DNA of 64,000 nucleotides from an uncultured bacterium. GTDB taxonomy: Bacteria; Verrucomicrobiota; Kiritimatiellia; RFP12; UBA1067. The stretch lies in the NCBI GenBank assembly GCA_902800055.1, contig CADCCW010000001.1, positions 14,932 through 78,931 on the forward strand, in the 5' to 3' direction. The notes under the pieces are model-generated. The model did not search any database. It saw only the letters and a list, made by a program, of their open reading frames with translations, and was not told the DNA's origin. This document shows, piece by piece, positions 1 through 64,000 of the stretch. Each line of letters starts with the position of its first letter. Positions within the stretch are counted from its first letter, which is position 1. The position numbers were made by a program, and so were the translations under genes.

Positions 1-865
1 TCGAGAAGCGGATCTCCGGGAGCGACCGCTCGTCGGTCTCGGCGATCCAGCGGCCGTCGAGCTTTCGCGCGTGGATCTCCGGGTTGACGAACTCGACGCG
101 CTCGCGCTCGCTGGGGAACTGGCGCCCGGGGCGGCCGTCGAGCGAACGGAGCGCGACCATGGCGGCGGCGAAGCGCTCCTTGGAAAAGCCGTGCGCCTTG
201 CAGATCGCGTCGGTCCGCCCGGCCTCGATGTCGGCGAGGTGGCCGGAGACGATTTTGCGGACGTCCTCGCGGACGGCAGGGTCGGCGATCGACTCGAGCT
301 GGGAGAGGAGGCACTCCTCCACCGTGCGCGAGCCACAGCCTGGCGGGTCGAGGTCGCGGATCTTCGCAAGCACGGCAATGACCTCGTCCTCGCTCTTGCC
401 GAACGCCATCGCCACGTCGGCAAGCGAGCCTTTGTAATACCCCTTCTCGTCCAGGTCGCCGATCAGCACCTCGGCCATCGGGAAGTCGGCCGGGTCGATG
501 TCGGAAAGCGGCAGCTGCTCGACGAGATGGCCCTGCAGCGTCTCCTCCTTGACCAGGTTGTCGAAGAACGCCTGGCGGCGCTCGGCCGCCTCCTCGTCGT
601 GCCCGACGGTGGGCTCGTAGCCGTCCTCGGGGAAGTCCGGCTCGTCCTGCTCCCGCTCGCGGTCGAGCTTGGCCTCCACCTCGGAAAGCGGCGTCTCGAG
701 CGGATGGTCCATGTCCTCGATCGCCGGGTTGGCGCTCATCTCCGCGGCGATTTCGGCGCGCAGCTCCGGCAGCGACATCGCCAGCAGCTTCAGCCCCTGC
801 ATCTGGCGGCCGGAGATCGCGAGCTTCTGCTGCTGCGCGGCGGTCATGGACATGGACTGGTTCAT
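1..865 (-). CDS. rpoN: RNA polymerase sigma-54 factor, N-terminal ~288 codons (rest lies beyond the window edge)
   Basis: Absent from the ORF track because it has no stop inside the window. My translation of the minus strand from ATG 865..863 gives MNQSMSMTAAQQQKLAISGRQMQGLKLLAMSLPELRAEIAAEMSANPAIEDMDHPLE... This is a Gln/Leu-rich region I followed by an acidic region II, as in sigma-54. The frame is open to position 2 with G/C-dominated third positions. ATGA start/stop overlap with the upstream gene. Confidence 0.85.
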   Translation of the reverse strand, partial: MNQSMSMTAAQQQKLAISGRQMQGLKLLAMSLPELRAEIAAEMSANPAIEDMDHPLETPLSEVEAKLDREREQDEPDFPEDGYEPTVGHDEEAAERRQAFFDNLVKEETLQGHLVEQLPLSDIDPADFPMAEVLIGDLDEKGYYKGSLADVAMAFGKSEDEVIAVLAKIRDLDPPGCGSRTVEECLLSQLESIADPAVREDVRKIVSGHLADIEAGRTDAICKAHGFSKERFAAAMVALRSLDGRPGRQFPSERERVEFVNPEIHARKLDGRWIAETDERSLPEIRFS

Positions 866-1764
866 CTCTCGGGCGGCTCCAAAATCCAGCGCTTGTTGTA
901 CCAGTACCAGTCGCCGGGGCGCTTGCGCACCTCACGGTCGATGAGCGACATCGCCTCGCGCGTGATCCGCTCCGCCTCGGCGCGTGGGTCGGCGGCGGCT
1001 GGGTCGGGGCGGAGGGTGGCGATGTGGTTGAAGACGTGGCGGGAGCCCTCGCGCATCATCTGCGCCACCACCACCGGCGAGCCGCAGCGGACGGCGAACA
1101 TCGCGCCGGCGCGGCTGACGTTGGCCTTGCCGCCGAAGAAGTCCGCCTCGACGTCGCGCTTGCGCACCCTGAGGTCGGGCAGGATGGCGAACACGCGCCC
1201 CGCCTCGAGCCCGGCGCGGATCTTCGCGAGCGTGTCGCGGCAGTCGCGGTCCAGCACCTCCACCGCGCCGTACTGGCGGTTCATCCACGCGTCGATCTTC
1301 GGGTTGCGCTGGCGCGCGGCGATGGCGAAGAGCCTGAGCCCGTAGACCGCCATCGACCACGCCGCCATGTACCAGTTACCGGAGTGGGGCACCATCACCA
1401 CCACGCCGTGCCCTTCGTCGGCGTAGGACTGGAGGCGCTCCTTGTACTTGAGCCCGTCCAACACATGACGGTCCATCCACCTGCGGCCGAGCTTCGGCGC
1501 GCGCATCATCTCGACCGCGTTGAGGAGCATGTTCTGGAGCGAGCGGACGGCGACGCGGCGCACCTCGCGCGCGGACATCTCCGGGAACACCGAGCGGATG
1601 CGCCCCTCGGTGCGGCGGCGCTTGAAGGCGAAGACGCGGACGAGGGTCCAGCCCGCGGCGCGGGCGAGCGCCGCGGCGCAGCAGTAGGGAAGCGCGTTCA
1701 CGAGCCCGCACGCGAGGCGCAGCCCGGCGTACTCGGCGTTTACCGCAGCTCTTCCCTTGGCCAT
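862..1764 (-). CDS. Lipid A biosynthesis (Kdo2-lipid IVA) lauroyl/myristoyl acyltransferase family protein
   Basis: 300-aa ORF of normal composition. It has an N-terminal membrane anchor, a VVMVPHSGNWYMAAW acyltransferase H-box region and a PGDWYWYNKRW C-terminus typical of the LpxL/HtrB family. Confidence 0.75.
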   Translation of the reverse strand: MAKGRAAVNAEYAGLRLACGLVNALPYCCAAALARAAGWTLVRVFAFKRRRTEGRIRSVFPEMSAREVRRVAVRSLQNMLLNAVEMMRAPKLGRRWMDRHVLDGLKYKERLQSYADEGHGVVVMVPHSGNWYMAAWSMAVYGLRLFAIAARQRNPKIDAWMNRQYGAVEVLDRDCRDTLAKIRAGLEAGRVFAILPDLRVRKRDVEADFFGGKANVSRAGAMFAVRCGSPVVVAQMMREGSRHVFNHIATLRPDPAAADPRAEAERITREAMSLIDREVRKRPGDWYWYNKRWILEPPER

Positions 1765-1769
1765 CGCGC

Positions 1770-2234
1770 CTACTGCGCCTCGGCGAGGTTGCGCCGGGCG
1801 TCCTCGATCGCGCGGCAGACGGCGCGCGAGGTGATCGTCGCGGCGGTGATCGCCTCGATGTCGCCGCCGTCCTTCTTCACCTTGAGCGAGGTCGCGTCCT
1901 TCCCCGCGAACTGCCCTGCGAACTCGGGCGTCTTCAGCTTCATCCCGAGGCCGGGCGTCTCCGACGCCTGCAGCACCTTGTAGGAGATGACGGTCTTCTT
2001 GTCCTTTTTGAAGCCGACCATCAGCACGATGTCGCCGCCGTAGCCGTCCTTGCAGCGGCCCTCCGCGGTGAAGCCGTCCTCGCCGCAGAGGACGGCCGCC
2101 TTCGCCGCCTCGCGGGCCTTCGCGGCAGTGGCCTTGATCGGCTCGGCGGTGATGCCGTTCACGTACGCAAGCACCGCGGCGCAGACGCCGCTGATGAGCG
2201 TGAGGCTGACGACGAGACTAAGTATCTTCTTCAT
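1770..2234 (-). CDS. rnfG: Rnf electron-transport complex subunit G (FMN-binding)
   Basis: MKKILSLVVSLTLISGVCAAVLAYVN anchor. The FMN_bind region reads GYGGDIVLMVGF...ETPGLG...IEAITAATITSRAV. I chose the start at Met 2234 (the track starts at 2249) because it leaves a 1-nt gap after the rnfD stop. Confidence 0.85.
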   Translation of the reverse strand: MKKILSLVVSLTLISGVCAAVLAYVNGITAEPIKATAAKAREAAKAAVLCGEDGFTAEGRCKDGYGGDIVLMVGFKKDKKTVISYKVLQASETPGLGMKLKTPEFAGQFAGKDATSLKVKKDGGDIEAITAATITSRAVCRAIEDARRNLAEAQ

Positions 2235-2235
2235 A

Positions 2236-3237
2236 TCACTTCGCTCCAAAAGGCTTCGGCTGGGTCCAGCGGTTGATGAGGGGGCAGACTGCGTTCATGA
2301 TCAGGATCGCGAACGAGCAGCCCTCGGGATAGGAGCCGAACTGGCGGATGAGCATGCAGACGAGTCCGCAGCCGCAGCCGAAGATCAGCTTGCCCTTGGC
2401 GGTGATCGGGCTCGTCACGTAGTCCGTCGCCATGAAGCACGCGCCGATCATCACGCCGCCGGTGAGGACCTGCATCGTCGCCGGCGCGCCGCCCGCGATC
2501 AGCGAATAGACGAACACCGTCGCGATGAAGGCGACCGGGATGTGCCAGGTGATGACCTTGCGGAAGAGGAGATACGCCGCGCCGATCGCGATTGCAATCG
2601 CCGACACCTCGCCGATGCAGCCGGGGATGTTGCCGATCGCCATGTCCCAGAGGCCGGGCACGCCCTTGCAGGCGGCGTTGCAGAGCCCGTGCGGCGTCGC
2701 CGACGACATCGCCTCGGCGCCGAACCAGGTCTTCATCACGGCGAGCGGCGTCGCGGTCGTCATCGCCTCGGGCGTCTTCCACCAGAACGGCTTGAGCCAG
2801 GTGGTCATCGGTCCGGTGAAGCTGATGAGCATGAACGCGCGCGCGGCGAGCGCGGGGTTGAACGGGTTCATCCCGAGCCCGCCGAACACCTGCTTGGCGA
2901 CGCCGATCGCGAACACCGAGCCGACGACCGCCATCCAGAGCGGCAGCCCCGCCGGCAGGTTAAGCGCGAGGAGCAGGCCGGTCACGACGGCCGAGAGGTC
3001 GCCGATGGTGTTCTCGCGCTTCATCGCGAGGCGGCACAGCGCCTCCGTGACGATGCAGGTCGAGACGCAGGTCGCGATCGTCCAGACCGCCGGCATCCCG
3101 AAGAACCAGATGCCCGCGGCGGTAGTCGGCAAGAGCGCGATGATCACGTCGAGCATGATGCGCGACACGCTCGCGCGCCCGTGCGCGTGCGGCGACGAGC
3201 TCAGTATGTAGTGTTCCGCTGTTTCCTTCGGTTTCAT
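2236..3237 (-). CDS. rnfD: Rnf electron-transport complex subunit D
   Basis: 333-aa polytopic membrane protein with LSSSPHAHG near the N-terminus and the GACFMATDYVTSP motif characteristic of RnfD/NqrB. Confidence 0.9.
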   Translation of the reverse strand: MKPKETAEHYILSSSPHAHGRASVSRIMLDVIIALLPTTAAGIWFFGMPAVWTIATCVSTCIVTEALCRLAMKRENTIGDLSAVVTGLLLALNLPAGLPLWMAVVGSVFAIGVAKQVFGGLGMNPFNPALAARAFMLISFTGPMTTWLKPFWWKTPEAMTTATPLAVMKTWFGAEAMSSATPHGLCNAACKGVPGLWDMAIGNIPGCIGEVSAIAIAIGAAYLLFRKVITWHIPVAFIATVFVYSLIAGGAPATMQVLTGGVMIGACFMATDYVTSPITAKGKLIFGCGCGLVCMLIRQFGSYPEGCSFAILIMNAVCPLINRWTQPKPFGAK

Positions 3238-3285
3238 AGACTACCTCTTCGGTTTTCTCCTTTTTCTAACATTCTGCGTTTCAGG

Positions 3286-4587
3286 TCATTTACCATGACC
3301 CCTAAGAGCTGCTCCGGCACGGCGCATGAGGGGACTTCGCCTAGAAGGGAAAGGACACGGCGACGACGACCTCAACCACTCATCATATTTTCTATTCGCC
3401 TCTTCAAGCGACATTCCCCTTCCTTCCGCCCACTTGGTTCTTAATTCATCAAGGCGTCTTGCTTCCTCTTCTTTGAACCACTTGAGTTCCTCCAAATCCT
3501 CTTCTCGCGAGGTCCATGTAACGATCTTCCCATCAGGATCAATTTTGCAATACCTATCATGTCTCCAGTTGCCAGTGATACCAACGATAAGCGATTTGTC
3601 ACCGCCACATATCCAAACATTCATAAAATCACCCGAATTATCAATCACACAATTAAACTTCTTTTCCGCTTCCAAAACAAGTTTGTCATATTCTTCACCA
3701 AGACCATTCGGCCATGTACTCCAATACTCCCATTGTTTCTTACGCTCCTCCTCTTGGCGCTTGCGTTCCAATTCCGCCTGGCGCTCGCGCTCCAATTCCG
3801 CTTGCCGGAGAGCCAACTCCTCTTCCTTTGCCGCCTCCTGTTGTCGAGCCTCCTCAGCCTCCTTGTTGGGGTCAACCAACAAATTTAGCGCGGCGGCGCT
3901 CCTGGCACGCTCCTTCTCCCTTGCCTCTGCTCTAGCCGCAATGCGTTCGCGACATTGAGTAGATAATAGTTTCAGCCGCGCAATGTCGTTCGTCGCATAA
4001 GTCAAACCTCCATTCACAGCCGTCAAATACAGATCGACAACATACCCGCTAGCAACATCATTCGTGTATGAAAAATGCCCACTGCCCAGATCAGAAACCA
4101 CACCATCTGGCATCTTCAATGCCGCCAAATTAATATAGTTTAATGTAAGCACCATGGCGACATCATAAATACTTCTCCGCATATTCTCCGGCAAATGCGC
4201 ATAGCCTCCTTCGAACAGATCATTCTCATCACGAAGAGCATAGACCTCGAAATACAAACCTGCAAGGTAACACGCATTCGGGTCCTTGAGCCCTACCGCT
4301 GTCTGCAAAAACTTTCCGCCCGCCACTGCGTCCCGCTCCACACCATCACCATTAAAGAAATAATACGACAACCAATAATACGCCTTTGGATCGTTCTCCT
4401 TCGCACGTTCAACCGCGTCTTCGAATTTGATTTTGTCCTTTTCAGGGAATGGAATGAACGCTGCCGTCATATCTGGAATACTTCCTTCTCTGGCGGCACT
4501 TTGCGACAAGGCCTCGCCCGCAAAAATGGCACAGACAAGAACTACAAAAATCAGTTTTATCTTCACCGTTTCTCTCCTTCCCCGCAT
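3286..4587 (-). CDS. Secreted Sel1-like repeat / coiled-coil protein of unknown function
   Basis: Signal-like N-terminus KIKLIFVVLVCAIFAGEALS. Sel1-like units are AYYWLSYYFFNGDGVERDAVAGGKFLQTAV and ACYLAGLYFE. The central charged coiled coil (EEARQQEAAKEEELALRQAELERERQAELERKRQEEERKKQ) is encoded by a 24-nt tandem repeat at about 3757-3810. The C-terminal domain is Trp/Cys-containing. Lies in AT-rich DNA. Confidence 0.6.
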   Translation of the reverse strand: MRGRRETVKIKLIFVVLVCAIFAGEALSQSAAREGSIPDMTAAFIPFPEKDKIKFEDAVERAKENDPKAYYWLSYYFFNGDGVERDAVAGGKFLQTAVGLKDPNACYLAGLYFEVYALRDENDLFEGGYAHLPENMRRSIYDVAMVLTLNYINLAALKMPDGVVSDLGSGHFSYTNDVASGYVVDLYLTAVNGGLTYATNDIARLKLLSTQCRERIAARAEAREKERARSAAALNLLVDPNKEAEEARQQEAAKEEELALRQAELERERQAELERKRQEEERKKQWEYWSTWPNGLGEEYDKLVLEAEKKFNCVIDNSGDFMNVWICGGDKSLIVGITGNWRHDRYCKIDPDGKIVTWTSREEDLEELKWFKEEEARRLDELRTKWAEGRGMSLEEANRKYDEWLRSSSPCPFPSRRSPLMRRAGAALRGHGK

Positions 4588-4976
4588 TTGCCTTGCCGCG
4601 TTACCTCTTTCTCGAGGGCAAGAAGATAACGGTCGTAGTCAATCTTGAAACCGAGAGCGATTATGACTTGCAGATTGTAGTGGTTGACAGCGTATCTCTT
4701 GCCATCATCGGCAGTTATTAAAATTTCTTTAATAACTGCGCTCTTGTCCAGCTCGGCATCTGCAAAAAGCTTGCGCAAGTGATATGCGATATTCGGCACC
4801 TCCACCCCATACACCGCCGCGAGCATCTTCTGGCTCATCCAGATGTTCTCGTCCTCGTAGCGGATTTCGTACTTCTCCCCGCCAGTTCCCGCGGAGGCAA
4901 TGTAGGTGAGGAACTGCGCCGCAGACGACTTCTGCGGTTCCAGCTCCAAATTCACCTTTTTCTGCTTCTTTGCCAC
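4563..4976 (-). pseudogene. RhuM-family (virulence/mobile-island associated) protein, N-terminal fragment only
   Basis: AQFLTYIASAGTGGEKYEIRYEDENIWMSQKMLAAVYGVEVPNIAYHLRKLFADAELDKSAV...HYNLQVIIALGFKI follows the conserved RhuM N-terminal pattern. The ORF ends after about 115 homologous residues in an unrelated tail and overlaps the next ORF. From memory, full-length RhuM proteins are much longer. Confidence 0.6.
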
Positions 4977-5000
4977 GGGTTGACTCGGTGTCTTTGCTCT

Positions 5001-6386
5001 CTACTTTGCGGCCGCGGCGGCGGCCTTGGCCTTCTCTGCGGCGATGCGCGCGCGGATGGACGCCTTCGCGCGGCGGCAGCTCTGGGTGATGGTGCGGTAG
5101 GCCGGGCAGCCGAAGCTGCACGCGCCGCATTCGATGCAGTCCATCACGTGCGCGTCCTCCGCCGCCTTGACGTCGTTCGCGTCCACGACCCGCGAGATGA
5201 GCGCGGGGTTGAGGTTCATCGGGCAGGCGCGGACGCACCGGCCGCAGCCGATGCACGCGCCCGACGCGTACTGGAAGACGCGCTTCTTCGAAAGAAGCAG
5301 CAGCCCCGAGGTCGTCTTGGTGGTGCCGATCTCCAGCGTCGAGACGGCGAAGCCCATCATCGTGCCGCCGGAGATCACCTTGGCCGGCGGCTCCTTCTCG
5401 CCGCCGCAGAACGCGACCAGGTCGGAGTACTTGGTGCCGCTCGGCGCCAGCACGTTCTTCGGCTCCGCCACGGCGTCGCCCGAGACCGTCGTCACGCGCT
5501 CGAGGAGCGGCTCGCCCTTCTCCACCGCGTCGGCTATCGCCGCGACGGTGCCGACGTTCTCCACCACGCAGCCGACGTCGATCGGCAGCGCCGGCGGCTC
5601 TGGGACTACGCGCCCGACCGTCGCGTAGATCTGGTGCTTTTCGCTTCCCTGTGGATAGAGAACCGGGAGGACGACGATCTCGACGTTGCCATCGATGTCG
5701 GCAAACGCCTTCTCCATCGCGGCAATCGCCTCGGGCTTGTTCGCCTCGATCGCAATGCGCACCGCCGGCCCGCCCAGGACCTTGCGCATGATCTCGACGC
5801 CGACGCGGATGCGGTCGGCGCGCTCGAGCATGACACGGAAGTCCGCGGTCAGATACGGCTCGCACTCCGCGCCGTTCAGGACCAGATACTCGCAGCGCTT
5901 CGCCGGCGGCGGATTGAGCTTGACGGCGGTCGGGAAGCCGGCGCCGCCCATGCCGCAGATGCCCGCCTGCTCGACGCGCTTCAGCAATTCCTCCCTCGAG
6001 GCCGTCTTCCAGTCGAGCGGCGCAAGAACGGGCGAAACGCCCGGAACCGCGCCCTCCGGCGCCTCTGCCGTCGTGTCCAGGATCACCGCGTCGGCCTTGG
6101 CGCCGGTCGGTCCCGGACGCTTCTCCACCGCCTTGACGAGGCCGTCCGCCGGCGCGCGCACGAGGACGGAGATGAAGCCGTTCTTCTCGCCGATCACCTG
6201 GCCGCGGCGCACGAAATCGCCCGCCTTCACGACGCACTTCGCCGGCGCGCCGAGGTGCTGGCTCATCGAGACGACCAGCTCCGCCGGCACCGGCATCCGC
6301 TCGATCGCCTTGCCGCGCGCGAGTTCCTTGTTGTAGTCGGGGTGGACCCCGCCCTTGAACTTAAACGGACTTTTGACCGTCTTCAT
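5001..6386 (-). CDS. rnfC: Rnf electron-transport complex subunit C (NADH/FMN-binding, 2x[4Fe-4S])
   Basis: KFKGGVHPDYNK N-terminus, GICGMGGAGFPTAVK, LNGAECEPYLTAD, and two ferredoxin motifs CIGCGRCVRACP and CIECGACSFGCP. Confidence 0.92.
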   Translation of the reverse strand: MKTVKSPFKFKGGVHPDYNKELARGKAIERMPVPAELVVSMSQHLGAPAKCVVKAGDFVRRGQVIGEKNGFISVLVRAPADGLVKAVEKRPGPTGAKADAVILDTTAEAPEGAVPGVSPVLAPLDWKTASREELLKRVEQAGICGMGGAGFPTAVKLNPPPAKRCEYLVLNGAECEPYLTADFRVMLERADRIRVGVEIMRKVLGGPAVRIAIEANKPEAIAAMEKAFADIDGNVEIVVLPVLYPQGSEKHQIYATVGRVVPEPPALPIDVGCVVENVGTVAAIADAVEKGEPLLERVTTVSGDAVAEPKNVLAPSGTKYSDLVAFCGGEKEPPAKVISGGTMMGFAVSTLEIGTTKTTSGLLLLSKKRVFQYASGACIGCGRCVRACPMNLNPALISRVVDANDVKAAEDAHVMDCIECGACSFGCPAYRTITQSCRRAKASIRARIAAEKAKAAAAAAK

Positions 6387-7639
6387 CTTGTCTTCTCCTT
6401 CCCGAGGCCGATCTTCTTGCAGACGTTGTCATGGATGCGATATCCGTCTGGCAGCGACTGCCCTTGGCCATTATGCGCATTGCAATAGACGAGCCCGTGG
6501 GGCGCCTCCTCGAAGACATTGCCCGAAACGTCAATGTCAACCGAATCGGTCTCCATGGCGTAGACGAGGAGCGGCGTCGCCGCCTTCCGGCACGGACGGG
6601 CCGTCTCGCCCCAACCGCCGCCAACACGCAGGGTGCGGTTTCCCGTAAAGGAACAGTTCGCGAAACCCACGCCATTCGGAGCATTCCGGCACCAGACCTC
6701 AAACGCCTGGCTGCAGTCCGTCATCGTGCAATCGCGGCACAGTACGTTCCGCCAGCCCTTCTTCGGATAGCCCTGCATCGTAAAGGCCACGTCGTAGACG
6801 CCGCGGAAGGAACAGCGCTCGATGATGACGTTCTCGGCGTCGCCGCCCAGTTCGACGCCGTTGCCGAAGCGAACGCGGAATCCCCGTTCCTTCTCGAACC
6901 CCGGCAGCTCCGATCCGCCGATGTTCTCGAGATCGCAGTCCGCGATGCGGACGTCGCGAACCGAATTGCCCCAGCCGGCATGCATGCCGTGCGCGCCCGT
7001 CGCGCGGACCGCGATGTTGCTGATGACGGTGAACGAGCCGAACTGGACGCAGTATACGCGCAGCGCCACGCGGATGTCCTTCGCCAGCTTCGCCGGATTC
7101 TCGTCCGCATGCACGCACAGCCAGCCATCCGTGCCACAGAAATCCCACGGCGAGACGAGATCAGCGCGGCAATACCGACGCCACGGCTTCAGCGCGCCAT
7201 CCACCAGCAGGAAGCCTGGATTGCAGTCCGTCGAGACGAGTCCCTCGTAATTCGAGGGGTTGGAAAGGTCGATCCGCCAGAAGCAGTGCGACAGATCCTC
7301 CCAAGCGGACGGATCGTTTCGCAGGTTCTTCGTCGCGGAAATGACAGGCTTCGGCCCCTCTCCCCAGCTCGTCACCACAGTCGGACGCCGCGCATCCAGT
7401 CCCGCTGCCGGACGCAGCTGTCCGTAGAAGACGTCCCCGCTCTTCAGACACAATGTCGCGCCCCCCGGCAGCTCCGCGGAGGCCTTCGCCAAGGTGCGCC
7501 ACGCCGTTGCCGGCGTCCGCCCGTCCGCCGCGTCGTCGCCGGCGTTCGCCAAGTAGCGCGTCTCGACCGCGACCCCGCGCGCACCTGCGCACGCAAGAGT
7601 CGTCGCCAAGGCCAGCGCCACTCGTGTCAAACCGCTCAT
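6383..7639 (-). CDS. Secreted right-handed parallel beta-helix (pectate-lyase-fold) protein
   Basis: The real start is Met 7639 (MSGLTRVALALATTLACAGARG, a signal peptide). The upstream part of track ORF 6383..8434 is an Arg-rich shadow of rnfB. Repetitive beta-helix-like segments are present (NIAVRATGAHGMHAGWGNSVRDVRIADCDLENIGG..., VIIERCSFRGVYDV, CRDCTMTDCSQAFEV). ATGA overlap with the rnfC start. Confidence 0.65.
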   Translation of the reverse strand: MSGLTRVALALATTLACAGARGVAVETRYLANAGDDAADGRTPATAWRTLAKASAELPGGATLCLKSGDVFYGQLRPAAGLDARRPTVVTSWGEGPKPVISATKNLRNDPSAWEDLSHCFWRIDLSNPSNYEGLVSTDCNPGFLLVDGALKPWRRYCRADLVSPWDFCGTDGWLCVHADENPAKLAKDIRVALRVYCVQFGSFTVISNIAVRATGAHGMHAGWGNSVRDVRIADCDLENIGGSELPGFEKERGFRVRFGNGVELGGDAENVIIERCSFRGVYDVAFTMQGYPKKGWRNVLCRDCTMTDCSQAFEVWCRNAPNGVGFANCSFTGNRTLRVGGGWGETARPCRKAATPLLVYAMETDSVDIDVSGNVFEEAPHGLVYCNAHNGQGQSLPDGYRIHDNVCKKIGLGKEKTR

Positions 7640-7641
7640 TC

Positions 7642-8451
7642 TCAGTGTCCGGTTTCGAAGTGGGGGTCGACCGACATGCACTTGGCCGGGCATTTGGCGA
7701 CTATCTGCTCGTCGTCCGGCGGGTTCGCGTAGTTGACCTTGGCGAGGAAGCCCTGGAACTCGAAGTGCCCGGCCTCCTTGCCGCCGGAGTTCTTCTCGCA
7801 GAGATGGCAGCCCATGCAGCCGACGCCGCAGACCTTGCGCACCGCCGGGCCCTTGTCGGGATTGGCGCAAAGGACGTGGATCGTCGCCGACGCGGGGACG
7901 AGCTCGATGATGTGCTTCGGGCACGCGGTCACGCACTTGCCGCAGCCGATGCAGAGGCGCTTGTCCACCTTGGCGAGGCCGTCGTGGATCGAGATCGCGC
8001 CCTTGGGGCAGACGTTCGCGCACGCGCCGTAGCCGAGGCACCCGTAGGTGCAGCCCTTGTCGCCGCCCGCCGTCATCGCGGCGACGCCGCAGTCGCAGAT
8101 ACCGTTGTAGTCGCCGACGCGGATCGCCTCCGAGCGCGTGCCGCAGCACTTGACGAGCGCGACGCGACGCTCGGTCGCCGTCGCCTCCACGCCGAGGATC
8201 TTCGCAATCTCCTTCGCGCAAGCGTCGCCGCCGGCCGCGCAGGCGCCGTTGGGCGCGGTCCCCGCGACGAGAGCGCGCGCGTAGCCGTCGCAGCCGGGGA
8301 AGCCGCAGCCGCCGCAGTTCGCGCCGGGGAGCGCGGCGGTCACGAGCCCGATGCGCGGGTCCTCCTTGACGCTGAGGTAACGGTCCGCCACGGCGAGCGC
8401 GACGGCCGCGACGAACCCCACGCCGGCGATGCACACTATTGCGATGGTCAT
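7642..8451 (-). CDS. rnfB: Rnf electron-transport complex subunit B (polyferredoxin)
   Basis: N-terminal anchor, then the CGGCGFPGCDGYA cluster motif and several ferredoxin motifs (CLGYGACANVCP, CIGCGKCVTACP, CMGCHLCEKN). Confidence 0.9.
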   Translation of the reverse strand: MTIAIVCIAGVGFVAAVALAVADRYLSVKEDPRIGLVTAALPGANCGGCGFPGCDGYARALVAGTAPNGACAAGGDACAKEIAKILGVEATATERRVALVKCCGTRSEAIRVGDYNGICDCGVAAMTAGGDKGCTYGCLGYGACANVCPKGAISIHDGLAKVDKRLCIGCGKCVTACPKHIIELVPASATIHVLCANPDKGPAVRKVCGVGCMGCHLCEKNSGGKEAGHFEFQGFLAKVNYANPPDDEQIVAKCPAKCMSVDPHFETGH

Positions 8452-8472
8452 ATGGCAGTTTGTCCTTTTCGA

Positions 8473-8506
8473 GGTGTCTAGGTGTCTAGATTTCTAGGTT
8501 TCTAGG
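8473..8506. repeat. 8-nt period tandem array (GGTGTCTA x2, GATTTCTA, GGTTTCTA, GG..) in the rnfA-rnfB spacer
   Basis: Read directly from the sequence: ggtgtctaggtgtctagatttctaggtttctaggagac. Confidence 0.8.
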
Positions 8507-8517
8507 AGACTGGGATT

Positions 8518-9105
8518 TTAGTAGGGGAGCTTCACGAGACCAGAGAAGCCCATGAACGCGAGGCTCAGGAGGCCGCCGGTGACGAGCGCGATCGCCATGC
8601 CGCGGAAGCACCGCGGCGGATCGGCGTAGGCGAGCTTCTCGCGGATGCCGGAGAAGATGACGAGCGCGAAGCCGAAGCCGACGGCGGCGGAGAAGGAGAA
8701 GAAGACCGACTCGAAGAAGCCCGTGCCCTGCTTGCAGTTGATCTCCGCCGCGCCGAGGACGGCGCAGTTGGTGGTGATGAGCGGCAGGAAGATGCCGAGC
8801 GCCGCATGGAGCGGCGGCAGGAAGCGCTTCATCGCGATGTCGATGAACTGCACCAGCGAGGCGATCACCAAGATGAACGCGAGGGTGTGGATGTAGCCGA
8901 GGCCGAACGGCTGCAGCAGCCAGTGGTCGATCGCCCAGGCGACGGCCGAGGCCGCCGTCATCACGAACACCACCGCGCCCGACATGCCCAGCGCGGTCTC
9001 GGTCTTCTTCGAGACCCCGAGGAAGGGGCAGCACCCAAGAAACCGGCTGAGGACGAAGTTGTTCACCAGCACGGCGCCGACGAGAATCATCAGATAGTAG
9101 CTCAT
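8518..9105 (-). CDS. rnfA: Rnf electron-transport complex subunit A
   Basis: [46 protein letters not shown] and [22 protein letters not shown] follow the RnfA pattern closely rather than the RnfE pattern. Confidence 0.9.
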
Positions 9106-9112
9106 GGCATGT

Positions 9113-9121
9113 ATTATACCA
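9113..9121 (-). promoter_or_regulatory. Extended -10 box TGGTATAAT, 7 nt upstream of the rnfA ATG (predicted leaderless transcript)
   Basis: The minus strand reads ...TTGATT-(17 nt)-TATAAT preceded by TG, then ACATGCC, then ATG. There is no room for a Shine-Dalgarno sequence. Confidence 0.5.
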
Positions 9122-9124
9122 TAT

Positions 9125-9155
9125 TTGCCGCGGGGAAATCAAAGTTCCGCGGCAA
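9125..9155 (-). terminator. Hairpin downstream of rsfS (9-bp perfect stem, 13-nt loop); weak U-tract
   Basis: TTGCCGCGG (9125-9133) pairs with CCGCGGCAA (9147-9155). On the transcript the hairpin is followed by AUAUGGUAUAAU, so it also abuts the rnfA -10 box. Confidence 0.3.
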
Positions 9156-9186
9156 AATCGCTTCGGCCGGAAAAGGCACCACAGCC

Positions 9187-9489
9187 CTATGGCTGAGCCC
9201 AGAGCTTCTCGAGCGCGTAGTAGGCGCGGGCCTCGGGCGAGAAGACGTGCACGACGACGTCCACGTAGTCCGCCACGATCCAGCCGCTCTCGGGGTCGCC
9301 GGAGACGCGGTACGCGCCCCTGGGCAGCGCCTTCACCAGCGCCTTCAGGTGCGGGGCTGCCGCGCCGGTCGCGACGACGAAGAAGTCCGCCAGCGACGAC
9401 TTGCCGCGGACGTCGTAGACCTTCACGTCGACGGCCTTCGCGTCCTCCAGCGCCTTCGCCGATTCCCTTGCCTGCTCCTCCGAAGTCAT
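9187..9489 (-). CDS. rsfS: Ribosomal silencing factor RsfS (iojap family)
   Basis: 100 aa. The sequence KAVDVKVYDVRGKSSLADFFVVATG...WIVADYVDVVVHVFSPEARAYYALEKLW matches the RsfS/iojap pattern. Confidence 0.85.
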   Translation of the reverse strand: MTSEEQARESAKALEDAKAVDVKVYDVRGKSSLADFFVVATGAAAPHLKALVKALPRGAYRVSGDPESGWIVADYVDVVVHVFSPEARAYYALEKLWAQP

Positions 9490-9499
9490 CGCCCCTCCT

Positions 9500-10993
9500 T
9501 CACTTCACCAGCGGACGGTCGAGCATCTTCTCGTAGAGCTCGATGTACTTCTTCGCGCACTCGGCGTGGTTGAAACGCTTGAGCGACTCCGCCATCACGC
9601 GCGCGATCTCGCGCTCCTTGACCTCCGGCGGCAGGTGGTAGAAGTCCATCGCCCGGTCCATCGCCCAGAAGAGGCCGTTGGAGTCGTAGGTGTCGAAGAT
9701 GAACCCGTTGCCGGTCGAGGCGTCGGGGTCGATCATCTCCACCGTGTCGTGGAGTCCGCCGGTGTTGTGCGCCACCGCGAGCGAGCCGTAGATCGGCGCC
9801 TGCATCTGGGGAAGCCCGCACGGCTCGAAGAGGGACGGCATCAGCGTGAAGTCCGACGCCGCGAAGCCGAGCTGCGAGAGGCGCCCGTCGAAGTCGTGCA
9901 CGCCGATGCGGGACTGCAGCCCGTGGAACTCGCGGATGTCCCAGAACGGCTGCTGGAACGGGCCGTTCGCGATGATGGCGAGCTGCGCATCGGGGTGCTT
10001 GTCGAGGAAGCGGTAGGTGATGTCGGTCAGGAGCTGCGGCCCCTTCTGAATCGGGTCGAGGCGGCTCGGCCAGAAGAAGAGCGCGCGGTCGGCGTTCTCC
10101 TCCAGCCCCAGCGCGTGCTGGAGCGCGAGCTTGTTCTTCCGCTTGGCCGCGGCGTGGTCCTCGGGACCGTACTTGAACGGGATCTTGTCGTCCGTCGCCG
10201 GGTTGTCCGCCGAGTCCGGCGCGTTGAGGATGCCCGCCGCGCAGCCGGCGTTGTACTTGTTGCGGATCTCGCTGCGGATCGAGTCCGGCACGAACGAGTG
10301 CCAGCCGTTGACGATCTCGGTGAGGAAGGTCGGCGAGACGGTGTTGATGAAGTGCGCGCCGAAGACGCCGGACGCCTGCAGGTCGATCTGGTTGCGGTCG
10401 CGCGACTCGAAGTAGTTGTACGGCGGATAGGAGTAGTAGAGGTGCATCCAGAACTCCGCCGCGTCGATGCCGGCGTCCTCGATCTGCGCGAGGGTGAGCT
10501 TCTGGGTGTGGATGTTGTGCACCGTGAAGAGGCACGGGATCCCCTCGCGCCGGGCGGCGGCGGGGACGAGGCCGGTCATCCAGTCGTTGCAGTGCACCAG
10601 GTCCGGCTGCACGCGGGGGATGATGTTGTTGATGACCTCGCGCTGGAACGCGAGCGCGAGCTTGATGTTGCCGTCGCCGCGCGAGTAGACGGTGTCGCGG
10701 TAGTAGAAGCAGCGGTCCTCGGCGAGGTGGATGCGCTCGTCGGGGAGGTGGCTCTTGTACTTCCGCAGCTCGTCGGCGACCAGCTGCGCGGTCTCGACGT
10801 GGAACATCCGCCGGTAGTGCGGCAGCGCCACGTGCACGTCGGCGCCGAGCTCGTGCAGCGCCTGCACCAGCGACGCCGAGACGTCGGCCATGCCGCCGGC
10901 CTTGGCGGACATCTTGCCGGCGAGGTTGCCCATTCCCTCCGGAAGATAGGTAATCTCCGGGGTGACGATCAGGATTCTCGGGTTCTTGGCCAT
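9500..10993 (-). CDS. glgA: Glycogen/starch synthase (GT5 family)
   Basis: The real start is MAKNPRILIVTPE at 10993; upstream track residues are a shadow. The KAGGMADV motif is the GT5 K-x-GGL-x-DV box. It is followed by HCNDWMTGLVPA and PSLFEPCGLPQM. Confidence 0.8.
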   Translation of the reverse strand: MAKNPRILIVTPEITYLPEGMGNLAGKMSAKAGGMADVSASLVQALHELGADVHVALPHYRRMFHVETAQLVADELRKYKSHLPDERIHLAEDRCFYYRDTVYSRGDGNIKLALAFQREVINNIIPRVQPDLVHCNDWMTGLVPAAARREGIPCLFTVHNIHTQKLTLAQIEDAGIDAAEFWMHLYYSYPPYNYFESRDRNQIDLQASGVFGAHFINTVSPTFLTEIVNGWHSFVPDSIRSEIRNKYNAGCAAGILNAPDSADNPATDDKIPFKYGPEDHAAAKRKNKLALQHALGLEENADRALFFWPSRLDPIQKGPQLLTDITYRFLDKHPDAQLAIIANGPFQQPFWDIREFHGLQSRIGVHDFDGRLSQLGFAASDFTLMPSLFEPCGLPQMQAPIYGSLAVAHNTGGLHDTVEMIDPDASTGNGFIFDTYDSNGLFWAMDRAMDFYHLPPEVKEREIARVMAESLKRFNHAECAKKYIELYEKMLDRPLVK

Positions 10994-10995
10994 GT

Positions 10996-12687
10996 TCACT
11001 CCACCGCGGCGACTACGTCGCCCTTGACTACCTGGGCGCCGTGCTTGGCGAGGAACGTGATCCTGCCGGACGCGGACGCCTTGATCGGGTTGAAAAGCTT
11101 CATCGCCTCGACGACGCACACCGCGTCGCCGGCCTTGACCTGCGCGCCGTCCGCCGCCAGCGGCGGCTTGCCGGGGGCGTCGCTGCGGTAGAAGGTGCCG
11201 TTGAGCGGCGCGAGGACCGGAGTGCCCTTCGCCGCCGCCGCGGGCTTCGCGGCGGGAGCGGCGGCAGCCGCGGTGGGCGCCGCGGCAGGCGCGGCGTTCG
11301 CGGCCTCCTCCTGGTCGGCGGGAATCGGCCCGCCCTCCTTACGCCACTTGAAGTAGCCGAGCGCGACCTCGGGGAAGAGCGCGTAGGAGAGGATGTCCTC
11401 CTCGGCGCGGATCGTGTTCGGCGGCAGTTCCGCCGCGGCCTTCTCGAGCCCCGGCCCGAGCAGGTCGGCGGGACGGCACGAAATCGGCTTCAGCCCGCCG
11501 CAGAGGCGCTTCCTCAGCTTCGGCGCGATCGGCGCCGGCGTCGCGCCGTAGTAGCCAGCGGCGTAGCGCTTCGTCTCGTCGGTCACCATCGAGTAGCGCT
11601 CGCCCGAGAGCACGTTGAGGACGCTCTGCACGCCCACGATCTGCGAAGTCGGCGTCACCAGCGGCGGATAGCCGAGGTCGGCGCGCGCGCGCGGCAGCTC
11701 GGCGAGCACCTCGTCGAGCCGGTCGAGCGCGCCCTGCTGGGCGAGCTGCGAGCGGAGGTTGGAGATCATGCCGCCGGGAATCGCGTGGACGAGCACGCCC
11801 GCGTCCACCGGCTCCACGCCGCGGGACGACGCCGGCTGGCGCTTTGCCTTCAGCTCGCGGAAGTACGAGTTGATCTTCGAGAGCGCCGCGCGGTCGAGCC
11901 CGCAGTCGTAGCCCTCGGACTCGAAGACGGAGAGCATCGACTCCACCGGCGGCTGGGACGAGAACGAGGAGAGCGTCGAGATCGCGCAGTCGAAGCAGCC
12001 CGCCCCGGCCTCAGCCGCCGCGAGGTACATCGCCGCGGCCATGCCGCTCGTCATGTGCGAGTGGATCTCCACCGGCATCTTCGGCATCGCGCGGCGCAGC
12101 GCCTTCACCAGCTCGCGCGCCGCGCCAGGGGTGAGGATGCCCGCCATGTCCTTGATCGCCAGCGAGTCGATGCCCATCGCCTCCTGCGCCTTGGCGAGCT
12201 CGACGTACTTCTCGACCGTGTGCACCGGCGAGGTGGTGTAGCAGAGCGTGCCCTGCGCGTGGCCGCCGTACTTCTTCACGCTGGCAACCGCGGTCTCGAG
12301 GTTGCGCGGGTCGTTGAGCGCGTCGAAGACGCGGAAGATGTCCATGCCGTTCTCGCACGCAAGCGCGACGAACCGCTCCACGACGTCGTCGGGATAGTGG
12401 CGGTAGCCGAGCAGGTTCTGGCCGCGGAGCAGCATCTGGAGCGGCGTCTTCCTGCACACCGCCTTGATGCGGCGGAGCCGCTCCCACGGATTCTCGCGCA
12501 GGAAGCGCATGCACACGTCGAACGTGGCGCCGCCCCAGCACTCGAGCGCGTAGTAGCCGGCGTTGTCAATGGCCTCGGCGATGCCCAAGATGTCGTCGGT
12601 GCGCATCCTCGTCGCCCACAGCGACTGGTGCGCGTCCCTGAGCGTCGTGTCGGTGATGCGCAGGACTTTCTTCTTCTCTTGCTTCAT
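10996..12687 (-). CDS. Oxaloacetate decarboxylase alpha / pyruvate carboxylase subunit B-type carboxyltransferase with C-terminal biotinyl domain
   Basis: The real start is MKQEKKKVLRITDTTLRDAHQSL at 12687. It has the HMGL-like TIM-barrel pattern, an Ala/Pro linker and the biotin attachment motif VVEAMKLFNPI. Confidence 0.85.
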   Translation of the reverse strand: MKQEKKKVLRITDTTLRDAHQSLWATRMRTDDILGIAEAIDNAGYYALECWGGATFDVCMRFLRENPWERLRRIKAVCRKTPLQMLLRGQNLLGYRHYPDDVVERFVALACENGMDIFRVFDALNDPRNLETAVASVKKYGGHAQGTLCYTTSPVHTVEKYVELAKAQEAMGIDSLAIKDMAGILTPGAARELVKALRRAMPKMPVEIHSHMTSGMAAAMYLAAAEAGAGCFDCAISTLSSFSSQPPVESMLSVFESEGYDCGLDRAALSKINSYFRELKAKRQPASSRGVEPVDAGVLVHAIPGGMISNLRSQLAQQGALDRLDEVLAELPRARADLGYPPLVTPTSQIVGVQSVLNVLSGERYSMVTDETKRYAAGYYGATPAPIAPKLRKRLCGGLKPISCRPADLLGPGLEKAAAELPPNTIRAEEDILSYALFPEVALGYFKWRKEGGPIPADQEEAANAAPAAAPTAAAAAPAAKPAAAAKGTPVLAPLNGTFYRSDAPGKPPLAADGAQVKAGDAVCVVEAMKLFNPIKASASGRITFLAKHGAQVVKGDVVAAVE

Positions 12688-12696
12688 ATCGTGCGT

Positions 12697-12705
12697 ATTA
12701 TAGCA
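12697..12705 (-). promoter_or_regulatory. Extended -10 box TGCTATAAT, 9 nt upstream of the oadA-like ATG
   Basis: The minus strand reads AAATATGCTATAATACGCACGAT-ATG. This is an AT-rich 9-mer in otherwise GC-rich DNA. Confidence 0.45.
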
Positions 12706-12733
12706 TATTTCCGTCGAAATTGGATGCCGAACA

Positions 12734-12764
12734 CTGGCTGCTGGTTGCTGGCTGCTGGCTGTTG
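12734..12764. repeat. Heptamer array CTGGCTG/CTGGTTG (4 units) bracketed by GAACACT direct repeats, upstream of the oadA-like gene
   Basis: gaacaCTGGCTGCTGGTTGCTGGCTGCTGGCTGttgaacact. GAACACT occurs at 12729-12735 and again at 12764-12770. Confidence 0.8.
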
Positions 12765-12770
12765 AACACT

Positions 12771-12786
12771 TCCAGCGCATGCGCTG
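12771..12786. promoter_or_regulatory. Perfect 16-nt palindrome CCAGCGCATGCGCTGG between xerD and the oadA-like gene
   Basis: The sequence is its own reverse complement. It lies about 85 nt upstream of the oadA-like ATG and 14 nt after the xerD stop. Confidence 0.35.
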
Positions 12787-12799
12787 GCTGCTAGCCAAT

Positions 12800-13705
12800 T
12801 CACGCTCGCGGGTGGTGCTGGCGGTGGACGGCGCCGAAGCCGGCGGCGTCGACGTGGGTGTAGATCTGGGTGGTGGAGATGTCGGCGTGGCCGAGCAGCT
12901 CCTGGATGGCGCGGATGTCGGCGCCGTGCGAAAGCATGTGCGAGGCGTAGGAGTGGCGCAGGACGTGCGGGGAGATGCGCTCGGGCGCGATGCCGACCGC
13001 GGCGGCGCGCTCGCGCACGATCTTGAAGATGCCCTGGCGGGTGAAGGGACGTCCGAGCCGCGTCAGAAAAACGCGCGTCTCCGAGGAATTGCCGCGGGCG
13101 AAGGTGCCGCGCGCGCCTTCAAGGTAGCGCGCGAGCGCGCGACCCGCCGCGCCGCCGACCGGCACCAGGCGGTCCTTCGACCCCTTGCCGCGGATGCGCA
13201 TCAGCTCTCCGTCGGCCTCGAAGTCGCCGATGGAAAGCGCCGCCGCCTCGCTCACGCGCAGTCCGCATCCGTAGAGCGTCTCGAGGAGCGCGCGGTCGCG
13301 CATGTCGCGCGGGTCGTCGCCGGCGACGGCGTCGAGCATCGCCGCAACCTCGGCCTCGGAAAGGACGCGCGGCAGCGTAAGCCCCTTGCGCGGCGAGTCG
13401 AGGAGGTCCGCCGGGTTCGCCTTGATCGCGCCGCGCGCGGCGAGGTGGCGCAGGAACGAGCGGATTGCCGCGGTGCGCCGCGCGCGCGTGCGCTCGGCGC
13501 GACCGGCCGCGCGCAGGGCGGAGAGGAAGGCGACGATGTCGTCGCGGGTGATGGCGGCGACGGACGCGACGCCGCGCGCGGCGAGGAAGGCGCCGAAGTC
13601 GCGCAGGTCGGAGATGTAGGCCGTGCAGGTGTTGCGCGAAAGTCCGCGCTCGAGCAGCAGCGAGGACTCGAACAGCCCGAGCTCAGAGTCTAAGCACGAA
13701 GTCAT
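12800..13705 (-). CDS. xerD: Site-specific tyrosine recombinase XerD/XerC
   Basis: ERGLSRNTCTAYISDLRDF, LYGCGLRVSEAAAL, HVLRHSYASHML and LLGHADISTTQIYTH supply the R..HxxR..Y catalytic set and the XerD-like N-terminus. Confidence 0.85.
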   Translation of the reverse strand: MTSCLDSELGLFESSLLLERGLSRNTCTAYISDLRDFGAFLAARGVASVAAITRDDIVAFLSALRAAGRAERTRARRTAAIRSFLRHLAARGAIKANPADLLDSPRKGLTLPRVLSEAEVAAMLDAVAGDDPRDMRDRALLETLYGCGLRVSEAAALSIGDFEADGELMRIRGKGSKDRLVPVGGAAGRALARYLEGARGTFARGNSSETRVFLTRLGRPFTRQGIFKIVRERAAAVGIAPERISPHVLRHSYASHMLSHGADIRAIQELLGHADISTTQIYTHVDAAGFGAVHRQHHPRA

Positions 13706-14501
13706 CGATAAGGTCGGCCATGCGTGGCTTGGCGGCTTCGGCGGCGGCGATCACGTCGGCGTGGCTCAGCGGCGTGCGCGCGATGCCGGCGGCGAGGTTG
13801 GCAACGAGCGAGATGCCGGCGAGCTTCATGCCGCACGCCTTCGCCACCACCGCCTCTGGCACGGTGGACATGCCGACGACGTCGGCGCCCTGCGCCTTGT
13901 AGGCCTGGATCTCCGCCGGCGTCTCGTAGGCGGGACCGGAGTTGTAGGCGTAGACGCCGTCCATCATCCGCAGGCCGAGGCGGTTGGCGCCAGCGTGGAG
14001 CAGGTCGGCGAGGTGCTTGGAGTAGACCGAGGTCATGTCCGGGAAGCGCTCGCCCCAGTCGGGGTTGTGCGGGCCGATGAGCGGAGTGACGCCGGCCAGG
14101 TTGATGTGGTCGCGCAGGACCACGAAGTCGCCGGCGCGCAGCGCGGGGTTGATGCCGCCGGAGGCGTTGGTGAGGAGCAGCGTCTGGCAGCCCATGCGCC
14201 GGAGCATCTCGACCGGCAGCACCACCGGCTCCCAGCCCGCTCCCTCGTACCAGTGGCGGCGGCCGCACCAGGCGGCGACGAGCCTGCCGCCGCGGCGGTA
14301 GAGCACGAACTCGCCGGCATGGCCCTTCACGGTGGAAGCGCCGAGGCCGGGGATGTCGGCGTAGGATATCCGCGCGACAACCTCGTCGGTCCTGAGCGAA
14401 TCGCCCCAGCCGCTGCCGAGCACAATGCCCAGCGCCGGCGGCTCCCGGAAGCACGCGTCGGGGAAAACCGCCGCGGCCGCGTCGAATGTCTGTCTGTTCA
14501 T
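13683..14501 (-). CDS. Purine nucleoside phosphorylase (trimeric PNP/PunA family)
   Basis: The real start is MNRQTFDAAAAVF at 14501. Motifs: GIVLGSGWG, VKGHAGEFV, GRRHWYEG, LLLTNASGGIN, GPAYETPAE and GADVVGMSTVPE. Confidence 0.85.
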   Translation of the reverse strand: MNRQTFDAAAAVFPDACFREPPALGIVLGSGWGDSLRTDEVVARISYADIPGLGASTVKGHAGEFVLYRRGGRLVAAWCGRRHWYEGAGWEPVVLPVEMLRRMGCQTLLLTNASGGINPALRAGDFVVLRDHINLAGVTPLIGPHNPDWGERFPDMTSVYSKHLADLLHAGANRLGLRMMDGVYAYNSGPAYETPAEIQAYKAQGADVVGMSTVPEAVVAKACGMKLAGISLVANLAAGIARTPLSHADVIAAAEAAKPRMADLIDDFVLRL

Positions 14502-14508
14502 GGCGTGT

Positions 14509-14517
14509 AGTCTACCA
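14509..14517 (-). promoter_or_regulatory. Extended -10-like box TGGTAGACT, 7 nt upstream of the PNP ATG
   Basis: The minus strand reads GGTATGGTAGACTACACGCC-ATG. Confidence 0.35.
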
Positions 14518-14608
14518 TACCCCGCCGCCGCGCGCAAGTGCCGCGGCAGCGCCTGGCCATGCCCATGGCCTGACGCCAATGAGGACGGCAATACGCCTTC
14601 CGGCCTTT

Positions 14609-14617
14609 TGCTAAAAT
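14609..14617 (+). promoter_or_regulatory. Extended -10 box TGCTAAAAT upstream of the integrase (35-nt leader with Shine-Dalgarno)
   Basis: The plus strand reads TTTTGCTAAAATTCCGCACC...AAAAGGAATGAACAG-ATG. Confidence 0.4.
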
Positions 14618-14652
14618 TCCGCACCTACGGAAACAGCAAAAGGAATGAACAG

Positions 14653-15909
14653 ATGGCAAGGCAAAAAGGCACCGGAAACCTGCAGCGGGAAAAGAGCGGA
14701 CTCTGGACTGTCCGCGTTGGAATCAACGGGCGGCGGATCAGCCGCTCGAGCGGCACCGCCGACCGCGGCGAGGCGGAGCGCTTCCTCGGGCGGCTGCTCT
14801 TCCCGCTGGGGCTCGGCGACGAAAGACTACCGCTCGCCGAGGCGTGGCACCGATACGAGATGTCACCCAAACGGCGCGACATCGCGCGCACCACGTTGAA
14901 GTCCAAGCGGTCGGCGTGGATGCGCTTTGCGCGCTGGATGGAGGCAAACCACCTCGAAATCGGCAGCCTCTCGGAAGTTACCGAGGAGGCGGTCGCGGAA
15001 TACCTCGCCGAACTGCGCTGCCGCCACTCCTCCGCCACTTACAACAACCATGTCTGCATCCTCAGGGAAGTCTTCCGCCTGCTCGCGGAACGGGGCTGCG
15101 TGGGCGCGAATCCGTGGGACGGCGTAAAGCTGCTCGCTGGCGATTCCGTCAGCCGGCGCGAGCTCACCCTCGACGAAGTGGAACGGCTCTACGCCGCCGC
15201 CGCGGAGGCTGGGCCGGAATGGCGGCTCCTCGTAACGACCGGCCTCTACACCGGGCTCAGGCTCGGCGACTGCTGCCGCCTTACGTGGGCAAACGTCGAC
15301 TTCGGGCGGCGGACCATCCAGGTCATACCCGAGAAGACGAAGCGCCACATGCACGGCTGTCCGGTGACGATCCCCATCCACCCGCAGCTCCTCGCCGAGC
15401 TGAAGGCGCTTTACGCCGCGGCGGGTGCCGACGCGGACTACGTCAACCCGGCCGCCGCGGAAATGTACCTCAGGCACAACTGGGAAATCGACGACGGGCT
15501 GCGGCGGATCTTCAAGCGGGCGAACATAACCATGAGCGTCCGCATGGAAGGACGCAGCCGGCGAAGCGTCCTCGCCTCATTCCACAGCCTGCGGCACACC
15601 TTCGTCTCGCTCTCCGCCAACGCCGGAGTACCGCTCGCGGTGGTGCAGTCAATAGTCGGCCACTCGTCGACCGCGATGACGCGCCACTACTACCACGAGA
15701 ACGAGGAGGCGCTCCGCCGCGCCGTCGAGTCGATCCCGGCGATTGGCGCGGCATCGCCGGGGCCTGTCCCCGACGCGCCGACACGGCCAGCCGCACCAGC
15801 CGAATCGCCTGCGCGGCGGCTCAAGCGGCTCGCCCGCCTGCTCGCGCAAGGGCTGGTCAGCGACGCGGAATACGCCGCCGTCCGCACGCGCATCCTCGCC
15901 GGACTATAG
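14653..15909 (+). CDS. Phage-type tyrosine integrase with C-terminal SHOCT-like tail
   Basis: The real start is MARQKGTGNLQRE at 14653, preceded by an AAAGGAA Shine-Dalgarno. Catalytic pattern: GLRLGDCCRL, FHSLRHTF, GHSSTAMTRHYYH. The extreme C-terminus LKRLARLLAQGLVSDAEYAAVRTRIL resembles a SHOCT motif. Confidence 0.8.
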   Translation: MARQKGTGNLQREKSGLWTVRVGINGRRISRSSGTADRGEAERFLGRLLFPLGLGDERLPLAEAWHRYEMSPKRRDIARTTLKSKRSAWMRFARWMEANHLEIGSLSEVTEEAVAEYLAELRCRHSSATYNNHVCILREVFRLLAERGCVGANPWDGVKLLAGDSVSRRELTLDEVERLYAAAAEAGPEWRLLVTTGLYTGLRLGDCCRLTWANVDFGRRTIQVIPEKTKRHMHGCPVTIPIHPQLLAELKALYAAAGADADYVNPAAAEMYLRHNWEIDDGLRRIFKRANITMSVRMEGRSRRSVLASFHSLRHTFVSLSANAGVPLAVVQSIVGHSSTAMTRHYYHENEEALRRAVESIPAIGAASPGPVPDAPTRPAAPAESPARRLKRLARLLAQGLVSDAEYAAVRTRILAGL

Positions 15910-15936
15910 TTCCCTTCAGAATGCTCAGGAAAGCGG

Positions 15937-16272
15937 CTATGAGACCTTGGTGAGGAGTTCGCCGCCAAGGCGCAGGGCGGAGACGGCGAGCGAGAGGTTG
16001 TTCCCGGCCTGCTGCGCCTCGACGAGCAGGGTGTTGTAGTCGTTCTCGTTGAGCGCGACGATGGATTCGACCAGCTTCTTGTCCAGGAGCCCCATGTTGA
16101 GCGTCGCGTGGCGGACCATCGCGCCGGAGAGGTGCTCGCCCTCGCCGAGGTTCATCGCCTGCTCGGCCCGCGAGAGGTTGTAGGCGATGGCATCGAGCAT
16201 CGTGGCGCGCTTGGCCTTGACCGAGCCCCACTTCGGGTCGTTGTCCGGGCGCGGCGACGGCACGAGGAACAT
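15937..16272 (-). CDS. Hypothetical protein (possibly the 3' part of a frameshifted gene)
   Basis: Third codon positions are almost entirely G/C in this frame and the amino-acid composition is normal (N, K and E rich, helical). No recognisable family. See the finding on a possible frameshift near 16270. Confidence 0.5.
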   Translation of the reverse strand: MFLVPSPRPDNDPKWGSVKAKRATMLDAIAYNLSRAEQAMNLGEGEHLSGAMVRHATLNMGLLDKKLVESIVALNENDYNTLLVEAQQAGNNLSLAVSALRLGGELLTKVS

Positions 16273-16385
16273 CGAGGTGGCGCGCCATCGTCACCTCCGC
16301 GCCGCCCACCTTCAGCGTCTTCAAGGTGCCGGGCTTGGCGGAATCGAGTTCGCGGCGGGGCGGAAGGTTACAACACGGCGCGGGG

Positions 16386-16712
16386 CTATGCCTTCACGAT
16401 GAGCGCCATGAAGACGAAGTCCTCGGCGCCGGCGGAATTGTCCACGCCGTGGCCGGAGCCGGAGGGCGTCCAGGTCGAGTCGCCGGGGCCGATCCTCCGC
16501 TTCGCGCCGTTGTCGTCGTAGACCGCCTCGCCGGAGAGGACGAAGTAGCTCTCGCCTTCGCCATGGTGCTCGTGGAAGCCAAGCGTCGAGCCTGCCGGAA
16601 TCGTCACCTTCGCGTACAGCCTGCACTTGTCGCCCAGCTCCTCGTCGAGGATCAGTTCGAGCTTGAGCTCGCCCTTGCCGTTGCCGCTCGGCATCGTGAT
16701 CGTCTTCTTCAT
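16386..16712 (-). CDS. Cupin-domain protein
   Basis: 108 aa. GFHEHHGEGESYFVLSGEAVYDDNG...GPGDSTWTPSGSGHGVDN is the two-motif cupin signature G(x)5HxH...E / G(x)5PxG...H. Confidence 0.75.
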   Translation of the reverse strand: MKKTITMPSGNGKGELKLELILDEELGDKCRLYAKVTIPAGSTLGFHEHHGEGESYFVLSGEAVYDDNGAKRRIGPGDSTWTPSGSGHGVDNSAGAEDFVFMALIVKA

Positions 16713-16733
16713 GTTGATTCCCTTCCCGGCGCC

Positions 16734-17885
16734 TCACGCCGTTGGTTGTGTTTTCAAGCTGTGCGAAAGCTCCCTCCTCGCGGTTTCCAGCCGCGCGGTG
16801 AGCCGCGCGTACGCGGCGGCGCGGACTGATTCCCAGTCGCCGCGGTCCCTGAGCACGGCGAGCACGCGGCGCGTCACCCGCTCCCAGTCGCAGTCGTAGA
16901 CGCTGCCCTCGACGACCTGGCCGAAGTTGGCCAGCCAGTTGGCGAGCTTCGAGCCGCGCGCAATGCCGAGCCCCATGGTGCCGGCGTTCGCGGCGAGGAT
17001 CAGCAGATGCAGCCGGCTCGAGAGGACGACGTCGCATTTCGCCGCGGCTTCCACCACCGCCTCCGGCGTCGCGCCCGCGATGCACTCCACGCCAAGCCGT
17101 CCAAGGAGTGCGCGATCGGTCCTGGGGTTCATCGGGATGCCGAGGACGCGTGCGCCGGACGCGCGGACGTCATCAATCAGTTTGCTCAACCCAGCCAGGT
17201 CGGAAACCTGCCGCTGAGTCGAGATGCAGAGGCCGAGGGTGGGGGATGGGGAATGGGGAACGGGGAACGGGGAATGGGGAATGGGGGATGGGGGATGGGG
17301 GGCGGGGAGCAGGATTGCGGTGTCGGCGGCTACCTTGGCGCCGGAGAATCCCATCGTCGCCAGCATCGCCGCGCTCTCGGGGTCGCGCAGCCACACGCCG
17401 CGGCAGCGCGGCAGAATCGCCGCGATGCGCCGCGCGAGACGGGAACGGAGGCGCTGCTCGTACCAGTCGACGAGCCCAAGGCACTGGAGCAGCAGACGGC
17501 GCTTGCCGTGGGCCTTGAAGAAGACGGGGTTCAGTTCGTCGTCCATGCCGACGCCCCAGACGTAGGTCGCAACTCCCTCGCGCTGCGCGATTTCAAGGAG
17601 GTCAAGCGCGACGTCGGGATAGTCGGAAAGTCCTGTCGCGCCGCACCAGACGTAGGCATCGCGGCCGCGGACCGCCGCGGCAAAGCCGTCGAGCGGCGTT
17701 CCGGCGAAGCCGAACGGAGGTACCACCTCCACGCCCAGCAGCTCCGCAGTCGCCGGATCGGCCGTCGCCACCGCCAGCTCCACGCCGGGCAGCGACGACT
17801 TGAGCAACTTGACGACGCAGGCGACAATCGCCTCGTCGCCGATGTTGTCGCAGCCAAGCGGAATGCCCCCGAGCAGAACCCTCAT
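16734..17885 (-). CDS. Polysaccharide pyruvyl transferase family protein (carries an in-frame heptamer-repeat insert)
   Basis: N-terminus GGIPLGCDNIGDEAI, and a C-terminal half with VVLSSRLHLLILAANAGTMGLGI, typical of the CsaB/WcaK-like PS_pyruv_trans family. The insert reads PHPPSPIPHSPFPVPHSPSP. Confidence 0.7.
   Translation of the reverse strand: MRVLLGGIPLGCDNIGDEAIVACVVKLLKSSLPGVELAVATADPATAELLGVEVVPPFGFAGTPLDGFAAAVRGRDAYVWCGATGLSDYPDVALDLLEIAQREGVATYVWGVGMDDELNPVFFKAHGKRRLLLQCLGLVDWYEQRLRSRLARRIAAILPRCRGVWLRDPESAAMLATMGFSGAKVAADTAILLPAPHPPSPIPHSPFPVPHSPSPTLGLCISTQRQVSDLAGLSKLIDDVRASGARVLGIPMNPRTDRALLGRLGVECIAGATPEAVVEAAAKCDVVLSSRLHLLILAANAGTMGLGIARGSKLANWLANFGQVVEGSVYDCDWERVTRRVLAVLRDRGDWESVRAAAYARLTARLETARRELSHSLKTQPTA
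17241..17310. repeat. GGGGRAY heptamer array, about 10 units (G-quadruplex motif), in frame inside the pyruvyl transferase gene
   Basis: GGGGGAT GGGGAAT GGGGAAC GGGGAAC GGGGAAT GGGGAAT GGGGGAT GGGGGAT GGGGGGC GGGGAGC on the plus strand. Translated on the minus strand it gives PHPPSPIPHSPFPVPHSPSP. Confidence 0.9.
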
Positions 17886-18874
17886 TCCCCGCCTCCGTGC
17901 CAGGTGAGCACATCCGCCGCCGCGAGCCGCGGCGACGCAGCGACGTCGAACTCCTCCGGCGGCATTCCGCAGGCGATCAGCTGGACGATCGCCTCGTTCT
18001 CCGGAATGCCGAGCAGCCCGTGCGCGGCGCGGTCGGCCTCTGGCGCGACGCTCCAGTGTAGAATGCAGTGCGCAACGCCGTGGTAGTGGAGCGCGTAGCA
18101 GAGGTTCATCACGAACAGGCCGCCGTTCGTGTAGCAGTCGTGGCGCTCCCAGCTCCAGCGGACGGCCGAGAGGTCGGACGTGACCACCAGCACCTTGTCG
18201 GCGTCCTGTCCGAACCCGCGCGTCCCGCCCTGCATCTCAAAGAGCCGGTCGCGCAGCGCAGGCGAGTCGACTACGTGGACGCGCGCGTGCTGGCGGTTGC
18301 AGGCGCTCGGGGCGGTGGTCGCGAGCGCGATGGCGGACTCGACCGTCTCCCGGGGAACAGGCCCAGCGAAATGGCGGCAGACGTGGCGCGAAGCGGCAAA
18401 CTCGGGGAACGGCGCGTCCTTCGCGGCGAAGAAGTCGGCTCTGCGGACATGCGGCTCGCGCGCCGCGGGAACATCCGGCCGCGCGGCGAGGAATGCGTCG
18501 AGCCGCGGCATCGGCTCCGGCCAGTCGCGATGGAGCTCGCGGTAGGCGCGGAGCACCGCGACGGCGTGCGTGACCTGCGGGTCATCCGCGCCAAAGCGCC
18601 GCTCGAACGAGTCGACGAGGTTGACCAGGTGGACGACCGCGCCCCTGCCGAAGCCAAGCCGGCGATGTGGCATGGTGAGGCCCTTCTCCAGCACATGGTA
18701 GCCCATGACGATCTCGGCGCGCGCGGCGGACATGCGGTCGAGGTGCAGCGCCCCCGCGTTCGCCATGAACTGCCGCCGGTCGTAGCGGAACGCGCGCGAG
18801 GCCTCGCGCCGCATCTTCGCCCGTTCCCGGAAGGAAACCAGCGCCCGCTTGAGCCTTCTTAAGAACTCCATCAT
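17882..18874 (-). CDS. Nitroreductase-family protein with N-terminal helical extension
   Basis: The real start is MMEFLRRLK at 18874, where the ATGATG overlaps the upstream stop. The C-terminal half reads SRHVCRHFAG..., TAPSACNRQHARVHVV and VTSDL..., which is nitroreductase-like. Confidence 0.6.
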   Translation of the reverse strand: MMEFLRRLKRALVSFRERAKMRREASRAFRYDRRQFMANAGALHLDRMSAARAEIVMGYHVLEKGLTMPHRRLGFGRGAVVHLVNLVDSFERRFGADDPQVTHAVAVLRAYRELHRDWPEPMPRLDAFLAARPDVPAAREPHVRRADFFAAKDAPFPEFAASRHVCRHFAGPVPRETVESAIALATTAPSACNRQHARVHVVDSPALRDRLFEMQGGTRGFGQDADKVLVVTSDLSAVRWSWERHDCYTNGGLFVMNLCYALHYHGVAHCILHWSVAPEADRAAHGLLGIPENEAIVQLIACGMPPEEFDVAASPRLAAADVLTWHGGGE

Positions 18875-19422
18875 TCCCCGAGCATCCCCTCGGGCATGTC
18901 CCTGCCCCACTGCCGCCGGTAGCGCACCTCGGCCGCCCGGTTCTTGATCGTGTGGATCATCTCCTTCGAGACGAAATCCTCGTCTGGGACTTCCGAGAAG
19001 AAGCTCGCCACCATTCCCTTCCCCTCGAGCCAGTCGGCGTTGTCCTCGGCGTATGCCTTCAGCAGCGCCCCTCCTCGACCCTCGCCGATGAGTGCGAACG
19101 GTCTGCACGTCTTGTTATGATGCTTCACATACCACTTCACCGCGTTCTCGATGTCATCCTCGTTGGCGATCAGGGGGGAGAACACGCGGGCGAATCCGTC
19201 GAGCTTGCCTCTGCCGACGGCGTCCAGCGCAGTCGACTGCATCTTGGGCAGGGCAGTCATGTCGACATACAACTGGTCCTGGACGTAGATCACGTCGACC
19301 GGAACCGAGAAGGCCCGCACCGCGTCCTCGCGCACCAGCCAGTTCTCCATGTAGTCATACGGCGAACGGCAGCCGGACAACACGGCAGCGGCGACAAGCA
19401 GGGCTGGGATCGGATTCTTCAT
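18871..19422 (-). CDS. Lipoprotein, possibly a degenerate DUF3089/alpha-beta-hydrolase-like protein
   Basis: Lipobox-type signal MKNPIPALLVAAAVLSGC. PVDVIYVQ and PFALIGEGRGGALL resemble a hydrolase nucleophile elbow, but Gly replaces the Ser. Confidence 0.45.
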   Translation of the reverse strand: MKNPIPALLVAAAVLSGCRSPYDYMENWLVREDAVRAFSVPVDVIYVQDQLYVDMTALPKMQSTALDAVGRGKLDGFARVFSPLIANEDDIENAVKWYVKHHNKTCRPFALIGEGRGGALLKAYAEDNADWLEGKGMVASFFSEVPDEDFVSKEMIHTIKNRAAEVRYRRQWGRDMPEGMLGE

Positions 19423-20252
19423 TTCTGCTGGGCGAGCGGCATCGAGGACATGGCGTCAGAATCGGAGCAGGCGAGGCGAAAGCCGAAGATGCAGTTGCGC
19501 AGGGTGGGCTCGCGCTTGAGCCTGTAGGCGCAGCGGCAGTCGGTGCCGAGGAAGAACCAGCAGCCGCCGCGCAGCATCTTGAACGACCCGGAAGGAGGGC
19601 CCTTGGGGTTGACCGCGTCGCTCTTCGGATTGGAGAACCAGTCCGAGCACCACTCCAGGACGTTTCCATGCATGTCGTAAAAGCCCCACGCGTTCGGCTT
19701 GTTCGCCCCCACCTCGTGCGTGTGGTGCTCGCTGTTCTCGTCGTACCACGCCATCTCCGACACCACTCCGCTGCCCGCGAACGGCGCATCGCTGCCGGCG
19801 CGGCAGGCGTATTCCCACTCCGCCTCGGTCGGAAGGCGCGCCTTGCCGCCGAACGCCGGGTTCACGCGCTTGACAAACGCCTCGCAGTCGTACCACGAGA
19901 CGTTCTCGACGGGGCTGTCCCCGTTCTTGAAGCGGGAGTGGTTGCTTCGCATCACGCTCTCCCACTGGCTCTGGGTGACCTCGTACTTGCCGAGCCAGAA
20001 GCCCTTCGTGAGCGTCACCGAGTGAAGCGGCTCGTCTGAAACGCGCCCGTGCTCGTCGTCCGGGCTGCCCATCCTGAACGACCCGGGCGCGCACCATATC
20101 ATCTCCATCTTCGCGCCGCCGGGAAGCGTCACGACCCGCGTTTCGCCGGTCTTGCGCGTCTCGCCGGCGGCCGGCGGGGAATCGCCCCGCGCGCCGGAAA
20201 ACGCCGTTGTCGCCAGCGTCGCCAGCACCAGAATGTAGATTCGTGCTTTCAT
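19419..20252 (-). CDS. Formylglycine-generating-enzyme (SUMF1/FGE-sulfatase) domain protein, secreted
   Basis: Signal peptide, then FRMGSPDDEHGRVSDEPLHSVTLTKGFWLGKYEVTQSQWESVM, VSWYDCEAFVKRV, RLPTEAEWEYACRAG, NAWGFYDMHGNVLEWCSDW and MLRGGCWF. Confidence 0.85.
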   Translation of the reverse strand: MKARIYILVLATLATTAFSGARGDSPPAAGETRKTGETRVVTLPGGAKMEMIWCAPGSFRMGSPDDEHGRVSDEPLHSVTLTKGFWLGKYEVTQSQWESVMRSNHSRFKNGDSPVENVSWYDCEAFVKRVNPAFGGKARLPTEAEWEYACRAGSDAPFAGSGVVSEMAWYDENSEHHTHEVGANKPNAWGFYDMHGNVLEWCSDWFSNPKSDAVNPKGPPSGSFKMLRGGCWFFLGTDCRCAYRLKREPTLRNCIFGFRLACSDSDAMSSMPLAQQK

Positions 20253-20260
20253 AGAAGCGG

Positions 20261-20269
20261 ATTATAGCA
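20261..20269 (-). promoter_or_regulatory. Extended -10 box TGCTATAAT, 8 nt upstream of the FGE-domain gene ATG
   Basis: The minus strand reads GATATGCTATAATCCGCTTCT-ATG. It is divergent from the GT2 promoter. Confidence 0.45.
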
Positions 20270-20343
20270 TATCTCGGGCAAAAATGGTATATCAAACTGC
20301 CATGAAAGCGCTGGCCGCGGATTTGACACGCTGCGCCATTTTA

Positions 20344-20352
20344 TGGTAATAT
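20344..20352 (+). promoter_or_regulatory. Extended -10 box TGGTAATAT, 11 nt upstream of the GT2 ATG (20364)
   Basis: The plus strand reads TTTTATGGTAATATTCGCGCAGACG-ATG. Confidence 0.4.
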
Positions 20353-20363
20353 TCGCGCAGACG

Positions 20364-21437
20364 ATGACGAAAGAAAAGACAGAACCGTTTTTCTCGATAA
20401 TAGTTCCATGCTGCGACGTGGAGCCGTATGTGCGCGAATGCCTTGACTCCGTGCTGAGGCAGGACTTTAGGGACTGGGAGTGCCTGCTCGGGGTCGAAAC
20501 ATCCAAGGACAGGACGGAGGCGGTGGTGCGCGAATACGCGGCGAAGGACCCGCGCTTCAAGGTCTTCACCGGTCCGCGCTCCGGCTCCTGCTCCGCCTCG
20601 CGCAACGCCGGCATCGACCGTGCGACCGGCGAATACCTCATCTTCCTCGACGGCGACGACACGATCACCGAAGGCTCGCTCCAGCGCCTCCACGACAAGA
20701 TCTCCGCGCGCCCCGGCGCCGACCTCTACCCCTGCGCGGTTCAGGTCCTGGACGCGAAGGCGGGGAAGGTCACGGAGATCCGCGACAACTATCCTGCCGA
20801 CGCAAAGCCAGAGTTCACCGGACCGGAAGCAACGCTTTACATCGCCGGCATACGCAAGCATCCGCATCCGATGATGCAGCTGACGATCTGCCGAAGGGCC
20901 TTCCTGGTCGAAAACAAGCTCAGGTGCATCCACGGCCTTCGCGGCCAGGACAGGCAATTCTCGCCGCGTGCGCTGTATCTCGCCAAGCGGGTCTGCCCGC
21001 TGCACGAGCCATTCTACGTCTACCTGTACAACCGGACCGGCTCCGTAGTGACGTCAGTCAACAAGAAGGACCTGCTCAAGGACGAGGCCATAATCCACCA
21101 GACGCTTTTCGAATTCCACTCCTTGGCAAGCTCCAGCCCCGGCTTTGACCGGCGCCTGACGGCCTGCTGGGGAAAGAGCTGGATAAGCTGGATCGCCTAC
21201 ATGTGGTTCAGCCCACTGCGCATCAAGCACATACCGCGCGCGCGGCGCGTTGAAACGCTTGGCATCCTCTTCAAGAACGGCTATGCCGACTTCGCCCCCC
21301 TTCTCGGCAGCGTGTCCACACCGCTGCGCCTTGCCGGAAAGGCCATGTACCTGTATGCGGGGCACCCGCTCCTGCGCATCCCGATCGAGATGTTCTTCAG
21401 GCTCTACTTCCTGCTTGCGAAGATCAAAGCGTCATGA
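20364..21437 (+). CDS. Family 2 glycosyltransferase
   Basis: FFSIIVPCCDVEPYVRECLDSVLRQDF...ASRNAGIDRATGEYLIFLDGDD is the GT2 pattern. I chose the start at Met 20364 (MTKEK). The track start ATG 20343 lies inside a TGGTAATAT extended -10 box. Confidence 0.8.
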   Translation: MTKEKTEPFFSIIVPCCDVEPYVRECLDSVLRQDFRDWECLLGVETSKDRTEAVVREYAAKDPRFKVFTGPRSGSCSASRNAGIDRATGEYLIFLDGDDTITEGSLQRLHDKISARPGADLYPCAVQVLDAKAGKVTEIRDNYPADAKPEFTGPEATLYIAGIRKHPHPMMQLTICRRAFLVENKLRCIHGLRGQDRQFSPRALYLAKRVCPLHEPFYVYLYNRTGSVVTSVNKKDLLKDEAIIHQTLFEFHSLASSSPGFDRRLTACWGKSWISWIAYMWFSPLRIKHIPRARRVETLGILFKNGYADFAPLLGSVSTPLRLAGKAMYLYAGHPLLRIPIEMFFRLYFLLAKIKAS

Positions 21438-22597
21438 AAAGCGTCCTGCTGTACTACAACTTCAGCTACCCGCTCGGCGGCGGGGACTTCCTGCCGTTGA
21501 CCTTCGCGTCGTGGCTGCAGTCCAGATGCGAACTCACGCTGGCCGTCGACTCCGAGGCGGGATTCCACAAGGCGCTTAAGGCATTCGACGTGCCGCTCGG
21601 CCTGGGGCGAATCAAGGTCGAGCCGCTGCTTCCGGCCGGGATAGACTCCCGCTCGCACAATTTCTACTGGTCCTACCGGAGATCCCTGCGGCTGAAGCGC
21701 CTGGCGGCAAAGGCCGACGTCTGCATATCCGCGGTGAACGTCATCGACTTCGGGCGTCCGGCGCACCATTTCATCAACATGCTCTCCGGCGTGGACCACG
21801 CCTTCGCCGCATCGAGCGGCATCGTCAGGCCGAAGACCAGCGTCAAGCGCTTTCTGGTCGACGAAGTGATTCGCCCGATTGCCGGGATGCGGTCAAAGAA
21901 GCGCATCTTCGCCGACGGACGCGAGCGGTTCTACTCCAACTCGAAATATGTCCACGAGCGGCTGAAGGCGTTCTACGGCGACTTTCACGACACGATCTTC
22001 TATCCGCCGACGACATACGAGCCGGAGGTCTCCGCCGAAGTTCCGCCGCGCGACCCAATGCGCGTCATCTGCCTTGGGCGCATCAGCCCCCAGAAGCGCG
22101 TAACGGACATCATTGACGTGGTAGAACGAGCCCGCGCGCTTTCCGGAAAAGACATAACGCTGACGGTTGCCGGCCCCTGCGGCAACGGCGAATACGCGAC
22201 GAGGGTCAAGCATATCGTCGAGGCCAGGCCGTGGATCACCTTGGTCGACGGCGTCTTCGGGAAGGCGAAGGACGACCTCCTTCGTTCGGGGTGCTTCGCA
22301 GTGCATGCAAGGCGAGACGAGGAGTTCGGCATCGCCGTAACGGAGTACCTCAAGGCAGGGCTAATCACCGTCGTTCCCAACGAAGGCGGCTCCTGCGAGG
22401 TTGTCGACCAGCAGGAGCTCTCGTATTCAACCAACGATGATGCCGCGGCCAAGCTCGCCCGCCTTGTCTCGGACAGCGCGTTCGCGGAGGCCATGCGAAG
22501 CCACTGCCAGTCGCGGGCGCTGGAGTTCTCGCGCAGCGAATACGAGAAACGCCAAGGCGAGATCCTCGACAAGATACTGTCGGAAGCCTCCAAGTGA
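21434..22597 (+). CDS. Family 4 glycosyltransferase
   Basis: The C-terminal Rossmann half reads VICLGRISPQKRV..., EEFGIAVTEYLKAGLITVVPNEGG and SCEVV, the E-x7-E type GT4 motif. ATGA overlap with the preceding GT2. Confidence 0.75.
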   Translation: MKSVLLYYNFSYPLGGGDFLPLTFASWLQSRCELTLAVDSEAGFHKALKAFDVPLGLGRIKVEPLLPAGIDSRSHNFYWSYRRSLRLKRLAAKADVCISAVNVIDFGRPAHHFINMLSGVDHAFAASSGIVRPKTSVKRFLVDEVIRPIAGMRSKKRIFADGRERFYSNSKYVHERLKAFYGDFHDTIFYPPTTYEPEVSAEVPPRDPMRVICLGRISPQKRVTDIIDVVERARALSGKDITLTVAGPCGNGEYATRVKHIVEARPWITLVDGVFGKAKDDLLRSGCFAVHARRDEEFGIAVTEYLKAGLITVVPNEGGSCEVVDQQELSYSTNDDAAAKLARLVSDSAFAEAMRSHCQSRALEFSRSEYEKRQGEILDKILSEASK

Positions 22598-22631
22598 CCA
22601 GGTCCTGAGAACGCCGCAGAACGGCATTCCG

Positions 22632-23582
22632 TCAGAAAATGCGCTTGAGCCTTCTGACGACCTTGGGCTTGAGCGTCATCCACGGAATGAGCACGCGCAT
22701 AAGGCTTTTGCGCGAGCGCATGAGGCATCCCGGGATCGGACCGGGGAGCGCGAGCCCCTGCGACGCCGCCCATTCCACGACGGACACGTACTCGTCGAAA
22801 AAACGAAAGGCGCGCTTCGTCCACCCTTCCCACGGCTTCGGCCTGGCGATGAAGTGGACGAACAGCCGGCTTCTGTCCTTGTTCATCCTGTACACGTCCT
22901 GCACGCGCGGCGCATCGGTGACGAAGTTGAGGCAGGCGTTCAGCGTGCTTTCGTCAAGCTGGTGGTAGAAGCGGAGCGACCTGTCCTCCACCCCGACGTC
23001 GCGGTCGGGAAGAACCTTCATCTGAAGCGCATGCCACACCTCGGCGAACTTCCTGAAGCGCGCCATTGAAAACGAGCAGAAGGACGCGGAGCCGGAAGTC
23101 GCGTACCGCGGCTCGCCGCGGGCTTCGCCCGCCACTTCCTCGATGTCCTTTCTCCACGCCTCGAGAACTGCCTTCGGGATCGACATGCCGTCTTCGCCGA
23201 AAGTGTGCCCCCTGAACGCACCGGGCATTTCAAACGGAGCGCGAAGGCGAAAGTGAATTTCGTCGGGAGAGTCGGGGACCAGGATCTCCGAGACGTTTCC
23301 GGTGAAGAAGGCGTCAGAATCCGCCCAGGTCGCGTATTCCGTCTCGACGTCAAGCATCACGCGGGCCTTGAGGCACGTCAGCGAGCGCTTCTCCCCGTCG
23401 AGGTTAACGACCCTGACGCCGCCGAACTGCGTCAGGACGCGCTCGGCATCCGGCGTGAACTTCTTGACTCCGACGAGAAACGGCTCGTCCATGCCGGACC
23501 GCCGCGCGGAGGCTATCAGGAGGAATATCCCCCACAGATAGTTTATGTCGCCAATCGTGACAATGGTATTGTCCCTTTTCAT
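22632..23582 (-). CDS. Nucleotide-diphospho-sugar transferase (GT8-like)
   Basis: IVTIGDINYLWGIFLLIASARRSG N-terminus, WADSDAFF (a DxD-like motif), and FIARPKPWEGW near the C-terminus, as in GT8-type enzymes. Confidence 0.55.
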   Translation of the reverse strand: MKRDNTIVTIGDINYLWGIFLLIASARRSGMDEPFLVGVKKFTPDAERVLTQFGGVRVVNLDGEKRSLTCLKARVMLDVETEYATWADSDAFFTGNVSEILVPDSPDEIHFRLRAPFEMPGAFRGHTFGEDGMSIPKAVLEAWRKDIEEVAGEARGEPRYATSGSASFCSFSMARFRKFAEVWHALQMKVLPDRDVGVEDRSLRFYHQLDESTLNACLNFVTDAPRVQDVYRMNKDRSRLFVHFIARPKPWEGWTKRAFRFFDEYVSVVEWAASQGLALPGPIPGCLMRSRKSLMRVLIPWMTLKPKVVRRLKRIF

Positions 23583-25129
23583 CAGGCCCCCCTTTCCCCG
23601 GCAGGCGCCGCCTTGCGGCTATGCAGCAATGCGGATATATCGCGCCTGAACAATGCGAAAAGCAGCACGGACACTGCCGCGGCGGAGGCGGCGCCCTTCA
23701 GGGCCAGGCCGGGGATGCCGTCGACGGGAACGATCCGCGCCGTCCACCAGGCGACGACGCAGAGCGCGAACGTGCACGCCGCAAAGCCGAAGTAGGAGCG
23801 CCAGTAGGCGCGCGCCTCCGTCTTGCCGAAGAACGACGAGAACACGACGTGCGACTCCCACGGAATCTGAATGAACGCGAAGCCGATGATGGTCGAGAAG
23901 ATGACGCCGTCGAGCTTGTAGGCGTCCGGGAGGAAGAGGACGAACAGGATGTTCGAGCCGAGGTTCACGGCACCGGCGACGATCGGCTTCCAGCGATCCT
24001 GCTTCCACAGCGAGGCCGCCGACTTGAACGCGAGCAGCACCTGGCGCGACTGCATGATGTAGAAGTAGAACACCATCAAGGCCGGCGTAAGCGCGTGCCG
24101 CATGAGCGCGGGATCGCCCTTCACCCACACTTCCATAAACGGCTGGTAGAGCCCCGCCATCATGGCCGAGCAGAACACGACCACGACCATGGAGAGGCGG
24201 TTCATCCGCATGAAGAGCCTGAAGTTCTCCTCCTTCGACTCGGTGTAGATCTTGTTGCCGAAGCCGCCGGTCATCGAGGAGTAGACGACGGCGACAAGCC
24301 CCGCGACAGAGGTCACGACGTAGTAGTAGTTGCCGTACGCGGCGACGGCGACGAGCCCGAGGAACGCGGAGATCACCAGGTTGTCCGTCGAGTTCGTGAT
24401 GACGCCGCCCACCTTGTGCATGAAGATGGACTTCACGTCGGAGACGACCTTGCGCCGCACTTCCCGCGAAAGCGCACCGCGTGGCTCGATGTCCGGGAAG
24501 AGCCTGCGCGACGCCTTGACGAGGAGCACGTTCTGGACGACCGTGAACACGACCGTCGCGAGAACGTAGTGGTAGTAGTTGCGCGTCACGAGGAGTATGA
24601 GGAACACCACGATGTACTGGGCGATGGAGACGCCGGTCCTGATGTTCGTGACGACGTCGTTGCGGTGGTGCGCGCCAAGGACGACCCCGCGGTACGCGAA
24701 AAGGAAGTAGCTCGCGGCGGTGTTCACGAGGTGGATCACGTAGAGGACGTGCAGGTCTATGTCCGGCGGCACGCTGCCGTGCACGAGGCGGTCAAGGAAC
24801 GGGAGCAGCGCGAGCCCGCCGAAGAAGATGACTGCGCCGACGCAGCGGTATACGGTGCGGTAGAACTTCAGGTACGCGCACAGCAGCTCCCGGTCGTCGT
24901 CGGCGACGGGCTTGTACATCGAGCACACGACGGCGGTGCCGAAGCCGAGCTCGGCAAGCATGAGGACGCCGAGGATCGAGCCAAAGAGTCCGTTGAGGCC
25001 AAGATACGCAGGGCCGAGCAGCCAAAGGAACAGCGTACGGTTCAAGAACGGAAACAGCAACCTTATGCCGCTTGACGCGGCATTGGCGACCATGTTTCGC
25101 TTAACGTTCTTCTTGAAGTCGAGTTTCAT
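23582..25129 (-). CDS. wzx: Wzx-type polysaccharide flippase (MOP superfamily)
   Basis: 515-aa protein that reads as polytopic (about 12-14 hydrophobic segments by eye). The N-terminus KKNVKRNMVANAASSGIRLLFPFLNRTLFLWLLGPAYLGLNGLF is typical of polysaccharide biosynthesis/flippase proteins. Confidence 0.75.
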   Translation of the reverse strand: MKLDFKKNVKRNMVANAASSGIRLLFPFLNRTLFLWLLGPAYLGLNGLFGSILGVLMLAELGFGTAVVCSMYKPVADDDRELLCAYLKFYRTVYRCVGAVIFFGGLALLPFLDRLVHGSVPPDIDLHVLYVIHLVNTAASYFLFAYRGVVLGAHHRNDVVTNIRTGVSIAQYIVVFLILLVTRNYYHYVLATVVFTVVQNVLLVKASRRLFPDIEPRGALSREVRRKVVSDVKSIFMHKVGGVITNSTDNLVISAFLGLVAVAAYGNYYYVVTSVAGLVAVVYSSMTGGFGNKIYTESKEENFRLFMRMNRLSMVVVVFCSAMMAGLYQPFMEVWVKGDPALMRHALTPALMVFYFYIMQSRQVLLAFKSAASLWKQDRWKPIVAGAVNLGSNILFVLFLPDAYKLDGVIFSTIIGFAFIQIPWESHVVFSSFFGKTEARAYWRSYFGFAACTFALCVVAWWTARIVPVDGIPGLALKGAASAAAVSVLLFALFRRDISALLHSRKAAPAGERGA

Positions 25130-25144
25130 CTGACTTTGCCTCGA

Positions 25145-27286
25145 TTACGGCATCACCCAGTAGCCGGGCAGGTTGCGGACATCCTTCGCTGGCGCGGGAC
25201 GGACCGGCGGCGGCGTCCCGGTCGGCGTCAGGAGGTAGCCGCACACCGACGCCGCCGGCGCGATCGTCTCCCAGACGGTATACTCGCTCGCCGCGACGGT
25301 CTGGTTCTCGAGATTGCCCCAACGCCGCCAGATCGGACACTTCGTAGCCAGCGACTTGTCGCCGCCGTACACCATTTCCACCGCCTTCGCCGGCATGCCG
25401 TAGTTCCAGCGGTACGGCGTTATCCCCGGTACATACTCCGCGATTCCGTCGACGTACGACGGCAGGTCGAGGAACGCGACGGGATAGACGCGGCCGAGTC
25501 CGCTCGTCAGCGTCGTTCCCTGCGGATTGCATCCGTTGTGGAAGTCGAGCGCGGCAAAGGCGGCGTCAAGGTATTTCGCCTTCCCCGAAAGCGCGTGTGC
25601 GGCGATCAGCGTCTGCGCGCGGCGGAGCGGATGGCTCTGTCCCCAGCTCATAGCGTGGCACCAGCCCTTTCCGGGAAAGTACCACGGGCACCGGTAGGCG
25701 TAGGCGCCCTCCACTTCCTTCACCATGTCGTTGGCGCGGTTCTCGACCTTGCGCTTCCACTCCTTCGCCAGCCACTCGGCCTCGGACGGCAAACCCAACG
25801 CCATCTCGCCGGCGAAGGAAAGCGCCCCCCACCTCCATTCGTTCTTCTTGAAGTCCGCCTGCGCCTCGGACCGGCGCTTCGCGAGCTCGTCGAGATACGA
25901 CTTCTCGCCGGTAAGCGCGGCAAGGTTGACCGCGGCCTTCACCAGCATGTTCGCCGGGAGCGTCTTCGGCTCCTCCCATTCGACGGTGCGGCTTTCCGTC
26001 GAGAGCCATCCCTTCTTCTTCGTCAGGTGGAACGTCTCATTTGACGGCGGCGTGCGCATGACATAGTCCCACGCGCGCTTCGCGGAGTCAAGATACTTCG
26101 CCCGAAACGACTCGTGGCAGCGCGCGAGGAGCGCGGCGTGCGCGGCGTAGGCGAGGGTGCTCGAGCGCGTCGCGCACGAGACGGCGTACTGGAGTGCATC
26201 GTCCTCGGCGGACTCGCCGGGGCGCGGATGGCGCGTCGTCTCGATCCAGGTGCCGACGCGGCCGTCCTTCCACTGGACGGCGAGGAGATGCCGAAGCCCC
26301 CACTCCGCCTCGTCGAGGATGTCGGGGATGCCGTTCGCGTTCTCAGGGATCGCGAGCTGTCCGTCGCGGAAATTGTCCGGCTTCATCAGATAGACGGCGC
26401 AGAGGTCGTTCACGATCGCGAGGTGCGCGGGGCGACGGTCGAAGTCTGCCGCGTCGTGCCATCCGCCGGAGACCGCGATGCGCTCGCCGTTGGCCCAGTC
26501 CGTGTTCTGCGCGATGATATCGAACCAGCGGACGTCCTTGGGGAGCTTTCCCTCCTCCGGCGCGAAATAGCCGCGCACGACGCTGGTGTGGCACGCGCCG
26601 GAGGTCCAGTGGGTATAGGGCTCGGTCTTCGCGATGCCGCAGCGCTTCTGGTAGAGGCCGCCCATGTGGACGCGGAAAGCGTCCTCGACCGCGCCGCTTG
26701 AGATGCGGAAATTCTCGCTCCTGCCGACGCCGTCGACGCGGATGAAGAAGGTGCCTTCGTTGGTGACGGACGAGAAGTCCAGCTCGTAGGTGTACTCGCC
26801 AGTGAAAGGCGTCCCCTCCTTGGTGAAGCCGTCGTCAACCCTGTGGCGAAGCGGGGCAAACGGGACAGGCGGAACGACCGGGACGAGCGTGGCGGAGTCA
26901 ACCAGCTCCCACTTCTTCTCTTCCCTCTTCCCTCTTTCCTCTTCCCTCATTCTCCACGCGCCGAGCTTCGGGCCGAGCCATGCGCCCATGTAGGCGAACT
27001 TAGGCTGATCCGGGGCGTAGCCGACCTGGTTCAACTTGAATAGCGGGCTCGGCTTCGCGGGGTCGTATTCCGGAAACGGCTTTTCGCTCGTGCGGAACAC
27101 GTTGTACATTATCCTCGCCTCGGGATTCTTCGCGAGCGGGTCCTTCTGTCCGTTCGCGGACGCCCAGAAGCCGGGCTCCGCGGCAAACGCGCGCCCCGCG
27201 CGGTCGTCGTCGGTCTGGTAGAGCGACGTATACGGGTCGAGGAAGCGCAGCATCGACGCGGCGACGAGGACTGCGAGGCTATGCAT
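25145..27286 (-). CDS. Glycoside hydrolase family 9-like protein with N-terminal Ig-like (CelD_N-type) module
   Basis: FKLNQVGYAPDQPKF is the N-terminal module. GGWHDAADFDRR is a variant of the GH9 GGW-x-DAGD box. Also DILDEAEWGLRHL, FHNGCNPQGTTLTSGLG and ASEYTVWETIAPA. It carries an in-frame Glu/Lys/Arg insert from a heptamer array. Confidence 0.65.
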   Translation of the reverse strand: MHSLAVLVAASMLRFLDPYTSLYQTDDDRAGRAFAAEPGFWASANGQKDPLAKNPEARIMYNVFRTSEKPFPEYDPAKPSPLFKLNQVGYAPDQPKFAYMGAWLGPKLGAWRMREEERGKREEKKWELVDSATLVPVVPPVPFAPLRHRVDDGFTKEGTPFTGEYTYELDFSSVTNEGTFFIRVDGVGRSENFRISSGAVEDAFRVHMGGLYQKRCGIAKTEPYTHWTSGACHTSVVRGYFAPEEGKLPKDVRWFDIIAQNTDWANGERIAVSGGWHDAADFDRRPAHLAIVNDLCAVYLMKPDNFRDGQLAIPENANGIPDILDEAEWGLRHLLAVQWKDGRVGTWIETTRHPRPGESAEDDALQYAVSCATRSSTLAYAAHAALLARCHESFRAKYLDSAKRAWDYVMRTPPSNETFHLTKKKGWLSTESRTVEWEEPKTLPANMLVKAAVNLAALTGEKSYLDELAKRRSEAQADFKKNEWRWGALSFAGEMALGLPSEAEWLAKEWKRKVENRANDMVKEVEGAYAYRCPWYFPGKGWCHAMSWGQSHPLRRAQTLIAAHALSGKAKYLDAAFAALDFHNGCNPQGTTLTSGLGRVYPVAFLDLPSYVDGIAEYVPGITPYRWNYGMPAKAVEMVYGGDKSLATKCPIWRRWGNLENQTVAASEYTVWETIAPAASVCGYLLTPTGTPPPVRPAPAKDVRNLPGYWVMP
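26912..26955. repeat. TCTTCCC heptamer array (about 6 units) in frame inside the GH9-like gene
   Basis: cttcttc TCTTCCC TCTTCCC TCTTTCC TCTTCCC tcattct. Translated on the minus strand it gives MREEERGKREEKKWE. Confidence 0.85.
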
Positions 27287-28616
27287 GGCCGCCTCCCCGC
27301 GCTTCGGCCGCGATTCGCGCGGCGTTCTTGTTCAGGTGGTCGAGAACGGCGAAGAAGATCATGAGGAGGATGAGGTTCATCTGCTGCCTGAGCACCCATT
27401 CGAGGCAGCTTTGCAGGTAGCAGGCGACAAGGCCGCCCGCAAGCCCCGCCGGTATCGCGGCGTATGGCGTGCCCTTCAGTTTCTTCACCAGCCGGCACGC
27501 GATGAGGAGGTAGTAGAAGAACCACACGAGCATCGCCGCGAGCGCGGGGATGCCGCACTCGGCGCCGACGAGCAGGTAGACGGTCTCGACGATGCCGTCG
27601 CGGAATTCCTCGTCGCGGTTGGGGTTGCGCCCGGCGCGCTCGGCGTATTCGTAGGGCGGGTTGATCTTGATGCCCCAGTTGTTGATGCCGACGCCGCGCC
27701 ACGGCTCGTCGGCCATCATCTCCTTGGCGCAGAGGGCCAGTTCCAGACGCGTGTTCTTCGACGCCTCCGGCGCGCTTTCGAAGCGCTCGATGATGCGCGG
27801 CAGCATGGCGGCGAGCCCGATGAAGCCGACGGCTGCGATCGGCAGGATCCGCATGAAGACACGGCGCTTCGGGACGTCGAGCCCGGCGAAGAACATGAGC
27901 GCGAAGGTGACCGCGAACGACGGGGGGATCATCGCGAGCGCGCCGCGGGAATACGTCCTAACGATGCAGGCGGACGCCGCTATGAACGCGAAAGTGTTCA
28001 GCAACGGCCCGCGCCAGCCCCGGGCGAGGAAGCAGGCGAAGAAGAGGTTGGCGAAGAGGTGCATCCCCATCGCCAGGCCGTTCTGGTGGGGAAAGACGCC
28101 GTGCGGCTGGTAGACGCCGGAGAAATGGTCCTTGACGATCAGCAGGAAGTTGAAGACCGCGAACACGGCAAGGCCCTTCATCAGCGACTTGACGTCGTCC
28201 GTGAGGCCGAGATACGCCCGGACGGAAAGATAGGTCATGTAGAGCATGATCATCTTCCAGATCTCCATCCACGCGAAGAGCTTGCTCTCGGCGGTCGACC
28301 AGGACGGCAGGCAGAGGAGGAAGTAGACGACGAAAAGCGCCGCGCCGACGGAGGGGACGAGCTTCGGCAGCCGGCGCTTGATCGCGGCCGTGATCAGCAT
28401 CGCGGCGGCGAAGAGGTAGATGACGCTCACCTCCATGCCGCGCGAAGTGCCGCGGTACCACTCGTTGGAGAAGAAGTTGATCGCCGTGGCCTGGTACGCC
28501 GCGAGCGCCGCGATCATCGCCCAGATCGCGTACTTCATCCACGAGCGGTTGAGCGAGATGATGAAGGCGAGCGGAGGCACGCCCATCATGGCTATGGCGA
28601 AGACCGCGTACTTCAT
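27279..28616 (-). CDS. wzy: O-antigen ligase / Wzy-type polysaccharide polymerase family membrane protein
   Basis: 445-aa polytopic membrane protein. A large loop (ERFESAPEASKNTRLELALCAKEMMADEPWRGVGINNW) precedes the last TM segments, as in Wzy_C/O-antigen-ligase proteins. Confidence 0.65.
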   Translation of the reverse strand: MKYAVFAIAMMGVPPLAFIISLNRSWMKYAIWAMIAALAAYQATAINFFSNEWYRGTSRGMEVSVIYLFAAAMLITAAIKRRLPKLVPSVGAALFVVYFLLCLPSWSTAESKLFAWMEIWKMIMLYMTYLSVRAYLGLTDDVKSLMKGLAVFAVFNFLLIVKDHFSGVYQPHGVFPHQNGLAMGMHLFANLFFACFLARGWRGPLLNTFAFIAASACIVRTYSRGALAMIPPSFAVTFALMFFAGLDVPKRRVFMRILPIAAVGFIGLAAMLPRIIERFESAPEASKNTRLELALCAKEMMADEPWRGVGINNWGIKINPPYEYAERAGRNPNRDEEFRDGIVETVYLLVGAECGIPALAAMLVWFFYYLLIACRLVKKLKGTPYAAIPAGLAGGLVACYLQSCLEWVLRQQMNLILLMIFFAVLDHLNKNAARIAAEARGGGHA

Positions 28617-28620
28617 GCCG

Positions 28621-29679
28621 TCAGTTGCTCGGGCTTAGGCCGACCGCGGAGGCCCGGCCGGCGACGAGGCTGAATATCTGCGCCGACGGCATGAGCTTGT
28701 TGACGAACACGTTGTACTCCGACATGGTGTCCTTCGGCACGTAGACGATGTCGCCGGCCTTGAGCGGGACGTTGCGGCACTTCCCGGCGAGGATTCCGTC
28801 CACGTCGACCTTGTAGAGCTTCGGGTGCGCGAGGCCGTCCCTGATTATGATGACATGGCTCCAGTGGGTGTCCTTCATCCACCCTGCCGCCGTAAGGGTC
28901 TCTATAAGCCCCATTCCGGCCTCGAACAGGCGCTTGTGCGGATTCTTGACCTCGCCGCAGATTATGACCGACGCCTCCATGCGCTGGGCGATGAACACGT
29001 AGTCGCCCTTGCGGACACGGATGTTGTGGAGCATGTCGCCCTTGCTGATCGCCTTGATGAAGTCCACCGGCAGCAGCTCGCCCTTCCGGACGAACAGCGA
29101 GTGCTCGAGGTCCGCGACATCGACGTCGACGCCGTTGAAGAGCCTTTCGGCACTCGACCCGGCCATCGCGTAGAAGTCGGCGAGGCGCGTCGAGTTCGAG
29201 ATGCCGTAGACCCCCGGCTTCGCGCAGGCGCCGGCGATCGTCGCCGTCTCGCTCTGCACGTCGAGGATGGTTATGCTCACGACCGGGTTCTTGACGTACG
29301 GGGCGAGCCCCTCGCGTATGCACTCGGAGCCCTGGGCGATCGTCTGCCCGCTCAGCTTCACCTGGCCCATGAACGCCATGCCGACCATTCCGTCCGGTCC
29401 GATGCGCGTCCTCATTCCGAGGTCTGGGTGGTCGTAGACGCGGATCTCGATCTGATCGCCGGCGTTCATGTGGTAGGCGGGCTCCTCCTCCATCTCGAGC
29501 TCCATGAGGCGCTTTCTGACCCGCGCCTCGTCCTCCGCCGTGCGTCCGCTCTCGTCGATCACGGCGTTGTCGTCGTCGGTGTTGGTGATCTCGAACACGT
29601 CGTTGTAGTTCGTCGTCATCCGGTCGAAGTAGCAGCCGGCCAGCAGCGCGGCGGCGAGGATCGCGGCGATTAGCTTCAC
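28621..29679 (-). CDS. wza: Polysaccharide export outer-membrane lipoprotein (Wza/OPX family)
   Basis: Lipobox MKLIAAILAAALLAGC. The Poly_export-like core reads YHMNAGDQIEIRVYDHPDL...IGPDGMVGMAFMGQVKLSGQT, and SLBB-like repeats follow (GACAKPGVYGI..., VPLKAGDIVYVP). Confidence 0.75.
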   Translation of the reverse strand: MKLIAAILAAALLAGCYFDRMTTNYNDVFEITNTDDDNAVIDESGRTAEDEARVRKRLMELEMEEEPAYHMNAGDQIEIRVYDHPDLGMRTRIGPDGMVGMAFMGQVKLSGQTIAQGSECIREGLAPYVKNPVVSITILDVQSETATIAGACAKPGVYGISNSTRLADFYAMAGSSAERLFNGVDVDVADLEHSLFVRKGELLPVDFIKAISKGDMLHNIRVRKGDYVFIAQRMEASVIICGEVKNPHKRLFEAGMGLIETLTAAGWMKDTHWSHVIIIRDGLAHPKLYKVDVDGILAGKCRNVPLKAGDIVYVPKDTMSEYNVFVNKLMPSAQIFSLVAGRASAVGLSPSN

Positions 29680-31646
29680 AGCCTGGCCTCCATTTCCCTT
29701 CTGACGGTCTTGACGTCGCCGCCGGATGCCATCGCCATGATCGCCTTGCCCGACTTGGCGACGTGCCGGCGCACGTAGCCGAACACCGAGCGCGGCGTCT
29801 GGCCGGCGCCGACGTGGAGGATGACGGCGTCGCAGAGCCCGAGCAGCTGGTCGAAGAAGGTGCCGCCGATGCGGACGCCGCCTTCCATCCTGACGAAGAT
29901 GTTGCCGTAGGAGTTCTTCAGCTCCGCGAGGTCCGCCTGCAGGATCTGCAGCTCCGTCGGAGCCATCGCGAACCGGTTGGCCGTCGGGAACCAGCCGTGC
30001 GCGCCGCTGCGCATGACGCCGATCATCTGCTCGGCGTCCTTGGGCGGGTCGAAGTTAGCGCTGGAGACGACGTCGAGCAGAAAGGAGTTCACGCCCGACA
30101 TTAGCGCGGTGGCGTCCACGGTGTGCGAGAAGTCCTCGCGGATTTCCACGCCGGGCAGCCGGCACACGAGCACGACGGGCGTCTTTTCGGCGGAAAGGAG
30201 CATCTTCAGCGCCACCACGCCCATGACCTCGCGGTCCTCGTCTTCCGGCATGGCTCCGGGAATCGGCAGCGAACCGAGGAACGAAATGGCGGGATACGCC
30301 TCGATCTCCCGTCCGCTGCGCACCTTGCCGAACACCAGCTCCAGCGCGACGACCCACAGCATGGCGACGAACAGGCACACCCCGGCGGCGCCGAGGGACA
30401 GGACGAGCTGCTTCGTGCCGAACGGACCCTTGTCGCTCGACCCGCCCGCGTGCTCGATCTGCCTGAGGTCGTTTTTCAGCGCGCCGGAGAGGTAGGTGAT
30501 GTTGCTGAGCTTCTCCTCCAGCTCGCGGATCGACGCGGCGATGTCCGACCGGTGCGTCTGGAGCCGCTCGTATTCGGGAATCAGCGCCGCCAGCTCCGCC
30601 GCGCGCTTGTCGTTGTCGGCAAGCTCCTGCTCCACCGCGCGGCGCTTTTCGGCGAGCGCGGACATGCGCGTGAGGCACTCGGCGAGCTCGCCGGCAGACT
30701 TCTCCAGCTGGTCGAGATCGTCGAGGTTCAGGTCCTCCACGCCCTTGGCCTTCAGGAACTCCTGCATCTCCCTGACGTACTTCTCGCGCTCCTCCAGCTT
30801 GCCCGCCACCTTCGGGTTGATGTCGGTGTACTTCTCGCGCAGCGACTTCAGCTCCTTTTCGACCGCCGCTATCGCCTCCGCGCGCTTGCGGATCGCCTGC
30901 GCATTCTCGGTGATCACGGTCCCGGCCGTGCCGACGATCTGCTCCAGCCGCTTCTTCTTCAGCTCCTCGTTCGCCAGCTCCACGCCGATGGCAGAAGCGT
31001 TCTTGCGCTGGTCGGACATGAGCGCGTTGATGGCGACAAGTGCGTCCTGCGGAGCCATGACGCTCGTCTTCGCCTTGAGCTTGGTCTCGGCGGCATCGAT
31101 CTCGGAAAGCTCCTCCAGGAGCTTCGCCTTGCGGTCCCGGATCGACGCGCCCCAGGCCTCGAGGTCTTTCGCGCGGTATGCCGCGTATTCGTTGATCAGC
31201 GCCTCGGCGTAGGCGTTCACCTTCTTGACCGCCCCCTTCCACGACTGCGACGCGGCGGTCAGGGTGAAGAGGTTGGTCGGCTTCTTCTCCTGCTTGATCG
31301 TAATGTCAAAGGCAAGGCACTCCTTCTCCGCCTGCGGCATGTCGACCTTGCTGGCGATACCGCGCTTGAGCGAGGCTCGGTCGAGAATGGACATAATCTG
31401 CTTGTCGTTGATGGTATCGATGTCCGCCACCTTCCGAGGATTGTAGAGGAGCCGCGTGGTCGCCGTGAAGCGACCGACGCTTTTCGCGCCCCTGAAGGTA
31501 AGATACGCGGCAAAAGCGCCAAAGAGAAAGACGAAAAGCAGCGCGAACAGCCACGCCCACTTGAGCACGATGACAAACACAACCTTCTGCAGCGTCATTA
31601 GCCGCTGCATCTGTTCGCGTTCATTCTCTGTCAGTTCTTCGCTCAA
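29676..31646 (-). CDS. Polysaccharide co-polymerase (Wzc/GumC-like) with degenerate C-terminal P-loop domain; TTG start
   Basis: Two TM segments flank a roughly 380-aa coiled-coil-rich periplasmic region (Wzz/PCP architecture). The C-terminal 200 aa occupy the BY-kinase position, but I see no GK[ST] Walker A and no Tyr cluster. The start is TTG 31646. Confidence 0.7.
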   Translation of the reverse strand: MSEELTENEREQMQRLMTLQKVVFVIVLKWAWLFALLFVFLFGAFAAYLTFRGAKSVGRFTATTRLLYNPRKVADIDTINDKQIMSILDRASLKRGIASKVDMPQAEKECLAFDITIKQEKKPTNLFTLTAASQSWKGAVKKVNAYAEALINEYAAYRAKDLEAWGASIRDRKAKLLEELSEIDAAETKLKAKTSVMAPQDALVAINALMSDQRKNASAIGVELANEELKKKRLEQIVGTAGTVITENAQAIRKRAEAIAAVEKELKSLREKYTDINPKVAGKLEEREKYVREMQEFLKAKGVEDLNLDDLDQLEKSAGELAECLTRMSALAEKRRAVEQELADNDKRAAELAALIPEYERLQTHRSDIAASIRELEEKLSNITYLSGALKNDLRQIEHAGGSSDKGPFGTKQLVLSLGAAGVCLFVAMLWVVALELVFGKVRSGREIEAYPAISFLGSLPIPGAMPEDEDREVMGVVALKMLLSAEKTPVVLVCRLPGVEIREDFSHTVDATALMSGVNSFLLDVVSSANFDPPKDAEQMIGVMRSGAHGWFPTANRFAMAPTELQILQADLAELKNSYGNIFVRMEGGVRIGGTFFDQLLGLCDAVILHVGAGQTPRSVFGYVRRHVAKSGKAIMAMASGGDVKTVRREMEARL

Positions 31647-31675
31647 GGGCGTGAGATGTCCTTATAATTCAGTGA

Positions 31676-31684
31676 ATTTTAGCA
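31676..31684 (-). promoter_or_regulatory. Extended -10 box TGCTAAAAT upstream of the wzc-like gene (29-nt leader)
   Basis: The minus strand reads ATATATGCTAAAATTCACTGAATTATAAGGACATCTCACGCCC-TTG. It overlaps the stop of the upstream GT4 gene. Confidence 0.35.
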
Positions 31685-32980
31685 TATATTGGTGTAGAAA
31701 TCAACCAGTCTGGCGGCGAGGACAGCCCAGTCGTACTCATGCGCGGCGGCAACCCCGGCAGCGGACATCTCCGCGCGCTCCGCGAAAGCCTTGTCGACCG
31801 CCGCGTCCAGCGCCGCCGCATCGCCGGGTGCGAACACCGCCGCCGCGCCTGGATGCGCCGCGCAGAGCCTCCCGAGCCCGCCCACGTCGCTTGCCGCCAC
31901 CGGCAGCCCCGCCGCCCAGGCCTCGAGGACGACGATGCCGAACGGCTCGTGGCGGCTCGCGAGCACAAAGACGTCGGCGTTCCGGTACTCTGCGAGCAGC
32001 TCGGGGCTGCCCGGCTTCAGCGCGCCGACGAACGCGACGCGATCTGAGACGCCTAGCTCGACGGCGCGGCGCTCGAGCTCCTCGCGGTAGTCGGGCTGGG
32101 TGACAGGGCCAACCAGGCGAAGCGCGCGCCCAGGATGGCGCGACAGATGCTCGACGAGCGCCAGCTGGTTTTTCTGGCGGTCGATCCGCGCGACGCATAG
32201 GAGCGTGGCGGAGCTCCCGGAGTTTCCGGTTTCCCCGGAGTTGCCGGCGAAGAGGCGCGTGTCCACACCATTGGGCAGAAACATCACATGCGGGTGCTTC
32301 GCGCGATAACGCTCGTATTCGTCCTCGCCCACGCAGACGATGCCGTCCGCGTCCTCGGGGATGCGGCGGACCCAGCCCATCGCATAGTCGACGAGCTTTC
32401 CCCACGGCAAACGTCCGCGGGTCGGGGCCTTCAGGCTCTTCGCCTCCGCCGTCGGCACGTTTGCTCCGCCGCCGTGGAGGGAGATAACGGTTTTTGGTTC
32501 GGTAGTTTGGTGGTTGGGTGGTTGGGTGGTTGAGTGGGCAACCCTAAGGCACAGTTCCGCGATGCGCGCCATCGCGTGGCAATGGATGACGTCCGGCTGC
32601 CATTCACGGAGCGCCTTGCCAAGTCCCGGCACAAACGGGTTTCCGCCCTTGCGGTCGAGCTCGGCGACAAGCTGCTTCGGCATCGGCCACCAGGGATAGA
32701 CCGGCCTGAAGCGGAGGATTTCAATACCGTCGACAGTCTCTGCGAATTGTCTGTTTTTCCAACACAAAGAACACAGAGAGCGCAAAGAGCGCAAAGCCCC
32801 CAAAAAGCCCTTTGTGTCCTTTGTGTTCTTTGTGTTAAAATCTTTCCACAGCGCAGTTGTAGCGAAGATGCGCACTTCGTGCCCCGCTTCCTGCTGGGCC
32901 TTGGCGAGGTTCCACACCACCTGCTCGGTGCCGCCCCAGTCGTCGAACGAGAGCCGCCTCAGGACGTGCGCGATTCTCAT
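31679..32980 (-). CDS. Family 4 glycosyltransferase carrying two in-frame repeat-cassette inserts
   Basis: MRIAHVLRRLSFDDWGGTEQVVWNLAKAQQEAGHEV N-terminus. The C-terminal half reads LLCVARIDRQKNQ..., ASRHEPFGIVVLEAWAAGLPVAASDVGG. The inserts NTKNTKDTKGFLGALRSLRSLCSLC and STTQPPNHQTTEPKT interrupt the N-terminal domain. Confidence 0.75.
   Translation of the reverse strand: MRIAHVLRRLSFDDWGGTEQVVWNLAKAQQEAGHEVRIFATTALWKDFNTKNTKDTKGFLGALRSLRSLCSLCWKNRQFAETVDGIEILRFRPVYPWWPMPKQLVAELDRKGGNPFVPGLGKALREWQPDVIHCHAMARIAELCLRVAHSTTQPPNHQTTEPKTVISLHGGGANVPTAEAKSLKAPTRGRLPWGKLVDYAMGWVRRIPEDADGIVCVGEDEYERYRAKHPHVMFLPNGVDTRLFAGNSGETGNSGSSATLLCVARIDRQKNQLALVEHLSRHPGRALRLVGPVTQPDYREELERRAVELGVSDRVAFVGALKPGSPELLAEYRNADVFVLASRHEPFGIVVLEAWAAGLPVAASDVGGLGRLCAAHPGAAAVFAPGDAAALDAAVDKAFAERAEMSAAGVAAAHEYDWAVLAARLVDFYTNIC
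32489..32537. repeat. 8-nt period array (GTTGGGTG-type, about 6 units) in frame inside the GT4 gene
   Basis: ggtttttg gttcggta gtttggtg gttgggtg gttgggtg gttgagtg gg. Translated on the minus strand it gives HSTTQPPNHQTTEPKT. Confidence 0.85.
32761..32836. repeat. 76-nt hairpin-forming cassette built from 9-nt units (CACAAAG / CTTTGTG arms), in frame inside the GT4 gene
   Basis: AACACAAAGAACACA (32761-32775) is the exact reverse complement of TGTGTTCTTTGTGTT (32822-32836). The interior AGCGCAAAG x2 ... CCTTTGTGT continues the imperfect pairing. Translated it gives NTKNTKDTKGFLGALRSLRSLCSLC. Confidence 0.9.
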
Positions 32981-35841
32981 CTTCCCTCCATCGACAACGC
33001 CTCGGCAAGGCTGGCTTTTGTTATCGGCTTGAGGAGAAGGCTGTCAAACCCGATCTCCGCGAACTTCGCCCGGAACTCCACATCCGCCGTGACGACGACA
33101 ACGCGCATGTCTGAAAGCGCGGGATCGGCCCGGATGGCCTTTACGAGCCCCGAACCGTCGAGCCGCGGCATCCACATGTCCGTGAGCACCAGGTCGAACC
33201 GTCCCGCCGCCGGCGACCTGAGGACCTCGAGCGCCTCCTGTCCGTCCCCGGCCGAGACGACCTCGAACTTTCCGAGGTTCTTGAGCTGCGCCTTGAGGAC
33301 CATGATGTTCATCTTCGAATCGTCCACGATCAGGATGCGGCGGGGGGAGCCCGACTCGGACGCCGGATGGACCGGCGCGACATGCGCGGGCATGCCATCG
33401 GCATTCAGCCCTTCGGCCTCGCACGTCTTCACTCCCGGTATCGTTACCGAGAACGTCGAGCCCTTCCCGAGTTCCGATTCGACGTTGAGTCTCCCGCCCA
33501 TCGCCGCGGAAAGCTGCTTGCAGATCGCAAGGCCGAGCCCCGTCCCCCCGTTGCGCGACAGCTTGGAGCCGACCTGGACGTAGGCTGAGCCGATGCGCGC
33601 GAGGTCCTCCTTGCTTATGCCGCATCCAGTGTCCGCCACCTCGATGCGCAGCGTGCCCGACTGCTCGTCCGCCCTCACGAACGACGCGTATATCTCGACA
33701 TAGCCATCGTGGGTGAACTTGACGGCATTGCCGACGAGGTTGAACAACATCTGTCGGATTCGCTGCGGATCGACCATCATCGGGGGCATCTCGTCGACAC
33801 GGCACCGGACTTCGATTCCGGCTTTCCCGCTCGCAACCTTAAAGGCGTCGGTCACCTCGCGCAGCAGCTTCGTGCAGTCAGTCGGCTCCGGCAGTATCTC
33901 CATCTTGCCGGACTCGAGCTTGGAAAGATCCAGGACATCGTTGACGAGCCCGAGGAGAGTCTTGCCGCTGGCGATGATGGCGTCTTCCGCCTGGACGCGC
34001 TCCGCCTCGGTGCTGAAGCCCGACTTCAGCATCTCAGAGAACCCGATTATCGCGTTGAGCGGCGTCCTGATGTCGTGGCTCACGGTCGAGAAGAAATAGC
34101 TCTTGGCCTTCGCCTTCTCCTTCTCCATATCGAGCTCGCGCCGGCGGAAGAGCATGTATACGGCGATCATCAGCACGAGCGCGAGGACGGTAAGGACGCT
34201 CTGCACGTCGCTGTTCCGGATTATCGTCTCGCGGACGACCTGCAGGTCGCGGCGGAGGCGGCCGTGCCAAGACTTCTCGCGGGCGATCCCGACCTCGTCT
34301 TCTGCGCCGGCCCGGCGGAAGACCTCGCCGTGGCTTTCCACGATGCCACAGTACGCCCGGCGCACGGTCTCGCCCGCCGTCTGGCGCGCCCAGACGTGCG
34401 AAAGCGCCACGATCACCAGGAAAAGCGAGACCCACACGACCGAGGAACGCCCGAACCGATGCGATTCGTCCCGGTGGAACGCGAACAGGAAGAACACGAG
34501 TCCCGCGATGCACAACAGCACCAGCGCGAGATACGAAACCGTCCCCATCGAAACCGAAAAGGCGGGAAGGAGGAAAAGTACCGCTATCGCGGCGGAGAAG
34601 AGAAGTCCGACTATCCCGGTGGCCGCAGAGACGCGGTCGCCTTCGCCTTTCGCCAGCTTGAAGGCGGCGGCGGACGTGTAGGCGTACGCCACCGCCGTGC
34701 CGACGAGCGCGACGTCGACTATGATGTCGACCACGGTCAGGCCAAGGGTAGACGATGCGACGGCGACGGCGGCAATGACGAACCCGGCGTTCCTCGCTGA
34801 AAGCGCACCCTTCTCCCTGCCGAGCCAGAGCGGCATCGCCCCGTCGTCCGCCATCGCCGCGAGAAGCCTGCTGGCGACGATAGTGTTCCCCAGGAGATTG
34901 GTGAACAGGGAGCAAAGAAGCGTAATCGCGAGCACCGCCAGTCCCGCTCCGCCGAGGACGCCCTTGACCATGTCGAAGGCGCGGAAGTTCGCGTTGCCAG
35001 ACTGCGAGACCGCGGCGGACCATCCCGCGCCGTCGCCACCCGCCGCCAGAACCGGGATCAGCATGGCCATGACATACGCGGCGACGGACGCGGCGATTGC
35101 CGCCACCATTATCCAGAAGGACCTCCGGACCGGAAACCGGAACTCCGCGGATATGCAGGATATGGATTCGATCCCCACGAAAAGCCAGGGGGAGATCATG
35201 AGTATGCCGAGGATCTGGACAAGGGGCGGGCCGCCGGAGGGGGAGAAGAACGGACGCATCGACGCGAGCCCCCCCTCGTTGCACGCCACTGCGGCTCCGA
35301 AGCAGGCGACCAGCCCCGCAGCCAAGACCAGGGCTGCCGCGATCTGCACCGCCGCCGCGACCCGCCGCCTGGCAATGAGCGCGGCGACGATGCCCATGGC
35401 CACCGTTACCATGGCTATGTCGCCAAGGCAGACCCTGAACCCGGCGACATGGTACTTGAATCCGAAATGAAGCGGATTTCCCCCGAGCAGATAGCGGACG
35501 ATGACGGTAAGCATCTCCGCATCGGCCCAGACTATCGCCGCGTAGGCGAGGCACAGAAACCATCCGCAGATGTATCCGTGGTCGTGCCCGAACGCCTTTT
35601 TCGCGTAGGAATACACCCCGCCGGGACCGGGACACTTCACCATCATGTAATGGAAATTCCACGCGATCACCACCATGGCGAGCGCGGCGACGGCAAGACC
35701 CAGAACCGTTCCGGCTGGACCGGCCTTGGGCAGAAACCCCGTCAAAGGCAGGGAAAGCACGTCCCAGCCCACGGCGCACCCGAACGCAACCGCCCATGCC
35801 CCCAGCGCGGAGAAATGGGCAAGACCACTCCTGTTGTTCAT
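32977..35841 (-). CDS. Hybrid sensor histidine kinase with N-terminal APC-superfamily amino-acid-permease domain (APC-HisKA-HATPase-REC)
   Basis: Residues ~1-480 are a 12-TM permease-like domain. FSALGAWAVAFGCAVGWDVL...AGPAGTVLG...FHYMMVKCPGPGGVYSYAKKAFG matches the APC N-terminal signature. Then the H-box FFSTVSHDIRTPLNAIIGFSEML, N/G boxes FNLVGNAVKF and DTGCGI...GTGLGLAICK, and a receiver ILIVDDS...DLVLTDMWMPRLDG...KP. Confidence 0.85.
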   Translation of the reverse strand: MNNRSGLAHFSALGAWAVAFGCAVGWDVLSLPLTGFLPKAGPAGTVLGLAVAALAMVVIAWNFHYMMVKCPGPGGVYSYAKKAFGHDHGYICGWFLCLAYAAIVWADAEMLTVIVRYLLGGNPLHFGFKYHVAGFRVCLGDIAMVTVAMGIVAALIARRRVAAAVQIAAALVLAAGLVACFGAAVACNEGGLASMRPFFSPSGGPPLVQILGILMISPWLFVGIESISCISAEFRFPVRRSFWIMVAAIAASVAAYVMAMLIPVLAAGGDGAGWSAAVSQSGNANFRAFDMVKGVLGGAGLAVLAITLLCSLFTNLLGNTIVASRLLAAMADDGAMPLWLGREKGALSARNAGFVIAAVAVASSTLGLTVVDIIVDVALVGTAVAYAYTSAAAFKLAKGEGDRVSAATGIVGLLFSAAIAVLFLLPAFSVSMGTVSYLALVLLCIAGLVFFLFAFHRDESHRFGRSSVVWVSLFLVIVALSHVWARQTAGETVRRAYCGIVESHGEVFRRAGAEDEVGIAREKSWHGRLRRDLQVVRETIIRNSDVQSVLTVLALVLMIAVYMLFRRRELDMEKEKAKAKSYFFSTVSHDIRTPLNAIIGFSEMLKSGFSTEAERVQAEDAIIASGKTLLGLVNDVLDLSKLESGKMEILPEPTDCTKLLREVTDAFKVASGKAGIEVRCRVDEMPPMMVDPQRIRQMLFNLVGNAVKFTHDGYVEIYASFVRADEQSGTLRIEVADTGCGISKEDLARIGSAYVQVGSKLSRNGGTGLGLAICKQLSAAMGGRLNVESELGKGSTFSVTIPGVKTCEAEGLNADGMPAHVAPVHPASESGSPRRILIVDDSKMNIMVLKAQLKNLGKFEVVSAGDGQEALEVLRSPAAGRFDLVLTDMWMPRLDGSGLVKAIRADPALSDMRVVVVTADVEFRAKFAEIGFDSLLLKPITKASLAEALSMEGR

Positions 35842-37830
35842 TTACCTGTAGCCTCCTATCAAAGAACGAAACGACAGCCACGAGTATTTCACGAGGCCGT
35901 AGGCGTAGCGACGCCACAGACGGCCAGGCTCCTGGACGATGCGGTACACCCACTCGAGGCCCGTCTTCTGCATCCACTTGGGCGCGCGCTTCACGCGGCC
36001 GGCGAGAAAGTTGAACGTGCCGCCGACGCCAATCATCGCGCCGACGTCAAGCTTCGCCTTGTTGCGGCCCATCCACAGTTCCTGCTTGGGGTTGCCGAGC
36101 GCGACGAAGAGGATGTCTGGCTTCGCGGCGTTGATGCGCTCGACGATCTCGGGCTGTGGCTCGTCCAGCTTCACGAAGGCCGGGTCGATGCCGGCAACTC
36201 TCAACCCGCAACTCTCAACTCCAAACTTCCCGAACGCCTCTTCGACCGCGTCCATGTCGCCGCCCAGCACATACACCGACAACCCCTCCTCCGCGCATCG
36301 GCGCAGAATCGCCGGCACCATGTCCGCCCCGGTGACGCGCTCCGGCAGCGGCTGGCGCAGAATCCGCGAGAGCGCGACGATCGGCATGCCGTCGGCGGTG
36401 ACGAGGTCGGCGTCCTTCAGGTAGCCCCAGAGCTCGTCGTTGCCGCCGAACGGCCAGCCGCTCACGGCGTTGGCGACGAAGTCGACGTTGAGCGTAGCGA
36501 CGACGAATGGGGAACGGGGAACGGGGAACGGGGAATGGTGTTGCCGCGCCATCGCGATGATGCGCTCCACCGCCTCGGACTCGGTCACCTTCGCGACCGG
36601 GATCCCGAAAAGGCGAGAAACGCCTCGCTCCCTCAACAGCTCCACAATCCCCTTCGCATGGTCTTCCCAGGAGAAGCGCTTGATCCACTCGAACCCGCGT
36701 TTTATCCGTGCCTCGCGCTCCGCGGCGAATTCATCGAGGAGCCGCGCAAGCGCCGCGGCGATTTCGTCGACGCTCTCGGGATCGAAGGTGAGCGCGACGT
36801 CCCCCGCGATCTCGCCCAGGGATCCGTTGTTCGAGCAGGCGCACGGGATACCCTGCGCCATTGCCTCAATGAGCGAAAGCCCGAAGCCCTCGAAGAGGCT
36901 GGGGAAGACGTAGAAACCGGCCTCTGACCAGAGCCGCTCCAGTTCCGCGGCGGGGACGAATCCGACAAAGCGGATGAACTCGGCGTGCGGCGAGGCGGCG
37001 GCGGCGGCGTGGACCGCCTCGGCGTCCTTCCAGTCCGCGCCGGCGAGGACGAGCGGATGCGCCGCGGCGGTTTCGCGCGGCAGGCGCGAATACGCCTCGA
37101 TGAGCCGCACGTGGTTCTTGCCCGGATGCTCGATGCGGGAGATGTAGAGGATGGCGGAGGAAGAAGGGATATTAGCGATCGAAGAGGTAGAAGCGATAGC
37201 TCGCTCGCCCTCAACACCCCTTTTATCCTTTTGATCACTTTCATCCCTTCCCCTTGAAAGCCCATTATACAGCACCGTCACCTGGTCCGCGCGGCAGTGC
37301 CAGAACTTCACCATGTCGTCCCTGGTGGCGCCGCTCACCGCGACGAGGTGCCGCGCCTTCTTCGCGTAGTGGGGGAGGACATGCGCGAGGTAGAACATCC
37401 TGAGGCGCGAGTACTTGCCGGGGATGTGGAAATTCGCGAGGTCATGCACCGTCGCCGCCGTCGGCAGCGGGTAGAACGCGCAGACGCGGCGGTTGGCGGC
37501 GCAGATGAAGAAGCCGTCGAAGTCGCCGCGGTGCCGGCGGATCCAGAACGGCAGCACGAAGAGGTGCCAGAGCATCGACAGCGCCGGACGCCGCGTCCAG
37601 CGCGGGGCGGAAATCGATGGTATCTGACATGGGACATCAGACGCGAGACGAGAGGTTTTCCCGCGTCTATCGTCTAGCGTCTCACGCCCAAGACGGAGTT
37701 CTTCTCCCGGTTCGCAAAGGAGCGTCAGTTCGTGGCCCTGCGCCGCGAGCTCGCGCACGACCTCGCGCACGTAGACCGAAATGCCGCTCTTGCCGCCGTC
37801 GTAGGGGACGCATGAGACGAGCAGTCTCAC
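35842..37830 (-). CDS. Bifunctional glycosyltransferase: GT4 domain fused to WecG/TagA/CpsF (GT26) domain; GTG start
   Basis: GTG 37830 forms a GTGA overlap with the upstream kinase stop. The N-terminal half is GT4 (ISRIEHPGKNH..., PSLFEGFGLSLIEAMAQGIPCACSNNGSL). The C-terminal half is GT26 (ATLNVDFVANA..., ADLVTADGMPIV..., ILFVALGNPKQELW..., IGVGGTFNFLAG...RAPKWMQKTGLEWVYRI). Two repeat inserts are present. Confidence 0.8.
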   Translation of the reverse strand: MRLLVSCVPYDGGKSGISVYVREVVRELAAQGHELTLLCEPGEELRLGRETLDDRRGKTSRLASDVPCQIPSISAPRWTRRPALSMLWHLFVLPFWIRRHRGDFDGFFICAANRRVCAFYPLPTAATVHDLANFHIPGKYSRLRMFYLAHVLPHYAKKARHLVAVSGATRDDMVKFWHCRADQVTVLYNGLSRGRDESDQKDKRGVEGERAIASTSSIANIPSSSAILYISRIEHPGKNHVRLIEAYSRLPRETAAAHPLVLAGADWKDAEAVHAAAAASPHAEFIRFVGFVPAAELERLWSEAGFYVFPSLFEGFGLSLIEAMAQGIPCACSNNGSLGEIAGDVALTFDPESVDEIAAALARLLDEFAAEREARIKRGFEWIKRFSWEDHAKGIVELLRERGVSRLFGIPVAKVTESEAVERIIAMARQHHSPFPVPRSPFVVATLNVDFVANAVSGWPFGGNDELWGYLKDADLVTADGMPIVALSRILRQPLPERVTGADMVPAILRRCAEEGLSVYVLGGDMDAVEEAFGKFGVESCGLRVAGIDPAFVKLDEPQPEIVERINAAKPDILFVALGNPKQELWMGRNKAKLDVGAMIGVGGTFNFLAGRVKRAPKWMQKTGLEWVYRIVQEPGRLWRRYAYGLVKYSWLSFRSLIGGYR
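36509..36538. repeat. GGGGAAY heptamer array (GGGGAAC x3, GGGGAAT) in frame at the GT4/GT26 domain junction
   Basis: gaatGGGGAACGGGGAACGGGGAACGGGGAATGGtg on the plus strand. Translated on the minus strand it gives HHSPFPVPRSPFVV. Confidence 0.9.
37158..37254. repeat. AT-richer low-complexity insert ending in a 9-nt period array (CCTTTTATC CTTTTGATC ACTTTCATC CCTTCCCCT) inside the GT4 domain
   Basis: Read directly from the sequence. Translated on the minus strand it gives GRDESDQKDKRGVEGERAIASTSSIANIPSSS, lying between the two Rossmann halves of the GT4 domain. Confidence 0.7.
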
Positions 37831-40800
37831 GATGCCGCCACCTCCCCGAAGAGGGCGCGGAGCTTGTCGCCCGTCACCGGCTTCGAGATCACCTTCGCGA
37901 ACAGGCTCATGTCGTAGGTGGAGCCGACGTCGACGTCGGCGGTCACGGCGACAACCGGGATCTCGGCGAGCCTGCGGTCCTTGCGCATCGCCTCGGCGAG
38001 CTGGGTGCCATCCATCTTCGGCATCCACATGTCGGTCAGCACGAGGTCGGGGATCCACTCGCTCATCACCTCGAGGGCGCGCTCGCCGTTCTCGGCGTAG
38101 CGGATGTCCTTGATCTTCAGGTTGCCGAGGTGGATGCCGAGGATCTTGCGGTTCATCGTCATGTCGTCGACGACCAGCACCCGGTCGGGCATGACGGCGC
38201 GGATCGTCTGCTCGGCGGCGCGCGGTATCATGGAGATGTTCTGGACGAGCACGAGGTCGGGGATGTCGATAACGAAGGTCGTGCCCTTGCCGAGCTCGCT
38301 TCTCGCCGTGATCGTGCCGCCGGCGTTGTCGACCATGCGCTTGACGATCGGCAGCCCGAGCCCGGTGCCCTTGATCTCGCCGGCGCTCGACTGCATGCGG
38401 CTGCGGATGTCCTGGATGAACGGGTCGAAGAGCCGGTCCATCTTGTCCCGCGAGATGCCGCAGCCGGTGTCGCTGACCTCGAGGTGGAGGTTGCACCTCG
38501 CGCCGTCCCACGCCGCCCGGACCACGATCTCGCCGTGCTCGGTGAACTTCGCGGCGTTGCCGACGAGGTTGATGAGGATCTGGCGGACGCCCTGCTGCGC
38601 CAGTTCGACGATCGGCAGCTGGTCGGCCGGCGGGGCCTCGATGCGGAGCTTCACGCCGTGGCGGCGGACGCGGTAGCCGAATATCGCCGGCAGCTCCCTG
38701 AGGAGCTGGCCGATGTCGCAGACGCCGGAGCGCATCTGCATCGCGCCGGCCTCGAGCTTGGAGAGGTCGAGGATGTCGTTGATGAGGTCAAGGAGCGCGT
38801 TGGAGCTGAGGAGGATGCCATCGATGTAATCCTTGCGCTTGGCTTCGTCGAGATCGGGAGCGGACATGAACTCGGCGAAGCCGATGACCGCGTTGAGCGG
38901 GGTCCTGAGCTCGTGAGACATCATCGCGAGGAACCTGGTCTTGGCCTGCGCGTGATCCTCGGCGATCGCGGCCGCCCTGTTCGCGCGCTTCGTCTGCTTG
39001 ACGAGGAGCGCTATCATGACGGCGCCGAATATTACGGCGACCAGCAGGATCACGAATACGGTGACCGCAATCCTGCGAATCAGCTCCTCCCGCGTCAGCC
39101 CGAACACGCGGTGGACGACCTGGCGTTCGGCGGCGTCGGCCATGAACATCTCCTGGAACTGGGTCTGGTCGATGCCGGTCATCACCTTGTTGAGGATCGA
39201 GACAAGCTCCTTGGGGACGTTCGGGCGCGCGAACATCTCGAACTCCTGGTACATGTCCTCGGCACCGAGCTCCTGCGCGATGCTCTGCGGGACGGGGACC
39301 GCGAATACGGACTTGGCGCCGTAGGTCGCGGCGGACGCCTTCACCGGATAGGGAATCCACAGGTCGGTGTCGCCGCGCAGAAACTTGGCCTCCGCCGTGC
39401 TTATGTCGGACTGCTTCGCGAGCGAGAACTTGAGTCCCGTCCGTACGCCGAGCTCTTCAAGGAGGTCGGCGACGAACCCGGCGGGCTTGCCGTCGGCGTC
39501 AAAGAGCGGGAACGGCCACGGCGAGAAGTCGATCATCACCGGGCTGTCGTTCTTCTGGCGGCGGTTGAGCCATCTCGACTCCTCCAACGAGAGCGCCGCC
39601 ATGTCGCTGCGCCTGCCGTAGTGGTGCTCGCTGATCATTCGGAGGTACTTCGGGAAGTCGTCGCAGATCTCGTCCATCGCCTTCTCAAGCTCCTCGAAGA
39701 GATCCTTTCGTCCAAGCGAGGTGCAGATGTACATCGGGTGCGAGGCGTAGAGGTGCAGCGCCTTCTCGTCCTTGAGTTCCGGCATTTCGACGTCCACGCA
39801 TGCGTCGACGTCGCCGCGGAAATAGGCGGAGAGCATGTCGCGGTCGGACGAGAACTCGACGCACGAGATGGACTCGTCGCTCTCAAACTGGCGGCGGGCG
39901 CGCTGCGAGCTGATGGTGCTGGCGAGGAGGCCCACCTTCATGCCGTGCCAGGTCTCTGGCTCGCCGGGCATGTAGGGGCTGTTGGGACGCGCCCAGAGGT
40001 ACACGCGCAGCATGCCCATCGGCGTGTGCGGGTAGTAGAACTGTTCGCGCCGCTGGGCGGCGAAGCCGATGCCGCCCACGATGTCGAGCCTGTTCTTCAT
40101 CACGTCCGCAAGGCTCTCGTCGTAGTCGCCGTAGACATAGTCTATCGTCCAGTGGGTGTGGCCGACGATGGACTTGATCCAGACCTCGAGCGCGCCGGAG
40201 CGCTCGCCGTCCGGCGTCACCTCGAAGAGGTCGCCGCGGCTGTACGCGGCTACGCGCACGCGCTTCTGCGGCTTCGAGACGCCGAGGAACTTCTCGCGCC
40301 ATTCGTCGTACTTGTCGATGTGCGCGATGTAGCACTCGCGATACGCCTTGGAGAGCTTCTTCAGGAGCTGCGGACGGCGCTTGTTGACCGCGAAGTAGAC
40401 GTTGCGCGAGCCGATCGGCACCACCTCCACGACACCCTCCGGCCGCTTGCCGAACGGAGTGTAGAGGAAGAGCGCGTCGATCTCGCCGTCGTGCAGCGCC
40501 TGCACGGCGCCGGCGCTCGTCGGGATCTCGACGTAGGTCGGCGAAAGGCGCGCTTGCTCGAAGTACCTGATGCGGTCGTTGTTGGAGATCTGACCCTGCG
40601 AAACCGGAGAGTAGCCGATGCGCATCCGCGGCCACTCGGTGATCTTGGTGGACATGAGCTCCATCGCGCGCGACGGCGTCGCGTAGAGGGCGAAATGCAT
40701 GCGCCCGAGCGGCTGCCGGGGGAAGTCGAAGTTCTCCAGCAGCTTCTTCGTGCGGAACGCGGAGCAGATGACGTCCGCGTTGGTGACGTCGGCCAGGTGG

Positions 40801-41021
40801 TCGTCGCCGAACCCGATGTTCTCGGTCTCGACGCCGGCGGTCTGGAACACGTCGTTCATTATCGACACGCAGAAGTCGTTGTCGGCGGCAGCCCAGAAGT
40901 CGAGCTTAGGGTCGCGCTCGCAGTCCGCCACCTTCACCGTCTCGGCCGTGGCCGCGAACGCCGCAAGCAGCGCGAGAGCGAAACTTGCCGCCATAGAAGC
41001 GCTAGAAATTTTCTTCATCAT
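37827..41021 (-). CDS. Hybrid sensor histidine kinase with large periplasmic solute-binding-protein-like sensor (SBP modules-TM-HisKA-HATPase-REC)
   Basis: Signal peptide, then about 640 aa of periplasmic region with repeated PBP/SBP_bac_3-like segments (MRIGYSPVS..., VRVAAYSRGDLFE..., VMIDFSPWPFPLFDADGKPAGFVADLL). Then a TM segment, the H-box MMSHELRTPLNAVIGFAEF, LVGNAAKFT, DTGCGI...GTGLGLPIVK, and a receiver VLVVDDM...DLVLTDMWMPKMDG. Confidence 0.85.
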   Translation of the reverse strand: MMKKISSASMAASFALALLAAFAATAETVKVADCERDPKLDFWAAADNDFCVSIMNDVFQTAGVETENIGFGDDHLADVTNADVICSAFRTKKLLENFDFPRQPLGRMHFALYATPSRAMELMSTKITEWPRMRIGYSPVSQGQISNNDRIRYFEQARLSPTYVEIPTSAGAVQALHDGEIDALFLYTPFGKRPEGVVEVVPIGSRNVYFAVNKRRPQLLKKLSKAYRECYIAHIDKYDEWREKFLGVSKPQKRVRVAAYSRGDLFEVTPDGERSGALEVWIKSIVGHTHWTIDYVYGDYDESLADVMKNRLDIVGGIGFAAQRREQFYYPHTPMGMLRVYLWARPNSPYMPGEPETWHGMKVGLLASTISSQRARRQFESDESISCVEFSSDRDMLSAYFRGDVDACVDVEMPELKDEKALHLYASHPMYICTSLGRKDLFEELEKAMDEICDDFPKYLRMISEHHYGRRSDMAALSLEESRWLNRRQKNDSPVMIDFSPWPFPLFDADGKPAGFVADLLEELGVRTGLKFSLAKQSDISTAEAKFLRGDTDLWIPYPVKASAATYGAKSVFAVPVPQSIAQELGAEDMYQEFEMFARPNVPKELVSILNKVMTGIDQTQFQEMFMADAAERQVVHRVFGLTREELIRRIAVTVFVILLVAVIFGAVMIALLVKQTKRANRAAAIAEDHAQAKTRFLAMMSHELRTPLNAVIGFAEFMSAPDLDEAKRKDYIDGILLSSNALLDLINDILDLSKLEAGAMQMRSGVCDIGQLLRELPAIFGYRVRRHGVKLRIEAPPADQLPIVELAQQGVRQILINLVGNAAKFTEHGEIVVRAAWDGARCNLHLEVSDTGCGISRDKMDRLFDPFIQDIRSRMQSSAGEIKGTGLGLPIVKRMVDNAGGTITARSELGKGTTFVIDIPDLVLVQNISMIPRAAEQTIRAVMPDRVLVVDDMTMNRKILGIHLGNLKIKDIRYAENGERALEVMSEWIPDLVLTDMWMPKMDGTQLAEAMRKDRRLAEIPVVAVTADVDVGSTYDMSLFAKVISKPVTGDKLRALFGEVAAS

Positions 41022-41041
41022 TATTCTTTCTGGCCTAAGTC

Positions 41042-41368
41042 TTAGCTGAACTTCGCGTCTGCCACCGTGGGCACGATCTCGAAGACGCGGCTCACCTTGG
41101 TGATGTCGAAGACGATTTTCGGTCCGGGCTGGAGCGCCGCCAGCACCACCTTGCCGCCGCCGGCCTTCGCCTTCTGCAGCACCTGCACCAGCACGCCGAG
41201 GCCGCTCGAGTCGATGTGCACCATGTTCGAGAGGTCGAAGAGCACGTTCGTGCCTTCAGTCATCCTGCTGGTCACTTCCTCGCGCAAAGCCGGCGCGACC
41301 GCCGCGACCAGGCGCCCCTCGATCGCCACGTTGAGGATATTGTCCTTTTCCTTGATTTCCCAACCCAT
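41042..41368 (-). CDS. STAS-domain anti-sigma-factor antagonist (SpoIIAA/RsbV/HsbA-like)
   Basis: 108 aa. LNVAIEGRLVAAVAPALREEV...VLFDLSNMVHIDSSGLGVLVQVLQKAKAGGGKVVLAALQPGPKIVFDITKV contains the conserved phosphorylatable D-S-S-G-L motif. A good AAGGAG Shine-Dalgarno lies upstream. Confidence 0.85.
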   Translation of the reverse strand: MGWEIKEKDNILNVAIEGRLVAAVAPALREEVTSRMTEGTNVLFDLSNMVHIDSSGLGVLVQVLQKAKAGGGKVVLAALQPGPKIVFDITKVSRVFEIVPTVADAKFS

Positions 41369-41386
41369 TTTTTCTCTCCTTCTTTC

Positions 41387-42343
41387 TTAGTTAAATACCT
41401 GCCAGTCGCGCCTCAGGTCCGGCGTGACGGCCCATTTTGCGCGGATTGCCGCGGCGATGCGCCGCAGCACCCGCACCTCCGGCGGCAGCGCGAAGGTCGA
41501 AAGTTCGCCCAACGTCCGCCGCCGCGCCACCCAGCGCAGCGCGCTGAAGACGCTCCTCGAGGCGTCGGAGAGCGCCGACACCTCGTCGTACGCATCGAGC
41601 CACGCCTCCCGCGCCCGCTCCCAGTTCGCGACCGGCTCGGCCTGCGGGCGGAACTTCCACGCCACCGCGGCGGAATAGAGCCCGTCGCCGAGCCGGTCCG
41701 CTCGCTCGTCCGCCCGCCACGCGTAGCGCCCGCCGGCGATGAGCCGCGCGTCGCCCGCGCCGAGCACGCACTTGTTGAGGTTGCGCGCGACGAACCCCCG
41801 GTCGCTCGACTCGTCCGCGAAGAGCAGCCCCATGCCGCGGTTCATCAGGAGGCGCGCGGCCTCCGTCCACGGCAGTTTCGCCGCGGGAATCTTCTCAATG
41901 GCAGCGAACAGCTCCGCCCCCTTCTTCCCGACGACGTCGAGATAGCCGCGGATCAGCTCCTGCACCATCAGGCGCGACTCGTCGTGCTTGAGCCGCCACG
42001 GCGTCTTCACCGCAAAGTCCACGTCCACGCCCAGCCGCTGCGTCCACTTCTCGGCAATTGGCTTCAATGCCTCGCCAACGGCTGCAATCGTCTCAGCCTC
42101 GGGCACGCCGTCTTCTGTAATCGCAAAGAAATCGAGGTCGTTCGACAGCACCGCCGTTCCCCGTTCCCCGTTCCCCATTCCCCGCTCTATCGCCCCGCCT
42201 TCGCCGCGGCCATAGCCGCCGCCGAGGACGACGCCTGCGAGCCTTGGAACGGCAAGCGCGGCAATCTCGCGCCCGATTTCGGCGCAAGCGTCGTCAATGA
42301 GCCGGTCAAGTTCCGGGCAACTGCCTGCAACATGCCGTCCCAT
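41387..42343 (-). CDS. Nucleotidyltransferase-fold (Pol-beta superfamily) protein with C-terminal helical domain
   Basis: GVVLGGGYGRGEGG...(insert)...LSNDLDFFAIT fits the minimal NTase pattern hG[GS]x9-13Dh[DE]h. The rest is helical and of no family I can name. The GGGGAAY array inserts between the G-rich loop and the DxD. Confidence 0.6.
   Translation of the reverse strand: MGRHVAGSCPELDRLIDDACAEIGREIAALAVPRLAGVVLGGGYGRGEGGAIERGMGNGERGTAVLSNDLDFFAITEDGVPEAETIAAVGEALKPIAEKWTQRLGVDVDFAVKTPWRLKHDESRLMVQELIRGYLDVVGKKGAELFAAIEKIPAAKLPWTEAARLLMNRGMGLLFADESSDRGFVARNLNKCVLGAGDARLIAGGRYAWRADERADRLGDGLYSAAVAWKFRPQAEPVANWERAREAWLDAYDEVSALSDASRSVFSALRWVARRRTLGELSTFALPPEVRVLRRIAAAIRAKWAVTPDLRRDWQVFN
42156..42184. 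repeat. GGGGAAY heptamer array (reverse orientation: GTTCCCC x3, ATTCCCC) in frame inside the NTase-fold gene
   Basis: ccGTTCCCCGTTCCCCGTTCCCCATTCCCCg on the plus strand. The coding (minus) strand therefore carries GGGGAATGGGGAACGGGGAACGGGGAAC, giving ERGMGNGERGT. Confidence 0.9.
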
Positions 42344-42404
42344 CAGATATCTATCCCTTTTTCAGCCATAAATCTGTGTAGTATATCAAAATTCCGTGGT
42401 TTTG

Positions 42405-42704
42405 TCAGAGGCCAACGGTTACGAAGAAGGCGTCGAGGGCCTCGTGCGCGTAGCGGCACGCGCCCGCCGGACCCGGATAGGCCGAGACCATCTTGTGGTA
42501 GTTCCAGCCGATGACGGCCATCGCAAGCACGCCTACGGCCACACCGACGACCGTGCCGAGCGGACCGGCCAGAGGCAGAAACTCCGCGCCGGGCATGACG
42601 AACGCGCCCCAGCCGACGGCGAAGCCGAACGAAAGCCCCCACGCCGAAAGCATCGAAAGATGCTTCCCGGTTCCGCCGGCATTATCCTTGTCGGTTCCGC
42701 TCAT
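42405..42704 (-). pseudogene. Remnant: first ~99 codons of an APC-permease (sensor-kinase-type) gene
   Basis: From Met 42704, MSGTDKDNAGGTGKHLSMLSAWGLSFGFAVGWGAFVMPGAEFLPLAGPLGTVVGVAVGVLAMAVIGWNYHKMVSAYPGPAGACRYAHEAL is collinear with the N-terminus of the APC-kinase at 32977..35841 (FSALGAWAVAFGCAVGWDVLSLPLTGFLPKAGPAGTVLGLAVAALAMVVIAWNFHYMMVKCPGPGGVYSYAKKAF). It stops after about two TM helices. Confidence 0.6.
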
Positions 42705-42714
42705 CGTCCCATGC

Positions 42715-44580
42715 CTATCGCAGGGTGTTGGAAAACACCTCCACCAGCCTGTCATAGGTGAGCGGCTTCAGCAAAATGCCGGTGAAGAACCGGTTCCTGG
42801 CGTCGCGCCTGAACTCGGCGTCTGCCGTCACCGCATAGACCTGAAGCCGCCGGAAGCGTGCGTCGCCGCGAATCTTCTCGACGAGCTCGATGCCGTTCAC
42901 GTTCGGCATCCAGAGGTCGGCGAAGACGAAGTCGTACGCATCTCCCTCCTTCAGCGCGGCGCCGAGCTTCGCGAGCGCCTCGCCGCCGTCGCACGCCTGG
43001 CTGATCGAGGTGACGCCGGCGTGCACGAGCAGAGATGTCAGCACATCGCGGTTGACCGGCGAGTCGTCCACCACCAGCACGCGCCTCGGCAGCCGCTTCG
43101 GCGGGGCCGGCGGCTTAAGCCCGCCTGACGCGTTCATAGCGCGGACGACGCCGGGGATGCGTACGATGAACCTCGAACCGCGCCCGAGTTCGCTCTCGAC
43201 GGAAAGCTCGCCGCCCATCGCATCCACCAAACGGCGGCAGATGGAAAGCCCCAGCCCGGTGCCGCCGGAGCGGTCGGCGGAGTGACTCGGGTCCTGCGCC
43301 TGGACGAACGGGTCGAAGATGCGCGAGATCATGTCGGGCGCGATGCCGCAGCCTGTGTCGGCAACGGAGACCTCAAGGTCCTCGCCGGACACTGACGCGG
43401 AGACCGTCACCGAGCCCTTCTCGATGAACTTGACCGCGTTGCCGACCAGGTTGAATAGAATCTGGCGGAAGCGATGGCCGTCCAGAAGCGCCGTCGGCAC
43501 GCCGACCGTGCGGTTGACGAGCTCGACCCCCTTGTCCGCCGCGGTCTTGCGGAAGGAGGAGAACGCCTCGTCCGTCAGCTGCGAGATCAGCACCGGCCCC
43601 GGATTGAGCGTGAGCTCGCCGGCGTCGATCTTGGAGAGATCGAGGACGTCGTTCACGAGCTGGAGCAGGGTGGTGCCGCTGGAGCGGATGGCCTTCAGCG
43701 CCTCCTCCCTGTCGACCTCGCCCTCGCTGCCGAGCTGGAGCAGCTCGGAATAGCCGAGAATCGCGTTGAGCGGGGTGCGGATATCGTGGCTCACGATGCT
43801 GAAGAACATGCTCCGCGCCTTCTCGGCCGCGCGGGCGCGGTCGATCGCCTTCTCGAGCTCCACCGCGTGCTTCGCCGCCTGTTCGCGCTCGATGACGGCG
43901 CGGCGCAGTTCGTCGCGCTCCTCCTCGATGACGAAGACGTGGAGGAAGCAGTTGCCGACGAGGCAGCCGAGCGCGTAGTACGGCCAGAGCGGCCAGACGA
44001 TCTGGAAGACGATCGCGACCGCCATCGTGAGACAGAAGAGAAACACCATCAGGCTGCGGCGGCGCATCGAGTTGTGGTTGCCGAAGGACTTCACCAGCAC
44101 GAAGACGGCCATTACGACGTTCAGCGCCGCCAGCAGGAAGAAAATCCGGTTGCGGAGCGGAGTGGGCATGTAGTTGCCGGCCGCGTCGAAGCTGAAAAGA
44201 CAGCCGTTGAAGCTGTTGGCCAGCAGCAGCGCGATGAAGAGGGACAGGATCGCGTAGCCAAACCACGAGACCATCCGCGACGCCCACTTGCTGATGTCCA
44301 GGTAGGCCGCGGCGAAATGGCACCACAGGAGGACGGTCACCGCGATGGCGACAAAGAAGAGCACGGTGTCGACGTAGACGGCCTTCGTCCAGCCGAGCCC
44401 GGAGAACACCCCCCAGGCGGCGTCCGCAAGGTAGAAGACGAATATGCCCACCAGGTAGCCGCGGTACTCGCGCAGGCCGTGCGCGGACGCGTCGACCCGC
44501 CCGACGAGCAGATTGAAGTTGGTGATCAGGTGGATCACCATCGCCAAAAAGGCGATCACCGAGTATATGTAGTCTTGCAT
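42715..44580 (-). CDS. Hybrid sensor histidine kinase with polytopic (about 6-7 TM) membrane sensor domain
   Basis: N-terminal 230 aa are multi-TM (MQDYIYSVIAFLAMVIHLITNFNLL...). Then a coiled coil, the H-box FFSIVSHDIRTPLNAILGYSELL, LVGNAVKF, DTGCGI, GTGLGLSICRRL, and a receiver VLVVDDSPVNR...FVFADLWMPNVNG...KP. Confidence 0.85.
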   Translation of the reverse strand: MQDYIYSVIAFLAMVIHLITNFNLLVGRVDASAHGLREYRGYLVGIFVFYLADAAWGVFSGLGWTKAVYVDTVLFFVAIAVTVLLWCHFAAAYLDISKWASRMVSWFGYAILSLFIALLLANSFNGCLFSFDAAGNYMPTPLRNRIFFLLAALNVVMAVFVLVKSFGNHNSMRRRSLMVFLFCLTMAVAIVFQIVWPLWPYYALGCLVGNCFLHVFVIEEERDELRRAVIEREQAAKHAVELEKAIDRARAAEKARSMFFSIVSHDIRTPLNAILGYSELLQLGSEGEVDREEALKAIRSSGTTLLQLVNDVLDLSKIDAGELTLNPGPVLISQLTDEAFSSFRKTAADKGVELVNRTVGVPTALLDGHRFRQILFNLVGNAVKFIEKGSVTVSASVSGEDLEVSVADTGCGIAPDMISRIFDPFVQAQDPSHSADRSGGTGLGLSICRRLVDAMGGELSVESELGRGSRFIVRIPGVVRAMNASGGLKPPAPPKRLPRRVLVVDDSPVNRDVLTSLLVHAGVTSISQACDGGEALAKLGAALKEGDAYDFVFADLWMPNVNGIELVEKIRGDARFRRLQVYAVTADAEFRRDARNRFFTGILLKPLTYDRLVEVFSNTLR

Positions 44581-44587
44581 GGCTTAT

Positions 44588-46423
44588 TTACCGTTGGTTG
44601 AACACCCCCGCAAGCTTGCCGTAGGTGAGCGGCTTGAGGAGAATGTCGTTGAAGAGACTGGATCTGCAATCCTTGTGGAATTCGGTGTCGGCCGTCACCG
44701 CGAAGATCGGCAGCCGCGCGAAGCGGGGGTCGGCGCGCAGCCTCTCGACGAGCTCGAGGCCGTTCATGTTCGGCATCCAGAAGTCTGAGAAGACGAAGTC
44801 GTGGGGATCGCCCGCCCGGACCGCCGCGTCCATCTTCGCGAGCGCCTCCGCCCCGTCGCCAGCCTGGTCGATGCGGACGACCCCCGCCTTCTTGAGGAAA
44901 GCCGTCAGCACCATGCGGTTGACCGGCGAGTCGTCGACCACCAGCACATGCTTCGGCAGCCCTTCCGGCATGATTGTACCGGAGACCTCCGCGCCGGAAG
45001 GCTCCGCCTTTGCCTCGCAGATCTCGACGCCGGGAATGCGAATGGTGAACTTAGATCCACGCCCGGGCTCGCTTTCGACGCTGATCTCGCCGCCCATCGT
45101 CTCCGCCAGCCGGCGGCAGATGGAAAGCCCCAGCCCGGTGCCGTTGGCGCGGTCGGCCGCGTGGCTCGGGTCCAGCACCTGAACGAACGGTTCAAGGATA
45201 TGCGACAGCATGTCGGGCGCGATGCCGCAGCCAGTGTCGGCGACGGAGACGACAAGCGTCTTTTCGGCATACGAGGCGGCAACCGTCACCGACCCGCTCC
45301 CGGTGAACTTCACGGCGTTGCCGATCAGGTTGAAGAGGATCTGGCGGAAGCGGTGGCCGTCGACCATCACCGTCGGCACGCCGTCGGTGCGGTTGACGAG
45401 CTCCACCCCCTTCGCGGACGCGTCGCGCCAGAAGGACGAGAACACCTCGTCGACAAGCTGGTTCATGAGCACCGGCTCTGAGCGGAGCGTCATCATCCCG
45501 GCATCCATCCTGGCGAGGTCGAGGACGTCGTCGACGAGCTGCAGCAGCGTGACACCGCTGGCGCGGATGGACTTCAGGGCCTCGTTCCGCTCGGATTCGT
45601 CCTTGGCACCCCTCTGGAGCAGTTCGGAATAGCCTATTATCGCGTTGAGCGGCGTCCTGATGTCGTGGCTGACGATGCTGAAGAACATGCTCCGCGCCTT
45701 CTCCGCCGCACGGGCGCACTCGAGCGCCTTCTCGAGCTCCGCCGCGTACTTCGCCGACCGCTCGTCCTGGATCACGAACACCTGGAAGAAGCAGTTGACG
45801 ACGAGGCACCCGAGCGACGTGAACGGCGTGAGCGGCCAGGCCACCTGCATGATCATGGACACCGACATGGTGATGCCGCACAAAAGCACCATCGCGCCCC
45901 GGCGGCGGTCGAAATCCCGGCTACGGATCGTCTTCACGGCCACGAACAGCGACGTGAGCATCCCGAAGGAGACCATCATGTAAAACGCCGGATCGCGCAG
46001 CCAGCCGGTCTGGTAGACGCCCTGGTCGTCAAAGTAGAAGAGGCACCGGGTGAACGGATTGGCCGCCATCGCAACGAGGTTGAACGCCAGAAGAGCGCAC
46101 CCGCACCAGTCGAGGAAGCGCCGGGACGCCCTGCCGAACGAGAGATAGTCCGCGGCGAACCGGCACCACAGGAACACGAACGCAACCAGCGACAGGAAGA
46201 AGAACAGCGTGTCTATGTACCACGGCACCATCCAGCGGAGCCCGGCGAACGCTCCCCAGGCCGCATCGGTCGTATAGTAGGCGAGCACCCCGAACAGGAA
46301 CCAGCGGTAGCGCACAACGTGCGCGAGGTGGAGCCCGTGGCGGCCGGCCAGCAGGTCGAAGTTGAGGATCAGGTGGATTACGATCGCGGCGGCGGAAAAA
46401 ATCGAATATGCGTAGCCCTGCAT
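44588..46423 (-). CDS. Hybrid sensor histidine kinase, tandem paralogue of 42715..44580
   Basis: Collinear over its full length with the neighbouring kinase (MQGYAYSIFSAAAIVIHLILNFDLL..., FFSIVSHDIRTPLNAIIGYSELL, DTGCGIAPDM, VLVVDDSPVNR, FVFSDFWMPNMNG). Confidence 0.85.
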   Translation of the reverse strand: MQGYAYSIFSAAAIVIHLILNFDLLAGRHGLHLAHVVRYRWFLFGVLAYYTTDAAWGAFAGLRWMVPWYIDTLFFFLSLVAFVFLWCRFAADYLSFGRASRRFLDWCGCALLAFNLVAMAANPFTRCLFYFDDQGVYQTGWLRDPAFYMMVSFGMLTSLFVAVKTIRSRDFDRRRGAMVLLCGITMSVSMIMQVAWPLTPFTSLGCLVVNCFFQVFVIQDERSAKYAAELEKALECARAAEKARSMFFSIVSHDIRTPLNAIIGYSELLQRGAKDESERNEALKSIRASGVTLLQLVDDVLDLARMDAGMMTLRSEPVLMNQLVDEVFSSFWRDASAKGVELVNRTDGVPTVMVDGHRFRQILFNLIGNAVKFTGSGSVTVAASYAEKTLVVSVADTGCGIAPDMLSHILEPFVQVLDPSHAADRANGTGLGLSICRRLAETMGGEISVESEPGRGSKFTIRIPGVEICEAKAEPSGAEVSGTIMPEGLPKHVLVVDDSPVNRMVLTAFLKKAGVVRIDQAGDGAEALAKMDAAVRAGDPHDFVFSDFWMPNMNGLELVERLRADPRFARLPIFAVTADTEFHKDCRSSLFNDILLKPLTYGKLAGVFNQR

Positions 46424-46483
46424 TCCTCACCTCCCCCTTTTCGCGATGTCCGCCGCCGCGCCTGAAGAATGCCACTTCATGAC

Positions 46484-47413
46484 CTACCCCCTTCGGCCGT
46501 ACGACCTTCCTCGCAGAAACCGCCACATCGACCGCACCCATCCCAGCCCGGTCGGGATGCGGCGGGCGAGGCCCGGCTCTTCGAAGTCCACCCAGGTGCC
46601 GGTGCCGGCGTCGATGACGCGCCGCCCGACCACTATCTTGCCGATTAACTCCAGCCCCGCGCCGATGAACGTGTCGCGGCAGACGACGGTGCGGCGGAGC
46701 CGCGCGCCCTCGCTGATGTACGAGCCGCTGTCGACGATCACCTCGCCCTCGAGCTGCACGTTCCGGGCGAACCAGGTGTTGTCCTGCAGAAGCACCGGCG
46801 GCTTCACCTCCGTCCCGTGCTCGATGACGACGCTCCGCCCGATGTGGACGTCGCGCTCGGACGAATACCCCGGCACCGTGAACTCCTCGGGATGGCTGAG
46901 GACGACGAAGTTCAGCTCGTGCCACGCCTTGACGTTCCTGACCACGAGGCCGTGGGGAACGAGGCGCATCCAGCGGCCGCCACTGCGACGGTAGATTCCA
47001 GCCGGGGTCTCGACGCATTCCGCCTCGGAAACCGGCTCCATCGACATCTCCTCCTCCGCGTGCATCGACAGCGCAATCCCCCAGACCACGACGAGGTCGT
47101 CCGCGATGTTGGCGGTGAGCGGGCTCGAATATCCCTCTATGCCGGCAAGGCCCTTCGGCAACTCGCCCTCGCCCCTCAAATAGAAGATCGGCGCGCCCGT
47201 CCGGGTCATATCGGCGAAGTCGTCGGCAAGCCGCTGGGAGAAGCGCCAGTCCAGGATCTCGGTGAACATCGCGCCGAACTTCTGCGCCCGCTCGATGGCG
47301 TAGTCGATGACGCGCCGCCCGGCGACCGGCAGCTCCGCCGGGCTGGTGCCGGGAAGGAGCTCGTCCACCCATTCGGTCTCGCGTGTCGCGGGGATGAAGA
47401 CGACGTTGACCAT
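46484..47413 (-). CDS. Sugar-nucleotidyltransferase-like N-domain plus left-handed beta-helix (hexapeptide) C-domain protein
   Basis: The real start is MVNVVFIPATRE at 47413. ELPVAGRRVIDYAIE resembles the NTP_transferase LPV-x-G-x-P-hI-hh pattern, but the G-x-G-x-R box is missing. The C-terminal half has hexapeptide-like repeats (HIGRSVVIEHGTEV..., VQLEGEVIVDSGSYISEGARL...). Confidence 0.55.
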   Translation of the reverse strand: MVNVVFIPATRETEWVDELLPGTSPAELPVAGRRVIDYAIERAQKFGAMFTEILDWRFSQRLADDFADMTRTGAPIFYLRGEGELPKGLAGIEGYSSPLTANIADDLVVVWGIALSMHAEEEMSMEPVSEAECVETPAGIYRRSGGRWMRLVPHGLVVRNVKAWHELNFVVLSHPEEFTVPGYSSERDVHIGRSVVIEHGTEVKPPVLLQDNTWFARNVQLEGEVIVDSGSYISEGARLRRTVVCRDTFIGAGLELIGKIVVGRRVIDAGTGTWVDFEEPGLARRIPTGLGWVRSMWRFLRGRSYGRRG

Positions 47414-47415
47414 AT

Positions 47416-48132
47416 TCAGTACGCCCCCTTCCCGCCGATGATCGCGGGGATCGTCTTCATGAGGATCGCGACGTCCTTCCAGAACCCGCCCGCCATGATG
47501 TACTCCTTGTCGAGCCGCACCTGCTCGTGGAACGGGATCTCGCTCCTGCCCTTGATCTGCCAGAGGCAGGTGATGCCGGGGATCACGTCCAGCCGCTTGC
47601 GGTCCTCGAGCGTGTACTGCGCCACCTCGGAAGGCACCGGCGGACGCGGCCCCACCAGGCTCATGTCGCCGATGAACACGTTCCAGAGCTGCGGCAGCTC
47701 GTCGAGGCTCGTGCGACGCAGGAACCGCCCCACCCTGGTGATGCGCGGATCGTCCTTCATCTTGAAGATCACGCCGTCCTTCGACTCGTTCTGCGCCATC
47801 AGCGCCGCCTTGCACGCCTCGGCGTCTGTCCGCATGCTGCGGAACTTCCAGAAGCGGAAGTGGCGCCCGTAGCGCCCGACGCGCGTCTGGCTGAAGAACA
47901 CCGGCCCCGGGCTCGAGAGCTTCACCGCAGCCGCGATCCCCAGGAAGACCGGCGAGAGGACGAGCATGCCGACGCCGCTGCCGACGATGTCGATGAACCG
48001 CTTCGTCGCGTACGAGAGCAGCACCGTGAAGCGCCACGCCATCAGCCGCAGGCTCCGCCGCCTCACGCCGCGTGTGCGCGCGGCGAGCTCGTGGACGAGT
48101 TCGTCCAGCTCCTCTGGCTTCGCCTCCGCCAT
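47416..48132 (-). CDS. Undecaprenyl-phosphate hexose-1-phosphate transferase (bacterial sugar transferase, initiating enzyme)
   Basis: KRFIDIVGSGVGMLVLSPVFLGIAAAVKLSSPGPVFFSQTRVGRYGRHFRFWKFRSM...DPRITRVGRFLRRTSLDELPQLWNVFIGDMSLVGPRP is the classic Bac_transf (WbaP/EpsL C-terminal) signature. Confidence 0.9.
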   Translation of the reverse strand: MAEAKPEELDELVHELAARTRGVRRRSLRLMAWRFTVLLSYATKRFIDIVGSGVGMLVLSPVFLGIAAAVKLSSPGPVFFSQTRVGRYGRHFRFWKFRSMRTDAEACKAALMAQNESKDGVIFKMKDDPRITRVGRFLRRTSLDELPQLWNVFIGDMSLVGPRPPVPSEVAQYTLEDRKRLDVIPGITCLWQIKGRSEIPFHEQVRLDKEYIMAGGFWKDVAILMKTIPAIIGGKGAY

Positions 48133-48441
48133 TTAGAGCGCCGCCGTCAGATCCTTCAGCCGCGCGATCAGCCGGCCCGACTCGCCGGCGTCGTGGAGCT
48201 TCGCCGCCTGGCGGAGCGCAATCCCCGCCTCCGCCGTCTCGCTGTCGCCAGCCGCCAGGGCATTGCCCTTCACCGTGTGCGCGATCTTGTCCAACGCATC
48301 CCAATCGCCGGCCGCGAGCGCGGCCTCGGCCTCGCCGGTCTTCGCCTTCGCGGACGAAGCGTACTCGGCGTAGATTTCGTTGATGATGTCGGCGTCCCCG
48401 CCGAATTGCTCGTTAAGGTATGTGGCGCAGCATTCCTTCAT
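48133..48441 (-). CDS. Histidine phosphotransfer (Hpt) protein, HptB-like
   Basis: The real start is MKECCATYL at 48441, in an ATGA overlap with the upstream gene stop. It is 102 aa and all-helical, with the H-x-x-K-G motif in IAHTVKGNALAAG. Confidence 0.75.
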   Translation of the reverse strand: MKECCATYLNEQFGGDADIINEIYAEYASSAKAKTGEAEAALAAGDWDALDKIAHTVKGNALAAGDSETAEAGIALRQAAKLHDAGESGRLIARLKDLTAAL

Positions 48442-50120
48442 TTGACTTCCCCCTTGAAGTTGGTTTGCCCCCCGACCGCCTCCAGGTTCAGGGGGATGTG
48501 GTAGATGGTCTCGTTCAACTTGCCATAGCGGTTGCGTTCGATGCCGTCGCAGAGCTCGCGCACCATCATCCGCCCGCGCCCGCGCCCGCTCATCTCGCGG
48601 TTGGCGAGCTCGAAGCCGGTGTCGGTCGAGCCCGCGGCGACCGCGAGGCTCGGCTCGGGCGAGCCGCAGTCCCACACCGTCAGCTCCGCCGTCTTGTTCA
48701 CCAGCCGGAGCCGGATGCTCACCACCTCGTGCAGTCGCTCGCGGTCGGTGAGGCCGTGGTCGTGGATGTTCATCAGCTTCTCCTCGAGGACGAGCTGGAT
48801 GCGGTCGACGAGCGACTGGTCCCAGCCCTCGCCGGCGCACCAGGCCGCCATCGCCTGCGCCATCTGGTCCACCTCCGCCGGCGAGACCGGCGAGGTCGCC
48901 TCGAAGACGCCGGGCAGGTTCGCGCGCTTGCCGAAGACGAGGATGGTCACGTCGTCGTGCAGGGTGCCGTAGCCAATCTCCGCCGCCGCGCGCATGAACT
49001 TGTAGGGCTCGACCATGATCGAGCCGTCCGCGCGGCCATCGGTGATGAGCTCGTTGCGCAGCTTGGCCACCATCGCCGCCGGCATCTGCTCCATGCCCTC
49101 CGTGTCGCGCGACATGTCGAGGAGCCCGTCGGTGTAGGCCACCACCACCGAGTCGTCGAAGAGCGGAGTCGTCACCACGTCCTTCTCGGAGTACACCGTG
49201 TCGGCCATCAGCCCGATCGGCAGCCCGCCGCGCTTCTCGGGATTGACCTCGCACACCACGCCGTCGGACACCACCACCGGGTCCGGCGCGCCGCAGTTGA
49301 GCCAGACGACGTCGTTCCGAAGCGGACGGTGCAGGCAGAGGAGCGCGGTCATGTAGGAGACCTCCGCCAGGTTGTTCCGGAAGAAGCGCTGCAGGCGGTT
49401 CGCGATGTCGTAGATCTGCACCGAGCTCTGCAGCTTGCGGTTGGAGAGCTGCTTGATGAACGTCTGCACCGCCGTCATCGCGAGCGCCGCGCTGGTGCCG
49501 TGGCCCTGGATGTCGCCGAGCAGGTAGAGGTAGCACCCCTCGCCGAACGGCATCGCCTCGTAGAGGTCGCCGCTGACCATGTCCTTCGCCTTCCAGAACG
49601 CCGTGTAGAAGCCGCGCTCCGTCATCATCGCGCGCACCGGCAGCATGCTGCTCTGGATCTGGGCTGCGAGCGCCATCGACTGCCTCTGCTCCTCGATCTG
49701 CCGCTCGATGAACTGCTCGATCCTGCGCGAGGCGATGGTGCGCTGCACACGCTGGAGGAGGACGTCGGTGTCGACCGACTTCGGCAGGTAGTAGCTCAGC
49801 GGCTCGGAGACGATCTTCTTCAGGAACCCGCTCCCCTCCTCCGGATCGAGCGCCGTCAGGAAGAAGATCGGCATCGACCGGTCGATGCCGCGCACGATGT
49901 CGCGGAACACGAAGCCGTCCATCTCGCCCATCACGATGTCGGAGATGATTGCGCCGAAGTGCTTGTGCTCCTTCTTCAGGATCGCCACCGCCTCCTCCAC
50001 CGTCCCGACCGCGACAGGGTCGTACCCCACGCGCTTGAGGCGCGCGCTCATCGTAAGCCGAATCAGCTTCTCGTCGTCGACCACGAGAATCTTCGGCATT
50101 GTTTCCACATGCCCAGCCAT
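48438..50120 (-). CDS. Response regulator-PP2C(SpoIIE) phosphatase-GHKL anti-sigma-type Ser kinase tri-domain switch protein (HsbR/RsbU-RsbW-like)
   Basis: Receiver: KILVVDDEKLIR...AIISDIVMGEMDG...LPKS. PP2C/SpoIIE: QIQSSMLP..., SGDLYEA..., LLGDIQGHGTSAAL..., AYTDGLLD..., HDDVTILVF. C-terminal GHKL-like region: EEKLMNIHDHG..., LTVWDCGSPEP..., GRGRGRMMVREL. Confidence 0.8.
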   Translation of the reverse strand: MAGHVETMPKILVVDDEKLIRLTMSARLKRVGYDPVAVGTVEEAVAILKKEHKHFGAIISDIVMGEMDGFVFRDIVRGIDRSMPIFFLTALDPEEGSGFLKKIVSEPLSYYLPKSVDTDVLLQRVQRTIASRRIEQFIERQIEEQRQSMALAAQIQSSMLPVRAMMTERGFYTAFWKAKDMVSGDLYEAMPFGEGCYLYLLGDIQGHGTSAALAMTAVQTFIKQLSNRKLQSSVQIYDIANRLQRFFRNNLAEVSYMTALLCLHRPLRNDVVWLNCGAPDPVVVSDGVVCEVNPEKRGGLPIGLMADTVYSEKDVVTTPLFDDSVVVAYTDGLLDMSRDTEGMEQMPAAMVAKLRNELITDGRADGSIMVEPYKFMRAAAEIGYGTLHDDVTILVFGKRANLPGVFEATSPVSPAEVDQMAQAMAAWCAGEGWDQSLVDRIQLVLEEKLMNIHDHGLTDRERLHEVVSIRLRLVNKTAELTVWDCGSPEPSLAVAAGSTDTGFELANREMSGRGRGRMMVRELCDGIERNRYGKLNETIYHIPLNLEAVGGQTNFKGEVK

Positions 50121-50182
50121 TTTTGCGATCTCCTGCAGCCTGTCCCCCTATCTGCCCATTTTAGTTTGTGAAATTACGGTTG

Positions 50183-50191
50183 ATTTTACCA
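50183..50191 (-). promoter_or_regulatory. Extended -10 box TGGTAAAAT upstream of the REC-PP2C-kinase gene (about 60-nt leader with AGGAG Shine-Dalgarno)
   Basis: The minus strand reads GGGAAATGGTAAAATCAACCG...GCAGGAGATCGCAAAA-ATG. This is the candidate promoter for the long minus-strand gene string. Confidence 0.4.
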
Positions 50192-50255
50192 TTTCCCGCC
50201 CCAAAAAGCAAGGGGCGGCAAGAGGAAACGCGCGCGCTGCGCGGCGGGCAATTTG

Positions 50256-50264
50256 TGGTATAAT
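50256..50264 (+). promoter_or_regulatory. Extended -10 box TGGTATAAT, 11 nt upstream of the dinG ATG
   Basis: The plus strand reads ATTTGTGGTATAATATCGGCCCAAC-ATG. Confidence 0.45.
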
Positions 50265-50275
50265 ATCGGCCCAAC

Positions 50276-52360
50276 ATGGATGCCGCAGCTTTCATAGCGA
50301 ACCCCACCTGGGAAAACGTCGTTCCGCCGCGCCGCGCGCCGGGACCGGCCCGGCATCTGCCCGCGCACGAGGACTGCTCGCCCATCGACGTGGAGGCGGC
50401 GCAGGCGCACCTCCGCGCCGGCGGCACGCTCGGCGCGCGCGAGGGCTACGAGGAGCGCCCCGGCCAGATCGACATGTGCGGCGCCATCGCCGCCGCGTTC
50501 AACGCCCGCGAGCACCTGATGGTCGAGGCCGGCACCGGCGTCGGCAAGTCGCTCGCCTACCTGGTGCCCGCCGTCCTCTGGGCCGCGAAGAACGACACCC
50601 CGGTCGTCGTCTCCACCGCCACCCGCAACCTCCAGGGGCAGCTCATCAACTCCGACATCCCCAAGGCCGTCTCGGTGCTCGGCGACGGCGCCGCCGGCTT
50701 CAGGGTCGCCCTGCTCAAGGGCCGCGCCAACTACGTCTGTCTCAAGTCGGTGGCCGAGTTCTTCGAACCCGGCTACTGGACGATGTCCGAGGACGAGCAA
50801 CGGCTCCTGCCGGCATTCGTCGAGTGGCTCTCGTCCACTCCCGACGGCGACCTCGACACCTACGACGGCATCAACCGCGCGCTCCTCTCGCGCCCCGGTG
50901 ACGAGTGCACCGGCCGCAAGTGTCCCTACTACGGCCGCTGCTTCGTCCAGAAGGCCCGCCAAAACGCCGCGGAAGCGCACCTCGTGGTCGTCAACCACGC
51001 GCTCGTCCTCGCCGAGGCCACCTCGCCCGGCAGCGGCATCCTGCCGGCCTACGGACGGCTCGTCCTCGACGAGGCCCACAACCTCGAGGCAATCGCCACC
51101 GAGGCGTTCGGATCCGAATTCTCGCTGCCCGAGCTCAACCGCATCCTCCGCCGCCTCAAGCGCCACCGCAAGGAGTTCTCGCATGACGCCGACGCCGTCG
51201 CCAACGCCGCGGAGCGGTTCCTCGCCTTCCTCGGCAAGCTGCTGCCGCCGAAGACGGAAGTGCGGCGCTACGGCCGCTCGCGCCTCTACTGGGAGGACAC
51301 CGCCCGCCTCGCCGAGCTCCAGCGCGCCTTCGAGGCCCCGCTTATCGCGCTCGTCCACCGGCTCCACGACTTCTGCGCAGCCAGCGGCGACGACGACCTC
51401 GCCACCCTGCTCTCCGCCGACGCCGACCGGCTGCTTGCCTTCGCCAACGAGGCGGCCTTCGTCGTCGCCGGCGAGAAGGAGGACGACTACGTCTACTGGG
51501 TCGAGCGCGTGCGCGTCGACCGCCGCCGCGCCCACGTCCGTCTCGTCGCCGCGCCGCTCTCGGTGGCGAAGGAGCTCGCCGACGTCCTCTACGGCGCGAA
51601 GGACTCCGCCGTCCTCTGCTCCGCCACGCTGCGCGTCGGCAACGACTTCCGCTACATGGCGCGGCGCCTCGGCGCGGAGGAGCGCTTCCGCTTCCTCACC
51701 GCCGCCAGCCCCTTCGACTACTTCCGCCAGGCGCTGGTGCTGGCGCCGGACTACCTGCCCGACCCGGCGGCCGAGCCCGAGGCGTATGCGCCGGCGCTCG
51801 CCGAGACGCTCGCGCGCGTCTGCGCCGCGTCCCAGGCCAGGGCGCTCGTCCTCTTCACCAGCTACGAGATGATGAACGCCGTCGCCGCCGCGGCCGCCGG
51901 GCCCTTTGAAAAGGAGGCTCTGACGCTCCTCGTGCAGGGCGAGGGGATGTCGCGCGAAGCGATGACCCAGGCGCTCAAGGCTGGCGGGCGCACGGTTCTC
52001 TTCGGCGCGCAGTCGTTCTGGGAGGGGGTTGACGTCGCCGGCGAGGCGCTTTCCTGCGTGGTCATCGCCCGCCTGCCATTCGCGCAGGTCGGCGACCCGA
52101 TCGCCGAGGCGCGCTCCGAGAAGGTGCAGCGCGAAGGCGGCAGCCCCTTCCGCGACTACGCGCTGCCAGAGGCGGTGATCCGCTTCCGCCAGGGCTTCGG
52201 GCGGCTCATCCGCACCAAGTCCGACCGCGGCGTCGTGGTCGTCACCGACCCGCGGATCGTCACCAAGAACTACGGCGCGGTCTTCCGCAAGTCCATCCCG
52301 GCGACCGTCCACACCGTGACCGGTGCGGACGAGCTCGTCGGGAGGATTGCCGGTTTCTAG
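50276..52360 (+). CDS. dinG: ATP-dependent DNA helicase DinG (XPD/Rad3-type, Fe-S)
   Basis: Walker A EAGTGVGKSLAYLVPA. Fe-S Cys set: YVCLKS...ECTGRKCPYYGRCF. DEAH box VLDEAHNLE. C-terminal FWEGVDVAGEALSCVVIARLPF and QGFGRLIR. Confidence 0.9.
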   Translation: MDAAAFIANPTWENVVPPRRAPGPARHLPAHEDCSPIDVEAAQAHLRAGGTLGAREGYEERPGQIDMCGAIAAAFNAREHLMVEAGTGVGKSLAYLVPAVLWAAKNDTPVVVSTATRNLQGQLINSDIPKAVSVLGDGAAGFRVALLKGRANYVCLKSVAEFFEPGYWTMSEDEQRLLPAFVEWLSSTPDGDLDTYDGINRALLSRPGDECTGRKCPYYGRCFVQKARQNAAEAHLVVVNHALVLAEATSPGSGILPAYGRLVLDEAHNLEAIATEAFGSEFSLPELNRILRRLKRHRKEFSHDADAVANAAERFLAFLGKLLPPKTEVRRYGRSRLYWEDTARLAELQRAFEAPLIALVHRLHDFCAASGDDDLATLLSADADRLLAFANEAAFVVAGEKEDDYVYWVERVRVDRRRAHVRLVAAPLSVAKELADVLYGAKDSAVLCSATLRVGNDFRYMARRLGAEERFRFLTAASPFDYFRQALVLAPDYLPDPAAEPEAYAPALAETLARVCAASQARALVLFTSYEMMNAVAAAAAGPFEKEALTLLVQGEGMSREAMTQALKAGGRTVLFGAQSFWEGVDVAGEALSCVVIARLPFAQVGDPIAEARSEKVQREGGSPFRDYALPEAVIRFRQGFGRLIRTKSDRGVVVVTDPRIVTKNYGAVFRKSIPATVHTVTGADELVGRIAGF

Positions 52361-52385
52361 TCCGGCCGGCGCGCCTTGGCGATCG

Positions 52386-52853
52386 TCACTGCAGCAGCAC
52401 TTCGCGCTGCTCGTAGTGGCCAGGCTGCCAGACGCGGATCACCGTGCCGTTCGCCTGGACCTGGTCGACGTACCGTCCCTCGACCCAGACGTTCTGCACC
52501 GTCGCCGCGGGCGCGGTCACCACCGGCGTCGTCGTCACCACCGTCGGGGTCGTGACCACGGTCGGCGTCGTCACGTAGGTGGTGGGGCAGATCGAATTGT
52601 AGACGAGCCCGCCCACGACGCCGCCGACAAAGCCCGGCCAGAAGTAACGGCCGCCGCGTCCCCAGCCGCTGTAGTGGTGAATCGGCCGGTGATGGAAGCC
52701 TCCATGATGCATGACCGGCCGTGGTCCGCCACGGAACCCGCCAAAGCGGGGCCCGCCATGGAAGCCACCGTGGCGTGGACCGCCGTGAGGGCCAGCAAAG
52801 GCACCAATCGAAATGGCCGCGATGCCAACCGCAACTATGAATTTCTTGTTCAT
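52386..52853 (-). CDS. Secreted Gly/His/Pro/Arg-rich low-complexity protein
   Basis: Signal peptide MNKKFIVAVGIAAISIGAFA, then GPHGGPRHGGFHGGPRFGGFRGGPRPVMHHGGFHHRPIHHYSGWGRGG, then a TTPTVVTT repeat, then VWVEGRYVDQV...RVWQPGHY. A strong AAGGAG Shine-Dalgarno and an AT-rich upstream region are present. Confidence 0.65.
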   Translation of the reverse strand: MNKKFIVAVGIAAISIGAFAGPHGGPRHGGFHGGPRFGGFRGGPRPVMHHGGFHHRPIHHYSGWGRGGRYFWPGFVGGVVGGLVYNSICPTTYVTTPTVVTTPTVVTTTPVVTAPAATVQNVWVEGRYVDQVQANGTVIRVWQPGHYEQREVLLQ

Positions 52854-52956
52854 TTTTTGTCTCCTTTCTTAAGTTTTCGGCAAGGCTATTTTCCCTGCAA
52901 CATCAGGTTAGGCAAAATCCTTTCCTGAATCTGACAAAAATTATTCTAACGGATTT

Positions 52957-54231
52957 CTATCGCCGGCTAGACTTCGCCGCCCTGCGCTCCATGAAGAACA
53001 CCTTGTCGCCGACGCGGCAGCGCGGCGCGCGGAAAGTCGCCCACTCGCCCTTCCCGACCGACTCGAGCCGCTCGTCGTCGCGCCGCAGCTCGTCGACCAC
53101 AACCTCCACCACCCCGGTCGTGGGTCCGTGGATCTGCACCGTGTCGCCCACGGCGAGCGGATGGTCCTGGATCTGCACCTGCGCGATGCCGGCCTTGAGG
53201 AAGTAGTCGACCACGATTCCGGCGTGGCGCTTGACGAGCGTCGAGAGCGAGTCCTGCGAGTCGGCGAACTGGTCCACGCCCGGCCGCCCGAAGTAGAGCC
53301 CGCGCGAGAACTCGCGGTGGAACACCTTGGCGACCTCCGCCTCCAGCTCGGCGACGAGCTCCGGCGTATACTCGCCCGCGGCGATTGCGTCGACGGCGCG
53401 TCTATATGCCGCCGTCACCGTGTGCACGTACTCGGCATTGCGCGCGCGCCCTTCGATCTTGAAGCTCGCCACCCCGGCGTCGACGAGCCGGTCGAGGAAG
53501 GCGAGCGAGCAGAGGTCCTTGGCGGAGAGGATCGTGCGCGGCTCCACCACGAAGGCCGTGTCCGACTCGTGCACCGGCTTCCCGTTTTCGTCCTCGTAGA
53601 GGTCCACCGCCTTCACCTCGAACCGCCGCCGGCACGGCTGGCGGCACTCGCCGCGGCACGCGCTCGCGCCGAACGCGTCGTGGCTCATGAAGCACCTGCC
53701 CGACTCCGCCACGCACTGCGCGCCGTGGACGAAGCACTCGATCTCCGTCGGCGCCACCGCCGCGGCGATCGCCTTCACCTCTCCGAGCGTGCATTCGCGC
53801 GCCAGCACCACCCGCGCCGCGCCGTGCTCCGCAAGGAAGCGCACCGCCTCGGAGTTGGACACCGACATCTGCGTCGAGACGTGGAACGGCACCCCGCGCT
53901 CCCGACAGAGCGCGATCACGCCCCAGTCCGAGACGATCGCCGCGTCGACGTACGGCTTCGCCGCGTCGAGGACGCGCGCGACCTCGTCGGTCTCGCCCTC
54001 GAACATGATCGCGTTGAGCGCGAGGTACGCCTTCGCGCCGCGCGCGCGGCAGCGGCGTGCGATCTCCGGCAGGTCCTCCTCGCGGAAGTTCACCCCGCTC
54101 CGCGCGCGCATGTTGAAGGTGCCGAGCCCGAAGTAGACCGCGTCCGCCCCGGCGTCGAGCGCCGTCTGCAGGCAGGTAAAGTCACCCGCCGGAGAAAGAA
54201 TCTCCGGCCTGCGCGCCCCGTCTCTTTTCAT
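52957..54231 (-). CDS. Peptidase U32 family protein
   Basis: The real start is MKRDGARRPEILSPAGD at 54231, in an ATGA overlap with the upstream stop. Motifs: ELLSPAG-type start, GADAVYFG, FHVSTQMSVSN, ECFVHGAQCVAESGRC, SFKIEGRARNAEY. Confidence 0.85.
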   Translation of the reverse strand: MKRDGARRPEILSPAGDFTCLQTALDAGADAVYFGLGTFNMRARSGVNFREEDLPEIARRCRARGAKAYLALNAIMFEGETDEVARVLDAAKPYVDAAIVSDWGVIALCRERGVPFHVSTQMSVSNSEAVRFLAEHGAARVVLARECTLGEVKAIAAAVAPTEIECFVHGAQCVAESGRCFMSHDAFGASACRGECRQPCRRRFEVKAVDLYEDENGKPVHESDTAFVVEPRTILSAKDLCSLAFLDRLVDAGVASFKIEGRARNAEYVHTVTAAYRRAVDAIAAGEYTPELVAELEAEVAKVFHREFSRGLYFGRPGVDQFADSQDSLSTLVKRHAGIVVDYFLKAGIAQVQIQDHPLAVGDTVQIHGPTTGVVEVVVDELRRDDERLESVGKGEWATFRAPRCRVGDKVFFMERRAAKSSRR

Positions 54232-57200
54232 GGCGATCTGACCTCGATTGTCATTTCGTGGGTTCGGCTCTGGCCGGGCGCGAGCGAACGCGGGGCAAGC
54301 GTGCAGGGCTCGATGCAGTAGAAGCGCTTCCACTCGTCGGGACCGAGCGTTTTGCAGAGCGGCGTGCGGTCAACGCCGGGATTCCACACCATCCAGTCTT
54401 CGTTGTCGCTGGACTCAACCGTAATTACCCGCCCGCTGACGAGGTCGGTCAAGGTGCGGCAACGGCCCTTCTCCGCGGCAGTTGTGTGCACGAGGACGCT
54501 TGGACGCGGCTGGCGCTCGCCGTCCACCGCCACGCGCTCGGCGTCGGCTACGCGGAAATACGGATGAAATCCCCACGCCGACTCGAACGCCTCCTTGCCC
54601 GTGTTGGTCTCTGTCAGCCGCACAACCAGCCTGCCGTCACCATCCGTCCTGACTTCCACTTCAAGATGGAAGTCGTGCGGCCACAGCGCTCGCGTCGCGT
54701 CGTTGGAATCAAGCTCGAACACACCGTCGCGCGTGCACTTCCACGTCGCGTAGCGGGCAAGTCCGTGCTTGGGCAGCCCCTCCTTCGGCGGCGCGCCGAA
54801 CCAGGGCCAGCAGATCGGGATGCCGCCGTGGACCTCCTTGCCCCAAGGCGGATGCTCCTGCAAAAACAAGACTTCGCCATTCGCCTTCGTCGGCCGCCAG
54901 CTCCAGACGTGTGCACCCGTGCGCCGCGCCTTGAGCTCCCAGAATTCGACGACGTCGCAGTCCAGCCCCATGAACTCGGACCACGCGCCCTTCCGTCCGT
55001 CCTTGTAGACGCTCCGCACGCGGTAGACATGCCGCGTCGAAGGCGACGCCTCCGCGTCCTCGTAGCGGGCGTTGCGGTAGAGGACGCCTTCGTCCACGAT
55101 GTTCGTCACCGTCGCAAGCGGCAATCCGTCGCGGCAGATTTCGTAGTGGTCGAAGTCTGGCGCGTCGTCGGTTCCCCAGAGCAGATAGGTGGTGCCGTTC
55201 TTCCCACCGGGGAAGACGCGCGGACGCGTGAGGAGCCCCGTCCACGGCACCTTTTCCGCGGCAGTCTTGAACGGCGGCAGCTCGCCGGTCAGCCGCAAAG
55301 TAACCGTCTCGAACGGACGCAGCTCGAAGCCGTCTTCCGCGGCAGATTCGCCGCGCCACGGCTCCTCCAGCACGGTGACGCGCTCGATCCGCGCGTCCTT
55401 CACCAGCGACTGCACTACCTTCGCCCGCGTCGCGCGGCCCTCCGTCTCCCGGAAGCGCACAATCAGTCCGTTGCCGTCCTCGGCCAGCTTGAGCGCCGTG
55501 AGCTCGACGTTCGTCCGGTCCGCCCGGATGAGCGCGGCGATTCCGCGGTCGGCCGCGAGCGCCCCCACCTGCCGCGCCGCGAACGCTGGGATGTGCGCGT
55601 CGCGCCACGACCCGGCGTAGGACGTCAGGACATACCGGAAGCGGAAGGACGGCGGACGGTCGAGCTGGTACTGGAGTCCATCCGCGAACGCGAACGAATA
55701 GACGTGCCCGCGGCCCGGGCGCCCGGCGCGGCAGTAGGCGTTCGTCGTATGCAGCTCGCCGTATTCGACGATGCAGGTGTCGGGCTGGACGAGCGCGACG
55801 CCGAATTCGCCGTTCTCCACCGCGCACCAGTCGCGGATGCACGAATAGGTGTCCTGCACATGCGGCGTGACGCCGTTGTGCGCGTCGATGACGGGGCCGT
55901 TCAGCTGGGAAACAAAGCGCGGCGATTCGACCTTGAACGGGAAGGCGTAGTGGCCGTAGCGGTAGAAGCGGTTGGTGTTCCAGAGGTCGGCGGCGTCCTC
56001 GATCGTGTTCTCGACGACGATGCGCTTCTCGTCCGGATCCAGCGACACCTTCTGGACGATCTTCGCGCCCAGCGTCGCTGGATCGCTCCAGCTGCGGTAG
56101 CCGTCGCGCGTGTAGAGGAGGCGGTTGGCGACGCCGTCCAAAAGCTCGCGCTTCAGATCCTTGTCGTAGATGGAGGTTATCTCGCCGCGCGCATTGACCT
56201 CAACCCGATACCACCTGTTCTCAATGGTCTTGGGCAATTCCTCTTTGCGTCCTTTGCGTTCTTTGCGGCTAATAAAATCACTCCCCGCGATGCGCGCTGC
56301 GGTCTCGATCCAGTCGCGGTGCTGCGTCCAGGTGTCGTAGCAGCGGCGCCCCGAATAGCCGCTGAAACCATACGAGTGGTCGTCGTTGAGGACAAGCGCC
56401 GCGTAGCCGTGTTCGAGGTCGTCGCGCGGATACGGCGCGTTGCCCTTCACGGCGGCGACGACTGCGCGCGCCTCGGTGAGCGGCAGAGCGCGGTCGGCCG
56501 CAAGCTTGTCCGCCAGCAGCTCCGCCGCAGCCGGAAGCGTGCGGTCCCAGGCGCAGGTCAAGTCGCCGCGCACGACGGGTATCTTGTCCGCAAACTTGAC
56601 GCGCAGCCGCTCGAACGGCTCGTCCAGACGTCCGACGGTGCGGAAGACCGGCGTCGCCCATTTCGCGTTCCACTCCGCAAAGGAATCAGCCAGCCGCGTC
56701 GAGGGGATCTCGTCGTCGTGGTAGTCCGGGAAGAGCCACACGTCGTATGGAATCGCCTGTTCGAGCCACGCGAGCGTCCCCGCGGTCGCGCGCTCCATCT
56801 TCGCGAGGTCTGGCCGCCAGTTCGGGGACGGCACCTCGGCGATTTCAGGCTGGGGATGGGAGAGCCTGTCGATGAAGGCGGTCGCGAGGCCGAACCGCTC
56901 GCCGCCGATGTAATTCGAGCCCGACCAGACGAGCAGGCGGTTGCCGCTCGGCGCCTCCCACCAGAAGACCAGCGGATAGTCCGAGCCGGGCGCGAACCTG
57001 ATGCGCATGCGCCTGGGGTCGTTGCCGCAGTCGAGCTGCTTCAGCACCCAGCCGTTCGGCCAGAAGGTGAGGTTCTCGATGCCGGCCTCGGCATACGGAT
57101 CGATGACGGCACACGAGACGCCGGGGTTGTCCACCAGTTGCGAAGTATGGCCCCGGACGTTCCACTTCGCCCGCAGCTCGCGTATCGGATAGATCGAGCG

Positions 57201-57728
57201 CGCGAGTTCCTCGTAGCCGAAGACGTGTGTCGTGACGCCGCAGAGCGAAAGGCCGATGTCGAACCGCCCGCGCCTCAGCAGGTCGTCGAAGTCCGCGTGC
57301 GCCCGCTCCTCGTCGCGGTCGGCGACGAAGTTGAACCAGCCCCACCAGCCCTCCTGCACGTAGCGGAGCGCGGCGGGGTCGTCGTCGGGACGGCGGTCGG
57401 CGGCCATCAGCTCCTTGGCGAGCTCCAGCCGGCGGACCGTCCCCTTGCGCTGGACGTAGTTGGAGCGGTGGAGGCCGAGGTCGGTGTGGGCGGACTTGAT
57501 GCCGTAGATCGTCCATTCCCTGACCGGCGGCAGACCCGGCGGCAGCGCATTGGTCGCCACGAGCTCGAACACCGTCTCGCCGTTCTCGCTCCGCGAGACA
57601 AGCCGCCGTCCGTCGCGCGTCACCATCGAATACGCCGTCAGCCCGTCGGCTGCCTGCGCAACCGCCGCGGCCGCCAGCGCCGCCAAGGCCAAAGCCAGAA
57701 GTCGTCTCGTTTTCATGGTTCCCTGCAT
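54228..57728 (-). CDS. Secreted multidomain protein: large glycoside-hydrolase-like N-terminal region (GH38-like, tentative), Fn3-like module and C-terminal aldose/hexose-6-phosphate 1-epimerase domain
   Basis: Signal peptide MKTRRLLALALAALAAAAVAQA. IYGIKSAHTDLGLH resembles the GH38 H-x-D metal-site start. The Fn3-like segment runs YLLWGTDDAPDFDHYEI...YRVRSVYKDGRKGAWS. In the C-terminal 270 aa, HGGIPICWPWFG...LPKHGLARYATW...HPYFRV matches YeaD-type mutarotases. Confidence 0.65.
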   Translation of the reverse strand: MQGTMKTRRLLALALAALAAAAVAQAADGLTAYSMVTRDGRRLVSRSENGETVFELVATNALPPGLPPVREWTIYGIKSAHTDLGLHRSNYVQRKGTVRRLELAKELMAADRRPDDDPAALRYVQEGWWGWFNFVADRDEERAHADFDDLLRRGRFDIGLSLCGVTTHVFGYEELARSIYPIRELRAKWNVRGHTSQLVDNPGVSCAVIDPYAEAGIENLTFWPNGWVLKQLDCGNDPRRMRIRFAPGSDYPLVFWWEAPSGNRLLVWSGSNYIGGERFGLATAFIDRLSHPQPEIAEVPSPNWRPDLAKMERATAGTLAWLEQAIPYDVWLFPDYHDDEIPSTRLADSFAEWNAKWATPVFRTVGRLDEPFERLRVKFADKIPVVRGDLTCAWDRTLPAAAELLADKLAADRALPLTEARAVVAAVKGNAPYPRDDLEHGYAALVLNDDHSYGFSGYSGRRCYDTWTQHRDWIETAARIAGSDFISRKERKGRKEELPKTIENRWYRVEVNARGEITSIYDKDLKRELLDGVANRLLYTRDGYRSWSDPATLGAKIVQKVSLDPDEKRIVVENTIEDAADLWNTNRFYRYGHYAFPFKVESPRFVSQLNGPVIDAHNGVTPHVQDTYSCIRDWCAVENGEFGVALVQPDTCIVEYGELHTTNAYCRAGRPGRGHVYSFAFADGLQYQLDRPPSFRFRYVLTSYAGSWRDAHIPAFAARQVGALAADRGIAALIRADRTNVELTALKLAEDGNGLIVRFRETEGRATRAKVVQSLVKDARIERVTVLEEPWRGESAAEDGFELRPFETVTLRLTGELPPFKTAAEKVPWTGLLTRPRVFPGGKNGTTYLLWGTDDAPDFDHYEICRDGLPLATVTNIVDEGVLYRNARYEDAEASPSTRHVYRVRSVYKDGRKGAWSEFMGLDCDVVEFWELKARRTGAHVWSWRPTKANGEVLFLQEHPPWGKEVHGGIPICWPWFGAPPKEGLPKHGLARYATWKCTRDGVFELDSNDATRALWPHDFHLEVEVRTDGDGRLVVRLTETNTGKEAFESAWGFHPYFRVADAERVAVDGERQPRPSVLVHTTAAEKGRCRTLTDLVSGRVITVESSDNEDWMVWNPGVDRTPLCKTLGPDEWKRFYCIEPCTLAPRSLAPGQSRTHEMTIEVRSP
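56241..56267. repeat. 9-nt period array CTCTTTGCG TCCTTTGCG TTCTTTGCG in frame inside the glycosidase-like/epimerase gene
   Basis: Read directly from the sequence. It is followed by the AT-rich gctaataaaatc. Translated on the minus strand it gives ISRKERKGRKEEL. Confidence 0.85.
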
Positions 57729-59192
57729 TTATGCATTGCCTCCCTTGGCGGCGGCAAGCACCGCCTTTGCGACATCCTCCCCGACGCCGGCGCAGGCGGC
57801 GACCTCGTCGGCGGACGCGCGCGCAATCCCGCGCACCGACCCGAACCGCTTCAGGAGCTTCAGCTTCTTCGCCGCGCCGATGCCCGGCACCTCGTCGAGC
57901 GCGGACTCGCGGATGGCGCGCTCGCGCAGCGAGCGGTGGTAGGTGATGGCGAAGCGGTGCGCCTCGTCCCGCAGCCGCGTCAGCACGAAGAGCGCCTCCG
58001 AGTCGCGCGGCAGCAGGATGCTCTCACGGCCGTCGTCAAGCACGATCTCCTCCTGGCGCTCCGCGAGCCCGATGGTCGGGATGTCGGCGACGCCGAGCTC
58101 GGCAAACACCGCGCGCGCCGCCCTAAGCTGGGTGATGCCGCCGTCGCAGACGAAGAGGTCCGCGCGCGGCGAGGTGGCGAGCAGGGTCGAGTCCGGCCCG
58201 TAGCGACGGCGCACCACCTCGGCCATCGCGCGCGGGTCGTCCGCCCCCTTGAAGGAGCGGATGCGGAAGTGCCGGTAGTAGCGGCCGTCCGGCAGCCCGT
58301 CGCGCGCGACGACCAGCGAGGCGACGTTGTATTCGCCGAAGAGGTTGGAGATGTCGGCGCACTCGATGATCCGCGGCGGCTTCTTAAGCCCGATCGCCGC
58401 GGCCAGCTCCCCAAGCCCCCGCATGGCGTCCTCGCGGCGCATCTGCGGCGTGCGGCGGACGAAGTGCGCCTTGGTCATCTCCCGGAGCGCGGCGACGGTG
58501 TCGCGCAGCCGCGCGGCGCTTTCGTAGTCGCCCGCCTCGGCGCGCGCGCGCATCTCCTCCTCCACCGCGGCGATCTCCGCCGGGCGCTTCCCGTCGAGGA
58601 ACTCGCACGCCTCGTCGAAGCGGCGCCGGTACTCGTCCTGCGCGACCGATCCGAGGCACGGCGCGCTGCAGGAGCGGATCACGTTCGCGAGGCAGTGGCG
58701 GTGGGCGGCCTCGTCCGGCACGAGGCAGGCGCAGGAGCGGATGCCCCAGCGGCGCTCGACGAAGTCCTTGGCCGCGCGCACGACCGGCGCGGAGGGAAAC
58801 GGGCCGAAGTAGCGCGCGCCGTCGTCCCGCACGATCCGGCAGCAGGCGAAGCGCGGCCACGGCGAGGCGGCGTCGGCCTTGAGCGCCAGGTAGCGCTTGT
58901 CGTCCCGCATCAGGATGTTGAAGTGCGGCTTGTGGCGTTTGATGAGCGACGCCTCGGTGAGCAGCGACTCCGCCTCGTTCTTCACCGTCATGAAGTCGAA
59001 GTCGTGCACCAGCTCCACCATCGAGCGCACCTTCGGCGCCAGGCGCGCGTGCGGGCGGAAGTAGGACTGCACCCGCCGGCGCAGGTTCTTGGCCTTGCCA
59101 ACGTAGATGATTTCGCCCCGGCGATCTCGCATGAGATAGCAGCCGGGGCGGCAGGGCAGCGACTTGAGCCGCTCTCTGACGAGGTCGGTCAA
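57729..59192 (-). CDS. uvrC: Excinuclease ABC subunit C
   Basis: GIY-YIG motif (PGCYLMRDRRGEIIYVGKAKNLRRRVQSYF), UVR motif (AEAGDYESAARLRDTVAALRE), endonuclease core, and C-terminal HhH (VPGIGAAKKLKLLKRFGSV). Confidence 0.9.
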   Translation of the reverse strand: MTDLVRERLKSLPCRPGCYLMRDRRGEIIYVGKAKNLRRRVQSYFRPHARLAPKVRSMVELVHDFDFMTVKNEAESLLTEASLIKRHKPHFNILMRDDKRYLALKADAASPWPRFACCRIVRDDGARYFGPFPSAPVVRAAKDFVERRWGIRSCACLVPDEAAHRHCLANVIRSCSAPCLGSVAQDEYRRRFDEACEFLDGKRPAEIAAVEEEMRARAEAGDYESAARLRDTVAALREMTKAHFVRRTPQMRREDAMRGLGELAAAIGLKKPPRIIECADISNLFGEYNVASLVVARDGLPDGRYYRHFRIRSFKGADDPRAMAEVVRRRYGPDSTLLATSPRADLFVCDGGITQLRAARAVFAELGVADIPTIGLAERQEEIVLDDGRESILLPRDSEALFVLTRLRDEAHRFAITYHRSLRERAIRESALDEVPGIGAAKKLKLLKRFGSVRGIARASADEVAACAGVGEDVAKAVLAAAKGGNA

Positions 59193-59389
59193 GCCAGTTC
59201 CTTGGCCGGCTCTGGCTTCTTCTCGCCTTCGGCCGCCGCCTCTTCTTCCTTCTCGCCCTCGACGAGCCCCTTCTTGAACTCGCCCTTCGCCTTGCCGATC
59301 GAGCGCGCGAGCTCGGGGATCTTCTTGGCGCCGAAGAGTATCGCGATGATCGCGACGATGATCAGAATCTGCCAGAATCCAGGTCTCAT
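59189..59389 (-). CDS. tatA: Twin-arginine translocase subunit TatA/E
   Basis: The real start is MRPGFWQILIIVAIIAILFGAKKIPELARSIGKAKGEFKKG at 59389, with an AGGAGG Shine-Dalgarno 6 nt upstream. 66 aa with an acidic tail. Confidence 0.85.
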   Translation of the reverse strand: MRPGFWQILIIVAIIAILFGAKKIPELARSIGKAKGEFKKGLVEGEKEEEAAAEGEKKPEPAKELA

Positions 59390-59419
59390 GTTTTCCTCCT
59401 TAAGTTGCTGTGGGACTGT

Positions 59420-59428
59420 ATTATACCA
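59420..59428 (-). promoter_or_regulatory. Extended -10 box TGGTATAAT upstream of tatA (30-nt leader with AGGAGG Shine-Dalgarno)
   Basis: The minus strand reads GAATATGGTATAATACAGTCCCACAGCAACTTAAGGAGGAAAAC-ATG. It overlaps the last codons of queH. Confidence 0.45.
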
Positions 59429-59954
59429 TATTCCGCGAAAACTCGCAGCCGCAGTAGGACTGGCGGTAGAGGTTGAGCTCCTTGGAGCGCGCCACGGAGC
59501 GCTGGAAGCCGCCGTCCTTCTTGAAGTCGATCTCCGCGAACCCTTCGCCGGCCTCGCGTCCGGCGGCGAAGACCTGGCTCGAGACCTTGTGCGGCGAGAC
59601 GGTAAGCGAGGTCGTGAACTCGCCGATGCCGCGCGCGGCGGCGAACTCGGCCACCTTGCGGAGCGAATAGCGGAAGCAGCGCTCGCACCGCGCACCGTGC
59701 TCCGGCTCGCCCTCGAGCCCCACGGCGACTTCGCGCAGCCACTCCGCGTGGTCGTAGGGGACGACCTCGAAGGCGACGCCGTCGTGTTCCGCCAGCGCGG
59801 CGGCGGCGCCGCGGCGGCGCTCGAACTCCTCCGCCGTGTCGATGTTGGAGTTGGCGAAGACCATCGTCACCTCGCGTCCGTCGGCGACGAGACGCGGCAC
59901 GCACGCCGAGGCGCACGGTCCGCAGCAGACGTGGAGAGCGATTGCTTTACTCAT
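59421..59954 (-). CDS. queH: Epoxyqueuosine reductase QueH (DUF208)
   Basis: LHVCCGPCAS N-terminal Cys motif, CERCFRYSL, and the C-terminal YRQSYCGCEFS motif are diagnostic of DUF208/QueH. Confidence 0.85.
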   Translation of the reverse strand: MSKAIALHVCCGPCASACVPRLVADGREVTMVFANSNIDTAEEFERRRGAAAALAEHDGVAFEVVPYDHAEWLREVAVGLEGEPEHGARCERCFRYSLRKVAEFAAARGIGEFTTSLTVSPHKVSSQVFAAGREAGEGFAEIDFKKDGGFQRSVARSKELNLYRQSYCGCEFSRNMV

Positions 59955-60351
59955 CCGCCTCCACCTTCCTGCGCATGGCCTTCACCTCCGAATGCGCGTG
60001 CTTGTCGGCGAGCATCTTCTGCTTCTGGCGGCGACTGCGGCGGCGCTTCTGGCGGCGCACCTTCTCGCGCCGCTGCTGTTCCGCGGTCGCCCGCCCCTTC
60101 TCGCGCGCGAGGATCGCCTCGGCGAGCATCCGCCGCGCGAGCCAGCGGTTCGTCTCGCGGCTGCGGGTCTCGCCGCAGCGCACCGCCATCCCGCTCGGCG
60201 CATGCGCGAGCCTGACCACGCTCGAGGTCTTGTTGGTCTTCTGTCCGCCGGGACCGCCGCCGAGGATGAAGCTCTCCTCGAGGTCGTCCTCGAACACCGA
60301 AGCCTCGGCCATCAGCGCCTCGATGCGCGCGATCGTCTCCGGCGAGATCAT
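59947..60351 (-). CDS. RF-1-domain GGQ protein (ArfB/YaeJ-like peptidyl-tRNA hydrolase)
   Basis: [19 protein letters not shown] loop, followed by a long basic tail ([19 protein letters not shown]...[10 protein letters not shown]), as in ArfB-type ribosome rescue factors. Confidence 0.7.
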
Positions 60352-60800
60352 TCCGCGCCCGCCTTCAGCTCCAGCGAAAACGGCCCGTCGTTGACGAGCC
60401 TGACGCTCATCTCCGCGCCGAAGCGGCCGGTGCCGACCCGGTCGGCGCCGAGCGTCTCGCGGAGGCGCGCGACGACGCGCTCGTAGAGCGGCTCGGCGAC
60501 TTCCGGACGCGCCGCCGCGGAAAAGCCGGGACGCCGCCCGTGCCGCGTGTCGGCGTAGAGCGTGAACTGCGAGACGACGATCACCGAGCCGCCGGCGTCC
60601 TGGATGGAGAGGTTGGTCTTGCCCGCGGCGTCCTCGAAGATCCTGAGCGCGACGATCCGCGCGGCGAGCTCGTCGGCGTCCTTATCGGTGTCGGAGTGGG
60701 TAACGCCGAGCAGGACGAGATAGCCGCGCCCGATGGACGCGACCGTCTCGCCGCCGATCGTCACCGACGCCTCCGTCACCCGCTGTATCCACGCCTTCAT
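60348..60800 (-). CDS. dtd: D-aminoacyl-tRNA deacylase
   Basis: The real start is [13 protein letters not shown] at 60800. [28 protein letters not shown] and [16 protein letters not shown] follow the Dtd pattern, including the SQFTL motif. Confidence 0.9.
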
Positions 60801-60823
60801 CCGGTTTTCCTTTCCAATGCCCG

Positions 60824-61681
60824 TTATCGTCCGTCGTAGGCGGCGAGAAGCGCCGGGGTGACGTCGGCGAGCGAGGCAACGCGTTCGCGCAAAAACTCCT
60901 CCCCGGGGCCGTAGGCGACGAACGGCACCGGGTTGCGGGTGTGGCCGTGGTCGCCGATGGACTCGATGTTGCCGTGGTCGGAAGTGATTACCAGCGTGAG
61001 GCCCGCCGCTTCGACATAGCGCACCAGCGCGGCGAGGAAGCGGTCGTAGACCCGCAGCACCGCGCAGGCGCGGCGGTAGTCCATCGAATGGCCGGAGACG
61101 TCGGTCTGGAAAAACTCGAAGAGCGTGAAGTCGTGCTCGCGCGCGATGCGGAAAAGGTGCTCGGCGGCGCGCTGCGGCGGGATGACCGGGATGTCGGGGT
61201 AGCGGTCCTGGATCGTCTCGCGGGTGATGTCCTGCATCAGCGCCTCGTCGCGCACCAGGTCGTCGACGGTCGACACCGTCTCCGGCACGGTGAGCGCCAT
61301 CACGGTGGTAACGGACTTGAACCGCCGCAGCGCGAGCTCGTCCGCGCCGTCCACCAGGTACGCGTCGGCGAAGCGCACCGAAAGCCCGCGGCGCTTCAGC
61401 TCGAGGAAGAGGTTGCCGTCCTCGATGATCTTGCGGAGCGCGGGGCCGGGGAAGCCCTCGCAGTGCTTGCCCATCGCCTCGGCGCAGTTGCGGCCGGTGA
61501 ACATCGTCGCCTGGCCGGTGGCGGACTGCGGCAGCCCCTCCACGCCGAGACACGCGTCAATCGGACGCGAGTGGCGCTCGAGGAGCCGACACAGCACCGG
61601 ACAGACCTCGGGGTTGACCGGGTTGTCCGCGGCAGGCTCGCGGATGCCGAGCCCGTCGATGAATAGAAAGACCGCCTTCAA
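60824..61681 (-). CDS. Alkaline-phosphatase-superfamily metalloenzyme (phosphopentomutase / cofactor-independent PGM-like)
   Basis: (M)[11 protein letters not shown]..., [21 protein letters not shown] and [11 protein letters not shown]...GHTRNPVPF are metal-ligand motifs of the Metalloenzyme family. The start is inferred as TTG 61681, in a TTGA overlap with the upstream stop. The next in-frame ATG would delete the first metal-binding Asp. Confidence 0.65.
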
Positions 61682-63045
61682 TTCCTGAACGAGTGTATGG
61701 GCGCGGGGATGCGGCCGCGCCGCGCGACGAACCGTTCGCAGGAGAACGGCGACACCTTCATCACCGGCGCGCCGCCGAGGAGCCCGCCGAACTCCACGAA
61801 GTCGCCGACCTTCCTGCCGGCCACGGGGATGATGCGCACCGCCGTCGTCTTCTGGTTGACCATGCCGATCGCCGCCTCGTCGGCGATGACGCCTGCGATC
61901 GTGCTTGCGGAGGTCGAGCCGGGGACGGCGATCATGTCGAGCCCCACCGAGCAGACGCAGGTCATCGCCTCGAGCTTCTCGATCGAAAGCGCGCCGGCGC
62001 GCACCGCGTCGATCATGCCCTGGTCCTCGGAGACGGGGATGAACGCGCCGGAGAGACCGCCGACGTAGCTCGACGCCATCACGCCGCCCTTCTTGACCTG
62101 GTCGTTGAGGAGCGCGAGCGCGGCGGTGGTGCCCGGCGCGCCGGGATGCTCGACGCCGATCTCCTTCAGGATGTCGGCGACGGAGTCGCCCACCGCCGGC
62201 GTCGGCGCGAGCGAAAGGTCGACGATGCCGAACGGCACGCCCAGGCGCTTCGCCGCCTCCTGCGCGACGATCTGGCCGACGCGGGTAATCTTGAAGGCGG
62301 TGCGCTTGACGGTCTCGCAGAGGGTCTCGAAGTCCACGCCGCGGCAGGAGCCGGCGAGGACGCGGTGCACCACGCCGGGGCCGGAGACGCCGACGTGCAG
62401 CACGGCGTCGCCCTCGGTGACGCCGTGGAAGGCGCCGGCCATGAACGGGTTGTCGTCCGGCGCGTTGCAGAGGACGACCAGCTTGGCGCAGCCGATCGAG
62501 CCGCGCTTGCGCGTGCGCTCCGCCGTCGCCTTGACGATCTCGCCCATCAGCCGCACCGCGTCCATGTCGAGCCCGGTCTTGGTGGAGCCGACGTTCACCG
62601 AGGAGCAGACGCGCTCGGTGGAGGCGAGCGCCTCGGGGATGGAGCGGATGAGCATCTCGTCCGCCGGCGTCATCCCCTTCGAGACGATCGCCGAGAAGCC
62701 GCCGACGAAGTTCACCCCGAGCCGCCGCGCGGCGCGGTCGAGCGTCTTCGCGATCTTCACGAAGTCGGCCGGTCTGCGGCAGCACGCCGAGCCGACGATC
62801 GCCGCCGGCGTCACCGAGATGCGCTTGTTGACGACGGGGACGCCGAACTCGCGGCCGATGTCGTCGCCGGTGCGCACCAGCCTGCCCGCCAGGCGCATGA
62901 GCTTCGCCTCGATTGCCGCGCAAGTCTTCGCGAGCGAAGAGCCGGCGCAGTCGAGGAGCGAGATCCCCATCGTGATGGTCCTCACGTCGAGGTTCTCCTC
63001 GAGGATCATCCGGTTGGTCTCGATGACTTCGCTGAGGTTGATCAT
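61678..63045 (-). CDS. UPF0210 (DUF711) family protein
   Basis: 455 aa. The N-terminus [33 protein letters not shown]... and its pairing with a small upstream ACT protein are typical of the UPF0210/UPF0237 gene pair, as I recall it. Confidence 0.7.
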
Positions 63046-63055
63046 CGCCCTGCCC

Positions 63056-63328
63056 TCACACGCGGTGCATCTTCTCGAAGATCTCGGACTTCTGGCAGCG
63101 GATCTTGAGGCCCATCTCCGCGCCGATCCGGTCGAGGGCGGCGCCGAGGCGCTCGAACGACTTCGTGTACTTCGAAGCGTCCGCCACCATCATCATGTTG
63201 AAGTAGCCGCCGACCACGGTCTGGGCGATGTCGAGGATGTTCACCCCGTTCTTCGCGAGGTACGCGCTGACGCGGGCGATGATGCCGACGGTGTCCTTGC
63301 CGACTACGGTTATGATTACCTTTTTCAT
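63056..63328 (-). CDS. ACT-domain protein (UPF0237 family)
   Basis: The real start is [38 protein letters not shown] at 63328. 90 aa with an ACT fold pattern. Confidence 0.75.
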
Positions 63329-63338
63329 ATTATGTTGA

Positions 63339-63347
63339 ATTATACCA
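63339..63347 (-). promoter_or_regulatory. Extended -10 box TGGTATAAT, 10 nt upstream of the ACT-protein ATG
   Basis: The minus strand reads TTTTTATGGTATAATTCAACATAAT-ATG. It overlaps the ybeY stop. Confidence 0.45.
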
Positions 63348-63804
63348 TAAAAAGCGCCGCGGCGGCGCGCAGCCAGGCAAGTTCGCGGCGGCGCATGGCG
63401 GCGTAGCCGCGCGGGGTGTGGTCGTCCGCGCCGGAAAGGTGGTCCATCCCGTGGGCGACGTAGAGGAGCAGCTCCTTCGCCGCGCTCCAGCCGCGGCGGC
63501 GCGGCGCGGCGGCGAGCGCGCGCTCGGCGTTGACGTAGAGCTCGCCGTAGACGCCGTCCGCCTCGCCCGGCATCGCATCGTAGCGCTGGGTGGTGACGTC
63601 GGTCGGGCCGTCCGCGCCGTTGATCGCCGCGTGGGTCACGGCGGAGAAGGAGTCGTCCTGCAGCACCACCGCCACCTCGCGGAACGGAAAGCACGCGCGC
63701 GCCGCGGCCTTCGCGGCGAAACAAGCAGCGGCGCGGCGGAGCGCGGCGCGGTCCACGCCGATGCCGCGCGGCAGCCGCCCCTCGATCACGATTCGGCAGG
63801 ACAT
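63340..63804 (-). CDS. ybeY: Endoribonuclease YbeY (rRNA maturation factor)
   Basis: Start at Met 63804 (MSCRIVIEG). ...VTTQRYD... and LLLYVAHGMDHLSGADDH form a variant of the H-G-x-L-H-L-x-G-y-D-H zinc motif. Confidence 0.7.
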   Translation of the reverse strand: MSCRIVIEGRLPRGIGVDRAALRRAAACFAAKAAARACFPFREVAVVLQDDSFSAVTHAAINGADGPTDVTTQRYDAMPGEADGVYGELYVNAERALAAAPRRRGWSAAKELLLYVAHGMDHLSGADDHTPRGYAAMRRRELAWLRAAAALFMV

Positions 63805-64000
63805 GGCGCGGAATCCCTCGCTTCGCGGTAGAAGACGGTGCGGGCGACGATGCACCAGACCCCCAGATACACCATGGCCGCCACCAGCAGCGCGATGAAC
63901 AGCGACGTCGCCATCGCCGCGACTGCGCCGCCGAGCAGGCCGGCGAGCGACGTCGGGACGAGTGCCGCGAAGAGCGCCAGCATCGCCATGAAGACGAACG
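63786..64000 (-). CDS. C-terminal end of a membrane protein whose start lies beyond the window
   Basis: The frame is open to the window edge (..FVF upstream of the track Met 63989). The sequence is hydrophobic, TM-like (MAMLALFAALVPTSLAGLLGGAVAAMATSLFIALLVAAMVYLGVWCIV). Identity unknown. Confidence 0.35.
   Translation of the reverse strand, partial: FVFMAMLALFAALVPTSLAGLLGGAVAAMATSLFIALLVAAMVYLGVWCIVARTVFYREARDSAPCPAES

Follow-up and report, generated by a model that had tools for sequence, protein, structure and literature searches.

In the sensor kinases CbrA, CrbS and MxtR, an N-terminal LeuT-fold transporter domain is covalently fused to a histidine kinase. CbrA's SSS/SLC5 domain has the LeuT fold and belongs to the APC superfamily (PMC8617281; PMC13022988), and CbrA-type proteins form their ligand pocket where the core helices are broken (PMC13022988). 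Such covalent fusions are regarded as rare in prokaryotes (PMC11109136, PMC13022988), and mechanistic work on them rests almost wholly on SSS-type CbrA. APC-superfamily folds also serve as nutrient receptors, as in GerAB and the eukaryotic Ssy1 and SLC38A9; the specificity of GerAB-type receptors depends on which residues TM1, TM3, TM6 and TM8 contribute to the pocket (PMC8617281). In the co-sensing pairs LysP-CadC, DctA-DcuS and BceAB-BceS, a membrane signalling protein reads the conformation or occupancy of a transporter by transmembrane contacts, and LysP itself is a permease of the APC family (PMC3096576; PMC11109136). Amt-histidine kinases and the diguanylate cyclase Sd-Amt1 (Amt-HAMP-GGDEF) also use a transporter or channel fold as their input (PMC11152129). 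On the output side, the HptB-HsbR-HsbA pathway comprises hybrid kinases without an Hpt domain, a lone Hpt, a regulator of REC-PP2C-kinase type and a STAS antagonist that bears a phosphoserine motif. This set of parts works as a phosphorelay and partner switch in P. aeruginosa (PMC5085249) and governs biofilm and exopolysaccharide behaviour in Pseudomonas (PMC5085249, PMC6482189).

The window analysed here was a stretch of 64,000 nucleotides from an uncultured rumen bacterium of the Kiritimatiellota. It was found that positions 32977..35841 of its minus strand formed a single unbroken ORF of 954 aa, encoding a complete type D hybrid histidine kinase with a permease-like sensor, hereafter APC-HK; the assignment drew on the ORF, five Pfam domains above their gathering cut-offs (GA), a full-length family and a structural model. 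The permease families were AA_permease_2 (58.7 bits, GA 27; residues 15-427 on profile positions 6-403 of 427) and AA_permease (52.7 bits, GA 24.6), and the signalling domains were HisKA (66.2 bits, residues 579-645), HATPase_c (99 bits, residues 691-802) and Response_reg (70.6 bits, residues 836-949). Hydropathy indicated 12 + 2 TM segments, 12 of them before residue 457, and the AlphaFold model had a mean pLDDT of 76.9, with the TM core mostly at 80-94. A sequence-only reading of this DNA had taken the ORF for a hybrid histidine kinase whose sensor is a complete APC permease domain, and had proposed a search with the two AA_permease profiles. The domain matches, the 12 TM segments and the AdiC-like model bear this out. 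APC-HK was regarded as an operon member: its start ATG follows immediately on the stop codon of GT4-WecG, the next gene upstream, and its own stop overlaps the start of a GT4 gene downstream.

The 12-TM input domain (residues 1-457, 34471..35841, minus strand) was delimited by Pfam, PDB profile search, Foldseek and invariant columns. With a permease-only alignment, the PDB profile search matched APC-family transporters only (AdiC, E = 1e-7; CAT1, 2e-7); a full-length family profile had given mostly kinase and CheY matches. Foldseek with the model retrieved AdiC (3ob6_A) with a TMt of 0.84 and an RMSD of 3.9 Å over ∼460 columns, BasC with a TMt of 0.79 and GkApcT with 0.76-0.77. AdiC, CAT (SLC7A1/GkApcT) and BasC, the best sequence-profile and structural matches, share with APC-HK the 12-TM 5+5 fold, a glycine-rich TM1, the W-x-F-x-G-x-E motif of TM6 and the tyrosine gate of TM10. 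In contrast to these transporters, APC-HK carries a 500-aa signalling extension, its identity to the structural matches is only 16-18% by Foldseek, and a transport function is at most putative. Pfam gave no match of APC-HK to SSS/SLC5 (PF00474), its permease families being AA_permease only, and none to Spore_permease; no Ger genes were present at the locus. No curated subfamily (APA, CAT, AAT, EAT and others) was reached, the best NCBIfam match being TIGR00905, a basic amino acid/polyamine antiporter family, which scored 54.2 bits where the cut-off is 409. As the NCBIfam matches were all below threshold, they suggest a ligand class but do not establish it.

In AdiC, the backbone of the second TM1 glycine contacts the substrate carboxylate, and alternating access relies on gating residues equivalent to W219, E225 and Y386 of APC-HK. 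TM6 of APC-HK has the motif W219-x-F-x-G223-x-E225, in which W219, F221 and G223 are invariant in the family and E225 is at least 90% conserved; W219, G223 and E225 aligned with W202, G206 and E208 of AdiC, and the invariant Y386 of TM10 with AdiC Y365. The TM1 break falls at G25-W26-D27, the model breaking the helix at residues 24-26, and G21 and G25 are invariant. Other residues of note are D107 in TM3, D376 alongside Y386 in TM10, and N315, N319 and T320 in TM8; the TM8 residues are invariant or nearly so, and AdiC W293 aligned with N319. Across distant output fusions, G24, G28, W29, G30, N110, P220, W221 and F226 were conserved (positions in alignment A4). The conservation of gate and pocket residues argues that the pocket is under selection. 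The motifs quoted in the sequence-only reading (AFGCAVGW, AGPAGTVLG and KCPGPGGVYSYAKKAFG) were all present, and the loss of the APC fold or of the substrate-site residues, which it had named as grounds for withdrawal, was not what the AdiC, BasC and GkApcT matches and the conserved gate and pocket residues indicated.

The input domain is followed by an RFG[RK]S linker, TM13, a periplasmic helical hairpin and TM14 (residues 458-566, 34144..34470, minus strand), as judged from hydropathy, the model and the collinear Clostridial GGDEF fusions, which align with APC-HK through TM13-hairpin-TM14. The linker is cytoplasmic and conserved. By residue, TM13 spans about 466-485, the hairpin 486-545 and TM14 546-565; in the model, a helix of residues 467-512 that includes TM13 is followed by a turn and then by an unbroken helix of residues 518-607, running through TM14 into DHp. 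R462, G464, S466, W470, W484 and W525 of this coupling element are invariant in the APC-HK family, and the RFGxS..VW motif was retained even among diverse output fusions. Neither Pfam nor the model gave a HAMP, PAS or STAC domain between TM14 and HisKA. Two further TM helices and a coiled coil had been read from the sequence as the link to the kinase. The helices were found; the supposed coiled coil is the periplasmic TM13-TM14 hairpin and not a cytoplasmic linker after TM14, because the model shows helices 467-512 and 518-607. In this respect APC-HK differs from CbrA-type sensors, in which 13 TM helices of an SSS domain are coupled through STAC and PAS, whereas the AA_permease/AA_permease_2 domain of APC-HK (TC 2.A.3-like, nearest AdiC/CAT; 12+2 TM) is coupled by two extra TM helices and a periplasmic hairpin straight into DHp.

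The kinase part consists of DHp/HisKA (residues 567-645, 33907..34143; by Pfam, motifs and model), which is continuous with TM14 and carries the phospho-acceptor H589, and of the HATPase_c catalytic domain (residues 691-802, 33436..33771); the receiver occupies residues 836-949 (32995..33336), all on the minus strand, the latter two domains being assigned by Pfam and motif check. The H, N, G1 and G2 boxes expected of class I (HisKA) hybrid kinases (H589, N701/N705, D737-G739-G741 and G766-G768-G770) were present and family-invariant, as was the receiver quintet of D840, D841, D888, T918 and K938. The kinase part matched HK853 in Foldseek (TMt 0.78). With all catalytic residues in place, the kinase and receiver are intact, and the HisKA-HATPase-REC core described in the sequence-only reading was recovered in full. 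APC-HK has no Hpt domain of its own.

The permease-kinase fusion is real. The identical full-length architecture was found in more than 100 90%-identity clusters from ruminant-gut Kiritimatiellae, at 47-99% identity (floor 43-47%); the nearest cluster alone had 187 member sequences. These clusters come from independent assemblies (ENA, NCBI, JGI, Logan), and APC-HK was present at 45 genomic loci in species-level genomes. The survey of APC-HisKA architectures that had been suggested revealed a much larger family. At E ≤ 1e-30, relatives of the module comprised 221 50%-identity representatives, and in 48 of them Pfam found it joined to signalling domains: HisKA/HATPase in 16-19, REC in 14, GGDEF in 11, EAL in 4, HD (HD-GYP) in 3 and SpoIIE (PP2C) in 2. 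Hpt, PAS, Guanylate_cyc (class III cyclase) and LytS-type His_kinase were further fused domains. At least seven kinds of output domain were counted. GGDEF fusions of the module accounted for at least 1450 clusters from gut Bacillota, where no SBP-kinase was adjacent, and many fused homologues kept TM13-hairpin-TM14 together with the permease-like module. Since the same module is wired to many outputs, it behaves as a genuine signal-input domain, and these sequence comparisons indicate one large uncharacterised family and not a one-off. A look-up of 10 diverse representatives returned no curated names for the clusters. One clade member of 473 aa (P0225; three members, on contigs of 3-3.7 kb) was apparently a genuine stand-alone protein, several "500-aa" representatives were truncated fusions, and P0246 was a non-signalling fusion, APC-ATPgrasp_TupA.

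The family resembles GerAB, Ssy1 and SLC38A9 in that an APC-superfamily fold would act as a receptor; however, GerAB belongs to the Spore_permease family and works in a non-covalent GerAA/AB/AC complex, while the APC-HK family is fused covalently to two-component or second-messenger enzymes. The co-sensing pairs are likewise separate polypeptides, and APC-HK is comparable to a trigger transporter and a two-TM kinase in one chain, a "Rosetta-stone" fusion. The Amt-like sensors have an unrelated fold (the Amt/Mep/Rh trimer versus LeuT) and a HAMP linker. Among open-access papers on APC permease with HisKA, permease with GGDEF and transporter-like sensor kinases, no description of this architecture was found, although absence there is not proof. 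It had been suggested that no APC-fold equivalent of the SSS/SLC5-type fusions was characterised; the wording is imprecise, as CbrA itself has a LeuT fold of the APC superfamily, and what stands is that fusions with a member of the APC family in the strict sense (TC 2.A.3; Pfam AA_permease) are apparently uncharacterised.

Two subtypes of the module were distinguished. Type D is marked by D27 in TM1 and D107 in TM3, which co-vary perfectly, are predicted to be membrane-embedded and were placed in the pocket by an HMM alignment to AdiC with a 4-residue gap in TM3. D27/G and D107/N were the only non-conservative discriminating columns, with 100% consistency within each group (33 type-D and 13 type-G modules); the rest of the module family carries G and N at these positions. 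The substrate-carboxylate motif of TM1, canonically G-[S/T/A]-G, changes from G-S-G to G-W/S-D in type D. At the position of AdiC G27, where the motif has its second glycine, type D always has Asp, and type G and the wider family have G. Because the type D pocket has two extra carboxylates, its predicted ligand most likely bears a positive charge; it could be a biogenic amine or diamine without an alpha-carboxylate, or else a cation or proton. The extra aspartates would argue against an ordinary zwitterionic amino acid. The window also contained a truncated type-G paralogue relic of 116 aa (42405..42755, minus strand), with TM1-TM2 only, the motif FGFAVGWG and 49% identity to the N-terminus of the APC-HK of the window.

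All the neighbouring genes described here lie on the minus strand. Downstream of APC-HK and in the same direction are Wzx/Wzy-type polysaccharide genes (23582..32980; GT4, PCP/Wzc-like, Wza, Wzy, GH9 and Wzx, by Pfam and synteny), consistent with the EPS locus that had been recognised in the sequence. Upstream, a GT4-WecG fusion glycosyltransferase (35842..37824, start approximate; Pfam, with a 704-aa orthologue in locus L001) separates APC-HK from a second hybrid histidine kinase whose periplasmic part is of SBP_bac_3 type and BvgS-like (37827..41021; Pfam, weak BvgS VFT matches, synteny). This second kinase had also been noted, and its "solute-binding" label depends on one partial Pfam SBP_bac_3 match above GA; the periplasmic region gave marginal PDB matches (BvgS, E ∼0.01) and no NCBIfam match. 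Its core is 38% identical to that of APC-HK, it is a conserved APC-HK neighbour in many loci, and it is probably a co-input. Two paralogous 7-TM hybrid histidine kinases of 621 and 611 aa (42715..46423; Pfam), absent from the closest genomes (L004/L005), have cores 44-45% identical to that of APC-HK and probably feed the same Hpt. By Pfam, the window thus held four hybrid kinases without an Hpt domain. A stand-alone Hpt of 102 aa with the motif AHTVKGNA (48133..48441; Pfam Hpt 29.4 bits, GA 24.6) has orthologues in L001 and L003. Next to it is an HsbR-like REC-SpoIIE(PP2C)-HATPase_c_2 response regulator (48438..50120; Pfam, 51, 97.7 and 51.2 bits, respectively), and an HsbA-like STAS anti-sigma-factor antagonist with the phosphoserine motif DSSGLG was found at 41042..41368 (Pfam STAS 77 bits; TIGR00377 64.7 bits, cut-off 53.45).

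In 18 of the 23 loci with enough flank, an Hpt was located within 10 kb upstream of APC-HK, often directly adjacent. The REC-SpoIIE-HATPase_c_2 regulator was syntenic in the context-A loci, and together with STAS in ∼17 loci, down to 43% sensor identity. In context B (∼12 loci), Hpt and one or more APC-HK genes occurred and EPS genes were absent, so EPS control is not general to the APC-HK family. By gene order, the most conserved partners are not the EPS genes but the stand-alone Hpt and, at many loci, the hybrid kinase of SBP type. The parts list is shared with the HptB-HsbR-HsbA pathway, from which we infer a similar phosphorelay and partner switch here. The two differ in that the Kiritimatiellota genes accompany a Wzx/Wzy EPS operon and those of Pseudomonas lie in a flagellar region, and in that the sensors of the input kinases here are APC-like, SBP-type and 7-TM. 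Counterparts of FlgM and HsbD were not identified at the locus, and no sigma factor, anti-sigma factor, HsbD-like or other STAS target was recognised within the window.

The reading that we consider probable is that APC-HK is a membrane sensor kinase, in which a ligand in the LeuT-fold pocket drives an Hpt relay and partner switch that tune EPS in this genome. A small ligand would bind in the canonical pocket, to which TM3, TM8 and TM10 contribute alongside the unwound TM1 and TM6, and would shift the rocking-bundle equilibrium of the permease-like domain. This shift would be read by the RFG[RK]S linker and TM13-hairpin-TM14, which in a dimer would form a classical four-helix transmembrane bundle (the model is a monomer). 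As TM13-hairpin-TM14 is continuous with the DHp helix, it is proposed to set the kinase/phosphatase balance. The REC of APC-HK would then feed an Hpt relay, unlike CbrA, which acts with a CbrB-type NtrC regulator: phosphoryl groups would pass from H589 to D888, to H55 of the stand-alone Hpt and to the REC of the REC-PP2C-kinase protein. From synteny we infer that this Hpt, and not one encoded elsewhere, would be the partner of APC-HK; the SBP-type kinase and both 7-TM hybrid kinases would supply it as well. The REC-PP2C-kinase protein, as terminal acceptor, would set the phosphorylation state of the STAS protein, with Ser53/54 as the candidate site, and in this genome the expected effect would be an adjustment of the Wzx/Wzy exopolysaccharide pathway transcribed with it.

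It is possible, though clearly less probable, that APC-HK is a true transceptor in the CbrA sense, a working APC transporter for uptake or antiport of amino acids or amines whose kinase reports flux or turnover and not occupancy. A direct read-out of nutrient or amino-acid flux for the control of polysaccharide production had been suggested in the sequence-only reading, and it is kept here as a hypothesis. The complete 12-TM fold with its high model confidence, the retained AdiC gate residues W219, E225 and Y386 and the apparently genuine stand-alone P0225 all fit such a protein, and the LeuT-fold domain of CbrA both transports and signals (PMC13022988). However, the type D Asp replaces the very glycine that contacts the substrate carboxylate in AdiC, every curated transporter subfamily scored far below its cut-off, and the module is mostly fused to signalling outputs, several apparent 500-aa forms being truncated fusions. 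APC folds acting as pure receptors have precedents such as GerAB (PMC8617281). We favour, with reserve, a receptor in which the conformational cycle is retained and net transport is not needed. An unlikely explanation is that the permease-like domain is a degenerate, ligand-free scaffold and the stimulus is sensed by the TM13-TM14 hairpin or through a heteromer with the SBP-type kinase. TM13-hairpin-TM14 does resemble the minimal sensor of a classical two-TM histidine kinase, with W484 and W525 invariant, and the SBP-type kinase is a frequent neighbour; but the conserved positions cluster in the motifs that make up pocket and gate (TM1, TM3, TM6, TM8 and TM10), including in distant output fusions, a subtype difference of exactly two polar pocket-region residues is hard to square with an inert anchor, and the Bacillota GGDEF-fused forms have no adjacent SBP-kinase.

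We regard as very improbable a reversed logic, in which the kinase and receiver regulate a bona fide transporter, for instance by gating import of a substrate for polysaccharide decoration. The gene does sit amid glycosyltransferase and export genes, and a non-signalling fusion (P0246) exists in the clade. Nevertheless, the GGDEF, EAL, HD-GYP, PP2C and cyclase outputs make products that act in trans, a complete relay (Hpt, REC-PP2C-kinase and STAS) is conserved alongside, and the continuity of TM14 with DHp is the usual sensor-to-kinase arrangement. That a permease gene and a kinase gene only look like one, through faulty sequencing or assembly or a frameshift peculiar to one strain, is next to impossible: no frameshift or stop that would make two genes of it, as the sequence-only reading had allowed for, was found, and the unbroken ORF, the independent assemblies behind the clusters and the 45 species-level genomes led us to reject it.

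The permease-like module and its fusions add a second branch of transporter-kinase fusions, from the APC family proper and independent of the SSS-type CbrA fusions, with hundreds of 50%-identity clusters, well over 1000 90%-identity clusters and many output types. Good templates (AdiC, GkApcT and BasC) and a natural two-residue switch make it useful for studies of transporter-to-receptor conversion. It also points to a control of exopolysaccharide and c-di-GMP behaviour in which the abundant Kiritimatiellae of the rumen and the Lachnospiraceae of the gut would sense small nitrogen compounds directly. Because such proteins are automatically annotated as "amino acid permease", APC fusions inflate transport inventories and escape signalling censuses.

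A wider idea, which we put forward as speculative and rather doubtful, is that the 12(+2)-TM module is a major unnamed bacterial input class for nitrogen compounds, and that type G/type D pairs in Kiritimatiellae sense an amino acid together with the amine formed by its decarboxylation. Tandem type G and type D paralogues behind one Hpt gene would respond to pairs such as arginine/agmatine, lysine/cadaverine or ornithine/putrescine, and the substrate/product ratio would enter the partner-switch decision on capsule or EPS production. If this were true, two residues (G to D in TM1 and N to D in TM3) would suffice to switch the charge specificity for the ligand, the module would play a part like that of the MASE or 5TMR membrane sensor domains, and a transporter-type pocket would give gut anaerobes a direct reading of specific nitrogen compounds.

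One gene call in the window was revised. A plus-strand ORF at 46446-46994, called on the basis of GC3, was rejected; the real gene there is a minus-strand ORF of ∼310 aa that ends at 46484 and is orthologous to a 309-aa gene of L001.

The APC-HK gene lay at 32977–35841 on the minus strand with 954 uninterrupted codons, exactly where the sequence-only reading had placed a hybrid histidine kinase with an amino-acid-permease sensor. The stop codon of the preceding gene was immediately followed by the ATG of APC-HK, and the APC-HK stop overlapped the start of the downstream GT4 gene; APC-HK therefore sits within a long operon on the minus strand. Five Pfam domains were found, all above the gathering thresholds, namely AA_permease_2 (residues 15–427, 58.7 bits, profile positions 6–403 of 427), AA_permease (52.7 bits), HisKA (residues 579–645), HATPase_c (691–802) and Response_reg (836–949); both the permease match and the HisKA-HATPase-REC core expected by that reading were recovered. 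The catalytic machinery was intact: H589, N701/N705, the G1 and G2 boxes and the receiver quintet D840/D841/D888/T918/K938 were all present and invariant across the family. Hydropathy gave the anticipated topology, with twelve TM segments up to residue ∼457 and two further segments at ∼466–485 and ∼546–565, separated by a polar stretch of ∼60 residues.

With a single query sequence, a search of PDB sequences yielded nothing beyond a weak match to CAT1, a cationic amino-acid transporter. The permease-only family profile (alignment A2) matched APC-family transporters only (AdiC, 1e-7; CAT1, 2e-7; CAT4; LAT2), with alignments running from TM1 to TM10. An AlphaFold2 model of APC-HK, built on 45 homologues, had a mean pLDDT of 76.9, with most TM blocks at 80–94. 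Compared with PDB structures, its N-terminal half matched AdiC with a target-normalised TM-score of 0.84 (RMSD 3.9 Å, ∼460 columns), BasC with 0.79 and GkApcT with 0.76–0.77, in agreement with the proposed APC-fold sensor, and its C-terminal half matched HK853 (0.78) and ShkA. TM1 was broken at residues 24–26 of the model; this break is the substrate-binding place of LeuT-fold transporters. Gate and pocket positions of AdiC were conserved in the permease-like module (W219, G223, E225 and Y386, corresponding to AdiC W202, G206, E208 and Y365), and N315, N319 and T320 in TM8 were invariant in the module family. Every curated APC subfamily cut-off was missed by a wide margin (best, ‘basic amino acid/polyamine antiporter’, 54 versus 409 bits), and the N-terminal domain is a divergent APC clade of its own.

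In the model, TM13 ran as a helix to residue 512, followed by a turn, and one unbroken helix (518–607) took in the return arm and TM14 as well as the first helix of the DHp. Therefore, of the linker described by the sequence-only reading, the two extra TM helices were retained, but the coiled coil was reinterpreted as a periplasmic-side helical hairpin between TM13 and TM14. The cytoplasmic ends of both helices were flanked by basic residues. No HAMP, PAS or STAC domain was found in the APC-HK linker. The short cytoplasmic TM12–TM13 connector contained an invariant R462-F-G464-R-S466 motif, which was kept in very distant relatives carrying other outputs.

The permease-kinase fusion was a conserved family and no accident. 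A cluster search with residues 1–560 returned 192 clusters, and the best 120 of these were nearly all 946–977 aa long, with the same five Pfam domains and 47–99% identity; the few named clusters carried ‘amino acid permease [Kiritimatiellae bacterium]’. Among GTDB species representatives, 45 loci with the module were detected, nearly all in ruminant-gut MAGs of the RUG and RGIG series; these MAGs bore the label Kiritimatiellae or one of the older names, Lentisphaerae and Verrucomicrobia. The APC-HK gene of the window was 99% identical to that of the rumen MAG RUG10963.

It was found in the same GTDB scan that two Clostridia MAGs carried the module (31–32% identical) fused to GGDEF in place of the kinase, collinear with APC-HK from TM12 and the RFG[RK]S motif through TM13 and the hairpin to TM14. 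An exhaustive phmmer search with residues 1–560 against 1.84 billion 50%-identity representatives gave 1172 matches at E ≤ 1e-3, of which 221 reached E ≤ 1e-30, with lengths grouped at ∼450–510, 700–800, 930–1000 and 1100–1440 aa. Pfam analysis of 48 matched representatives detected AA_permease_2 in 47, together with HATPase_c (19 of 48), HisKA (16), REC (14), GGDEF (11), EAL (4), HD/HD_5 (3), SpoIIE, PAS_4 and Hpt (2 each), and Guanylate_cyc, LytS-type His_kinase and ATPgrasp_TupA (1 each). The APC-PP2C, APC-cyclase and APC-LytS-kinase architectures were confirmed by per-protein scans. For the APC-GGDEF form alone, the count at E ≤ 1e-20 was at least 1450 clusters (90% identity); they derived from MAGs of Lachnospiraceae and other Bacillota and were automatically named ‘amino acid permease’ or ‘diguanylate cyclase’. 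A single membrane module joined to many unrelated signalling enzymes is what is classically seen with sensory input domains, and the module is best described from these architectures as a promiscuous signal-input domain.

Such reuse with unrelated cytoplasmic enzymes strongly disfavours the idea that the module is an inert membrane anchor. That it is still a working transporter would be compatible with the conserved AdiC-type gates, and at least one clade member, of 473 aa, appeared genuinely stand-alone; nevertheless, the clade was overwhelmingly joined to signalling domains, and some seemingly stand-alone members were truncations.

Among the distant relatives, P0229 had the module fused to a class III nucleotidyl cyclase, P0264 had HisKA from residue 483, directly behind TM12 and without TM13/14, and P0246 joined an APC-like module to a TupA-like ATP-grasp enzyme, a non-signalling fusion. 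In Christensenella sp. UBA4379 (locus L046, 7712–18121), an APC-GGDEF gene was flanked by a REC-GGDEF-EAL protein and by two large hybrid histidine kinases that contained PAS and two receiver domains, forming a dense c-di-GMP/two-component neighbourhood.

Among the Kiritimatiellae kinases, two subtypes were distinguished by TM1, which read FGCAVG[W/S]D in type D, including the APC-HK of the window, and FGTAVGWG in type G; the type-G form was shared by the Clostridial proteins and by nearly every distant relative. The two subtypes often formed tandems, with G preceding D, behind a single Hpt gene (loci L003, L015, L016, L018, L020, L024–L026 and L033). When 33 type-D and 13 type-G non-redundant modules were compared over 580 residues, only four columns separated the groups, of which L448/F and L557/I were conservative; D27 versus G in TM1 and D107 versus N in TM3 were each 100% conserved within their group. 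Since the wider family keeps an invariant TM3 Asn and a TM1 Gly (≥90% conserved), type D is a derived state, in which two membrane-embedded carboxylates were gained together. By HMM alignment, D27 took the place of AdiC G27, whose backbone contacts the substrate α-carboxylate, and D107 aligned with the TM3 turn that contains AdiC G100/N101, or with M104 once a 4-residue gap was removed; by this alignment, both positions lie on the pocket-lining face. Specificity in GkApcT and GerAB likewise depends on TM3 residues (PMC8617281). We hypothesize that the type-D ligand may be positively charged and carboxylate-free, for example a biogenic amine or diamine, by analogy with monoamine transporters, in which Gly24 of LeuT is replaced by Asp. 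Alternatively, the Asp pair might form a cation or proton site.

The closest functional analogue of APC-HK is CbrA (SLC5-STAC-PAS-HK). Unlike CbrA, APC-HK has a transporter part from the APC family proper (AdiC/CAT-like), a 12+2 TM topology, a coupling device without STAC or PAS and a putative hybrid-kinase/Hpt/partner-switch output. Yeast Ssy1/Gap1 is a further precedent for transporter-fold sensing. The SSS domain of CbrA is itself LeuT-fold and within the APC superfamily (PMC13022988; PMC8617281 discussion), so the earlier wording ‘APC-fold equivalent’ drew the wrong contrast; for fusion of the APC family proper to HisKA or GGDEF, no published description was found in the literature searched, and the fusion was present in public databases solely under the automatic annotation ‘amino acid permease’. 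APC-HK looks like a covalent version of the ‘trigger transporter plus two-TM kinase’ pairs LysP-CadC and DctA-DcuS (PMC3096576; PMC11109136 introduction). Other precedents are Amt-kinase and Amt-GGDEF proteins (PMC11152129) and GerAB (PMC8617281); the fusion is not categorically new, since the general concept of a transporter-fold sensor joined to a kinase is already established, and recent papers still term prokaryotic transceptors rare (PMC11109136, PMC13022988). The observed fusion is confirmed and its structural interpretation holds; what the sequence-only reading said on function and novelty has to be qualified. The sensor family is large and so far uncharacterised and has a putative natural specificity switch; its breadth and the Asp/Asp switch are noteworthy and directly testable for specialists in signal transduction or transporters.

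In the window, the minus-strand genes ran from a REC-SpoIIE(PP2C)-HATPase_c_2 protein (48438–50120) through a 102-aa Hpt with AHTVKGNA (48133–48441; Pfam 29.4 bits versus GA 24.6), a priming sugar transferase (47416–48132), a ∼310-aa protein of unassigned function with no domain match (∼46484–47416), 7-TM hybrid kinases of 611 aa (44588–46423) and 621 aa (42715–44580), a 116-aa type-G permease ORF (42405–42755), a 318-aa protein of unassigned function with only a faint NTP_transf_2 match (41387–42343), a STAS antagonist with a DSSGLG motif (41042–41368; TIGR00377, 64.7 bits versus 53.45), an SBP_bac_3-type hybrid kinase (37827–41021) and GT4-WecG (∼35842–37824) to APC-HK, followed by GT4, PCP/Wzc-like, Wza, Wzy, GH9 and Wzx genes (23582–32980). 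A tblastn survey across 48 fetched loci revealed two contexts. Context A (∼17 loci, sensor identity down to 43%) kept REC-PP2C, Hpt, sugar transferase, the 318-aa gene, STAS, SBP-kinase, GT4-WecG, APC-HK, GT4, PCP, Wza and Wzy. In context B (∼12 loci, e.g. L003), Hpt stood immediately upstream of one or two APC-HKs without EPS genes, and some loci included the SBP-kinase. Because Hpt lay ≤10 kb upstream of APC-HK in 18 of the 23 loci with ≥9 kb of upstream sequence, the tightest association was with Hpt. The EPS setting beside an SBP-type kinase held for the window and context A but not as a general rule, and EPS linkage is a conserved but lineage-specific deployment.

The four kinase cores of the window were paralogous (36–66% identity), consistent with a shared Hpt partner. 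The Pseudomonas HptB-HsbR-HsbA cascade has the same components, with several Hpt-less hybrid kinases alongside a stand-alone Hpt, a REC-PP2C-kinase and a STAS protein. There, phospho-HptB makes the kinase HsbR act as a phosphatase, and HsbA selects its binding partner according to its own phosphorylation state, with effects on biofilm and exopolysaccharide (PMC5085249, PMC6482189). For APC-HK, we infer that a ligand in the canonical pocket would bias the rocking-bundle equilibrium, and that the RFG[RK]S linker and TM13-hairpin-TM14 would pass this bias to the DHp; in a dimer, the TM13-hairpin-TM14 element would form a TM bundle of four helices, as in classical two-TM kinases. The phosphoryl group would flow from H589 to D888, to Hpt and to the REC of the PP2C/kinase protein, which would set the STAS phosphorylation state and, through a downstream target, tune EPS production. 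Context-A loci kept the conserved 318-aa and ∼310-aa genes in synteny with those for Hpt, STAS and the kinases, and the products of these two genes are candidate partner-switch targets.

The 116-aa ORF was 49% identical to APC-HK residues ∼8–85 (TM1–TM2, PGPxG box), ended after TM2, overlapped the 3′ end of the 621-aa kinase gene and had FGFAVGWG (type G) as TM1; it looks like a cut-down relic of a second, type-G permease-kinase gene. The 621- and 611-aa kinases (42715–46423, minus strand) had cores 66% identical and N-terminal ∼220-aa 7-TM domains 43% identical, and this domain had no match in Pfam or NCBIfam. Together with the relic, they formed a ∼4.3-kb insertion absent in the closest genomes, RUG10963 (L004) and RUG11534 (L005); a related 607-aa kinase gene lay divergently oriented beside Hpt in L003/L016. 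Compared with these two genomes over 23582–48132, APC-HK, PCP and sugar transferase were 96–99% identical, whereas GT4-WecG (80%), the 318-aa gene (78%) and GT4 (83–89%) were far more diverged, and Wza was 77% identical to L004 versus 99% to L005, a mosaic that suggests recombination within the polysaccharide locus.

A GH9 glycoside hydrolase with a CelD_N Ig-like domain (25145–27286, minus strand) was encoded within the Wzx/Wzy operon, flanked by Wzy and Wzx, and occupied the same position in L001, L004, L005, L008, L036 and L042 of context A; it may be a polymer-trimming enzyme for EPS. The gene at 35842–37824 (minus strand) joined GT4 (Glyco_transf_4 and Glycos_transf_1) to a WecG/TagA-family transferase, and every context-A locus kept this fusion between its two sensor kinases. 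Two tyrosine recombinase/integrase genes (12800–13705, minus; 14425–15909, plus), one with a C-terminal SHOCT domain, lay upstream of the polysaccharide region, and G+C was 0.59–0.60 at 2001–6000 versus ∼0.65–0.69 elsewhere, which may mark a mobile-element boundary. Beside the locus (16734–20252) were polysaccharide-modification genes encoding a pyruvyl transferase (16734–17885), a nitroreductase-family protein (17882–19108) and an FGE-sulfatase/SUMF1-like protein (19419–20252), the last of which fits the sulfated-glycan lifestyle reported for Kiritimatiellae.

Follow-up and report, generated by a model that had tools for sequence, protein, structure and literature searches.

The locus described here raises the question of how a palindrome built of 9-nt units came to lie in frame within a bacterial glycosyltransferase gene, and in what manner it has been kept there. 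The gene is part of a 64,000-nt stretch of DNA (the whole stretch that was analysed, hereafter the window) from an uncultured rumen Kiritimatiellae bacterium. Pfam assigned residues 15-242 of its product to PF13439 Glyco_transf_4 (E 3.8e-17) and residues 254-404 to PF00534 Glycos_transf_1 (E 2.3e-26), the N-terminal and C-terminal domains of a GT4 enzyme of the GT-B fold. The protein has 2584 homologues, its PDB relatives are PimA- and MshA-type enzymes, and AlphaFold modelled it as two Rossmann-like halves (pTM 0.75). Judging by the genes that flank its orthologues, the gene belongs to a locus for polysaccharide export; 4 nt of it overlap with the permease/histidine-kinase fusion gene upstream (32977-35841). 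The gene and the parts of the cassette are as follows.

31679..32980, minus strand: GT4 glycosyltransferase gene, 433 aa, from the ORF list; houses the hairpin cassette
32741..32848, minus strand: whole lineage-specific segment, residues W45-A80, delimited by comparison of 47 orthologous loci
32810..32836, minus strand: hairpin 5' arm (mRNA sense), AACACAAAG AACACAAAG GACACAAAG, encoding NTKNTKDTK
32797..32809, minus strand: hairpin loop (mRNA sense), GGCTTTTTGGGGG
32761..32796, minus strand: hairpin 3' arm (mRNA sense), CTTTGCGCT CTTTGCGCT CTCTGTGTT CTTTGTGTT, encoding LRSLRSLCSLC

The cassette (32761-32836) is a 76-nt hairpin of 9-nt units, in frame, and is translated as NTKNTKDTKGFLGALRSLRSLCSLC, residues 49-73 of the GT4 protein. 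Its 15-nt ends, AACACAAAGAACACA and TGTGTTCTTTGTGTT, are exact reverse complements. A repeat finder reported arms of 30 nt, 83% complementary and spaced by 16 nt, so that terminal inverted repeats of the kind seen in MITEs are present, with the outer 15 nt perfect. TRF resolved the arms into period-9 arrays of 4.0 copies (32761-32796) and 3.0 copies (32810-32836), the 3' arm exceeding the 5' arm by one unit. The cassette consists of two RRCRCAAAG arrays, inverted to each other, with ends of the TTAGCC/TTAACA ... GGCTAA/TGTTGG type; no stop codon occurs in the arms in any of the six frames. The G+C content is 46%, compared with about 63-65% in the surroundings. The plus strand of the cassette folded as DNA at -20.2 kcal/mol (z -5.8) and the mRNA-sense strand folded as RNA at -37.9 kcal/mol (z -5.6), values matched by 0 of 200 shuffles in either case. 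The first-pass annotation had described a palindromic, frame-neutral hairpin of 9-nt units, richer in A+T than its host gene, with perfectly inverted 15-nt termini; the sequence, the repeat finder and TRF bore this out, its translation was correct, and the folding energies (z about -5.7 for DNA and RNA) agree with it.

A scan of 31600-33100 for terminators and promoters found no intrinsic terminator at the hairpin and no promoter there, and the tails of the hairpin, GGAAAAAC (sense) and AAAATCTT (antisense), have no terminator-like T run. At the gathering score, Rfam gave zero matches over the whole window; a permissive search of 32600-33000 brought up nothing but miRNA models, generic hairpin matches that scored far under the threshold. 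The insert peptide, in either orientation, had no match among the NCBIfam and Pfam models.

Comparison of the orthologous loci showed that the segment is an insertion relative to an ancestral short loop. About 30 loci have a 10-codon stretch (TALC.T..ET) instead, and 11 orthologues, from independent assemblies, carry the hairpin. In the window copy the segment takes the place of a turn of five residues ('C.T..' or 'CGKER') that joins strands 2 and 3 of the N-terminal Rossmann domain, with a net gain of about 93 nt. Next to the hairpin, the flanks TGGAAGGGATT... and ...AAAAACGAACC... are likewise absent from empty sites; the cassette had earlier been proposed as an insert, and the insertion stands, but its extent is larger than the hairpin, about 32741-32848. 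In the AlphaFold model, residues 44-76 have pLDDT <50 and lie between strand 35-41 and strand 79-83. As had been anticipated, the insert is predicted to occupy a loop, apparently disordered, between two strands.

The hairpins of diverged orthologues fold at -41 to -49 kcal/mol (z -5.8 to -9.2 for the three that were shuffle-tested), and that of the L181 allele is broken (-27 kcal/mol). Hairpin-bearing GT4 genes are not monophyletic in a rough NJ gene tree, so a single ancient insertion is insufficient without recombination or repeated gain and loss.

We defined a family as at least two tandem RRCRCAAAG units, often with a T(T/G)A(A/G)CCRCAAAG start, whether single or paired in inverted orientation. 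This definition covers the window copy and 10 orthologous copies (the orthologues with a TTAGCC head and a GGCTAA tail), and units and ends together indicate that the GT4 cassette belongs to the family. A further member in the window is the following.

56243..56269, minus strand: lone array of the RRCRCAAAG family (mRNA sense GCCGCAAAG AACGCAAAG GACGCAAAG) in a GH38-like gene

This array is read in frame as SRKERKGRKE, and the loop of the GH38-like gene (54228-57728) that contains it is variable. It has 28 identical nt in common with an intergenic copy in a related genome (L049:4265). It may be an insertion as well, a weakly supported assignment because two homologues were found, the loop is variable, and in the closest homologue it is just 5 aa shorter at the array. 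In soil and water metagenomes, more than 120 stretches have RRCRCAAAG arrays, with a G+C content of 0.32-0.68 among the 80 loci listed; so do more than 120 viral stretches, some phage contigs having them several times over, and one copy is found in a Calothrix plasmid. Apparently, the family is dispersed over several phyla and phages, with most copies in intergenic positions. Lone arrays are frequently found 14-24 nt before the start of an ORF, and this position, together with the conservation across phyla, suggests some RNA-level role of the family.

Several other lines of comparison were set aside. The way arrays are oriented with respect to crude ORF calls (54 sense and 10 antisense) was rejected as evidence, because stop-free arrays over-extend ORFs and the pattern in places hits normal coding sequence, e.g. 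the RAQRAQR of a conserved viral protein. The DRT10 tandem-repeat reverse transcriptase makes 9-nt repeats; its reported motif, GAATCATTG, is unrelated and nothing ties the enzyme to the locus, which leaves it a remote idea. Likeness to attC, the DnaA box, uptake sequences and IHF sites was rejected since the consensus positions do not fit. Literature searches by the exact repeat sequences returned no relevant paper, and those on nonamers, Kiritimatiellae repeats and STRRs returned no description of the family.

Repeat DNA fills other loops in the window too.

32495..32537, minus strand: second variable loop of the GT4 gene, 8-nt array (TGGTTGGG x5.4; TRF), encoding HSTTQPPNHQTTEP
32209..32247, minus strand: third variable loop of the GT4 gene (inter-Rossmann linker), weak 9-nt array, encoding AGNSGETGNSGSS
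37163..37254, minus strand: second, more decayed hairpin of 9-nt units (GGGATGAAA type), an inverted repeat
17240..17307, minus strand: heptamer array (GGGGAAT/GGGGAAC on the plus strand), in frame in a pyruvyl-transferase gene, encoding PHSPFPVPHSP
36505-36535 and 42154-42184: sister arrays of the heptamer array 17240-17307

At the second GT4 loop, orthologues have other arrays (GGGGAAC heptamers, CAACTCA) or nothing, and at the inter-domain linker the orthologues L179 and L012 have hairpins of 8-nt units. The decayed hairpin is in frame in the inter-domain linker of a GT4-WecG fusion gene (35842-38511), at which nearly every orthologue has a different filler; its fold has z -2.3, and that of the better-preserved L025 homologue z -5.8. 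GGGGAAY heptamer arrays are common in the window and related loci. At the hairpin site itself, L012 and L048 have a GGGGAAC array, which resembles the empty-site sequence GGCAAGGAACGCGAA. Arrays of period 7-9 occur at 10.5 per 100 kb, compared with 0 in shuffled sequence (unrelated loci served as the baseline for comparison). The tandem arrays are imperfect (85-94% matches in TRF), and hairpins of 7- and 8-nt units reach z values down to -11. On these sequence comparisons, the GT4 hairpin appears to be one case of a general habit, in which tolerant loops are filled with arrays or hairpins of 7-, 8- or 9-nt units.

These results also settle what the first-pass annotation had said of the other arrays. 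The 8-mer array that it had noted in the GT4 gene was found by TRF as well, and it had correctly taken an array at 56241-56267 as kin of the cassette. The array at 37219-37254, which it had placed in the same family, has a different unit and is the plus-strand 3' arm of the hairpin at 37163-37254, which it had not noticed. The 9-nt period, by which it had explained the unbroken frame, is not the basis of tolerance, as 7- and 8-nt hairpins and arrays sit in frame at equivalent loops.

We then compared the copies of the cassette at the nucleotide level. In the outer 20 bp of the stem, 93% of cells were paired and 5 pairs had changed on both sides; 0 of 500 shuffles equalled the observed pairing or covariation score, and slid controls paired at 33-52%. 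Among 33 units, positions 3, 5, 6, 8 and 9 are invariant, every third codon position being one of these, and the variable positions 1, 2, 4 and 7 are first or second codon positions. Because third codon positions are fixed and first and second positions vary, the constraint acts on nucleotides, not on the protein, in agreement with the earlier statement that the cassette is not protein-driven. The insert diverges from the window copy by 0.29-0.34, the four-fold degenerate sites of the same genes by 0.5-0.64. Since the consensus is kept while synonymous sites are nearly saturated, selection or continuing homogenisation is needed, unlike for neutral junk. The aligned copies argue firmly for conservation of the cassette at the nucleotide level. 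They also record how it changes. The L303 allele has a precise 9-nt deletion, with one 3'-arm unit missing and the frame kept, and one allele joins arms of two types; these alleles point clearly to unit slippage and to recombination between alleles.

We favour, with moderate confidence, the explanation that a dispersed palindromic repeat, closest in kind to the Rickettsia palindromic elements (RPEs), has a copy in frame here that the gene tolerates. Repeat DNA of roughly 93 nt would have entered a permissive surface turn of GT4 in the rumen Kiritimatiellae lineage, and the ribosome would since have read the cassette through as a disordered loop. With no stops in six frames and a length that is a multiple of three, insertion and the gain or loss of units leave the gene unbroken. 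The resident cassette would evolve as nucleic acid, retaining its unit consensus and arm complementarity, and would change via A/G transitions, slippage of whole units and recombination between alleles. We infer three things: how the insertion arrived, that it has almost no selective effect (its origin being selfish or mutational), and that the arms stay complementary through correction templated by the hairpin, not because a function is selected.

RPEs (Ogata et al. 2000, 2002) are summarised in a review of MITEs (PMC10969869). As far as that summary goes, RPEs and the GT4 element are both dispersed palindromes, intergenic and in frame within unrelated enzyme genes; both are translated with the host protein at spots that the fold tolerates, and a transposase is known for neither. 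The RRCRCAAAG family is in frame at 32741-32848 and 56243-56269 and intergenic at L049:4265. RPEs, in the same summary, are about 100-150 bp long, Rickettsia-specific and conserved in peptide within each family, whereas the GT4 element is 76-108 nt long and made of tandem 9-nt units, and its family spans several phyla and phages, with nucleotides kept and the peptide variable. Host, length and the absence of a peptide match, rather than a comparison of nucleotide consensuses, set it apart from the RPE families.

Heptameric short tandem repeats (STRRs) and small dispersed repeats of cyanobacteria were reportedly described by Mazel et al. in 1990 and Elhai et al. in 2008. They resemble the present repeats in their very short tandem units (7 nt), in being dispersed, sometimes as inverted pairs, and in that small repeats are harmless inside genes; the copy in the Calothrix plasmid and the GGGGAAY heptamers of the window are further ties. 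By description, however, the present repeats differ from STRRs in host (Kiritimatiellota), in units, in the systematic occupation of loops and in the build of an array plus an inverted array.

MITEs and REP/REPIN sequences are likewise short, non-coding-sized, hairpin-forming, dispersed, and polymorphic in presence or absence between related genomes. Two large REP super-families are defined by a GTAG or CGTC end tag, according to one study (PMC3733652); the GT4 element lacks this tag and has ends TTAGCC, TTAACC or TTAACA. Unlike in MITEs, no target-site duplication was found when empty and filled sites of orthologous loci were compared at the boundaries, which are themselves not clean. No transposase gene was seen nearby, and beside the copies at the 80 metagenomic loci there was no recurrent neighbouring gene of note, transposase-like or other. 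In the 750 kb of related genomes that were sampled, copies are few, about four besides the one at the GT4 site. Both the low copy number near the locus and the lack of a target-site duplication, a clean boundary and a recurrent neighbour count against the explanation that we favour. So do the retention of the consensus, the non-monophyly in the NJ tree and the excess of G.U pairs described below. Of the suggestion of a miniature insertion element, the dispersal of the family holds, but mobility is no more than putative.

Instead of being merely tolerated, the cassette could be a functional nucleic-acid structure under selection, the protein loop being the price paid. We consider this unlikely. 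As RNA, it would be an mRNA stem of the operon that serves as a target for a double-strand-specific RNase, delays the ribosome or shields the RNA upstream; as DNA, it would be a cruciform, or a single-strand hairpin on the non-template strand. Retention of consensus and pairing while four-fold sites diverge, compensatory changes and invariant third codon positions all speak for such a structure, and the cross-phylum conservation and placement of lone arrays before ORF starts fit it too. The ten site-1 stems have 34 G.U pairs versus 11 A.C mismatches on the sense strand, which could mean selection on the mRNA, and in 9 of 12 site-1 copies it is the sense strand that folds more stably. However, site-1 copies are related, so 34:11 is not a tally of independent events, and strand-biased deamination could also yield it; across 35 structured inserts at four loops neither strand was favoured (21 of 35, Wilcoxon p 0.24). 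For this comparison we did not rely on 'hairpin-like' labels, since a cutoff of MFE per nt is undiscriminating in G+C-rich sequence. Also against a function are the roughly 30 orthologues without the element, the unrelated fillers that others have at the hairpin site, the broken hairpin of L181, and the lack of a terminator-like tail and of an Rfam family.

A wider proposal, which we regard as rather doubtful, is that RRCRCAAAG arrays and hairpins are an undescribed, constrained nucleic-acid element of phages and bacteria, common to several phyla and read by a conserved factor or process. Candidates would be an RNA-level role in leaders or between genes, or a repeat-adding enzyme; protein loops would be colonisable because the units are free of stops in six frames. 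If this were true, the GT4 copy would offer a view of a general mechanism that writes palindromes of tandem 7-, 8- and 9-nt units into genomes.

Alternatively, the hairpin may have arisen on the spot, by amplification of a motif through slippage followed by fold-back (snap-back) synthesis of an inverted copy at a break. Fold-back templated inverted insertions at breaks have a documented precedent in yeast (PMC11724301). Whole-unit slippage was observed, arrays of period 7-9 occur at very high density here, lineages differ in the unit family that a given loop contains, as if locally born, and the GGGGAAC array of L012 and L048 resembles the empty site. Yet the units and the ends (TTAGCCRCAAAG ... 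CTTTGYGGCTAA) are the same in unrelated bacteria, phages and the cyanobacterial plasmid, and at two other Kiritimatiellae loci that have the 28 identical nt in common. The same sequence in unrelated hosts makes an independent local origin very unlikely, and we hold this explanation to be improbable. The earlier suggestion of a slippage-generated structure survives as far as slippage of whole units goes, as in the one-unit deletion allele, but not as a purely local origin.

Less probable still is that the arrays are contingency loci for phase or antigenic variation, in which unit number alters surface-polysaccharide gene products in the gut population. Contingency loci of host-associated bacteria, e.g. 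of Haemophilus (PMC12721329, PMC8262952), likewise have short tandem units in surface-polysaccharide genes and polymorphism in unit number. The arrays here do occupy genes of a polysaccharide locus (for glycosyltransferase, pyruvyl-transferase and glycosidase enzymes), unit number is polymorphic, and 7- and 8-nt units would shift the frame. The 9-nt unit, in contrast, is frame-neutral and cannot switch the gene off; the imperfection of the arrays lowers slippage; the loop is far from conserved catalytic motifs; and no frame-shifted allele was found at any array, the 7- and 8-nt neighbours included, among the best 120 of 2584 homologues and the loci.

Adaptation at the protein level, with a lysine-rich arm packing on a leucine/cysteine-rich arm and the DNA palindrome as a by-product, is close to refuted and has very little probability left. 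Orthologues of 63-89% identity do show a recognisable peptide pattern, (T/A)K(N/D)(T/A)K ... (S/P)L(C/R)SL. However, the codon-position pattern is the reverse of that expected from constraint on the protein, every peptide-bearing orthologue has the palindrome, the loop has no confident AlphaFold structure, and the peptide has no protein-family match. Known long inverted repeats in translated sequence also keep structure and coding together, but their arms encode conserved protein under strong amino-acid selection, whereas the GT4 arms encode a dispensable disordered loop. Finally, library chimeras can generate palindromes, but an artefact of assembly or library is refuted, as an identical GT4 protein was assembled independently from another sample and at least 11 further assemblies, the work of different studies, contain diverged versions, with a divergence that tracks that of the gene.

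To our knowledge, Rickettsia is essentially the one bacterial source of in-frame coding palindromes. As a tolerated copy of a dispersed palindromic repeat, the GT4 hairpin would be the second case, unrelated to the first and from a free-living gut phylum with 65% G+C. Its architecture is distinct: the hairpin is made from tandem units, and the nucleotide sequence is maintained while the peptide drifts. Permissive loops of glycosyltransferases in these bacteria appear to be hot spots that are repeatedly refilled with structured repeat DNA, which bears on the annotation and structure prediction of metagenomic proteins and on the origin of new loop sequence, and calls for caution when such genes are used as phylogenetic or functional markers. 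The 9-mer family is apparently common to distant bacteria and phages, with no description found; if so, it would be a tractable new class of repeats.

We scanned one genome per species and obtained 55 loci encoding relatives of GT4, the glycosyltransferase that carries the hairpin cassette of 9-nt units; nearly all belong to uncultured MAGs from rumen or gut, with the labels Kiritimatiellae, Verrucomicrobia or Lentisphaerae. In the window, the GT4 gene is located in a polysaccharide locus, in the following order:

35842-38511, minus strand: GT4-WecG fusion, first
32977-35841, minus strand: permease/histidine-kinase/receiver fusion, second, with a 4-nt overlap with the GT4 start
31679-32980, minus strand: GT4, third
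656-aa protein, minus strand: fourth, after GT4; no Pfam match recorded in orthologous loci
Poly_export protein, minus strand: fifth, after the 656-aa protein

The second gene encodes 954 aa (an amino-acid-permease-like membrane domain, a histidine kinase and a receiver), and its position directly upstream of GT4 is conserved among orthologous loci.

The cassette (32761-32836, AACACAAAGAACACAGAGAGCGCAAAGAGCGCAAAGCCCCCAAAAAGCCCTTTGTGTCCTTTGTGTTCTTTGTGTT) is palindromic, as the first-pass annotation had stated. Its outer 15 nt on both sides are perfectly reverse-complementary, the repeat finder gave 30-nt arms with 83% complementarity and a spacing of 16 nt, and Tandem Repeats Finder showed a period of 9 in both arms (x4.0 and x3.0). 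In the folding check that had been proposed, the plus strand as DNA reached -20.2 kcal/mol (z -5.8) and the mRNA-sense strand as RNA -37.9 kcal/mol (z -5.6), with 0 of 200 dinucleotide shuffles as good in either case. The cassette is indeed richer in AT than its surroundings, with 46% G+C versus ~63-65%. It lies in frame in ORF 31679-32980 (minus strand, 433 aa; Pfam GT4 N-terminal and GT1 C-terminal domains), where it encodes NTKNTKDTKGFLGALRSLRSLCSLC (residues 49-73). No terminator-like tail and no Rfam match were found for the hairpin, and no known domain matched the insert peptide. An identical protein was assembled independently from another sample and diverged hairpins occur in many other assemblies; therefore, the hairpin is not an assembly artefact.

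We aligned 32 homologues and subsequently retrieved, from 47 loci, the segment corresponding to site 1, the loop occupied by the hairpin. This segment is ten codons long (TAL C.T.. ET) in about 30 orthologues, whereas the window has W45-A80 (32741-32848), a net gain of ~93 nt. In the AlphaFold model (pTM 0.75), residues 44-76 showed pLDDT < 50 and were placed between strands 35-41 and 79-83 of the N-terminal Rossmann domain, in agreement with the surface loop that had been expected. The hairpin segment is an insertion, as suspected, in a surface turn of GT4. No target-site duplication or clean boundary of the insertion was visible when empty sites (the short ancestral turn) and filled sites were compared; the sequences directly flanking the hairpin (TGGAAGGGATT... 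and ...AAAAACGAACC...) were likewise missing from empty sites. Two more loops of GT4 were variable in the same alignment:

32495-32537, minus strand: loop with the 8-nt array (site 2), after helix 138-149
32209-32247, minus strand: linker between the two GT4 domains

The 8-nt array at 32495-32537, also noticed before, was confirmed by Tandem Repeats Finder.

Eleven further hairpin copies were obtained as DNA (L002, L003, L004, L005, L006, L014, L177, L178, L179, L180 and L181), from orthologues whose proteins are 63-93% identical to that of the window. All but one folded strongly (-41 to -49 kcal/mol), with z -5.8 to -9.2 for the three tested against shuffles. Most start with TTAGCC(A/G)CAAAG and end with CTTTG(T/C)GGCTAA; in the window and L002, the ends are AACAC ... 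GTGTT, that is, two pairs changed on both sides. When ten copies were aligned in register over their outer 20 bp, 93% of cells paired and five pairs were changed on both sides. The observed pairing or covariation score was reached by 0 of 500 shuffles, and sliding the partner by 1-3 columns lowered pairing to 33-52%.

Among 33 units from the hairpin copies, positions 3, 5, 6, 8 and 9 were invariant and variation was confined to positions 1, 2, 4 and 7. In the frame AAC ACA AAG, all three third codon positions belong to the invariant set, and every variable position is the first or second of its codon. This pattern is the opposite of that expected from selection on the peptide and bears out the earlier view that the element is not protein-driven. 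Distant orthologues differed from the window copy by 0.5-0.64 at four-fold degenerate sites versus 0.29-0.34 at insert positions, the latter in low-complexity sequence, which aligns generously. Because the third codon positions are invariant and the insert diverges less than four-fold sites, the hairpin is maintained, either by conservation or by homogenisation, at the nucleic-acid level. Its consensus and pairing could persist via hairpin-templated correction and homogenisation; that they are kept instead by selection for a functional structure appears improbable. On the sense strand of ten stems, G.U pairs outnumbered A.C mismatches by 34 to 11, and in 9 of 12 site-1 copies this strand had the greater stability, the copies being related in both counts; when 35 structured inserts from four loops were taken together, the strand bias (21/35, p 0.24) was not significant. 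The 9-mer arms, and a heptamer array at 17236-17310, survive inside ORFs because they are stop-free in all six frames.

Relative to the window, the L303 allele (protein P0001) has precisely lost one 9-nt unit from the 3' arm, consistent with the frame neutrality ascribed to the 9-nt period. Slippage, previously offered as an origin, is seen in the later dynamics of the element but not in its origin. In the L181 allele (P0005), a window-type 5' arm is combined with a TTAGCC-type tail, and the hairpin folds poorly (-27 kcal/mol). In L180:3123-3413 (P0073), an extra ~190-nt highly structured insertion is nested inside the 9-mer hairpin, still in frame; it contains several G+C-rich stem-loops and adds ~80 residues to the loop. 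Hairpin-bearing genes were not monophyletic in a rough NJ gene tree (the empty-site gene L007 was nested within the main hairpin clade, and three genes with a hairpin branched outside it), and the three GT4 loops occurred in mosaic combinations in the protein alignment. These two observations suggest that the hairpin likely spread by recombination between alleles; repeated gain and loss could conceivably account for its distribution instead.

Employing a relaxed unit pattern, we scanned 825 kb of sequence, the window included, for the 9-mer family. The search, which had been proposed earlier, did reveal copies elsewhere (window 56243-56269, L049:4265 and a trace of two units in L024), but almost all arrays were at GT4 site 1. 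The array at 56243-56269 (mRNA sense GCCGCAAAGAACGCAAAGGACGCAAAG; SRKERKGRKE in the product of a GH38-like gene) belongs to the cassette's family, as had been proposed, and has 28 identical nt in common with the intergenic array at L049:4265. Because the loop of its nearest homologue is 5 aa shorter, the comparison weakly suggests an insertion there.

Outside this lineage, a degenerate 20-nt pattern gave >120 metagenome and >120 viral stretches among the matches listed, part of them ordinary coding sequence. Among these listed matches, 48 of 83 metagenomic and 31 of 85 viral arrays had the head T(T/G)A(A/G)CC, an inverted partner or at least 4 units; contigs with metagenomic arrays ranged from 32 to 68% G+C; several phage contigs contained three or four copies; the family occurred as lone arrays and as hairpins of both orientations; and no gene family recurred beside the metagenomic arrays. 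With neither a visible target-site duplication nor a recurring neighbour, the idea of a mobile element was not upheld. Plasmid AP025020.1 of the cultured cyanobacterium Calothrix sp. PCC 7716 has three places matching the family, including the array GAACCGCAAAGGACGCAAAGAACGCAAAG between two hypothetical genes (166902-166931; L182:2500-2530). A literature search found no paper containing sequences of the family. In phage contigs (L251:3184, L259:4 and 3286, L200:6779), the end of a lone (RRCRCAAAG)n array is often 14-24 nt ahead of an ORF start, directly before a ribosome-binding-like sequence. Such a position may point to a role of the 9-mer family in leaders or between genes.

The array at 37219-37254, formerly assigned to the cassette's family, has a different unit and forms an arm of another hairpin (37163-37254), which is decayed (z -2.3). 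This second hairpin is composed of 9-nt units of GGGATGAAA type and lies in frame in the linker between the domains of the GT4-WecG fusion (35842-38511, minus strand). Its L025 homologue is well preserved (z -5.8). The filler of this linker differs in nearly every orthologue (42 to 210 nt): L029:833-895 is an almost perfect in-frame hairpin of the heptamer CTTCGGA (CGGACTT and its inverse; z -11), and L034 has a hairpin of 8-nt units (z -4.3). In-frame linker hairpins of CGGACTT and its inverse were also seen at L046:5734-5814, L007:5397-5547 and L018:8435-8649, the last with ~24 units. GGGGAAY heptamer arrays (GGGGAAT/GGGGAAC) occur in frame in three unrelated window genes (17240-17307, 36505-36535, 42154-42184) and at GT4 sites 1 and 2 in orthologues. 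These G-rich arrays, putative G-quadruplex formers, were also noted at L046:10136, in L012, and at site 2 in L007, L016, L021, L024 and L029; two of the window arrays (36505 and 42154), 5.6 kb apart, have nearly the same sequence in opposite orientations. The 9-nt period is not special among loop fillers.

Arrays with a period of 7-9 (minimum of 3.5 copies and score of 45) numbered 10.5 per 100 kb in Kiritimatiellae loci versus none in shuffled sequence, and none were found in 84 kb from five unrelated taxa. Three heptamer arrays lie within 21 kb of a distant Verrucomicrobiota MAG (L052:14128, 19664, 20818); abundance of such arrays may be a wider feature of the PVC group. Elsewhere in the window, AGGTGTCT x4.4 (8472-8506) lies just upstream of an Fe-S protein gene (7642-8451), and CTGGCTG x4 (12734-12761) is at the extreme 5' end of a carboxylase-subunit ORF (10996-12798), possibly in a leader. 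Inverted pairs of AT-rich heptamer arrays (AGTGTAA/TTTACAC and AAAATGT/CATTTTA) were found upstream in several loci (L005:8142/8195, L009:1991/2080, L046:2013/2067, L007:1582/1675, L016:1859/1965), at positions that appear to correspond; they may represent an intergenic version of the array-plus-inverted-array architecture.

Cyanobacterial STRR and small dispersed repeats are built of very short dispersed units, and in this the cassette resembles them. It lacks the target-site duplication of a MITE and the end tag of a REP, and its 9-nt unit departs from the definition of a contingency locus. Coding palindromes of Nematomorpha are similar in that a stem and a reading frame coincide (PMC6649704). 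Closest in working is the Rickettsia palindromic element (RPE), which inserts in frame into enzyme genes as the cassette does (PMC10969869). However, host, size, architecture and constraint pattern differ and the insert peptide matches no known domain, so the cassette is not an RPE. The best-supported reading is that the cassette is an in-frame copy of a dispersed palindromic repeat. Such a copy would be tolerated in GT4 because it is located in a disordered turn, and its later evolution would have proceeded by transitions, unit slippage and allele recombination.
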